Positions 1 to 64,000 of a stretch of 64,000 nucleotides of DNA are shown in pieces. The translations under genes were made by a program, and so were the position numbers. The stretch covers positions 497,803 to 561,802 of the forward strand of contig RHPI01003488.1 in the NCBI GenBank assembly GCA_009103225.1, read 5' to 3'. The stretch comes from Chlorokybus atmophyticus (taxonomy: Eukaryota; Plantae; Mesostigma and Chlorokybus algae). The stretch's first letter is position 1. Each line of letters begins with the position of its first letter. The notes beneath the pieces were generated by a model. That model was not told the DNA's origin. It worked only from the letters and a program-made list of their open reading frames with translations, and did not search any database.

Positions 1-11339: not shown

Positions 11340-13700
11340 GTTGTACCGACGTATATAAGGGGTATGGTGCGGTGGCAGCCTGCATGGTGTGCGGACAACG
11401 CGAATGACATGCATCAGCACAAGCATACATATGTCGGCATACCAGCACGCCCCTTTTGTACACGCTTTACACATCAAACTTAACCACCGGGCTAGTTCTG
11501 TGGCTGCTTGCTACACTATACCAATGCTAGCCCGCCCCGTTAGACATACAAGCATGCATTCGGTTAGTATCTGCCCATATGGGCGCTGGTCAGTCTGTTG
11601 TTAACCACGGCCACAGCTGCAGCAGCATCAACATGCAGGACGACTGTGCATGGTGTGATGTGGGTGTACAGAATATGCGTGGTGCGGTTATTAGCATGCA
11701 TGTCAAGGCCACACATACAAATGACAAATGCAGCGGTACTATCGTCCTGGTGTGCAAAAAACTGTACCTCACGGCGTTGGTCACAGAGTTATGCACGGCA
11801 ACCTATGCGGAAGTGCACGTGCTACCCCAACAGATACTACAGCTACACGACACATGGAACATGGCCAATGGTTTTCACTCCACGCATGCACACAAGTCGC
11901 CCACGCTGCCGCACTTATACATGCTGTACAAGCTGCACAGATACCCTCGAAGGCATGATTTACAGCGGCGGCATACAATACATCGCTTGTTGATATGAGT
12001 GTCTGGCTGGCACGTGTGTATTAGGCATTGCAACCGGTGTGGCACGCCTTGTGGGCAGAGACAGTGGCGCTCCCAGGAGTACACCAGAGTTGGATTATGT
12101 CGGACACCCGCTCTTTCTCATGGCTGCAATCTGCATTAAACACAACACGTTCAGCGGCGGACAAGCGACAACACGTGAAGCTACAACTTTTTCAACACTT
12201 TACACCACGATCCCACATTTGGATCTGCTGGAGCGCATCACCGAGCTCGTTGAAGCCAGCTTTGAGTACAAAGTGCGACAGGACAGAAGCACACACCTCC
12301 ACCTGACCGTGCAGTCAGACGGTACAGTACTGCATATGTGGACAGCTGCGGCGACATATAGGGTGGATGATGACCGCATGTGAAGGACGTTTACATCGCC
12401 GCTAATGTACAGCATGCTGCAGTTCCTGTTGGGCAACCTGTATTTGCGCACGGTCAGTGATGAAGTCTACAGACAAACGGTGGGAGTACCCATGAGCAAC
12501 AACGCCGGCGCCCATCTGGGGAACGGCTACTTGTTGTCGCACGAGCGCCGGTTTGCACGCTGCTTGCGTGCCGCTGGAGATATGTCCCGGCTGTCGGCTT
12601 GCGCAAGGGGCGTGCTGCGCTACATTGATGACCTCTTCGTAGCGGACATAGAAGATTTTGCTGCGCTGCTATACATGGGCAGCGACATTCCGGGAGGAGG
12701 CCTGTACCCGAGACAGACGTGCACTAACAGTGACACGCACTGAGGCGGGTATCTCAGTGCCTTTTTTAGATGTGACTGTGTTTCAAACGGCGGACGGATT
12801 GTGCACGAAGTTATACAGCAAAAGAGATTTGCCGGAGTTTAGTGGCATCTTGCGACACCGAGCGCCTCTGCCAGAATCAAATGTACCAAGGAGCGTCAAA
12901 CTGGGCGTGGTGGTTTCACAGTTCACACGTTTCGTGCATACTTGCACATACCGCAGTCATATCGTCACGGCCATGACTGCGCTGCTAGCATCCATGCAAG
13001 CGGATGGACACTCTGTGAAGCGGATGTTGGCGACTTTGAGGCAACGCATGATACGTGACAACGCACATGCGTACTGCATGTGCGTTGTCACGTGTGCCCC
13101 CAGCTCTACTGTATAAGATGGTGTACCAGGCGCTGCAGAAGCCACGGCGCGCAAACGCAGCGCTCACCACGCAGTGTGGTGCACTGTGATGATGCGCGGG
13201 GAGCAGATTGCCTGGTAACGCAGGGTGCCCGTGCGACAGACAAACCGAGCCAACTCCACCACCCAACCCTACTGACCAGACCTAACCGCCAGTGACACAG
13301 CGGCCCTGCATGCGGCAGTGCTGACGTTGGCACTACGCGAGAAGGGTTAGGGTAGTGAGAGACGCAGCAGCGGAAACTACGTGGCAGAGTGGGTGGCGGG
13401 GGAAGAGGGAGAGCAGGTGGAAGGGAGGGAGTCGCTGTGCTGCTGATACTGTTGCCTTTGCCAACACCAACTGACAGAGCTCGTGTGGGCAGGTATTGCA
13501 CTGCTAATACGCATGCATGCATGCCTGATGGGGAGGTCTAGACTAGTGTAGTGTAATGAGGAACAAACAGTGTGTATAGCCCGGTGGTTGTGTTGTAATG
13601 TGCTTGCATGTTGCTGTTTGGCATGCTGTGAGTGAGGTCATGCATGTCTCCAACTACTGCCAGCATATCCTGTACACAGCAATGCTGTATTGCTCTGGCA
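11340..13700 (+). mobile_element. Penelope-like element copy A: 5'-truncated RT and 3' pseudo-LTR, with an inverted 5' segment (~11340-11580)
   Basis: Frameshifted RT pieces: DKCSGTIVLVCKK, PTLPHLYMLYKLH, YRQTVGVPMSNNAGAHLGNGYLLSHE, YIDD at 12621-12632, thumb PFLDVTVF...CTKLYSK. Closely matches copy C. TAGCCCGGTGGT occurs at 13577 (+) and inverted at 11483-11494. Confidence 0.9.
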
Positions 13701-14059
13701 TGTGATCAGGATACTTCTTGACTGCCTGAGACGCCCAGCTGGCTATGTGCTGCACATCAACAAATAACTAAGCAAAACTAGGCGCACATGCACATGCAGT
13801 CCAAAGACTCCCGCAAAAGTACTCCTAATGTGTCACTCTGCCTGAGTATGCGGGTACTTCACAACCACTCGCATGACAGAACATAGCAACCATTGGTAAG
13901 CACACATGAGTGCTACTCTTGCGCAAGTGCCCACAACACCGCCATACCCCACAACAACAGCCTATGCTTATGATAGATACAAAATCCACATATAGCAAGG
14001 CAGGACTTCCCAAGCAAAGTATACACAGTCAGTTGAATGGCAGAGTTCACTTTACAACA

Positions 14060-17000
14060 TCAAGTGTCCGCTGCAGCTGCCACTTCCCCCTCTTCCTGAT
14101 CATCGTCATCACCATCGTCGTAGTCATCTTCTTCGACGGGCTTCATGCGCAAGCCAAAAGATGCAGCAGCATTGCTGCCGTCCTCAGTGACACCCAGCTC
14201 TGCTGCCTCGTTGGCCATGTGTTGATGGCTGTGGTTAAACACTGCAGGACTGTTGGTGTAATCCTCGTCATCTGACCTCATTTTCAACCCAAACGCAGAC
14301 AGCCCCTTGTTGCGCGAACCAGGTCGATCAAAATCGGTCATCAGTAGCCTCTGCTCTTCCATATCTACAGTTTGCTCCATCTGCGCAACCAACAGTTGGA
14401 AAGGCCCACATACTACCAGGGGACGAAGAAAATCAAGAGCACAGCTTACATTTTGTAGCCGAGCAATGGCCTGTGCCCGCTCTTCCTCGCGTTTCTTCTT
14501 TGTAGCAGCCTCAGCTTGGGCCAACTCAAGCAACCGTTGCTGCTCTGCAACTCTAGCCTCCACGCGTTTTCGATCCGCTTCTGCATTGAATGAGGCTTTG
14601 AGCACCAGCACCTTGCCACCATCTGCAACGAGACACATGCAACATAGAGCCAACAACATACCTTCCTGCTTTCTCAACCTTGATTGTCGCAAGCGCTCTT
14701 CTTCCTCGAGTCGTTCTTTCTCCTAAAATAAAGCGTGATGTGAGCAGAATTGATACGCACTCGCTACACAAGGGATACAACGACATGTCGCTGCATACCC
14801 GCTGCTTCTGTTGTTGCTCTTTGGACTGGAATTCAGACCATAGAGGATCCGCAGCTGACCCTTCAACATGCTCAGCAGTCGGCGGTGCTAGCGGTTCTTC
14901 AGAAGCAGCAGCGGTCTCAACAGGAGTTCCTATCTCTGCTTCCTTTGGTTTCTCCGCTGGATTGGCCAGCATACTCCATGACGCCGCATTGGCAAGGGTC
15001 AACTCCTGCTAGATAACAATTCAGGAGGCCTGAACAACGCCAGACACTCTAGTACAGGCAGTTGATGGCCCAAAATTGTACCCGTTTTGGCGCGGACGCC
15101 TTGATAATCTCTGGCTGTACAGGTTTTCCATCTGCTGTCCCACCAGCGATGAAGCTGTGTGAGACTGGAGAACATACAGCAAACCAGTCACAACTGCCGT
15201 AATCGACATTCGTACTGTTGCACCACCTCAGGTCTTGAAGGTCGGGTTTTCACAAGTTACCTTTGGCATTCATGCCACCACTTGCTCCAACCTCGCCATT
15301 CGAGCCAGCTGTGCGCTCCTACATTAAATTACAAGCTTGAATACATGGGAAACTATGCCTCATTGATAAGGGTGTTCAAGGCTTGCGCACCTTCTCTCTG
15401 GATGACTTTGACCCGGCACCCTCTGACCGCCGCTCAACTCCAGAATCAGAACCCTCTGAAGACGTGTCAGAGTCTGCAAACTCATGGTCAGTCATGCCTC
15501 TGCAGACACACTGCCGGAGCATGATATGCCTACGGGCTCACTCGTACCGCTGTCAGAACTGGAGTCACTTGAAGTGCTTGACGATGAGCGCTGTGGTCCA
15601 GAGGCAAGCCGACGATCCTGCTCAACCTTGATTTCCGGTAAGGGAGCGCTTGGGCCCTCGTCGTCAATATCGACATCATCATCTTCCGCAACGACTGTTG
15701 AAATCATCATGGCTGTCAGCAGGTTGCCGGCAAGCTCATCAACTTCGGCAGTGGCATGCCAAACAATAAACACAAGGAGTGCACAACCACGTAGCAGCTG
15801 CGACTAACAGCAATGCTCACCGCGCTTGTTTTTTGTCTTTGGTTTGACCTCCGTGGAACGCACAGGCCTCTCAGGCGACTGCAACACATGCGCAAGATGG
15901 CTGAGACAAAGGAGATCGCCAATCGAGCAAATTGCATAGACAAGCTCTCACGTCACAACAGCCCATAGAAAAGTGCCAACCTCACCTGCAGCTCATTCTC
16001 AAGGTCTCCAAGCGCCTCCTGTACTCGATCACTTGCAATCTTGCCAAGTTTTCCGAAAAGAACACTGTTGATGTAGGCATCTAGCTGCCAGAGTGTCTCG
16101 TTGTCTAGTGACTCGATGTCTAATTCAATCTCATCACCGTCCTGCTGCAAGTTCTTATTGCGCTGCTGGATAATGGTGACCACATGGCCAAGGTGTTCTG
16201 CAGGTAGATTGCTCATGTTCTCGCTTAACACCCGCTTTTCGTCAAATGTCATCGGCCGCTTCAACCTCTCTTTGGCCTTGTCCTTTTCTCTCCCATGAGT
16301 AACTTCCCTGCCTGTAACCTTCTCCTTATGTACTTTTCCCACCTGTTGCACCACAATTTTAGTCAAGCCCCAGTACCTGTCACCAGCGTGTACACGCAAC
16401 GCATGTAACCATCCGTAGCATGCACTATGCAGTTCAGTCCACCCATGAATCTCACATTGCACAGGCATACACTTATGCGACAGTATGACCTGGTCCAGCG
16501 GTGGGTGACGTTGCTGGGCCGCAACTGGAGGGCCCTCGTGTTGCTCTTCCAGCATAGCTCTGAACTTGGTTTCTTCTGCTTCTGTAGCAGCCTCAACCTT
16601 TCGGTACTTTTCCTCAAACTTGCGTGACATCTCAATTGCCATATTGTGCACTTCATGTCCCACTGGGTTGTAACTCCTGGCATTGTTGAAAGTCAACCGC
16701 ATATCAGCTGCGAACTCCGAAGGATGCTTGTACTTGCCCTCAGTGAGTCTGTCAAGAACAGTCATAAGTAGGAGAGTCCAACAGCGCAGACGACCACATA
16801 GGAGTGAGCGGACTCAGGGCAAAAACTTACTTCCTTTTTATGGTGCCCAGATCCATGGGCTGCTTGATGATGTCGTGATAATCGTACAGGCCCAATCCTT
16901 CTGCATCGACGGGCTTGTTGAAGATAAATGCGAAGCGGTGTTTTAACAAGGAAGTCAATTCTCTTGCGCAAGACTTTAACAACTCGCTCATGGCTTTGCA

Positions 17001-17777
17001 GCGTTCAGTCTCCACCCGCTGCTTCTTAGCATCCTGCATGCTGGAACCTGCAGACACTTCTGCGCGCTTGGGCTTCAATGGAACGGCAACTGCACAGAGC
17101 ACAGCAATGCTCTCAGCCTGCTCAACACCAGACCACCCCACACCCACCATGCAAATGTAAACGCAAATTAGACCAACATACAAAATGCGCACACAGCACA
17201 ACTTACCAGCATCAGCGTGGCCATTGTTTGCATGCAGCTCCCGTTGCCGATCCTCTATTTTGGCACGCAGCAGAGCCAGTTGTTCTAGCTCTTCCTGGAG
17301 TCTCCGTTTTTTCTCCCTTCTGCTCTCCTTGCGGTTCACCTCGGGAGGATGTGCATGATGTGCCTGGTCCACTTGCATGCGTTCCGCACCGCCACCATCG
17401 CCGAGACGCACGGACGGAGGCGCCGGGACCTCCTTCCGCTTGACACCCCGGACGCCGTTAGCAGCAGCCTGTGCGGAAGGGGTAGCGGCAGGAGGAGGAT
17501 CCACCGTGTCGGAGGCCCTACCGCTGGCCATAGGGGCGCTGTCTTTGAGGCGAGATGGCAAGCCAACGCGCCTGCTCCTCCTGGCGTCGGCGCCTTCGTC
17601 GGCGGAGGACGGGGTGTCGGGTGCGGAGGCGGATGGGACGAGGGCTGGGACGGGGACAAGGGCATAGCCTTTGGGCATTTTCTTCTTTGCAGCCTGCTCC
17701 TTGGTGAGAACCATCTCCTTGCGCTTCTGAGTCAACCCGCTGTCCTGCCTGTGAACGCCGGCGCCGCCCCCCGCCAT
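14060..17777 (-). CDS. GTE: GTE/BET-family bromodomain + extra-terminal (ET) domain transcription regulator, multi-exon
   Basis: Bromodomain [33 protein letters not shown]|...[25 protein letters not shown] domain [32 protein letters not shown]...[17 protein letters not shown]. Coiled C-terminal tail as in GTE8-12. Confidence 0.92.
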
Positions 17778-18533
17778 GCCAAACGCAACCACTAGGCCTC
17801 CAGCAGCTGCCGCTCTTTACATCCAACGGGTTAGGCGCACTGAGCAGCAGAAAACCTCACGCTTTACTGAGCCATGGCACCAGGCACAGGGCGGAAGCAG
17901 CACCAACCGCAACAGCGATAGTACGGTATGATCAGTCCTGCCTGCCTCAACCACGCCCTCCGCAGGCGCCGCAACCAACAAGAACAACTCTACAGTATGC
18001 ACAAACTTGCAACGTTGTAACCCTAGCGCCTTGCAACCAAGCTTCCAGTACGCCTCAACGCCACCGCCGCCGCCGCCTTGCTCCGTTTCCCGCTGCACCC
18101 TGACCTCCGCAGCGTCCTGGGTGATCGTGGCTGGTCAGATGGTCGTCGTGGAAGGCGTGGGCGGCGGCGGCGGCCACATGCGGGAGGACCTCCCCAGGGT
18201 GGTACGGCGGCTATGGCGGACACACCGGCCGCGGCGCCTGACAGCTGCTCAATGCAATGCATAATTCATACCTACGGCCGCTAACTAGCTTGGCCTGCTG
18301 GTTGCCCTGCTGTAGCTTTTCGCCAATATCGTGTCGCGCATCACTGGGCAGTTCCGCTAGCTCGCCGGTTAAACGCGCGTTCTCGGTTGACTTCGACCAC
18401 GGCTTCGGCTGCATGCTAACCATCAAGGGTTTTGCGCAAGCTCTTAACTACGAAGCCCCAGTCATCGCCTCGACGACAAAGCCGCCGAATCTTAAGCCCG
18501 CTGCGCCCGCTTGTACAGCCGATTCACGCGGAA

Positions 18534-18541
18534 TTAGGGTT
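18534..18541 (-). promoter_or_regulatory. Telo-box-like motif (AACCCTAA) upstream of RPS3A
   Basis: TTAGGGTT about 205 bp upstream of the RPS3A ATG. Telo-boxes are established elements of plant ribosomal-protein promoters, but the motif is short. Confidence 0.35.
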
Positions 18542-18746
18542 CACTCGTTGCCAGACTATTGCTAGCAAAACCGCCTGCAGTAGGTTGGTATTGCAGCCGT
18601 AAGACCGGCTTACAGGGCGGCAAAGGGTCCTCAGCGCCTCCTGAATCGATCTCTTCCGGCGGCGATAGGACCAACGCCGCCGCCGACGCCACCGTCGTTG
18701 CGTGGCAGATCGCCGTCTTGGGCGGCGTTTTGGGGCTGCAGACACC

Positions 18747-20954
18747 ATGGCGGTCGGGTACGTGCTGGGTGATGTGCGCATATGTTGGGGTCTGGGCATG
18801 ACGATGAGCACCGGCGGCGCCTTGCGGGTTTAGGGGCTTGCTGCGGCTATGCCAACGCACCTGCCGTGTTTTGAATTGTGCGGGGTGGTGTTGTCAACCT
18901 AGTGCACGAGCTGAGTGAAGTTGTGTTGCAAAACGTGTGGTCTGGCATGTTGCATCGTACACGTGGTCGTACTCGCGCTGTGCTCTACACCAGGATTTCT
19001 GACTGCATTGTTTGGTTTTGTGCAGCAAAAACAAGCGTATCTCCAAAGGAAAGAAGGGAGGAAAGAAGAAGGCGTAAGTTTGTAATTCAAGTTGTTTCAG
19101 CTGTATAACTCATTCCTTACTGCAAAGTTCGTGTTAAGTATGATGTGTTGTTCCACCAGTACACCAAATCATCATTGTTCAGATTTGTCGTCTTGGCTTA
19201 GGTTTTTGTGCGCTACAGGCACTGTGTATCTTTTGTTGTGTATTGTGTGCGCTAGTGTCTGCGCATGCAGTACCTGCGCAACCAGCATGTTTTGTTACGC
19301 TTTGCGTGTTGTAGTGGCGGACACTGGAGAAGTAGCATGCACACTGTAGCGTCTTTGGGTATTTGTCGGCATTTTATTAGATTTCCTTGATGGGGTAGTG
19401 TCACACAAGGATGCACAGCATGCTGGGCGCCTCTGTGTTTAAGAGGCACCAGGATGTTGAGTGTAGACTTGAATTAGTGGTCGTAATTATCCTCATCCCA
19501 ATGTTACCATCCCAATCGGTAATGACTAGTGTCTTCATTGTTGTTGAGCCTAGCTAACAGTCAGAACAGTTTCCGCCGTTGCCATTGTCGCTCACACGCT
19601 GGGGTGTATTTCAGTGTGGATCCGTTCAGCAAGAAGGATTGGTATGATATCAAGGCCCCTTCCATGTTCACACAGCGGAACATTGGCAAGACGCTTGTTA
19701 CCCGCACCCAAGGCACCAAGGTTCTGCATAGTTGTCTCTGCTTGCAGTGCGCGGATGCAATAAGTATGTAGTTGCTGACAAGCTCGGCTTGCAGATTGCA
19801 TCTGATGCACTGAAGGGACGAGTTTTTGAGATTTGCCTTGCCGATCTTCAACAAGATGAGGACCAGGCTTACAGGAAGATGAAGTTGCGCGCAGAGGATG
19901 TGCAAGGCCGCAATGTGTTGACCAACTTCTGGGTACGCTAGTGACTGTTTGACACATGATATCGCAAGTGCATGAGGTGCTGAGCGTCGCGCATGTCTTT
20001 CCTCACCACTTTGGCCGGATGCTAGTGGAGCCTGGACAGTCTGGTGAATGATGTAGTGCTTATGACGTTGATTGTCTCATTGCGTCAACCTTGACTTGTA
20101 CAGGGCATGGATTTCACAACAGACAAACTGCGGTCGCTGGTTCGCAAGTGGCAAAGTTTGATTGAGGCTCATGTTGATGTCAAGACCACTGACAACTACA
20201 CGCTGCGCCTCTTCTGCATTGGCTTCACCAAGAAGCGACCAAACCAGATCAAGAGGTCTTGCTACGCGCAAACTGCTCAGATCCGCCAGGTAAGTACTCA
20301 TAAGCGACTTGGGCTAGTTTATGCTATGTCAGATGTTGCTGCTGCAAGCCGATGACACTGGCTATATCTGACAGATTCGCAAGAAGATGCGGGAGATCAT
20401 GATGGCGCAGGCATCAAGCTGCGATTTGAAGGACCTGGTCTCCAAGTTTATCCCCGAGGTGATCGGGAAGGAAGTTGAGAAGGCTGCTGCAGGTATCTAC
20501 CCGCTGCAGAACACCTTCATCAGGAAGGTGAAGATCCTGAAGGCGCCCAAGTTTGACCTTGGCAAGCTCATGGAGGTAAGTAAGGCTGGTTGCCTATTGG
20601 GCACCTCGTCAAGCAGTCCCCACTTTTACGCCATGGTGGTCGGCTGCCGCATGGTGCCAAAAGTGCTGCCATGCCTGTCATGGTGCAGTGCAGAAGATGG
20701 TTCTGGGTCGTATTTCATCCCCATAGTCATAGAGCATTGCTACATTTGTGGATGTGCTTATCTCACCTGCACTGTGTTGCAGGTGCATGGCGACTACGCT
20801 GAGGAGGTTGGCGCCAAGCTTGAGCGTCCTGCAGAGGAGGTGAGTTGTTTTCTCGAGTAACATGTTGCAGAAAGCAGACCCCTGATGCAATGCTAATTGC
20901 ATTGTATTGCAGGCTGAGGAGGCTGAGACACCTGCGGAGCCTGTTGGCGCTTAG
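18747..20954 (+). CDS. RPS3A: 40S ribosomal protein S3a (eS1), 8 exons
   Basis: Exons ~18747-18757 MAVG, 19026-19073 [15 protein letters not shown], 19615-19720 [15 protein letters not shown], 19795-19932, 20105-20289 [17 protein letters not shown], 20375-20576, 20783-20839, 20913-20954. All GT-AG. Confidence 0.98.
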
Positions 20955-21099
20955 GGTAGCTATTGTATGCCATAGCATGCTCTGTGTGACATTGTTGTAA
21001 GCAACTACTGATGGTATGCTCGCTACAGCCTGCCTCTAAATGCTTGCTGTGGTCTCTCTATTCGTGTGGCAATGGTTTCTGCACGTTGCCAATCTTTAT

Positions 21100-22298
21100 G
21101 GTCAGCAGGTCAAGTCAACCTTCTAGTAGACTGGAGAGGCATGCGTGCATGACCAAGGGGGTAGAGGCAGTAGAGTAGTACAACAAGGTAGTTGTGTAGG
21201 TAGGGTAGCGCGGTGGTGAACTGGAATTGATTATGTGTAATGCATGTGATGTGGTGCTGTTACCTCAATGCCTGATGCATACGCAAGGACCATGGTATGA
21301 CACAGCTCAGCTGATGCATGAGCACTTACATCTTCAATGTGCACCTGTTCTATCTGCTGACATGTTATGCATGTCCTTAACTACCAAGTGCATATCCTGT
21401 ATACTAGATACACCAACGATGCAAGCGCCTCACAAGTCGCCACAGCAGCTCACTTTACAAAATGGTGCGAGTCTAATTACCTGGCTGTATCAAAGTAGCT
21501 GCCATTTTGTCTGACACGCTTGTGTCACTAATAGAGTTTGTTGTTGCTGATTGTCTGACATTGGAACCCACAGCGCTAAACACACAGCCAGTCACAAGCC
21601 CATGCAATCTACGGGCACGATACCCCAATTCCAACCACTCCCACCTCGCATGACCAAACCATGCCAACCACTCCCCCCCAACCATGCATGCCGCTGTGTA
21701 GGTTGTTTCCGTTGCTGAGGTTGTTGTGCTAGGCAAGGACACGTAGCTGCCTACCCAGTACACGTACCGGACCTTGCATATGTTGTGATAGTATAAGTTG
21801 TGTTTGATGAGATATGTAGGCCTCACGCAAACAGCGTTGCAGGTCCAATAAAATAGCTATTGGGGCAGGATGTGACGCTGGCCAGCCCGGGACGCGCACA
21901 TGGTCAAAGTCGCCCTCTTCAGCTGTCACACCCTTGTGTCCCAGCAGAGTCGGAGGTGCCACAAGTTGGTGGTGGTTCATGAGCTGCTTGGTTTCTGCTA
22001 GTTTTTACTCCCTGTGCTGGCTACATAAGCTGACCATGCTTGCCTCCATGGTCAGCTTATGTACGGCGTATCGTTTCGGGGGTACCAATCACATAAGTTC
22101 GCAAGGTCACCTATGGTAGTGTTATGCATCAAGCCGCTTGGCCCTTGTGGCAACCATCTCGCAGTTTATGCACACACGGAAACGCAGGCACAGCAACAGC
22201 AGGACAGGTAATGTGACACAGCTGGCTGGTGAAGTCACACGCTGTACAAATGAGCACATTAGCGCCTCTGGGCTGGCTTGCTGGTATAGGACACGGCG

Positions 22299-22383
<85 letters not shown>

Positions 22384-23330
22384 NGAATGGGTGCCCTACG
22401 CAGTGATGTGTTCTATCGGGTTGCTTGTGCGCCTCATTATGCTGAATGACTAGCTGTTGACGTCTGACTGCCAGCCACTGGCATGGCACGCACCTTGCTC
22501 TTTGTCCATAGTGTGCGTGCATGCATACAATCTACAACCTGTGCCGATCATGCACACACAACATGATGCAGCAAGTGCCGACGCAAGCACACACCAGCCT
22601 ACCCAGGCAAGCACACTTGTTGGACATGCAGTCAGATGGTCACCCCATGAAGCGCTTGTTGGCGAGGCTGAGACAAAAGATGCTGAGGGGACGATGCGCA
22701 TCAGTACTGCACCCCGCCACCACCGTTGCTGTACAAGTTGGTGTGTTTATGGCGCTGAGACTGCGATAATTGTCACTGCCAACAACACGCCGACAGACAC
22801 TGCACGGGGAGCATACGGCATGGCAAAACACGGCATGCCCGTGCGCGCGCGCAGGACTGCGGACACACACAGCTGCACCAGCACTGATACAGAACTGGGG
22901 AGAGGGGGAGGGCAGAGGGGGGAGGGGCGGGGAGGGGTGAGGGGGCAGTCACACGCTGCGCGTTCGCTGCATACACTGCTGCAGGACATTGGAGTGGAGA
23001 GTGACTGACGCTGCTACCCACGCATGCTGCAGGTGAAACACCGGATTTGTTGACGTGCATGCAAGACTGATGGGGGTGGTGAGTAGTTGGTAGGTAGTAG
23101 ACATAGCGGCGAACTAGCTAGCAGCAAGACAACAAACTTGAGCCCGGTGTCTGTGTCTGTGTCTGTGTCTGTGTCTGTGTCTGTGTGACTGTGCTGATGC
23201 TTGCATGCCATGACTTTGAGTGAAGTTGTGTATACACTTGCATGAGCAAAATCCCCGTTGCATCTCTTGTACTCTATGTATGCATGGTGCTTGTCCCTCG
23301 GCATGCCAAATACGGGTAGCACGACGGCAG
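21100..23330 (+). mobile_element. Penelope-like element copy D, heavily decayed: 5' pLTR end, GIY-YIG relic, gap/deletion, RT thumb, 3' pLTR
   Basis: TAGCGCGGTGGT at 21206. QYTYRTL...RYVGLTQTALQ near 21750-21840. LLDMQSDGHPMKRLLARLRQKM near 22620-22690 matches copy C LHAMHADGHLLKKLLATLRQRM. Purine-rich pLTR and GCATGCA..CTGATGGGG at 22890-23110. Confidence 0.65.
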
Positions 23331-23334
23331 TCAG

Positions 23335-23843
<509 letters not shown>

Positions 23844-23899
23844 NGTTATGCTACCCGAGTTGATGCACATGGCGTTTATCTCCAGGCATCACCGATGTA

Positions 23900-26800
23900 T
23901 AGTACGTCACGTACCTTTGTTCACCGCCACGTCAGCTCTTCGACACGTTTGCCTGTCACTGTCAGATTGACCTTGAACTCACTCTCGAACAGACTCTCGC
24001 TCCAATGAATAAAGAGATCTTCGTGGAGTATCTTCGGCGCCTGTTTGCCAGCTGGTATACAAGCCCAAGGTTCAGTTGTTACTAAGAGAGTGACTGGCTA
24101 GTGCGCCAGAAGCGTGCTGCATTCTTACGGCTTGGCCAAGGGCACATTCCCAACGTCAGCCTCGGCCGCATCGCAGGCAAGGTGACGGTGCATTGCTGCA
24201 TGGTATGCCCGCTAGACTGCATGCACAAGCAGCAGGCATGGTTGGGGTAGATTGGAGCTCTTAGCCTTCAAGTTGAGCACGTTGGAGGCCATTGCCATTG
24301 TGCTCAGGCGCAGGTACGTAGGCGTTGCAGCACGATGGCTGAGGCGGACAAGGAGGGCAACCAGATCTCGTACTGGCCGCACATCCCCGACCGCTTCAAC
24401 ATCTTCATCAGCGACTGGATCGTCTGCAGCCATGGCCTGGAGTACTGCTACAGGTACGGCGAGGACCACCGCATGACCAACAACATGAAGTGGGAGGACC
24501 AGGTCACAGAGGACGACTGTGAGATGTTCCAGGACGAACTGGATGATAGGGAGCCACTTGACGTCAGCAACGACTACACAATCCTTGACAACGACATGTG
24601 CACTTGCGCTGCTGGTTGTGCTGACTTGTGTGTAACACCCATGCATGGACAGGACTGCGTGCTTCCAGCATCGACCAGGGGGATGCAAGAGCTGCCTTGA
24701 CTTCGTCAGCATGGTGCGGGCGAAAAGGGAGCAAGCCAAGCAGCAAAGGGGAAGGGGAAGGGGAAGGGGAAGGGGCGCCTTGCCTTGACTGGCTCAGCGT
24801 GCCAGTTGGCAACACGGGGTAACTACTACAACAGTTGCTGGACATGTGTAATGCATTGCTGCATCAGCTTTTGCAGTATTTCGTGCATGGTAGGAAGCTT
24901 GATGTGGTGAGATGCAGCGAGCAGCATCCAGACTGACGGAAGGCTGTGCTGCAGGGTTGCTGAGGATAGGCGAAGGTGATGAGACCGTCTATGAATGGTT
25001 CATGAGTGCACCACATACCATTGTGCACAACGACACCGGGTTGCCATTGTGGCGCTTCTGTGAGCTCGCAGGCATGTTGTATGGAATGCGGTCTCTGTAT
25101 GCACCAATGTGGATGTTAGGACAAGATTGTACGCCGTTGTTGATACTTCAATGTGTATGTCCTGTATAGTATGGATGTGTATGTTGTGGTAGCTGGAGGT
25201 ACTTTCATTCGTTACATATCGGTAGTTGCGTATAGGGTTACAACAAACCTGTCATCATCACATGTGCGCACATGCATCACCACCAGATGCTGAAGCGTGG
25301 CGAGGTTGTCTCTTTGCAATTGCTTGGAAATATGCGCTCTGACCAAGCAACCGATTGAGTATACTGCATTGCGCATGCAGCGTTCACACGAAGAAAAGCG
25401 CCACCTTTCGGGGTGGCGCAGTGACACTTCTCAGTCGACCACGCAGTAACACTGCTGCATTTGTATTACACGGTCTGCTTGGGCAAAGCAGCCAGCGCGC
25501 TTGTGATTGAACAAAGTGTTACTGTCACTTTCAAGTCACCGCACATTGCGCCAACACCGATATGTAGCATATGTGACAAGACATTGTACATGTGTCTCGT
25601 CACAAACGAGGACCTGGCCACAATGACCGTGTAAGCCAAGCACCAATGGATTCAGGAAGTGTTGTTTCCGATGCAGCTGCGCAATCCTTCACTCTGCGCA
25701 ACACCTTAGATTGCGCAACTCCAGCTTCGTCAGCCGCCGCTGCATGCGGACTCTATGTATGTGAACTAAAGCCTCTGATGATGTGGTGGGCATCATCTGG
25801 GTAGGTGGGTGATGAGCTCAGTGGCGGCCACCTGCTAGCAACCATGGCTATGTATGAGGTAAGTGCATACAGCGCCTCGCTTTGCCAATATGCACTCTGT
25901 TTGGCTCGGCTTACATGGAACGCAAGCGAGGAAGAGTTTGACTTCATGCAGCACATGGGTACGTGTCGAGCACGCTTCTGTTGCTTGGGTAGGGGTTGTC
26001 ATCCGTTGCAGTCGACCAAGACAACTCCCTTCACCACAATTTCTTGGGCTCCAGCGTGTACCTCAGAGGTGATTGGTTGAGTTGTTCGAGAGTCTGTCCA
26101 CCATTTAGCACAGTGTGTTGGGTTGACTGCACGTCAATTGTTGTGGCATCATATGCATACTGTCATGTAGCCCTCCCATGCAATGGTTACGAACGCACAC
26201 AACATAATACGCGAGCACGTGCACGCATGCACACTCTTTCTTGCTCTGTCCTTGCTTGCACATTTGCACTTATATGCATGTGTGAACAGGCTGGGTGTTT
26301 TGCACCCACGGCTACGGCCGCGAGTGTTGCGACGGGTGCGCAGTTGACTACCGCTAAGACCAACAATGCTCTCTGGGATGCGCATGCTACCGAAGATGAC
26401 CTCTTGTACTTCACCAGCGCCCCAGATGACAGGAAGCCACTCAACGTATTTGGATTGTACGTGGTGCTCAAAGGCGAAAGGTATGTGTTGTATTGCAGCC
26501 TTGCAGTATGCTTGCTGCAGCATCACGTAGCTGCAGCAAGCATTTTATGCGTGCTGGTTGGCAATGTAGTACAGCTGCTTCAACTCATTTCCCCTCTTTT
26601 TCCCCTCTTTGCTGTGACAGGACAGCATCGCCGTGTGGGATGCATGTGATGTTTAAACTTTGTTGCTCGGAGTCGGCAACATGCGCACAAGTCGAAGAAA
26701 CTCTCGTGGTTGACGCGCACGACAGCCTACTTGGGGATGCGCCACATGTGAGATTTGTGTATCAGCACCTGTGAGTGAAGTAACGACCAGGCGTGGCATA

Positions 26801-26900
26801 AACCCCTGACGAACGCCGCAGAGTTGAAGTGTTTGCAGATCGTGCCCTTGGCGGAAGCATGCGTGTCCGCTTCTTTTCATATGGACTGGACCACGCATTC
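23900..26900 (+). pseudogene. Decayed coding-like fragments of unknown family
   Basis: Protein-like frames with scattered stops: DLELTLEQTLAPMNKEIFVEYLRRLFASW (~23970), IVCSHGLEYCYRYGEDHRMTNN (24335-24700, strong G/C-ending codon bias), YEWFMSAPHTIVHNDTGLPLW (~24990), LYFTSAPDDRKPLNVFGLYVVLKG (~26400). No continuous model could be built. Confidence 0.35.
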
Positions 26901-28834
26901 GCGCTACGCTAGTCGCTTATGTTGTAGTAGGTGCTCTGTTGGCGTAGTCTTGCAGGAGGTGCAGCACCCTGAATGCAAACAGCGAATCTGTATGCTTAGA
27001 TGTTTGCTGGGTGTGGCTTGTTACAGCAGGCTGCAGCTGAATTATTCATTACACTCGCATGCACACGCATACGAAGGACGTCCGCTGCATTTGCTTCAAA
27101 TCATGAGGCAGCCGTTGAGTGACTTGTCCAAGGGGACAACCTTAGCGCGTTGTGGCGGGGCACTTTATGGTTGGTTTGCGTCTATGCAAATAGCGTAATG
27201 ACGCCTGATGCTGGTACATTGCACTGATAGGTTGTGGCAACACAATTAAAAGTGCCGATCTAAGCAATGCATACAGCATGCAAACAAGTTTCAGGACTGG
27301 ACTCTTACTAGCCCCAATTGCTACTCGCGTTGCCTGCGTGACTAGGAACTGGCAATTGCTTAATTGTATGTACCTGTATACAGTCACCTGTGGGGCTACA
27401 CTACTACATCAAGCTGGCAGTCAGATGCTGCAACAACCCCTTAACTTGCGTAAAGCGCGCGGGTACACACGCGCACACATCAATGCGCGTACACGCACGC
27501 AAGCGCGCACCAAGACAAGCTGCACCTCATTGCATGGTACAACCGTGCAGTCAGTTGTCCGGTTTCTTTCATCTTTGGAGAACGATGCCGAGACTGTATT
27601 GGCATTATTGTTGCCCGGAGAGACACAGGGCAGAAAGATGGATATTGTGGCATCCGACCTGGGTTGGGACTTGCGGACATTGTTTCTTTAGGAGCTAGAG
27701 CTTGTGCATTAGAGTAGCAAGCTAGCAGCAGGCTAAGAGGCGCAAGCATGATAACCTTGACCCGGCCGACGATTTTGTACCTCTTGCTAAGAAGACACCA
27801 GTTGGTGATAAGAGCCCTTGGAAAAGCTATCTTGCGACATGGGTTGGACAGCAGGTGCTTTGTGGACTCTACCGCCTTGTTGTGATAGTGCATATCAAGT
27901 CCACTCGAACGCACACATGTTACCGGTATTGGCAGTGGCGATGAGGTGCATACACTTTGCGAGTCCACCTGACGTGGCGCTACCTTGTTGTAGGATGTAA
28001 CGTTGCATTCGCCAGCAACTCATCTGTCTAGATAATGGCTGTGCGGTTGAAATATCATACAGATGCAATGCACTACTGCATGTGATGTGTGGGTGTGCGC
28101 GATGTTGGGTGGACTTTGTTGTGACCATTGTAGTACTACCATCACTTACCACGGACCCCGGGAGCTGAGGGATATGCCTGACAAAGCACATTTTGCAGCT
28201 CCATGCTGTTGCTTGCACGACCAACTACCAGCCTGCAGTGCTGGAATGAACGTAACATGGCACTTGCTCGCACACTTTTGCAAACAACGCAGCAGTGCAA
28301 GTTATTTAGGTGTGAGACAAAGAGGCAGCCGACGCACTGGGAAAGCTGAGCTACAATCATGATTGCGAACCGCTGTGCAACTCAGCACACAGCAACTGCG
28401 AGCTGACATGGTTACATACATCACTGCCCTTCCAGCCAGCGCCAATATGTATGCTGGCCTCATATAAACGCAAACAGTTGCACTAGTAATCATCCTGGAT
28501 TATCCTTAGGGGTCGAGACTTACTGGGAAGCCTCATTTTGCTCTGCAGCGCCTTCAGTTTCTTGTTGCTCGGCAACTTTCCATGCAGCGAATGCCGCCTC
28601 CAACTCTGCAAGCCCCACCCTCAGGCGGGCAGCCCTCCTGTCGTCATAGCAAGACCATCACATTCTCAGTGCTTGTCGTCAACATCGTGTTCATGCACAT
28701 GCATCTTGGCGAGCTTCTTCCACAACTTGTTGTTGCGTGTGGTCTGCAAACTGCCACGCCGCAGACGGCACAGCAGGTGCACCAATCAGGTACACCCTCA
28801 GTGCAACAGCAATTCAACAAGTAAGATTGTTAAC

Positions 28835-29962
28835 TTACGGCTTGACAATCTTGGCATAAGGAAGCTCCCTTATAATGCTTCTGACATCACCATCCTCCAC
28901 TAGAGACTGCAATGCACACAATTTCAGTCAGCTCTGTAAGGCGCTGGACAAGCTGCGCAGTCGGATCTCAATAAAACATCCCACAGAAGCACTGTGAGCA
29001 TTCAGATGACATACATTATTCTTCAATCGCAGAAGGCGCGAGCGCGGCTTCTTGGTGTTGAGATGCTGCTTGCAGGAGTGGCGCCTGACCAGAAGACCGC
29101 TGCCGGTCAACTTGAATCGCTTGGCCGCTGCCTGAACAACAATTGCAACAGTTGGTTATAAGTCACCAACCATGTCTTGTAACTCTACTGTTCTCAGTCT
29201 ACCCAACCAAACATGCCGCACCTGTGAAACAACTGGGCAGCCTGTTATTGTGGGAACCCAAATGCCACTACTAACTGTTTTAAGCTATTTCCAATTAAGC
29301 ATCTCTCGATTGAGAATGCTGTCTGTGATGTGGCAGCACATGGCTGTTTATGAGTTGTCGGTGAGCTACAGCGTGAATGAGTTGTGCTGTACACTGTTGT
29401 CCAACACTGGCAGTGGCAAGACAGCAATGTGAACGCCTCCTGACGTGTAAGCCAGTAAGCAACAATTGGATGCGCTCAGTATGGATGAACATTGATTGTT
29501 GTTTGTTAATAAAATAGTGTCATAATCAATATCACTACTACTTGGCGGTAACACCCGAACGGTGCTTTGCGACAAGTAACCGCGACCATTGCGTTCATTC
29601 CGTGCACACAATCCCAAATGTTGAACAGCAAATCTTACGTTGTACTTGAGACATGCGAGGTGCTTTCATAACGCACATTGCCACCCGCGCATTGCCTAGT
29701 GCGATGACATGACACAAAGCAGCAAGCACAAACGGCACTGACAATGCAGCCAGCCATGCTGGTTTGCAAGATCGCAACTAACCTTGCGGGTCTTGAGCTT
29801 GAGCTTGGCCTGAACAAGCGCAGGACGAGCGGCGGCGGCAGCGGGCTTGCGGGCGATCGACAACGACTGGCCAGCAAACTGGCTCGCGGAGAAGCCCACG
29901 GACTTCGCCGTAGCCTTGGCACGCGGCAACCTCAGCACACTGGCTGAGATGGTACCCGCCAT
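28835..29962 (-). CDS. RPL35: Plastid 50S ribosomal protein L35 (bL35c) with transit peptide, 3 exons
   Basis: Exons 29962-29783 (transit peptide + KLKTRK), 29131-29015 (AAAKRFKLTGSG...RRHSCKQHLNTKK), 28906-28835 (SLVEDGDVRSIIRELPYAKIVKP*). They splice in frame. Confidence 0.93.
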
Positions 29963-30033
29963 CGCTACTTCTCCTCCTCCTCGCCGGCCGCCTCCTCCTC
30001 CTCCTGCTCCTTCTCCTGCGCCGCCGCCCAGGG

Positions 30034-30153
30034 AAACCCTAATCTTGTGGAGCTAACGTTAGCCACAAAAAGCGGATAATAACGCGGGTGACGTGTCCGC
30101 CACCCTGCCGCGTAACGCCAAGGCGTAATATACGCCCGTGCGTTACGCTGGGC
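30034..30153. promoter_or_regulatory. RPL35 promoter: telo-box AAACCCTAA (30034-30042) and site-II-like TGGGCT (~30149)
   Basis: Both motifs lie 70-190 bp upstream of the ATG. This pair is established for angiosperm ribosomal-protein promoters; function here is inferred. Confidence 0.45.
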
Positions 30154-30761
30154 TCGCTACCACTTCATCATTTTTTAGTACTAGTGAATCACTAGCGTAA
30201 CGGCATGACGGCTGTCAATCACGTCTCTCGGTTACAGCAGCTGTCACGTGAGCAGTACTGGCAAACAAAGATCATCACTGGGTCAGTGACAAAAGGCGAG
30301 CATTGTTGATGACGGCCCAGCTGGCCACTTGCGGAGTGGGTGATGATGAGAACGGATCAGCTGGTACAGTCGGTATCTTGTTTTGCTCACACTCCCTCCA
30401 CTCAATGAGCTGCTGTACAATCCCAGGTAGCTATAGTTTGACGACAGATTTGAGCTTGGAGGGCGCAAAGGAGCGTAGCAGAAAAGGGCTAAACGCTGGT
30501 AGCTCCCAGCTTGCCTACTGAAATGTTATATCACACAGGTACACCGTCTACTCGATGAGCTGCAGTACAACCCCAGGTAGATCTGATTTGACAACAGATT
30601 GAATGAGCTTGGAGTACGCATTGGAGTATGGTATAGTAGTAGTGTAGCAGGGTAGTAGGGTAGTATAGCCAGCCAGTGGGAAAGTGATCTCTGCTAGATA
30701 TACCACACTCTGTGGATGTGTCGAGTTTGCTGCAGCCCCTGCCAGCTGAAAAGCAGCAGCG

Positions 30762-33700
30762 ATGACGGTCTTCCATGAGCGGGGAGACCGATCTGGCTGG
30801 TGGCTTGAGGGAGCATCATCATCCAAAACAACATCATCATCGTCGTCATCATCCGTCTCATCTTCCCACTTGCTGTCGCCTCGTGCGTTGCTGGCGCACA
30901 CGCGCAAGCAGCAGCGGGCCCTGCCATGGCGCGCAAGCCTGCCCCCGCTGCAGGTGCCACACGACAACGCCGCATCAACATCAGGTTAGGCTCAAGCACA
31001 TCGTGCAATTGGTGGTTATGTGCGGTACGCTGCACTGTGTCGCGCAATATGTGCTGTAGTATGCGAAGGTGTGGTGAAGTGTAGAGTACTAAGGGATAGC
31101 ACACTTCGATGCGGGCTGGTACAGGTGTTTTGGTCGTAATGAAGTGCAGTGTACTCCACTGCACACACTACTCTGATTGTAGCATCGTCTAGTGCAGTTG
31201 CACGTGTGTATATCTGTGCGTATGAATGTGCGCGCGCGCGTCCACGTGTGCGCGTGTGAGTGCGTGTGAGTGGGCGTGGGCATGCATGTGTGTGTGTGGG
31301 CGTGCGAGTGGCTATGCCTGTGCCTGTGCGTGTATGTGCATCTGCGCATGGGTGGGCTTGTACGCACGCATGCGTTTGCATATGCGTGCGTACAAGCGCT
31401 TGTGTGAGCGTGTGCGTGTGCGGGCGTGTGTATTTGTGGTGAGCGTGTGTCTTATGGAGCGAGTTGCTCTGGCACACGCTTTACCATACATTGCTTGTAG
31501 CGATGTGGCAACATCACATCATTGCGCATAACGCAACGCACCGATATTTTCTCCAGGAGGCGGAGATGAAGCGGGCAGCTACACAGCGTGGCCGCTATCC
31601 GACCGTTCCTCCTGCGCTTCCCACCCTACGCATCACCACTTCATACACCACCATGTGGGTGAGCCTCACAGTCATGACACGTGGCGGTCTCTGGCGCTGC
31701 GCTGCGAGCTGCTGTGCGCAAAGCTCGCTGCACACCTGAGCGACGCGGACGGCGGCAACGTGTCGTGGTGGGAGGACGCCACTGGATCTGCGCCGTGGAG
31801 AGTGGCAGCGGACCCTGATGTACATAACGCCTGCGTTGAGGTTTGTTGTGGTGGTGGTTGTGATAGTTGTGGTTGCACTTGCTGCTGCTGCTGCTGCTGT
31901 TGGTGGTGTTGCTGTCGTTGTCATTGTGTGTCACTTGTTAATGGTGTTGTTGTTGTGTTGGATACGCCATATGCAAGAAACCAACACTGCATGTGCGCAG
32001 ATGTTGGATGCGTTTGCGGGCGCGAGTGTGGGGCCTGTGCATCGGTCGCTACGTCTCATCAGCAGCGTGCTCAAGACGGTGTCGGCGGCCACCCCTGCAG
32101 TCACGTCGGGACGGCGTTCAACCGCCGATGCGTCCACCCCATCATCATCGCAGGCTGAAGCAGATATAGGCATAGCCACTATGAGTGACAGCTATGCACA
32201 GCGCGACGACACGCCAACCAGGAAGAACGGTGCGATGGCAAAAATAGGGTCATCACCACAGCAACCGAGGAAAAGGAGGATCAAAGGACATGTGCTTGAG
32301 GAGAGCTCGATGCACGCGTCTTCGGCGACAGAACCAACTAATGCGGCTGCTCAGAATGCCAGCGACACGCGGGTCCTCAAGCCAATGGTCATGGACGCGG
32401 ACGCGCTAGTGCGTGTGCACGAAATGCTCGGCACGTGGACTCAACGCAACAGTGGTGTGGCTGTCAACAGAGGAGAGGGTAGCGGTGCCGATGTTGCTGA
32501 CGTTGGTGTTGCGGAGGGCGTGTACACGTCGATTGTGGGGGGAGTGCACGCGGTGGCGTCCCTGCTTGCGTCTCTTGACGAGGGCATCAAAGAGGATTTG
32601 TTGGCAAAGCGCGAGGCGTTTGAGGGTGAGCGCGCGATCACCGTCACCGCACGCAACAACTTCGAGCGTGCACTCGCCGCCGCATCCGCCTTCAGCAACG
32701 CCATCGGCACCACACGCAAGGAGAGCCTCACCGTCGCCACGGACAACAACGACGAAGACGACAAAGAGGACAACAACGATGAGAATGACGATAACAAACC
32801 CACTCTCAGAAAAGCAACTTCGACTCGAACTTTTGCACGCAAGACCGAGCCTGAGTCCACTGCACGTGCACCTGCGGTTGACGCTGCAACCAACACTGTC
32901 AGCAGAGAGTATGTTGACGCGGGGGCGCAGACGGAGAGCGTGAGCGAGGAGCCGGAAGAGGAGGAGGAGAGTGAAGAGTGTGAGAGGGTGGACGCGTGCG
33001 TGCAGGTGGACGACGAGCTTAACGCGTGTGCGCGATGCCAAGCGCGTGATGCTCAGGAGGCTGATGACGGGCGCCAGTCTGCTATAGAAGAGCAACCTTT
33101 GTCAAATGTGTCAAGTCCCACCCCAGTGGAGAGTCTGGTGTTGGATGAACCTAGCCCTGAACCATTTAATGTCGCAAAGGGGAAGCGCAGGGGAAGCCGC
33201 AAGGGATCGAGAGCGAAGGGGGCAACAAGTACAGGAACAACATCAGCAGGGAGGAGACGCACTTTACTACCGGAGGAAGAGAGGGAGAAAGAGAGGGAGA
33301 GCGAGTCTCAGGAAGACGGAGCCGGAGACGGTGATGATGATGTGCAAGCCCAAGAGCGGGTATTAATGGGGTTCTTTACCAGCAGCAGCGGCAAGGAAGC
33401 AGCAGCAGGAGGAGCTCTGCCGCCGGCTGTGGAAGCCAGATCGGTCGGGACGCAGTGTGACGAGGTCCTATCGTGGTTGCCGTCGCTGTCCAACACGGCG
33501 CCAACTGTGCTGCTTGCTGAGCGTGCCGGTGGGGAAATCTCCTTGGATGCAAACGAGAGCTCCCTAGCAGCTCCCACGCCTTCCCCGCCAGCATGGCCGC
33601 CGATACCGCCGCTGCAACGCTCACCCTCTCATGCGCCCCCGCTTAGCCCACGTTTGCAGTCTTCACCTGAAGTGAGCACACAGTGCTTTTGACCTGTCGC

Positions 33701-34968
33701 ATGCCTTAGACTACTGCTCAACTCGTTCTCTCTTGTGTGCAGGCGCAGAGTGAGCCCGGCTCTGCGCGCAAGGCCAATGCGCAGAAGAATTCTGAGCTGA
33801 TGCAGAAGCTGCTCGCAAGCCTCGGGGTGGGATACACTGCACGCGTGCGGCTTGTGCCTGTAGGTGGCACTGGGAACTGAAGTGAGTGTTTGTTTGTTTT
33901 GCACAGGTGCGGGAACCACAAGCCAACGCCAAGGTGCTGCCGCGATGGCAGCTGCTCAAGATACTCGAGCAGATATACGTGGTGAGTAGTGAGCCTAGTT
34001 CAGTGACTGTGAAGGTGATCATCACTCATGACACGTGTTCGTGTCTATGTGCGAGCAGGAAAAATTGCAGCTTCTGGCATCGGAGAAGCCTGCGGCCGCT
34101 GGTGGCAGGATGGCCGAGTTCATGTACACGTATTTCCAGCGCACGTACGGTGTCAAGAGCGTCGCCAAAAGGTGAGCATGCACAAGTCAGTACTCACATT
34201 TGCACTTCGACACGAGTTCACTCTCATCTCCACTGCGCAGGAATCTCGTGGACGTGCTTACTTCTCTCATGACCCTCATCGACTCGGGTATCTTCCAGCC
34301 CAAGGAGTGCGAGGTCCTGCGCGGCAACACGCTGCGCCTGGACTACTTCACCCGCTTCGTGCAACTGGCTTCTAACGGTACTGGTGGATGCTTGATTTAT
34401 TGCTCTGATGCATCAACCTGAAGCAATATGCGTGCAGAGCGCAATCTCGGGGAGGGCGCGTGCGCCTTCTACTTCGCCATGTTGTCGGCGTACCGCGCGG
34501 GTTTGCCGCGTGGCTCGCGCGTGTTCTCCGACTCGCCTCTCAACCCCAACAGCAGCAACGCGGATGCGGTGGTGGGCGTGACGTGGCTCTCGGCCCCCCG
34601 CGCCCTCGAGCTCTACAGGACTCTCCTCGGCTACGATGAACAAGAACACGACAACGCCAGCAGCGGTGCGCGCAGGTTCGGCGAGGTGATAGCCTCTCCA
34701 AACAACATATCTCCGCGCACCAACGAGGCAAGTCTGGAGAAGCTCCTCGCACCGGGCATGGTGAGAGCACATGGTCGAGAGTGTATGAGGAGAGAGAGTT
34801 GGGGGATCGAGACCATTGGGGTTGAGTGTATGTGATGTTGCGCAGAGCGGGGATAAAGAGAGCGTGGACCTGGATCTCTTCCTGGCGGTGTGCACGGAGC
34901 AGTGGCTTGCCAAGCAAATGCCGCCACAGCCACAGCAACCGACGCCACCGCAGCAACAACAACAATAG
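30762..34968 (+). CDS. Large uncharacterised multi-exon protein; acidic low-complexity middle, C-terminal helical domain reminiscent of TSNAXIP1/flagellar-associated proteins
   Basis: Exon 30762-30984 splices in phase to ~31555-31820, then to the long exon of ORF 31818-33692. Later exons: LPRWQLLKILEQIYV|EK..MAEFMYTYFQRTYGVKSVAKR|NLVDVLTSL..LDYFTRFV..VDLDLFLAVCTEQW. The family assignment is weak. Confidence 0.75.
31201..31450 (+). repeat. (TG/GCGT)-rich low-complexity repeat
   Basis: Degenerate TGCGTG/TGTG array inside intron 1 of the 30762 gene; similar tracts at 47350-47760 and 60160-60230. Confidence 0.8.
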
Positions 34969-35108
34969 CAGCAGCCGTGGCAGTAGCAGAGTGCAGCACG
35001 GTTGATAATGGCAAAGGCGCGATTTCATTGTACTTGCACACATTCCCTGGAGTACATAATTGATTGTGTACATCTGTCTACGCTTTATGTACAAGCATGT
35101 AAGTGCAA

Positions 35109-36080
35109 TCATTCCTCCTCTTCTTCCAAGGGTTCTTGATCTATGATGTCAAACATGCTCCTCTGGCGCTGCAAGTAGTCATGATATGCAGCCACATCCT
35201 CCTCATCTTGCTGCTCTTGAGAACTCTGCAGAAGCCGTGGACAACAAACGATGTTAATTGCTGATGACAAAGAAAACGCGCATGTTTGCCCGCGCTAACA
35301 AGCACATCATGCAAAGCGTAAACACACGCACTTGACTGGACAGGGATACGGCCTTGGTATTGTTGTTGCCGTCATAGTTGCTGCTGCTGTCAACATTCTT
35401 GTTGCTTGGACTTAGCCGCCTCCGTGCCTTACTGCGCGTGTACACGCGCTTGCTCCTGTTACAGCGTGCTGGACTCGACCCTGATCCCGCGCGGTGATTG
35501 CCGGCGTCCCTTCTCTCCATCACAAGCTCATCCACGACTTGCTGCCACTGAACAAAGATGACAACGAACAGTTGTGTTACACAACAAAGAGAGTGAAACA
35601 CGTAAGTGGACACGCTGCACTGACCTCTTTGCATACGAGGCGGCAGGCGGCAAGGTGGTTAACGGGTAGGGCGGCGAGAGCGAGTGAGAGCACCTCGCAA
35701 GGCAGACGCGCCGCAGACCGCCACTCGACCGCCGCCCGCCTCTTCCTGATGGTGTGGGGATGCAATGATGTCCTTCTCTCTTCTAACGATGCAGGCGTAT
35801 GCATCAACAACACGCACCTCGCACGCCACTCAGCGATCTGGGCAAGGCGCTCTCGCCAGTTGCACGGCTGAGTGTTGTTGGTGTTATTGTTGTGGCCGCC
35901 AAGCTTGCTGCTGTTGTGTACAGGGGAGGAAAGTAGGATAGCGTCGTCCGAGTCGGGGGAGAAGCGGCCCGGGTGAGTTGTTGAGTTGTTGTTGTGTTCT
36001 TGACTTAGTGATGCTGTCGGGACAGGAGTGGGAACAGGCGAGGCGGGCTGCGCGTCCATGCCGCGTATTGAGGACTCCAT
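35109..36080 (-). CDS. F-box protein with acidic C-terminal Sororin-like motif, 3 exons
   Basis: MESSIRG... ARLPCEVLSLALAALPVNHLAACRLVCKE|WQQVVDE (F-box pattern LP.E.L..I...L....L..C..VCK.W). The last exon SSQEQQDEEDVAAYHDYLQRQRSMFDIIDQEPLEEEEE* splices in phase 0. Confidence 0.8.
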
Positions 36081-37293
36081 CGCGCGCTCTAAAGTCTCTG
36101 GACATGTTGTTTTGAGCGCAACAATTGATCGGGGCAACCGTTACTTGTGACAATATGATGGTTGCATGACAGCAAAGACGCAGCGTGTAGCATCTTGGCT
36201 ACAGCAAAGGCCCAACAAGCTGCACCACCACCACCGCAATGTTCCATCATCAGTAACTTTAGTGACATGCTTAAGCAAAGAACGTGACAATGTGTCAAGA
36301 ATAGCGTAAGCCTGCATTCTGCCCAATCATCGCACCAATGCAAAGCTGCTAGCGAAACACGTACTCTTTGAGTATTGTGTATCTCACTATGGTAAAGATG
36401 CCGCCTTCCTCTTTCATGCAACAACGGGTACCTATGCTTACGCTGGGTCTGTTGGGTTGGTTTCTTGATGCTGAAAGAGCAGCGGTGGGGGCAGTGTTAG
36501 CAGTTTTGACTTTGAGCTTGCAGCAATGTGTCCCCAACATGCAGCGGAGCCTCTGCCCAATCCCTTCCCCCTAGACGAGCAATCAAACTCCTTCCCGCCG
36601 CTGCCGCCGCCGCCTGAGGGTCGCTCTGCAACGGCTTGTTTTCAAACTTCACATTGCGCACTTGTGTGATCTCTGCTGGTTTTTGGCTGTCTTCCTAGCA
36701 GGCAGTAGGATAGTTAGGCGGCGGCGGCGGCGGCGGCGGCGGCGAACATCCATAGCTGGCGAATCCTGCTGGTGAAGGCGTCTCGCATGCATGTCTGGTG
36801 ATTGGTGGCCGCTCCAGGGGGTGGGGCGGTGGCGGCAACGGCAGTGTCAAAGCAGCCTTGAGCAGCAGAAGGTATGATACGGCTGATGCCAGTATGGTGA
36901 GAATTTCTGTGTAGTTTGTATGATTGCAGTGCAGACGAGACGTTTTCTCTCCTTGTGCATGACACTGGCCCTGCTCCTTGCTTGCACTTTGCGCTGAGCG
37001 CATGCGTTGAGTCTGATGTCTCCCGTGGTTGCAAGTGTCCTGGTTGCAGGAACTTGCATGCTCAACAACACGCTCTCTTTGCACGTCTATTGAAGGCAAA
37101 GCGTATGTGGTCTTGTTACCACCCAAATGATCAAAGCGTATCCTATGTTACATGCGACAGTTAGTATCACTATGCATCTCCGTTTCAGACATTGGTTTGC
37201 CTGGTAGGTCTCTACGATTGTCGTCCAATCCGCCTGTAGTTTGGCCGTAGACTGTAATGCGAGTGTCCACTTGCTACCAAGTTGGTTATCTGA

Positions 37294-38451
<1,158 letters not shown>

Positions 38452-39544
38452 CTACTTTTGTAGTGCACACTGCTACCGCAGTAAGTAGACCGAGACCAGC
38501 TACATTTGGCTTCACAGTCGCCATACGTTCAGTGCTTGTCAACCGTATTGCATCAGCCAAAGACATGTATCTTGCGCAAAGTGCAGCGGGCGGCACTTAT
38601 GTTGCGTGCATATGCACCACACATTGGTGAATAGTTCAGGCAAAAGTTGTGTCACCGCTATTGCTGGTACCAGTGCTGCAAAGGAATGCAGCCTTGCTGG
38701 GGCACCTGGGGCAAGCCATGCTCAACGTCGCGGCAGGGCCTTGTTGTTACATGATTGTTGGCGTCTTATGCCAGTTTATCAACCGTGCTGGTTTCACATA
38801 TGAACAAACGTGTTGCAGCTGGCACACAGCAGTACAGCACTGGTCTTGTGGCGATGTTAGACAAGCGCAATGTGCCTACTTAAGCAGCCAAGATTAGGCT
38901 AGCCTCACAGTGCAAGTTGTGCAAATGCGTGCAAACAAGACACAAAGGTATGATGGCATGCCCACAACCACGCAAATAAGATCAATCTATTTGCTAACGT
39001 CAACATGCTTGCATGAAAACCGCACAACGCGACACTCAACTTCCGCTGCAACAAAGATCGCTTGCTATGGAAGGGAGGGAGCTCGACGTACAACTGCATG
39101 TGCAAGGTGCTGTTGCAGAAGTGTACTGCCGGTAGGAGCCAATGTTAACAGTGGTGCCTGACTTCTTGGCGTTGTTGTTATGGGCATGCACCTGCACTCA
39201 ACTGAGCATATGGATGTGCCTTTATTGCGGTCGCATCAAGGCATGTGTACTGCATGAGCGCACCACATATCTGGCTGGCATGAATAACTTAACATAAAGC
39301 AATGCTGTACAGTGTTCAGCAGCTAGCCAGCAAATTGAAAGAGAATGATGTGTGCCACATCATGTGGCACAGACATGGCAGCATGCCGTAGGTACTAGCT
39401 TGTGAATGTTCATGCTGGCTAAGCTGTTGCTTTGTTCCCACCTGATGTGCCTTTCTTGTTGCTGCAACAAACTCAGAATGAATGAATGAATGTGCAACAG
39501 CCCACCACAACGAGGACAACCCCGACAGCGCTTATGCACCTTGT

Positions 39545-41925
39545 TGTACTCTGGCGACGGGCACCGCCGGAGGTCACTGGTTGTGCAAATGCTTGCAGCC
39601 TTGGAAAGTCTTCAGGAAAACGGTTGGTATTCTTCGTTGCCCGCGGGCCGACCAGTCCTTTGATCACAGCTACATCGTAGGCCATTGCAGCAACGTGTTC
39701 CTGCTTGTGGTAACCCAAGATCCTGAGGCAGAGTAAGTCTGTCAAAGCACTTATCACAATTGGCCAAGGTGTTTTGCATATGTGCTCACTGGTACTCTGC
39801 GCTTTTGCGGTCTCGAATGCACGCAAACCACACTGCCATCTCGGGGTCCCAAAACACTCCGTCGTACTTGGAAGTGCGTGCTGGTACGCCAGGCATAAAG
39901 GGGCTCAGGGTTACAAAAGGAAAGCAATCTTTAGTACGAGCACAGCTGCACACAACCTCAACTCACGTTCTGGCAGGTCTTCGCTGTCAGTCCCTATATC
40001 GCTGCCAGCATCGTCACGCTGGCTTGGCAGTAAGGATGAAGAGCGACGTCGTGACTGCTTGGTTGCTGGCTTTTGCTTGCGTTCACTAAATGGGGAGTAG
40101 CGTGTGCAGTTTGTCCAGCAGACAGCACTAGTTGCTGATTGTGCGTAGCCGCTTACCATGCCTCAGGTGTTGCTGGTGCGAGCTTGGCCCGTTTTGGCTG
40201 CGCGCGCTGGCCTGATCTAGTGACCCCTGAAGTTCCACACCAGTATAGCTGAAGGAATCGCCCTGGCAGCAGTTATACAGGACTGCATGCAAGGTATGAA
40301 ACTCACGACCAACTTGGTTACATACTTTTCAGGCATGTTGAGATAGGCGACTTGCTGCCTCCAGCATGACGCAGGTTGTAGCTGTGCGGGCTGTCACACC
40401 TGTCAGGCAAGCATATCAAGTGCCATGCGGTCGTCATCAGTGGCATTGCTGTACCTGTCTGATTCTGCTCTTGCCAGGTTCTGCTGCGCTCTGCGTATCG
40501 GCCTGCGAACTTCACAGACACGTTGGGTTGAGAGAGACAGTCACTCTGGCCTTTGTCGCGAGTATGTAACCACGCATGCGCAGGTGGCAGAGTATGTAGT
40601 CAACAAGTATTGCCACTACGCCTTTGCCTGTAGCAGAAAAGCTAGACCGCTGCAAACACGAATGTTACCATCATGGGCTGTTCCCGCTACGCCTGTGGCC
40701 TTGCCTGCCCCTTGTCGCACATGTTCACCCTCTACTGCTTCTTTCTCGCCATCGGGATGTACTTTGGTTGTTACAGCATGATTATCGATTGGGTTCCGCC
40801 TCTTGCGCGTCACCCGTTGAGCTGCACAACACAGACAATGTCACACGCCTCTAGAATTTGCAACCAACTAAGGATCATGATGTCGATTGCATTGGCTTGT
40901 CTGTACCTATGCTCGGAGGAGTGCGCATTATTTCCATAACGAATACGACATCATCGTCGCTGTCATCAACGGCAACAAAGCCATTGAGGTTGTTGTCCTT
41001 CGCTGCAATGGCTTGATCACCGTCCCCAAAGTCCTCACAATAAATGCTTTGGTTTGTGGCGGCAAGCGGACCATCCCTTTCCACGAGTGCCTGGCACACA
41101 ACGCAGCATTGAGTACTGCTTCCCATGCTTGGTTCTTATAGCGCGACAACAGCTGAGGGCTTACCTTGTCATAGGCTAGGGCAGCTTCCTGCTGTGTGGC
41201 GAAGCAACCAATATAGCGACGAGCGCTATCTCTTAGGTGTATGCTCGACACCCATGGTTTTGGAGCCTTGGGCCGGTTTTTGCCATAGAAGTAGACGCCC
41301 CTATACTTGGTGTAACCCCCTGTGGGTGCCACTGGTTGGTGTACAAAGATGGTATACTTGACTAATGTGCATGCTAGTGGCGTCCATGCATGCTTGCCAG
41401 CCCGTGTGTAAGACATAAGACAATGCTGTCTATGAGTGATCTCTCGCTTAATCCATAAGGACAACTGAACACTATCAATGACCTTATGATCGGGATTTGA
41501 CAAGTGACAAGGGAACAAGAATCCAATCATTGATGCTTACACACCATCAGTAGCCTCCATGCCTACATCCTCACATGTCACGTGTTGTGCACATGAACAG
41601 GCAATGCTGCATGCACAGCTGCTCTGTTGCAGTCCTTGAGATCGCTTAAACCAAAATAAACTGCAACCGGGACATGCTCTCGTGAAACGATGGACAAGCC
41701 CGCGACCACTGCTGCTTGCTAGCACTCCCTTGCAGATGCATTGACAAATACACGACCGTATGCAACCTCAACTACAACTCCACGCCGTATTGAGAATGGT
41801 CACTGGCAAGCAGGCCACTTCCGGCGTTTGGTCTTGCATCCTCAACAGCTGCATTGCCACTTGAACGACGGAGTGTCTCAGCAAGCTACCACTCACCCAA
41901 GATGTCACTTACGTTTGTGCGGCAT
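39545..41925 (-). pseudogene. Multi-AP2-domain gene, copy A (decayed; two AP2 domains)
   Basis: TKYRGVYFYGKNRPKAPKPWVSSIHLRDSARRYIGCFATQQEAALAYDK|ALVERDGPLAATN and RTSKYDGVFWDPEMAVWFACIRDRK|ILGYHKQEHVAAMAYDVAVIK...TNRF. Linker exons contain stops. Confidence 0.8.
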
Positions 41926-42455
41926 CGTCCTCGTTCCGCCACCGCCGCAAGCACGATGACTTTGGAAGGCAGCTTTAATTTAAGTTAAGCTTGGGCAGGG
42001 CAGCGCAGAGCAGCTGAGCTTATCCAGCCCGGCAGTCCAAGCCATACATGTACTGGCGCCCGTGCATGCAGGCGCCTCTGACAGCGTCGTACCAACCATG
42101 ACAGCGTTGGCTACGGCGCTGTTGCCGGAAACGCCGACGAGTCGGTGCTTAGAAAATCCCAATGTAGTGCACTGTCCGCAATTTGCCGTCCATCGACACT
42201 GTTGGCATCGGCCGACGAAGTCCGTGAAAACGCACACAGTCTCAACGACCGTGTTGCTATGGTCGATTGAGATTCTGAATCGACCATGTCAATACTAGTG
42301 GGGATCCGTGGAGCTCCCGCATTGTCCATTTTATTATGTATCACCTTCAATGAACATCAGTCATGTTGGGCAACCTGTCATGACTTTGCCAAAGGTGCAT
42401 GCAAACGCTTGCGCGTGTGAATAATATATTATACAAAAATTGTGCACATGTATGT

Positions 42456-42975
42456 ATGCAAGTCAATGCACACAAGTCTTTTGTGCTTAAAACTTGCTGT
42501 GCATAGGTTGTGCTGGTGTCCCAGTGCTGGTATACAGTTCTTGTGTACAGACTTTGTCGTTGATGCTGACTAAGGCCTATGCTAACGGGTCAATTCGGCA
42601 CAGGCAGAATGCCTGCAGCCATTCTGTGTACGGTGGTCTCATGTTGCGGCAGGGATATCAGAACAGGAGAGGCATGGCGGCGAGAGTCCAATCAGTCAGC
42701 GTCGTCGTCGTCTGCGATGCTGTCGTGAACACCTGCTGCTGCTTCACCAGACTTGATGCCCACGCCTCTGTTGCGCAGGTGGTGATCCCCCTTGTTATGT
42801 CTGTTCTGCCCTGCCTGCCTCTCCATTGCGTTGGTTGTGTTGTGTTGGTAGGGTCCCAACTTTTAGAGTTTGTTGTAATGTAAAAGCTGTCTAGGCCCCC
42901 ACCCAAATTGATGCAAGCGTGTGTGTAAGTGTGCATTTGTTTTCATCATTTTGCTTTATATATATCGGCTATGAA
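42456..42975 (+). repeat. 5' pseudo-LTR of element B (direct repeat of 46411-46965)
   Basis: Colinear ~520 bp repeat, e.g. GATGCTGACTAAGGCCTAT and GGTAGGGTCCCAA are present in both copies. Confidence 0.92.
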
Positions 42976-45900
42976 TCCTGATTGACTCAAGCGCGTTGCC
43001 ACATGCCCACGCCTTAATCCCATTGCCAGAGCCCGCCCAAGGCAGGTCACTCGGGCCATGCACTTAGTTGGTTTGGCATCAATGTGCATTGTGGTGTGGC
43101 TGTGCATTGCTTGCGGTATTGCAAAACTTGCAGTAGGGGGCCTGGTACAGATTTGTGCACAATTGTATACATTTATCGGTGTGTAAGTGCTGCTGGCATC
43201 CCATTGGACAACGCCCTATCCATACCTGAAGATTGGGATGCCTAGCGCCGCCGTATTCTGCAAGTGCCCAGCTACTTTGAGCCTCTCCAGTTTACAACAG
43301 ATACATGATAAACACATGTTTCATCTGCATATCGCTGAAACGCTGGACCCCTTGACAGATACGCATGTGATATATGTTATGTATCCAACTTCCAAATACA
43401 AAAAGTAGTATGTGGGTCTTACTGCTCTAGCTGCTTTCGAGCATTTTAAGTTGCATGCACAAGCGGCAAACCAACCAACGGTTACACCTTTAGAGAAGGG
43501 TATGCTAACGTGGGGCTGGACGCTTGGGGTATTACACCGATTCACAAATCTTCATTACGCCGTTTGCCGACGACGCAGCTTGGCGCAAAGCAGCCCGTGA
43601 GCATGAACGCGAATGGATCCAACTTTTATGGATTGCTTGCCCACGGGGCTACAACTTCGAGGCCAAGGGCTCCACAAGGTCACGTAATCTTAGATCACGT
43701 GCACGTGTGGCAGTAAGACACAGAGTGCAACCAGTACAACATGTTGCACTGCCTGCGCAAGCGCTTGTTCCACGCCAATTCGGATATCGTAATTATACCA
43801 AAAGGTTATAGCATTAGTCGTGCATGCAGCGCGGCTCTTTCACTATTAACATGCTCAAGGAGTACAAACGAAAGAACTTGTTTCGCATGCTTAATCCATT
43901 GCTAACAAGACAGCCTGTGGAGTTGAGTTTGGAAGATCGCAGTGCCACACCCTTGATCAAAGCGTTAAGAAGGCAACCGTGTTCCTGTCAACTACACGCA
44001 GCAACACACAAACAACCGCAAGGGATGGTAATTCACTGCACATTCTCAAGTGCAGTGGCTAACCTCTTGCATTTGACAGGGTGTATGACGGCTGCCGCGT
44101 CCCAACTACTAGACCATGTGCAGCAAACTTTCGTACAACCCATGGTGCTCTAAACATACAAGAACACCCTTAGTCGAGCCGTCTGCAATAGGTCAGCAGT
44201 GACATGTTTGACTTTGTATGTGCAACAGTCTGTGCTGGATGCAGAGTGTGTATGTTATGCACCGCATCTTGCTGCCCATTCGCATACTCAACTATGACAT
44301 GTGGTGGGTTGCGACTATGCTATGTTTCAGTCACCAACGTGGCGCAGCTACCAACAGCAGGGATAAAGTACCGACCCCAGGCAGCACCATGCATGGAGTC
44401 GTGTGTCATGGCTGTTATGTTAGCTGTGTGGGAATTTAAAGAGGTGATGGATAACAAGCACAATCAGCCCGGACTCTTCACCGAGTGGGGATTAGCGGTA
44501 GTGAAGGCATTGAGGGAGAATTTAAATGCCAACAACAACCTTCCAAAGGTCCCAGCTCCTACGTATGAAGCAATTAATTGCCGGTTGGTAAGGGAACTGC
44601 ATGATTTTTTTGTATATACGGAAGTAGACAAGTGTAGCGGAGTGTTTGCTATAATGTGCAAATGATACTATTGACATTGTTACGTGCTCAGCTGGACAAA
44701 GGCATGTACACACTCGTGGAAGAGAACAGATTGGCAGTGTTGCAACGACATGCCATCTTGAACCATGAGCATGCGTATCAGTAGGTGCATGCAGGTGCTG
44801 CTAAACTACTGCATCTGTGACATGACGTTGAAGCTACACGAAGACACCCCCTCCCCCCCAGCTGGCACACNNNNNNNNNNNNNNNNNNNNNNNNNNNNNN
44901 NNNNNNNNNNNNNNNNNNNNNNNNNNNNNNNNNNNNNNNNNNNNNNNNNNNNNNNNNNNNNNNNNNNNNNNNNNNNNNNNNNNNNNNNNNNNNNNNNNNN
45001 NNNNNNNNNNNNNNNNNNNNNNNNNNNNNNNNNNNNNNNNNNNNNNNNNNNNNNNNNNNNNNNNNNNNNNNNNNNNNNNNNNNNNNNNNNNNNNNNNNNN
45101 NNNNNNNNNNNNNNNNNNNNNNNNNNNNNNNNNNNNNNNCCCCCCCCCCCCCCCCCCCCCCCGCGCCCCAGGTTTATTGCTGCATCTTGTGACACGTTAC
45201 TCATATCAGCTAGTGTTTGGCTAACCAGAGCATACAAGTGCATAATGGCATTGTTTCACTTGTTGTGGGCGGAGACAATGCAGATGCCAGGTTACACACC
45301 AGCTAAGTTCAAAAGGATTCGCTGGGCGTGATGAATCCGGTGCAACGCTGCAACACCACACGCTCGCAGCAAGATAAGCACCAGCCCATGCTTGTGCACG
45401 CATATGACTTTGCCAACTAGTATACAACTTGAGGCATGAAGAGTTGCTAGTTTGCATGCGCGACTTGGTGGCAGCGATCTTTGATTGTGCCAGATGTACA
45501 CACAACAGGGCTAACACTTATTATGTGACATTCCACAACGGTAACACCACACATGTGTGGGGATGTGGCCGTAACATTGCCAACTTGCAGGAAGGTCAAA
45601 CACGTGTGTTTGACAAGCACATGTTGCATGAAATATTGACGTAACTGATTACTAACTTGTATGTCCAGACTGCCGCAGATGAGCTACACCAGCAAACTAT
45701 ATGCATACCCATGGGTAACAATGCTGAGGAATGCCTGGCAAACTATCACTTGGGATACTTGGAGTTGAAGTTTGCACGCAAGTTGAAGAGGGCTTTGGGT
45801 GACCATGCTTTACTAGCAAAGATGGCAACAAGTGTGTTGAGGTTTGTGGATGATTTATTGATGGTCAATGTGCCTGATTGTGCGGAGTTTATGCATAAGT

Positions 45901-46410
45901 CCCCACCTGCACTGGCTGGAGGCATATACCCACAGCGCATTTTTACACCAATTGAGTCCTCAACAGGCAATTCCGTCTCATTCTTGGATGTTTTGCTGTT
46001 CTAGACAACTGGTGTGGGCTTGTGCACACGGATCTACAGCACACTAACATTGCCTCAATTGACCACCATCCCTCGGCGACGGGCGCCACATCCACAGAGC
46101 AATATTGCAAGAGTCTTGAAGATGGGAGTGGTAGTCTCACAGTGTATCCGTTCTTGCGTTAGTCAACATACGCTCACACTTCCTCAATGACACGCTAGAC
46201 TTGTTGAATGCTATGATGGCTCCGGGGTATAACAAGCAGCAGCTGTTGGGAGCGTTGTGCAAGTGGATGTCTCGTCAGCAGGGGATCATCTACGGTGGTA
46301 CCCACGGATATCTGTACCACCTCGTGCACGGAAGGTTGCAACAGGCTGCCTGAGGTAACTTGAGGTGAGTGTACAGGTAAGATAAGTGCGGGGAGCAGGT
46401 TACCGTCCGC

Positions 46411-46965
46411 ATGCAAGTCAACGCACACAATGTTGTAATTGAACTTGCTGTGCATAGGTGGTGCTGTGTCCACTGCTAGTATATAGTGCTTGTGTGTATA
46501 GAACTTGTCGTTGATGCTGACTAAGGCCTATACTAACGGACTAATTTAGTTGGCACAGTGCCTGCATCCATTGTGTGTGCGGTCGTCTCATGTTGCGGCA
46601 GGGATATGAGGACAGGAGAGGCATGGCGGCGTTGTGGGGGTCCAGTCAGTCAGCGTCGTCGTCGTTTGCGTTGCTGTCGTGGACACCTGCTGTTGCTTCA
46701 CCGGACTTGACGCCCACGCCTCTGCTGCGCAGGTGGTGATCCTCCCTACTGTGTCTGTTCTGCCCTGCCTGCCTGCCTCTCTTCAGCATTAATTGTGTTG
46801 TGTTGTGGTTGATGTTGGTAGGGTCCCAAGTCCTAGAGTTGGTTGTATTGTAAAAGCTGTCTGTGGGCCCCCACCCAAATTAATTTAATGCAAGCGTGTG
46901 TATGAGTGTGCATTTGTTTTTCATCCTTTTGCTTTATATGTATGTGTGACATTAATAATGAATTC
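46411..46965 (+). repeat. 3' pseudo-LTR of element B
   Basis: Second copy of the 42456-42975 repeat. Confidence 0.92.
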
Positions 46966-49014
46966 AGCCCATTTTTATACAATTGATCAGCACGAAAAGG
47001 TACTGCATTTTATGTGTGATCGCACACATGCACAACTATCAGAAGACTTGCACCAATATACAAATTATGCGGTGTTGCTGGTGTATGCACGCGCATGCGT
47101 GTGGCATTTGTTTTTTACTTTGCACGCCTACATGTGAATTGACATTGTGCGGTGATGTTAATAGCACGACGCAACGCAACGCACTACAATATAGGATATC
47201 AGACACCACTGCAACATTACATCTCACAACCACATCCAATATTACGAAAGTAGTGGAGTTTCCTAGTGCTACGTACTCCACCTATGTACTCTACCTGCTC
47301 CTACCACAACAATCTCGCCTAGGCAACCAATGCATGCCAAGCGCCCTGTGATTAACGTGTGTGCTCACCCGTAGCTTGTGCGTGCGCACGGCGTGAGTGC
47401 GCGCATATGTGTGCACATGTATGCATGTGCTCGCTTGTATATGCGTGTGCGTGTGTGTGCACACGTGTGGGTACATGCGTGTATGCTTGTGCAACTGCGG
47501 TAAGGGTGTTGCGAGTCATGTATGTCTGAATGCGTGCACACGCGGTTGCAGCTGCACGTGCATATGCGCCACAGTGTGCATGCGCGCAATCGCTTGTATG
47601 TGTCTCCGTGCAAACGTGTGTGTACATGTGCGTGAAGGCACATGCACATGTACGGGCCTGTGCTTGCAAGAGTGGGTGACGAGAGCAGCTTGTATAACAA
47701 CAACCCACAGGCATGCATGATTCCCCGTGCACATGCATACACGCGTGCATACTTGCACAGTGCACACTAGCTGACCCGCCGCCCTCAACGCCGCCCTGAG
47801 CTGGCTTGGCCCGCCCACGCCGGCCTGAGTGGGTGGGAAGAAAGGGCTTAACGTGGCTGGGCTAACCGTCAGAACGACAGAACACTTCACTGCAAAAGCA
47901 CAATGAGAAGGGGAGGAGGCGTTCCAAGGTGCAAAAGCTGTCAAGTGCTTGCGCGCAAGGCGGCGCGCTGCGCAGCAGTCAAGCTACACCACCACGCACA
48001 ACTCTCTGTCAATCAGTCTGTCAGCCAGTCAGTCTAACACCAACACCCACCCACCCACCCACTCCCCCACCACAAACTCACACCCAATGTCACCGGTCTG
48101 CTGGCAGACTGTCTGTGACTGCACACGCACGCACGCACGCACACACTGACTGCCTGTACACGCGCATGCATGCACTACTGAACCTGCGCATGTGCGCGCG
48201 CAAGCATAACCAACCAAGCCGGGAGGGGAGGAGGCTGTCGCGCTGCCGTTGCAATTCCAATATTGGAGGTGCCGCTGCTGCCTGCATCAACAGGCGGTAG
48301 TGAGAAGAGTGATGAGGGTGGTGGGCGGCAGGCCGAGCTACACTGAGCGTGTGCATGCATGCACACACCAACCCTACACACGCATATGCATGCACACACT
48401 GACTGAACCGGCACACACTCACCAACTGTGCATCCATACGCATGCAACCCATCATCAACAACAGTTACAACACAAAAACATGCCTGACCTGCAGGCGCGC
48501 ACCCCTGTGTGCGCCCTGGTCCGCCCTGGTCACAGGCCTGGCTTGGCCTGGCTGTTACCTGGTTAAGGAAGGGTGAGGGGCGGCAGCAGATGATAAACAC
48601 GACCACAATGAAAACAACAACTACTGTTTCTCCTGCCGCCGCCGCCGCCGCCACCAAGACCTTGACCTCACACCGCCGCCGACCTCGCCGCCCTGCTCGC
48701 CGCAAGCTATGACGGTCGTCTGGAATAACCGCCATGGGATGCGAATTTGGAAACTTGTTAACTTGAAACGCGGTGTCAATCGCGACCCCGCTGCTCAAAG
48801 GGCCGCGCAGTACTGGGCCCTGCCAACCGATGCGGAGGGCACAACATCACCAACAGGTTGCATTGCCATATTACACGCGACACTCGCACCTTGTACACAT
48901 ACGCACATTTCTCACGTAGTAATTAAAGAGAAGAGATGAGAGCAGTGCTAGTCGGGCAATAAAACTTGATGAAATATGTACCGGTACTGCCTTTTTGTTA
49001 CGGCCTTGAGGCGC

Positions 49015-49205
<191 letters not shown>

Positions 49206-49311
49206 CTCCCTCCCGCTCGCTCGCTGCGTGGGCGCGCGTGCGTGCGCGCGTGCGTGCGTATATATGCATACTTAATGGAATATACAAACACTCTCAGGTT
49301 AGTGCGTGCAG

Positions 49312-49450
49312 GTACATGCCATGTGCAGTTTTGATAGGGGCGGTTACGCTGGCGGCGCTCGCGTGCACACCACTGCCCACCACGTGTTTCGTCGCCTCGC
49401 CACCCTTGAGGGCATCTCACGTGCGATTAGCACCATAAGGACTCTCAACT
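49312..49450 (+). pseudogene. Duplicated, frameshifted last exon of the thioredoxin-like gene
   Basis: tgcag|G TAC ATG CCA TGT GCA GTT TTG ATA...ACG CTG GCG GCG CTC GCG = YMPCAVLIGAVTLAALA, versus YVPCAVLLEADTLAALA at 38304+. Confidence 0.85.
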
Positions 49451-50496
49451 GCTTTCAAGGTGTGCGCTTGTAATGGTTTAGTTCTGCTTAAATAAGTGAC
49501 GTTGTGCCTCACCAGTTGTGAGTTACAATGCAACATTCACATGTTCAGCGCATGTCAATAATGATGCAGCAGCCCAATTGAGCTGCTGCATCATTATTGC
49601 GAGACACGTACAGGCGTACATGCCTTGTACTAAAGTGTATCTTGAACAAACCGCAACGAGCAGTGCTTGTGTGTGTGCATATGCATCAGACGTTGGTGGA
49701 TAGTTGTTGGGCAAAAAGCGTGTTACCAGTATGTTGAGGTGATCAAGCAAACGGAATGCATGCAGCCTTGCTGCTGATGCACCTGAAATAAGCCAAGCAC
49801 AACGAGGTTGGCTCAAAGAGTGCGTATAGCCCGGTGGTTGTACATTAATCTCTCAGACTATTGTATAGTATAGTATGCAAGGATTGTGGCATGCATGAGA
49901 ATGTAGCAAACATGCATGCAGTCTGCACACTACACCATCGCACTCTTATATTCACCACCGGGATGTCCAAGTTCACTACTTATCTACCTTCACTACTGCC
50001 CATACCCCGTGCAACACACATGCATGCACGTGTAATTACCTGTACAACACGACCAGGGCAGCGTTAACAACGGTAGTCAGCAGATGTAGCGGTGCAGCAG
50101 TGGCAATGCAGTCAGCAGGCAGCCCATGAGTTCCCTTCCCCTCCCTCTCCCTTCCTCCTTCCCCTCTGTCTCCCTCTCTCTCTTCCTCCCCCTCCTGCTC
50201 CTGTCCCTCCTCCGCCTCTCTCTCCCTCCGCTCCTCCTTCTCTTCTCTTCGGCCGCAGTCGCTGCGACTCGCAACCCTCGGCGCTGCTGATGTGGCAGGG
50301 CCCCTCTGCCATGTCTCCCTCTGGCACACGCATGCAGGGCGATTGCCAGCACTGTCAGCCCTGCGTTGCGCAGTGTCGCTGCTGACGGTTAGGTGTCGGT
50401 GGTGGGGTTGGGTGGTGGGGTTGGTGTCCTCCTTCGTTCGCACGGGCACGCTGTGTTACCAACAGCCTGCTCCCCATGCAGTGCATCTGTCGCTCA

Positions 50497-52753
50497 TCAC
50501 CGGTAGTGCTGCTGCAAGTACTTGACCACCATCATGTAGAGCAGCATTGGTGCTGTGCAGTAGACATATGCATCTGTCTTTGACATTCTTTGTCGCAGCG
50601 TCGCCAACAGCTTTTTCAGCAAATGGCCGTCAGCGTGCATGGCGTGCAGTAAGTCCGCCATGGCTGTGATGAAGTGCGTCCTATACGTACACAGGCGTAC
50701 AAACCGTGTGTACTGCGACTCGACCACACCAAGCTTCACGCTGTTTGGTATGTTGGAGGCTGGCAGCGGTGCTCTGTGACGTGGAATACCGCGGAAGGCT
50801 GGCAGCTCCTTTTTGCTGTACAGTTTAGTACAAATGCCATCAGCGATTTGGAATATGGACAAGTCCAAGAAGGGGAGTGCTTCACCCATTGCTGTGCGCG
50901 ACACCGTGAGGATGTCCCGCGGATAGCGTCCACCTCCGGGCACGGTTGGATCCACATTAATCAGTCATTCAAAGTCCGGAATGGCCACCACAAACAAATC
51001 ATCAATGTAACGTAGGACGTTGCGAGCGTACAGCCCCACCAAGTGTCCGTGGCCCTGCATGCGCAGCCGTTGCATGAAGTCCAGCTCATAAGTCAATAAG
51101 TAGCCATTGGCCAAGTGCACGCCAGCATTATTGCCTATCGGGATTCCCACTTGCTGCCTGTACAGTTCGTCACTGCTCGTCCGGATGTACAAGTTGCGTA
51201 GCAAGTACTGCAGCATGTCACTCAGCGACTGCACGGTGAATGTGCGCCAGTTGCTGTCGTCATTGGAGGTGTGTTGCGCGCCAGCGCTGCGCTCCAGTGC
51301 TGTCGCACCGAAGCATCTGGTTGAACACTCAGGTGTAAGTGGGTAGCGCGCTGTCGTCTTCCACTGCATGTCGAACGTGGCATCCACCAAACGCCTCATG
51401 CGGAGCAGCAACTCCTCATGCTGTATCTGCGTGGACAGCGTAGTAAAGTCATAAGTTTGGAGCTGCAGACGTCGCCTTTTGTCGATAGCTGTGCGAGTGG
51501 TATTGAACACCGATTGCAATCTACCAAACGCCAGCTGGTCAGTGATGATCCAGCTGTGGTGCACGTCCGGCAGGCCCACCGTCTCCGCCCACAAGTCATG
51601 CCAGATGGGGACCATGGCTCGGTACACTCTTGTCAGCCACACGCTGGCATCGGTTAATGCGGTCTCTGACGCTGCTGCTATGAAGCGGGGTCTCGGAGGA
51701 TCTTTGTGCAGTTTGTACAACATGTACAAATGCGGCAGCCTTGGGGCTTGCTGTGGCTTGGCCATACGGAAACTGTGCGCATGGTTCCACTCCGCGCGCT
51801 GTTGCAGTACGGTGTGAGGCGGTACATCTTCACGCACATATGTACTGGTACATAGCTCCTTGGTCAAGCAGAGCAGATAGTGTTTCTTGCAAATGGCTAC
51901 AAGGGTGCCGCTACATTTGTCCACCTCTGTAATGATGAACTGACGATGCAGCTGTCGCAAGGCCGCAACATCCAACGGTGTCACTCTGCGTGATTGACTG
52001 CTTTGCAGTTGGTACTCAGGGGCCGCAGCAACCACTGCCGCACGCTCGTTCACCAAGCGCAACAACGTTGTCACCCACTGCTGTAGGATGAACGGCTGTC
52101 CCCAGTAGTCCTCGAGGTCGTTGGCAAAGCGATGCACTGCCGACGCAATGGCTGGCAAGCACACGTCAATATCTGCTGGCACCTGGTTGCGGAACTTGCC
52201 ACCACGTTGCAGCATCTCACGCAGCACCGCTGAGTCTGTCACTCGGTTGTAGTCGCAGCTGACCACGTGCTGCAACTGTGCATGCACCTGTGTTCTCCAT
52301 TGTGGCGAGGTGCAGATGCAGTTAGCAGCTTCCATCACTTCCACTTGTTGCTGCGCAGTCGATTGCAACACATCTTTGGTCCGATTGCACAACATGCGCC
52401 CTACTGTTTTGGCTGCAACGCCACACCACCAGCGGTTGGCCGAGGCGTGTGCGCACTTGTCTTGGCAGCGTGTCCAGCACTGTGGGGTGTGACAGCAGCT
52501 TTTGCAGTTCCAAAGCATTCGCTGCGCTATTGGCAAATGGGCAAGCTACCAACAGGCGGGCATTGCGGGTTTGCGGCAACGCTGTGGGGTAGTTCAGCAG
52601 CAGGCGCTGTATTACACCTGTCAAAGCGTGTGCATGGGCGGGTAGTACTTGCAGATCTTCTGGTGCTGTATGCTGCAGCACAGCTAGCATCTTGTGCAAG
52701 TTTTGTAGCTTGAAGTTGAGTAGATTGGCGAGGGTGAATTGAGCAGACTGCAT
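50497..52753 (-). pseudogene. PLE reverse transcriptase of element C (three frameshifted segments)
   Basis: FANSAANALELQKLLSHP, CICT...HVVSCD...LREMLQRGGKFR, TEVDKCSG, LPHLYMLYKLHKDPPRPRFIAA, TYDFTTLSTQIQH, YRQQVGIPIGNNAG, YIDD at 50998-51009, LPFLDL..CTKLYSK. Confidence 0.93.
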
Positions 52754-52761
52754 GCGTTCAG

Positions 52762-53346
52762 TTAGCAGCTGGATGCGTCGGAAAAAGTCTCTGTATCCGA
52801 AGACTCTGCCAGCTGTTCATGGTGCGATTGTTGTTGTTGGTGACGCAGTTGTTGGCGTCGCCAGTGCGGCAGTCTTGCTCGCTTGTAAGGGGCATGTTCG
52901 ACATTGTATCCGCGTGGTACCGCAGTCCTTAAGCGTTGCGTCCATAACCACTCTTTCTGTGCAGCCCGCTGGTGCCAAGCTGTGTTGCTTTCGCTTGGCC
53001 AGGGGGGTACGGACTCCAAAGGTGAAACACCCCACCATTGCACAGGCAGGGTGCGCATTGTCAGTTCCAACAATGTGGCACAGTCACCACGTGCAGCACG
53101 CCAGTGTTGTTGGAAGCGCTGGAAAGCCGAATTCACTGTCATGCCCACATAGCACTTCTTGGCACCATTGAGCAAGTAGATCACGTAGATAACGTGATGG
53201 CTTTGGACCGGAGAGAGGCGCCAGGGCGTGTGCAGAATGCGTTTCACTTTGTTGCGAATGCGGCGCAGCACTGGTAGTTGCCAATGTAGGTGAACGTCCA
53301 GCACATGAGCTTGTATGGCTTGCCAATTCAACGTTGGTGTTGACAT
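52762..53346 (-). pseudogene. GIY-YIG endonuclease domain of element C
   Basis: HHVIYVIYLLNGAKKCYVGMTVNSAFQRFQQH...AAQKEWLWTQRLRTAVPRGYNV: IY/YVG pair, catalytic Arg, Glu, and GYN. A frameshift separates it from the downstream linker. Confidence 0.88.
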
Positions 53347-54684
53347 GATGCCTTCACAGTCGGTGCTGTGCTGTGCATGGCCAACGGGGGTGTGTAGCGT
53401 ATATGCAATGCTATGCATGTGACCCCATTGCATTGTGCACATGCATGACACATGCAAACACAAGCGCACTCGCACACGCCAGCAAACAACAACTTGTTAC
53501 ACCACCGGGCTACCTATACATACTAGGAAGCTACCTTCGCTAAGCCCTTGCCCCGTTAGTCAACATGCATGCGTAGTTACCTGTACACAATGGCGATTCA
53601 AACAGTTAGGCACCGGGTGAGGCTGAGCGGTAGCAGTAGCAGACAGCAGACGGACTCCCCCTTCTCTGTCTCCCTCTCTCTCCGCCTCTTTCCTGCCGCC
53701 TCCCTGCTTGCAGTACGTGCGCTCCTTGCACTACGTGCTGCTGTTGACGCAGCCAGGGTTGCATCGCCTACGTGTGTGTTGCAATGTGCTTGCATGCTGT
53801 GAATGATGTCATGCATGCCTACAACTACTGGCAGCATGTCCTGTACAGCACGTCACACATCATGTACACACGGCGGGGGGGAGGGGGGAGGGGGCATAAG
53901 GCAGCAAGAAGCATGTTGCTTGACATTTGTTGGCAGGATATGACACGCCTGACAGTGTTGTCTTCCAGCACTTGTCAACAAATATGTCAACTGGCACGGA
54001 GCAGCACATCGCCGGTCCTTTGACGATGTGGTTACGAAATGATCCTACCCAAAACTCTTTGGTAAGAGTTGCGCTAGCCACATAAAGTAAAGCACATGCG
54101 CAAACAAGGCACGGAGATTTGATGGCATGCATCCCTTTCAAACATGCAAATCAAGAGCGATGCACTGGCTACCGTTAACATGCGTGCCTACAAAACCCAT
54201 TACAACCCGACATGTAACTTCAGCTGCCACAAAGGCTACTCGAAAAGGAAGGAGGGAGCTCGGTGGACTATACCTCATATGGTGCGATTGGGCAAGGTAC
54301 TATGTCAACAATGTAGTGCCGGTAGGAGCCAATGTCAACGGTGGCCTGTCTTCTTGGCTTTTGTGCCTTGCGCATGCACTTGCACTTCAATGATTATACG
54401 GACGTTCCTTGACGCATACGGTAACTACCCACACGCATACTGCATGAGCACAATCAGCTGAAGAAACGCTGTACACTCTTCAGCAGCTAGCCAGCAGCAA
54501 TCTGGATGATGTAAGATAGACACAGCAGCATACCGTAGGTACTCACATGGCTTGTCATGCTTGCTCCGCTGCTGGCTTGTCCCCACCTGCTGGGCCTTTC
54601 TTCTTGCTGCAACAAACCCGTGATTGTGCAACAGTTTATCCATGAACCAGGACAACCGGACAGCGCTTCCATTATACCTTTTTG

Positions 54685-57600
54685 TACTCTGATGACGACC
54701 ATGGCTGGAGGCCGCTGGTTGTCCAACTGCTTGGAGCTCCGGGAAGTCTTCAGGGAAACGACCAGCATTGGTGGATGCCCGCGCGCAGCGTGCTTGTAGC
54801 GCGGCTTTATCGTAGGCCAATGCAGCAGCACGTTCGTGCTGACTGCAACCCAAGAACCTGAAGCAGATTGAGTCTGTCAGAACAACACTCACCGCGGCTG
54901 GCCAAGATGTTGGACATGTGCTCACTGGTATTGTCGGCTTTTGCGGTTTCGTATGCGCGCAAACCACACTGCCATTTCTGAGTGCCAATGCACCCCCTTG
55001 TACTTGGAAGTGCGTGCTGGTATGACATCAAAAGGGTCAGGTCACAAACAGGGAACAAAGCAAGTGCAGCATAAATGCAAGCACAACCTTAACTCACATT
55101 CTTGCAGGTCTTCTGGTTGGCTGTCAGTCTCTGTATCACTGCCAGCGTCGTCGCGCTGGTTCGGCAGTAAGGATGAAACGCGACGTCGCAACAGCTTTGT
55201 TGCCGGCTTTTGCTTACGTTCACTGCATAGGAAGTCACGTAGTACCGTGTGCAGCAGATAGCAGTAGTTGCTGGATGTTCTTGGCCGCTTACCATGCCTT
55301 GGGCGTTGCTGGTGCAAGCTTGGCCCGTTTTGGCTTTTCGCGCTGGCCTGATCTAGCGTCTCCTGAAGTTGCACACGAGTGCAGCTGAGGAATCTGCCCT
55401 GGCAGCGGTTACACAAGACTGCATGCTACGTACGAAATTAACAACCAATCTTGAGTTACTTCTCAAGCATGTTGCGGCAGGCGACTCAATGATCTCATGT
55501 TCGACCTCGGCGCCAGCACCACCCAGACTGCCGCTGGCCGACCTGTTACGCCTATCATGCAAGCATATCAACTGCTATGCGGTCGTCACCAGTCTGGCAT
55601 TGTTGTACCTGTCTGCTGTTGCCAGGTTCTTTTGTGGTCTGCGCATTGGCCTGCGAACTGCACAGACACCTTGAGATGAGACAGTCATTCTGTCATCGTG
55701 CGCAAGTTACCATGCAAGCGCAGGTGATGGAGAGACTACTGAACAACCGTTGCTATTATGCCTTTGCCTTCAGTAGAAAAGCTGGACCGCTGAGAGCACA
55801 AAACATTACCATCATGGCTTCTTCCCGCTACGCTCGTGGCATTGCCTGCCTTCTGTTGCAGATGTTTACCCTCTACTGCTTCCTTCTCACTATCAGTCTC
55901 ATCCAAGTCATCAGTGAATCTCAGATGGTTTGTCACAGCCTGATCGCCATCTCTCTCCAGCAGCGCCTGTGGCAATTGTCTTTGTCCAATCACCAGCATG
56001 CGCGCGCGTGGATTGCAGACCATATCAGCATGTGTGCAAATGTGGGTGCGTGGGTGCGTGGGTGCGTTTGCGTGCGCACTCAACGAATATCAGCGTGCGT
56101 ACAGACCTTCATTCGTGTGTGTGCATGCATGTACAAGCTCTGACCTTATCATAAGCTCGAGCAGCTTGGACCTGTGTGCGGAAAAGGCCAAGGAAGCGGC
56201 GGCCTGTGACAGGAAGCTGAATGGCAGCGCCCCAGTGATTAGCTCCGGCATGGACATAGTAGCGGACGCCCTTGTACTTGGAGCGCTGTTTGTGTGTAGT
56301 GTGTGCACCTGTTTCACAAAACAACTGTGTTGAAAATGTAAACATGCTCTCACTGATGAGGGTGTGAGAGTGCATGCGCCTACCGTCTTGTATGGATTGC
56401 ACTGCACGGGCTACAGACGTGTCCATTGCATGATGCACATCGCGTTGCCTGTGTGTGCTCTGCGTCTGTTGCTGCTGCCTCCCAGGTGCACCGTGTGCGG
56501 CTTGCTGAGCAGCCTCGCTTGTCTTGTTGCAAGCATTCATGGTGCGGGTCTCCTTGCAGCTGTGTTGGGATTGCCTGTGAAGAGTCGCAACAGGTGTGGC
56601 CAGGGGACTGCATTGTGAGCACGTCAATAAAGGACCACTGTTGCGCAATGCTAGCAATATGCAGTCAACTCACCGCAACGCAGGGCCAGGCTGCATCAAA
56701 GCTGGCGATTGTGGCGACTGGCCTTCAGCGCTTGTGCGGGTGGCTTTCATCGGCTTCCACCGCTTTCGCAAGCGTTGAGCTGCAGAAGACAGTAAAATCT
56801 TCTGCAGCTCAACACACCTCTAGCGTTTTCAACCAACGGAACACGTTCATGGCGTCTATTGCATAGGCTCGTATGTACCTATGCTTGTAGAAGCGCCCTT
56901 CACTTCCATCACGAACATCACATCATCGTCGCTGTCATCAACAACACCAGAGCCAAGGGTGTTGTCGCCCTCTGCTGCATTGGCTTGATCACTGTCCCCG
57001 AAGTCCTTACGAAACGTTCTTTGGTTTGTGACAACATGTGGACCATCCCTTTCCACCAATGCCTGGCACACAACACAGCATTGAGTACTGCATCCCGTGG
57101 TTGATCCTTAGCACGTGAAGACAGCTGAGGGTACCTGGTCATAGGCTAGGGCAGCTTCCTGCTCTGTGGCGAAGCTACCAAGGTAGTGACGACCGCCATC
57201 TCTCAGCATTATGGTCGAGACCCATGGTTTCGGAGCCATGGGCCGGTGTTTGGCGTTAAAGTGAACGCCCTTGTACTTGGTGTACTTGCGAGTGGCGTTC
57301 CCTGTGGGTGCCATTGGTTGGTGTGCATGCGAGGGGCGTCCCTTCAAGCTTATCAGGCGGTGTGTGCACACGACAATGCTGTATACAAGCGATCACTCAC
57401 GTTACCAAGTTGGGCGAACTGAACTCTCGACCAGTGACTCTAAACTCGGGGTGTAGACAAGCGATAGGGTCCAGAATACCAAAAGCTTGGAATGCTAACA
57501 CACGGTCAGTCAACTCTACACGTTCTACATCTCGAGTCACATGCGTCGTGCACATGATTAGACCATGCTGCATGCACAGCTGCTCTCTTGCAGTCCCTTG

Positions 57601-58035
57601 AGATTGCTATGGGCTATCAGAACAACTAAGGTTAGTGGGCAATAGACAATGCATGAAAGCAGCAATCCTGGGAGCTTCATGCTCTCGTCAAACAATGGAC
57701 GAGGCCGCGTGCGCTGCTGCTTGCTAGCACTCCCTTGCGTTGACTTACTAAGGACTGCATGCAAGCCCACGCCAGTAGCAAGTGCCGCTTACACCAAGAC
57801 GACCCAACTTGGAGCACTATCAAGCGCAGTAGACTCCGTCAATACTGCCTTGCAAAACCGTAGGACTGAAGCCTACACAGGCTACAGGCAGCAAAACAAC
57901 AGCGTCCTTGTGCATGGACGCAAGCAAGCCGGCGTCTTGTGTCAATCTCAACGGCTGCATTGTCAACTTGAACGACGGAGTGGCTCAGCAAGCCAGCACT
58001 CAGCTACCAAGACGTAACTCACCTTTGGGCGGCAT
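54685..58035 (-). pseudogene. Multi-AP2-domain gene, copy B (three AP2 domains; partly intact, probably decayed)
   Basis: AP2-1: exons 57301-57135 and 57062-56879 (TKYKGVHF...WVSTIMLRDGGRHYLGSFATEQEAALAYDQ|ALVERDG). AP2-2: 56308-56145 and 55966- (SKYKGVRY...RRFLGLFRTQVQAARAYDK|ALLERDG). AP2-3: 55016-54926 and 54857- (TSKYKGVHWH...|FLGCSQHERAAALAYDKAAL). Splicing is in phase through AP2-1 and AP2-2; stops or indels occur in the AP2-2/AP2-3 linker. Confidence 0.85.
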
Positions 58036-59879
58036 TGTGTCCTCTGGTTCCGCCTCCAAACACGATGACTCTGCAAGGCAACTCTAAGCTAAGCTAGGGC
58101 AGCGCCATGCACTAGGCCAGTACAAGCTCGACAGGCAGGGCAGCGTAGGTGCGCGCATCCATCCCCCGGCAGTCCAGGCCATACTTGCGCTTGTGCATGC
58201 AGGCTTCAGTTAGTGCGTCGTACTCAGCGTTGACAATACCGCTGTTGCCGACAAGTCGGTCCAATCAGTGAATTGTCCGCAATCTAACGTCCATCACCAC
58301 TGGCGTAAACGCTGGAAAGTGCACGCAGTGCATCAATTGCGACAAGTCGACTACGAGTCTCCATCGACCATGTCACGGCCGCTCTCGCAATACTTGATGA
58401 ACACAATGTACCACAAGGACAACCTCCTAGACTTACGACATAAACGCATAAGATACCAGTTCACAACTCATGTCTTGTGGAACTTGTGTAGTGCTTGCGG
58501 CTGATCGCACTCCAATAATATCTGTTTATTTAGTGCGCTTTGCTCAAATGTGTGCGACTTTACGTGTGACCACATGTATGCGTGCGCCTCGTGCCCGCGT
58601 AACGATTACGCGGGCGCAAGGTGCACGCGTACGGCTACTCCTTTGGCACTTCTTTTATATATATGTACATGGGTGCATGTAGCGTGCTATGCAGCTTTAC
58701 TGCAATCACTTGGTTGATCTCGGCAGTTGCAATTTAAGCAGCTTGATATCCCTATATTATTTTTAGAGGTGGTGGCGCATTAGTCATGGCGCCGCCTTTC
58801 GATAGGGGAAATTGGGTTCTATCCCCACAAGGGTTGCCGCGGCAAGAAATGGTGGGCCCTTCTCACGCCGTCGTGATGGGCTCACCTACGGGGTTAAGCG
58901 GTTAACATTGGCGGAGCTACACAGCTTTTCGGGAAGCGTTGGAAACATCTATTGCCAAGGGCAATGGTCCGGTTGCATAGAGTGCGAGAGCCGGTTTGAA
59001 AGAAAAAAAATTATTTCAATATAGCAATAAAAATACTGAACGAGGATATGTACATGCATTACCTGCATGTTGTAAATACGCACACAAGCACTATCAGTAA
59101 AGTGCCATAAATTTAATCACATATTGACATACACACGCAATGCAAATGCATGCACACAAGCAGCACTCACAAAAACTTGCACACGCGTATCAAAAGGGGT
59201 GTGTACTCAATAATGCAGACCACATATGCCTCCTACTTGAACCCAATCTACTAGTTTTATCCACTTACATACACCAGTGTGTGGTGAAGTGGCATGTGTA
59301 ACATGCGCCGCTACTATTTATTGTTGCTGTCTTAAGCCGCGGCTTAACGGCAATTTCAGCCAATGTTTCCACAGGGCGCAACGCCTGGCGCGTTAACAAT
59401 TGCTTCCGTTTGAGACCGGGTGACATGAACCGTGTGATGCTATTTTTATTTTAATGCCGCTTTAGTGATCATGGTGCTACCACAATTACGGTAATCATCG
59501 TTTATATTAATATTGTTACTGCAAACAACGGGAGTTTACGTGTTGGTATGCATGTGTGGGAGTGTGCTGCGTGCTGCTCGCGTGTGTACCCGTGCGCCGC
59601 GGTGTGCGTTATCATATACACGTTCTTGGTACGCGCGCTGCATATATAAATTGGGATAATCAATGCAGCGAATGCTTCGCACGCGTTCATCACGTTGCAT
59701 GCAACCACACACACGCACATACTCACCTCATGTCCACACATGCTTGACCACCGAGGTGCTACCCCCTCTCCTACTCTCTCTTGCAACCAACTCTACCACT
59801 AACATCACAATCCGACCCCGTTCTGCATGCATCAACGCAGTTATTTGCCACACTTCTGCACTGCTGAGCTGCATCAGTG

Positions 59880-60673
59880 CCAACCCACATGCGTAAGGAT
59901 GACTCGCAGATGCCCCCTCCCACCGCTCCCAAACCTCCATTGGCAATCGCCGCTGTCGCTACAACTTTGTCGTACAATGCATTGGGCCCATGTACATGGG
60001 CGATCCACCACAAAACGGGCAAACGTCTCTACTCGCAATGCATGTACAACTTGCCGTAGTCTTCAGCACTGAATGTGTATAAGGTTAAGACTGCACGAGC
60101 ATGCAAAATGTATTTAAGCTTATGTGTCGCTCGTGTATTTAGTATTAACATCAAGCGTATGTGTGTGCGCACGCGCGCATGGTACATGCACGCACGCGTG
60201 TGCGTGATTATGCGTGTGAGTGCGTGTACGTGACCATAATGAAACCCGGTATGCCTGTAAAGTTCTTTATGCTGCCCTTTTCTCGCTCCTGGTGCCTCTT
60301 CCAAAGAGTGAGTTACGCGTGCTATCTCTAACCCTTTTTTTAGCGTGGCGGCCCCCACCCCAGCCCACCTTGACGCGCCGATGCCGCCGGCTTACTCATA
60401 TTTGCGAATATCTCGCAGCACAATGCAACTCTATCAAACGCTCAACACAACCTACAGGGCTAAATTGATGAGCATTTTTCTTGTCACGATGCCGCTTTGT
60501 AAAGTAGATTTTGAATCTAAAGTTTTGCAGTAAAATTCATCACAAAAGAGGCCAATGGTAGCGGGGATGGAGCCATTTTGCTGGTGAGTGCTCACCAAAA
60601 CATTTTGCAACACATCGATTTTCTTAGCGGAATTGATACGTGAGCGTGCATAAATGCAAGACACTTTGACCAT
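59880..60673 (-). pseudogene. Decayed reading frame resembling a Replitron-type HUH transposase
   Basis: Across frames, in order: NVLVSTHQQNGSIP, VGCVERLIELHC, GGLGWGPP, EKGSIKNFTGIPGF, (intron-like insert), EDYGK, HVHGPNALYDKVVAT. This parallels my recollection of the Replitron pattern DVSLT..ERG..LH.Q..LGW..P..KGLHTF.G..GYC.KD..HG. Recognition by eye only. Confidence 0.45.
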
Positions 60674-63550
60674 GGTGTAAACCTTTTTTTTATAATATTA
60701 TATTCTTAAATATTCAACAAGCACGCACATGTTACACATTAATTGTGAACCAGGCCAAGTTGGCAGGTGTAACACAGTTCCGCACTAGCGATGCACTTCT
60801 TTGCTACCAACCAAATCCCAGAAGAAAGTTCAATGTGAAAGTTAACATACCAGCCGGCACCAAGCATGTTGAAAATGTCAAGTTGCTCACTAAGGTCAGG
60901 AGTCATTAATATGTGTCTCGAGAAAAGGGGATAACTAGCGCATGTCATCTTTATGCGATGCGCCGCAACATGAATCGAATCTACTAGATACGACTAGATA
61001 TGCTATATAAATAACAAACCTTGACGCAAGGTATAAAGTTTTTTTAATCTTGGTAGTCTACGCTAGAGTAGCTACCAGACCCTAGCCGACCATGCTAGGT
61101 GCCAGGCAGAGTACCTAATTAGCGTAGCGGCATACGCAGTAAAAACACTAAACAATATGTATTGCGCGCTCAGTGTGACTAGCTATGATTGGAATATGAT
61201 TATACCCTACAAGCTTTAACCATAATGTTACCCTCATTCCGTATATGTTCAATGGTCTGCTATCCAAGTTCTCATTCAAAAACCAAAATAAGCAATTTTG
61301 GCGACTGAACACCCTTGCAGCCACGGAGAGGTCATATAGGCACGGCTGATCTCTTTGCAAATGCAGCCGCATTTAGTGATCTAGTTGGGGACATGATGTG
61401 TTCACATCGGATAGCACCTTACGAGCAGCCCCCTGAAGGTATTGAACAATAAAGATCTTGGGGTCTGTCGCCCATCGGCACCTTTTACGGCAAACTCGAC
61501 AGGAGAGGCTAAACCGATATGATATCGTGATGGGCCTGCGGCACGGATCATGCACAGTCTTGCACTTCGGCCTAAAACGCCATTTCACAATCTATGGCCA
61601 GTGCGGGTGAAAACGCAGAGCGCAAGATGCGCTTGGTTGTTAAAGGGGTTGGCGTAATGGCATTGCATACAATGAGGACGCTCACAAAACAACCATAGGC
61701 CCTCTGACATCAATACTTTTGTTATGCATATCAAACAAGGAGTGCTCACTCGATTCGGCTCAAGAACTTCTCGGACTCTGTATGCCACCACTGCCTTAGG
61801 TGGCACTTAAGCGCATTTCAATAGGATTTTTGACAATTTGCTCATGATTACTGTGTTTACGTCAAGTTAATGGGGTAGCCACATCAAGCCCCCCNNNNNN
61901 NNNNNNNNNNNNNNNNNNNNNNNNNNNNNNNNNNNNNNNNNNNNNNNNNNNNNNNNNNNNNNNNNNNNNNNNNNNNNNNNNNNNNNNNNNNNNNNNNNNN
62001 NNNNNNNNNNNNNNNNNNNNNNNNNNNNNNNNNNNNNNNNNNNNNNNNNNNNNNNNNNNNNNNNNNNNNNNNNNNNNNNNNNNNNNNNNNNNNNNNNNNN
62101 NNNNNNNNNNNNNNNNNNNNNNNNNNNNCCCCCCCTTTAACTCAGGTTCGGCCTCGAGCGCCATTGTTTGCTGAAAAATCCGGGCCCCCAGGGGCTCCGT
62201 AAACATATTTTATGTGCTCAGCATACGACAGACTTTTTTAAGGCCAATGGTACTCATGGTTTATGAGTACACTTGTAAGCGCGAGAGTGTTGCTGCTCGT
62301 GACTTAGAGGTTATAAAGGCAGTTGACTCTGCTTTTAAAGGGCACAGAGGGATGGACTTTGCGCAAGACGGCGTGCAATTGCAAGTGGGAATTTGAACGC
62401 ATTCCAGGTGAACCAGTGCTGTTTAAAGTCGTTGCAATAATAGCACACGCTAAAATAAAATAACTGATCAGGTTGGTGACACGTACACCAACCCCGAACA
62501 ATCATAAGGGAAGCAAACTCCACAAAAACGTTAAGTCTTGCACCGGCTGCAAGCGACCACCGAGAGGTTCTCAACAATGCCATCGATATCCACATGACGC
62601 TTCTGCAATTGAGCCGTTGTAGGAAACCAACCGTGCAATGATACGGCTAAGTCATTAGCTCATCAAGTATTCAATTTCGCCTTATGCAAATTGAGGATGA
62701 TCAACCATTGGTCATTGCATCGTAAAAGATTGCGCGATACATTTGCTGTCTTGTTTTAAGCGTAGGGATTAAGCGGATTTCGGTCATTCTTTAATTGCCA
62801 CGTCTACGCGGCGTACGGTGACCTAAACGGCTCGCACCTCCAAAATCGCATAAATTGGGCTGCAAGACTCGCAAACGCGGACAAGATTTGTCTCTCCAAC
62901 CACTGGTTGTTCAAGGCATTTTAGATGAATAAACCATTAGACGATCATCGTCAACTTGTCAATTACTTGATGTAATTGACAAGTTTGCCACCATTTGTTG
63001 TTGAGATGTATACGTACCCTACTTTTGGAAGCTCAAACGCAATTGGGGCTACAAATTGCAAATGAAATTGGACCGGCATTGACGAACGCATGGAACAACT
63101 GAATGGAAATTGTTGTTCGAAAGCTCCCAGGCGGGATCCCGAGCCTTGACACTGAGGACTGCTATGGCTAAATAAGGCCAGCAATCAAGGGTGGACTTGG
63201 AGGGCCGCAACGCGCCCAACGATTGTGACCTTTCAAGTCCACGTATGCTAGCGACGTATATAAAGCTGAGTATATCAAGTTTAGCACCACTTGGTGGGAA
63301 GGCTTTACGGAACTTGATCAAGGTATACACAGAGATAGTGGATTAAGTGCTAGCGCCACCGCAGCTTCATTGCGAGCCAACGCTTTTTCATGAGTATGGT
63401 TAGCCGGTACATTAGCACCGTGGGTTTTTAGCGTGGGTCATTTGGTGAATTGACACACTGCCTTCGTCCATTCGACAAGGTGGACTCTTTTGTTAGAGGA
63501 GGGTCTTCCCCATGAGGTTTCCTGCTAACAAGTTTCCTGCTAAACTTAAC

Positions 63551-64000
63551 CTACACTTTGTGGATGTTTTTGTTTGGTGCAACACCTTGTGCAGCAATAT
63601 GCTTTTGGATGGTGTGCAAAATGAACACCACCACGACCACATCAAGCACGATCATGTGTGTGATGAGGGGCAAGGGTAGTGGCAAGCAAGTTGTCTTTGC
63701 CACCAGCGAAAGCGCCCTATGGCATGCAAGAAATAAGGGTGAGGCCGTTGGGAGCGAAGTGGCGGTTGTGAGAGCGAGAGTGGCGAAATTCGTGCGGCAA
63801 GTTGAGTATAAGGGCTTGGCAGTATATATCAGGGGTATGGTACTGTGCCAACATGCATGGTGTGCGGACAATGTGTGTAGAGTATATGCAGTGCTGTGAC
63901 TGTGACTCACACAACGCACATGACATATGCATCTAGCCAGCTATCACCATACGCCAACCAACTAGCAATTGATAACCACCGGGCTATGTCTACACGCTAT
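63551..64000 (-). mobile_element. Penelope-like element copy E, 5' region (continues beyond the window)
   Basis: ACCACCGGGCTA at 63975-63986. 63850-63990 aligns to 53370-53515 (HSTAYTLHT vs HSIAYTLHT). Confidence 0.7.

Follow-up and report, generated by a model that had tools for sequence, protein, structure and literature searches.

A dead, near-full-length Penelope-like retrotransposon of probable Chlamys type, with its endonuclease at the N-terminus, in Chlorokybus atmophyticus

In a 64,000-nucleotide stretch of Chlorokybus atmophyticus DNA (the window, meaning the whole stretch that was analysed), positions 49809-53899 on the minus strand constitute a 4.1-kb insertion that is missing from a paralogous stretch. 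Its sequence and the modeled folds of its products make it very probable that this insertion, here called copy B, is a dead, near-full-length Penelope-like retrotransposon of the Chlamys type, with an endonuclease at the N-terminus of the encoded protein. Chlamys elements are the N-terminal EN+ Penelope-like elements (PLEs) of green algae, spike mosses and slime moulds (Craig et al., 2021; PMC8557442). In copy B, a single reading frame, now broken at three places, once specified a GIY-YIG nickase followed by a linker, a CxC module and, together with its thumb, a telomerase-like reverse transcriptase (RT). The family assignment rests on relatives of at most 35% identity and on predicted folds, because searches of Pfam, NCBIfam and PDB sequences were blank: scans of the four ORF pieces of copy B against Pfam and NCBIfam gave no match, and phmmer and family-profile searches of PDB sequences gave none except I-TevI, at E 0.13, for the endonuclease. 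A word-indexed protein search with the 523-aa RT piece was blank as well, but its length window does not admit relatives of 900-1150 aa and the blank is uninformative.

The limits of the insertion are defined by the paralog, in which 38304-38727 aligns with 49312-49804 and 38742-39259 with 53914-54449. Identity to the flanks of the element is 60-66%, and 14 bp in the paralog stand in place of 4109 bp here. A previous sequence-only reading had placed the element at 49815-53895; because host homology stops at 49804 and resumes at 53914, with only 14 bp between the two aligned parts of the paralog, those limits are right to ~10-20 bp. The paralog shows neither a target-site duplication nor a microsatellite at its host junction, the empty site. 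The features of copy B, of this empty site and of two related copies (A and C) are as follows.

11717-13680, plus strand: copy A, a 5'-truncated relative comprising the RT from the DK motif on, thumb, 3' UTR, box and tail (profile positions 388-827)
38727-38742, no strand: paralogous empty site (paralog alignment)
42456-46943, plus strand: copy C, full-length, of a more divergent family (endonuclease-linker-CxC-RT-thumb order)
49809-49841, plus strand: left half, copy-A-family 3'-terminal fragment (93% identity to copy A 13564-13591)
49842-49963, minus strand: 3' tail of the full-length element (read off the sequence; aligned with the ends of other copies)
49964-50496, minus strand: 3' UTR, pseudo-LTR-homologous region (72% identity to copy A 13198-13325)
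50955-50497, minus strand: RT thumb, C-terminal piece, 152 aa, with a natural stop (phmmer; identity to copy A)
50965-50967, minus strand: in-frame TGA between RT and thumb (one frame on either side; sense codon in copy C)
52536-50968, minus strand: CxC module, DK motif and RT fingers/palm (523-aa open frame)
52325-52813, minus strand: linker RVFGYRDFFRRI, from ~52807, and middle region (separate frame; profile match at positions 93-235)
53346-~52900, minus strand: GIY-YIG endonuclease, without CxxC between GIY and YIG (ATG at 53346; phmmer; model)
53400-53776, minus strand: upstream pseudo-LTR, a diverged copy of the 3' end (local alignment to the 3' end)
53510-53580, minus strand: intron-like module, 71 nt, CAG/GTAACT ... 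CTAAC ... TAG/CCCGGTGGT (read off the sequence)
53775-53899, plus strand: right half, split copy-A-family 3' fragment (~89% identity to copy A 13599-13676)

Three-frame translation located all of the domains claimed by the earlier reading on the minus strand and at the positions it gave, in the order GIY-YIG endonuclease, RxxGYRxxxRR linker, CxC module, DK motif, RT (YIDD) and thumb. The endonuclease ORF contains VIY...YVG together with the R, H, E and N residues, the Asn (GYN) being read straight off the sequence; in the alignment Tyr54, Tyr66, Gly68, Thr70, Arg77, Glu132 and Trp135 are invariant and His81 is nearly so. In phmmer searches this ORF aligns with the N-termini of RT-matching proteins (E 3e-16 to 1e-7), and its structural model (pLDDT 85) has the I-TevI catalytic domain as its top fold match (TMt 0.77), followed by UvrC, EndoII, Hpy188I and Eco29kI. 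The consensus of the linker among relatives is RxxGxRxxxRRxxxL. The 523-aa ORF contains CICT...HVVSCD...LQRGGKFR, DKC, motif A (YDFTTL), motif B (GIPIG) and YIDD. In the family alignment the CxC module follows the pattern CICT...QHV...D...LRxxxxxGGKFR, with Cys73, Cys75, His90, Gly112 and Arg116 nearly invariant, and Cys73, Cys75, His90, Asp206, Lys207, Asp363, Gln461, Gly464, Gly468, Asp512 and Asp513 are invariant or nearly so across the module and RT; DKC occurs in copies A, B and C, Asp206 and Lys207 being invariant. The thumb piece matches the C-terminal 110-130 residues of the RT-matching proteins (phmmer, E down to 2e-17) and is 64% identical to copy A at the amino acid level. The protein ends with this thumb, at 50497-50499; the endonuclease lies upstream of the RT, and none is C-terminal.

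The frame had been described as broken by about three frameshifts. The count of three lesions stands, but only two are frame changes (~52870-52808 and ~52440-52395), the third being the in-frame TGA, which is a lesion rather than a conserved codon. Copy C carries a sense codon at that position, which speaks against recoding of this TGA as selenocysteine, a feature of some Naiads; that reading was rejected.

Searches with the RT piece found 1493 relatives at E≤1e-3 (best 3e-47), with identities of 35% or less, and the commonest taxon in the nearest protein cluster of the protein atlas is Streptophyta. In the best full-length relatives, Pfam recognises a GIY-YIG domain at the N-terminus. In copy B the endonuclease and RT occupy different frames, and nested PLE pieces do exist at the locus, as would be expected had the two domains come from separate elements nested in one another, with the permuted order an artefact. 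We consider such an origin extremely unlikely, since the endonuclease, RT and thumb pieces match the same intact single proteins colinearly (900-1150 residues, e.g., 1026, 1054 and 1105), since copy C has the identical order with its endonuclease and linker within one ORF, and since a conserved linker and CxC consensus lies between both domains. The endonuclease is N-terminal to the RT in all 82 of the 82 endonuclease-bearing relatives and C-terminal in none. The claim of a single endonuclease-RT protein is thus borne out by intact public proteins and by the divergent copy C, which share its order.

The earlier assignment to the Naiad/Chlamys clade of PLEs with an N-terminal endonuclease agrees with the endonuclease-first order, the CxC module, the fingers insertion and the lack of a hammerhead. 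Within that pair, copy B is predicted to be of the Chlamys type, a refinement that follows from its lack of CxxC/CCHH cysteines, its motif A-to-B spacing, the position of the window copies outside the CxxC clade and the lack of a ribozyme. The endonuclease VIYVIYLLNGAKKCYVGMT has no CxxC between GIY and YIG, no upstream CX2-5CxxC and none of the CCHH cysteines. The spacing from motif A to motif B is 98 aa (Asp363 to Gln461), as compared to a median of 91 for Chlamys-type and 80 for Naiad-type proteins; this insertion, which is long relative to canonical PLEs (their spacing being taken from PMC8557442), is modeled as helices with a loop of low confidence. An unrooted tree of 117 rows was built from the window copies and retrieved relatives, with no outgroup, no curated named Chlamys or Naiad references and no sequences labelled as canonical PLE, Athena/Coprina or TERT. 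In this tree copies A, B and C group together (SH-aLRT 98); cysteine-less relatives surround them, and a 59-row CxxC clade (SH-aLRT 96) excludes them. The tree omits exact duplicates and any retrieved protein that spans less than 380 residues of the RT query, and copies A and C were entered with X at every break and stop. The placement of the window copies within the whole PLE tree we infer from architecture. That copy B is instead a Naiad, the animal-type PLE with an N-terminal endonuclease, gained for example by horizontal transfer, is very improbable: about 30 of the best 150 RT relatives are CxxC-bearing, Naiad-type proteins, and the CxC module and RT motifs are common to both groups, but the best matches are all of the cysteine-less type, the spacing falls within the Chlamys range, the endonuclease has neither the CxxC/CCHH cysteines nor the upstream CX2-5CxxC of Naiads, and the window copies lie outside the CxxC clade.

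The model of the RT (pLDDT 83.9) has telomerase as its top fold match. All 15 of the Foldseek matches with E≤1e-3 are TERTs (best E 4e-8), and TERTs also lead in VIA-align (Z 14.4-11 over 310-345 residues), with R2 at Z 11.2 over 214 residues. The predicted RT is telomerase-like in that TERT is its best structural match over the fingers, the palm and the region upstream. The modeled likeness is one of fold and not of membership; identities are 9-15%, there is no telomerase-specific context at the locus, and the copy B family is multi-copy and mobile.

Repeats of the pseudo-LTR (pLTR) type, which had also been claimed, were recovered by gapped local alignment with shuffles, the upstream arm (53400-53776) being 61% identical to the 3' end of copy B over 359 columns (z ~18-21 against shuffles); blastn at E 1e-4 did not detect this pair. 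The upstream pLTR starts with ACACACAC at 53776 and ends with a AGCCCGGTGGT box at 53501-53511 plus tail. The 3' tail begins at the CCCGGTGGT box (49954-49964) and closes with TGTACA, and the 3' UTR contains a CT-rich low-complexity stretch at 50132-50247 with tandem repeats (TRF). The intron-like module recurs at ends of the A/B family as CAG/GTAAYT, CATGCATG, CTAAC, ~42 nt and TAG/CCCGGTGGT. The upstream pLTR is as similar to the 3' end of copy A as to that of copy B itself, and it is no fresh duplicate of the latter. An arm identity of 61% is unlike a fresh partial-tandem insertion. A tentative suggestion from these alignments, which we think rather more likely wrong than right, is that the upstream pLTR may be inherited stably and transcribed as part of the unit, and not arise afresh whenever a copy inserts; if so, it would account for 61% arm identity beside a near-open ORF, and streptophyte algae would be added to the known range of the pLTR-promoter-intron organisation. 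A search for ribozymes (Rfam 15, E≤10) found none in copies A, B or C, in keeping with the earlier report of no hammerhead in the pLTRs.

A six-frame profile search of the window found three coding copies, at 11717-13065, 43551-46344 and 50509-53154. Short terminal fragments lie at 11352-11493 and 63825-63985, in addition to the split tail round copy B, and inverted boxes or fragments occur at 11483, 49828 and 63975. The previous count of five copies is only partly borne out, as three carry coding sequence and the rest are fragments. A further candidate coding fragment, at 22584-22752, gave tblastn/tblastx matches (E 1e-3 to 1e-5) but was not picked up by the family profile and is left uncounted. 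Copies and fragments together cover ~11 kb, or ~18% of the window. Copy C shares 26-54% amino acid identity with copy B in the same domain order; its direct pLTRs (42456-42965 and 46411-46943) are 82% identical over 541 columns, and it contains an assembly gap (44871-45139).

The two ends of copy B had been noted to carry short inverted tails. These are indeed present, at 49814-49841 and 53775-53847, and match neighbouring segments of the copy A tail (13564-13591 and 13599-13676). The best reading is that they once formed one copy-A-family 3' fragment, which the insertion of copy B (49809-53899) parted into two halves. The left half contains the AGCCCGGTGGT box at 49828-49838, and the right half is followed by a G-rich (G/C-rich) run at 53872-53895 at the host junction. 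The unit lies at a TGTGT stretch in the tail of this fragment, and on the minus strand it starts with ACACACAC, as observed at this single locus. Targeted insertion at (CA)n or (C)n repeats is a trait of Chlamys elements.

By analogy with Penelope and Chlamys-3_cRei (PMC8557442), transcription of such an element would start from the upstream pLTR and run across a short 5'-UTR intron. The GIY-YIG domain would then nick a (CA)n/(C)n-like target DNA, the freed 3'-OH would prime cDNA synthesis by the RT, and resolution of the intermediate would give 5'-truncated, tandem and inverted copies with tails (PMC8557442). Copy B itself cannot move autonomously. Three lesions in ~1030 codons, with an uninterrupted frame of 523 codons, point to a family that moved recently, and copy B might be taken not for a fossil but for a young or still-active element, or for a host gene that arose by domestication. 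We regard this as quite unlikely, given that the protein is interrupted by two frame changes and an in-frame TGA, that the element is multi-copy with 5'-truncated relatives and missing from the paralogous site, and that no protein more than 35% identical to it was found in public collections.

The suggestion that the element belongs to an uncatalogued family in this lineage is unsupported, as Chlamys elements have already been curated from Chlorokybus atmophyticus and Mesostigma (Craig et al., 2021; PMC8557442). The endonuclease-first (Naiad/Chlamys) type of PLE has been known since 2021, green algae included, and the features of copy B agree with the published definition of Chlamys. The discovery value is accordingly small, and the practical value is one of annotation: standard domain libraries (Pfam, NCBIfam) are blind to these copies, such that PLEs of this kind may be missed or mis-called in this genome. 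Modest additions are that copy B is nested, that its upstream pLTR is heterologous, and that a conserved box is accompanied by an intron-like module; these could inform how PLEs integrate and why introns are kept.

The window displays general PLE traits, namely pLTRs (copies B and C), 5' truncation (copy A), inverted fragments and tails. With canonical Penelope/Poseidon, Neptune and Nematis elements, copy B shares a GIY-YIG domain, a telomerase-related RT and the pLTR architecture, and its 71-nt intron-like module can be set beside the 75-bp intron in the pLTR/5' UTR of Penelope; copy B lacks two features of canonical PLEs, a CCHH endonuclease at the C-terminus and hammerhead ribozymes within the pLTRs. 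Naiads of invertebrates resemble it in placing the endonuclease first and in their CxC module, fingers insertion, pLTRs and lack of a hammerhead, but differ in having a CxxC between GIY and YIG (part of CCHH) with an upstream CX2-5CxxC, DKA rather than DKx, and a median A-to-B spacing of 80 rather than 98 aa. Copy B departs from Chlamys, whose minimal organisation is exemplified by Chlamys-1_meVir (PMC8557442), in that its protein is at most 35% identical to any retrieved relative, its upstream pLTR and its own 3' end share only 61% identity, it is nested in the tail of another family, and its ends carry the conserved AGCCCGGTGGT box. It is like Chlamys in its N-terminal GIY-YIG domain without CCHH or CX2-5CxxC and with R, H, E and N kept; in its CxC module, DK motif without a fixed third residue, long A-to-B insertion and telomerase-like RT; in its pLTRs, 5' truncation, inverted fragments, tails and lack of a canonical hammerhead; and in its size of ~3.9 kb and its host lineage.

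Searching the six-frame translation with a family profile identified three coding copies of the Penelope-like element (PLE) in the window: the element under study (copy B), a truncated relative (copy A), and a full-length, more divergent relative (copy C).

11717-13065, plus strand: copy A, 5′-truncated at the DK motif
43551-46344, plus strand: copy C, family profile match
50509-53154, minus strand: copy B, family profile match
11352-11493, inverted, upstream of copy A: terminal fragment
63825-63985: terminal fragment
either side of copy B: terminal fragment, a split tail

PLE copies and fragments account for 18% of the window (~11 kb), so that the sequence-only reading was fair in its estimate of about a fifth; the five copies counted there are reached if fragments are included, the coding copies numbering three. 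The coding region of copy B (minus strand, ~53,350-50,500) consists of four open pieces.

ATG at 53346, minus strand: endonuclease-like piece, 237-codon frame; VIY...YVG, then conserved R, H, E and N
minus strand, other phase: linker piece, 143-codon frame, first residues RVFGYRDFFRRI
minus strand: CxC/reverse transcriptase (RT) piece, 523-codon frame; CICT...HVVSCD...LQRGGKFR, DKC motif, motifs A (YDFTTL), B (GIPIG) and C (YIDD)
minus strand, phase shared with the RT: thumb piece, 152 codons, beyond an in-frame TGA at 50965-50967

Copy B is thus disrupted by two frame changes (~52870-52808 and ~52440-52395) and one stop; the earlier figure of about three frameshifts was close in number and differed in make-up.

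No match to the copy B pieces was found in Pfam, NCBIfam or PDB sequences, nor in a word-indexed protein search whose upper length limit, 1.75 times the query, left out the range in which relatives fall. Queried with the RT piece, an exhaustive HMMER search retrieved 1493 relatives (best E value 3e-47, identity at most 35%), one of them from the protist Amoebidium parasiticum; the nearest protein-atlas cluster comprises mostly Streptophyta. In the best full-length relatives (900-1150 aa), Pfam GIY-YIG matches within the first 200 residues, the copy B endonuclease piece matches the N-termini (E values 3e-16 to 1e-7), and the thumb piece matches residues directly following the RT match (E values down to 2e-17). 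An endonuclease profile detected the domain in 82 of 161 retrieved proteins, N-terminal to the RT in all 82 and C-terminal in none; nearly all of the others are fragments short at the N-terminus. Copy C (26-54% amino acid identity) has the identical domain order, and its endonuclease and linker share one open reading frame (ORF). An origin of endonuclease and RT from separately nested elements, which the sequence-only reading had named as its own refutation, is contradicted by these colinear relatives, by the N-terminal position in 82 of 82 proteins and by the order in copy C.

The predicted folds were examined for both domains. The RT model, built with 40 relatives (pLDDT 83.9, pTM 0.83), gave 15 Foldseek matches at E ≤ 1e-3, all of them telomerase catalytic subunits (best 4e-8). 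VIA-align likewise placed telomerase RTs (TERTs) first (Z 14.4-11; 310-345 residues aligned, model residues 40-523), ahead of R2 (Z 11.2, 214 residues) and group II intron RTs (Z 10.3, 182 residues). Penelope-like RTs are the sister group of telomerase, and the modeled telomerase-like fold is as expected. The structural alignments to telomerases, such as that of model residues 40-523 with Candida TERT 156-683, include the region upstream of the RT fingers, from the CxC module to the DK motif (residues 40-212), which hints that this region may correspond to the RNA-binding region of TERT. For the endonuclease model (pLDDT 85.2), the best match was the I-TevI catalytic domain (E value 4e-3, TM 0.77 on the target, rmsd 2.8 Å), followed by UvrC, T4 EndoII, Hpy188I and Eco29kI, all GIY-YIG nucleases.

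The N-terminal-endonuclease clade is characterized by the permuted order, a CxC module, a motif A-B insertion and a lack of canonical hammerheads, and within it Chlamys differs from Naiad in lacking the CCHH and CX2-5CxxC cysteine motifs, in having DK rather than DKA, and in its longer insertion (Craig et al., 2021; PMC8557442). Residues C73, C75, H90, D206, K207, D363, Q461, G464, G468, D512 and D513, invariant or nearly so in the family alignment, are all present in copy B. Its endonuclease lacks both a CxxC between GIY and YIG and any CX2-5CxxC-like motif upstream; such motifs occur in ~30 retrieved relatives. Motifs A and B are 98 aa apart in copy B, against medians of 91 in cysteine-less and 80 in CxxC-bearing relatives. 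A maximum-likelihood RT tree of 117 rows was restricted to non-duplicate proteins covering at least 380 query residues, with copies A and C read through and X placed at breaks. Copies A, B and C form one clade (SH-aLRT 98) among the cysteine-less relatives, outside a 59-row CxxC-bearing clade (SH-aLRT 96); built without named references or an outgroup, the tree supports rather than proves a Chlamys placement. None of the three copies gave an Rfam match (E ≤ 10) to a hammerhead, HDV-like or twister motif. Judged by its sequence characters, copy B is Chlamys, not Naiad.

The flanks of copy B (49312-49804 and 53914-54449) are 59-66% identical to one unbroken stretch, 38304-39259, in which 14 bp separate the two halves vs 4109 bp at copy B. 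This is a duplicated host segment of which only the second copy received the element. The bounds proposed earlier (49815-53895) differ from this independently derived estimate by no more than 10-20 bp. Farther right, 54910-57284 is paralogous to 39774-41314; the duplicated segment spans 38304-41314 and 49312-57284 (60-84% identity).

Copy C has direct pseudo-LTRs (pLTRs; 42456-42965 and 46411-46943, 82% identical over 541 columns). The upstream region of copy B (53400-53776) is homologous to its own 3′ end (61% identical; z 18-21 vs shuffles) and equally similar to the copy A 3′ end. Since ~1030 codons of the copy B ORF carry only three lesions, the 39% difference cannot be post-insertion decay. 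Two origins are conceivable: the upstream arm could represent an older piece of some related family, or it could be transcribed and inherited as part of the unit, and the latter would fit the published transcription start site within the pLTR (PMC8557442).

The inverted tails noticed earlier are real: 49814-49841 and 53775-53847 match copy A 13564-13591 and 13599-13676 (~90%, plus orientation), and in copy A just 7 nt lie between these two segments. The most economical explanation is that a short plus-strand 3′ fragment of the copy A family was already in place and that the minus-strand unit 49842-53774 inserted into it at a TGTGT stretch. This site and the first bases of the unit, ACACACAC, agree, as a single case, with the reported preference of Chlamys for (CA)n. 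A box, AGCCCGGTGGT, marks PLE ends (8 matches in the window vs 0.78 expected).

Large microsatellite arrays of 8-bp and CT/GA-type units lie near PLE copies or fragments (23254-24600, 37670-38290, 10700-11140 and 49020-49212), and two assembly gaps (10796-11038 and 44871-45139) fall within such arrays, a pattern that would be consistent with the microsatellite bias and assembly difficulties reported for PLEs. The window begins with a partial rDNA unit (1-2756).

1-1358: 18S rRNA match, from model position 452
1648-1801: 5.8S rRNA match
1990-2756: 28S rRNA match, first ~810 positions only, ending abruptly

The truncated 28S could mark the edge of an rDNA array, or the 28S may be interrupted. 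Just downstream, a 215-aa ORF (3875-4522, minus strand) resembles, by eye only, a pogo/Tigger-type transposase, with a helix-turn-helix and the start of a DDE domain.

The ends of the copy A and B family share an intron-like module: CAG|GTAAYT, CATGCATG, a CTAAC-like branch site, ~42 nt, and TAG|CCCGGTGGT.

53510-53580, minus strand: intron-like module
13493-13588, plus strand: intron-like module
11483-11600, minus strand: intron-like module
49954-50045, minus strand: intron-like module

In the module of copy B's own 3′ end, branch site and AG are mutated. The putative module resembles the 5′-UTR intron that Penelope and Chlamys-3_cRei carry in the pLTR. The minimal organization of Chlamys described by Craig et al. 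is that found here, and because Chlamys elements were curated by the same authors from Mesostigma viride and Chlorokybus atmophyticus (PMC8557442), both the kind of element and its occurrence in this lineage have already been published, a statement that covers the kind and not the particular family.
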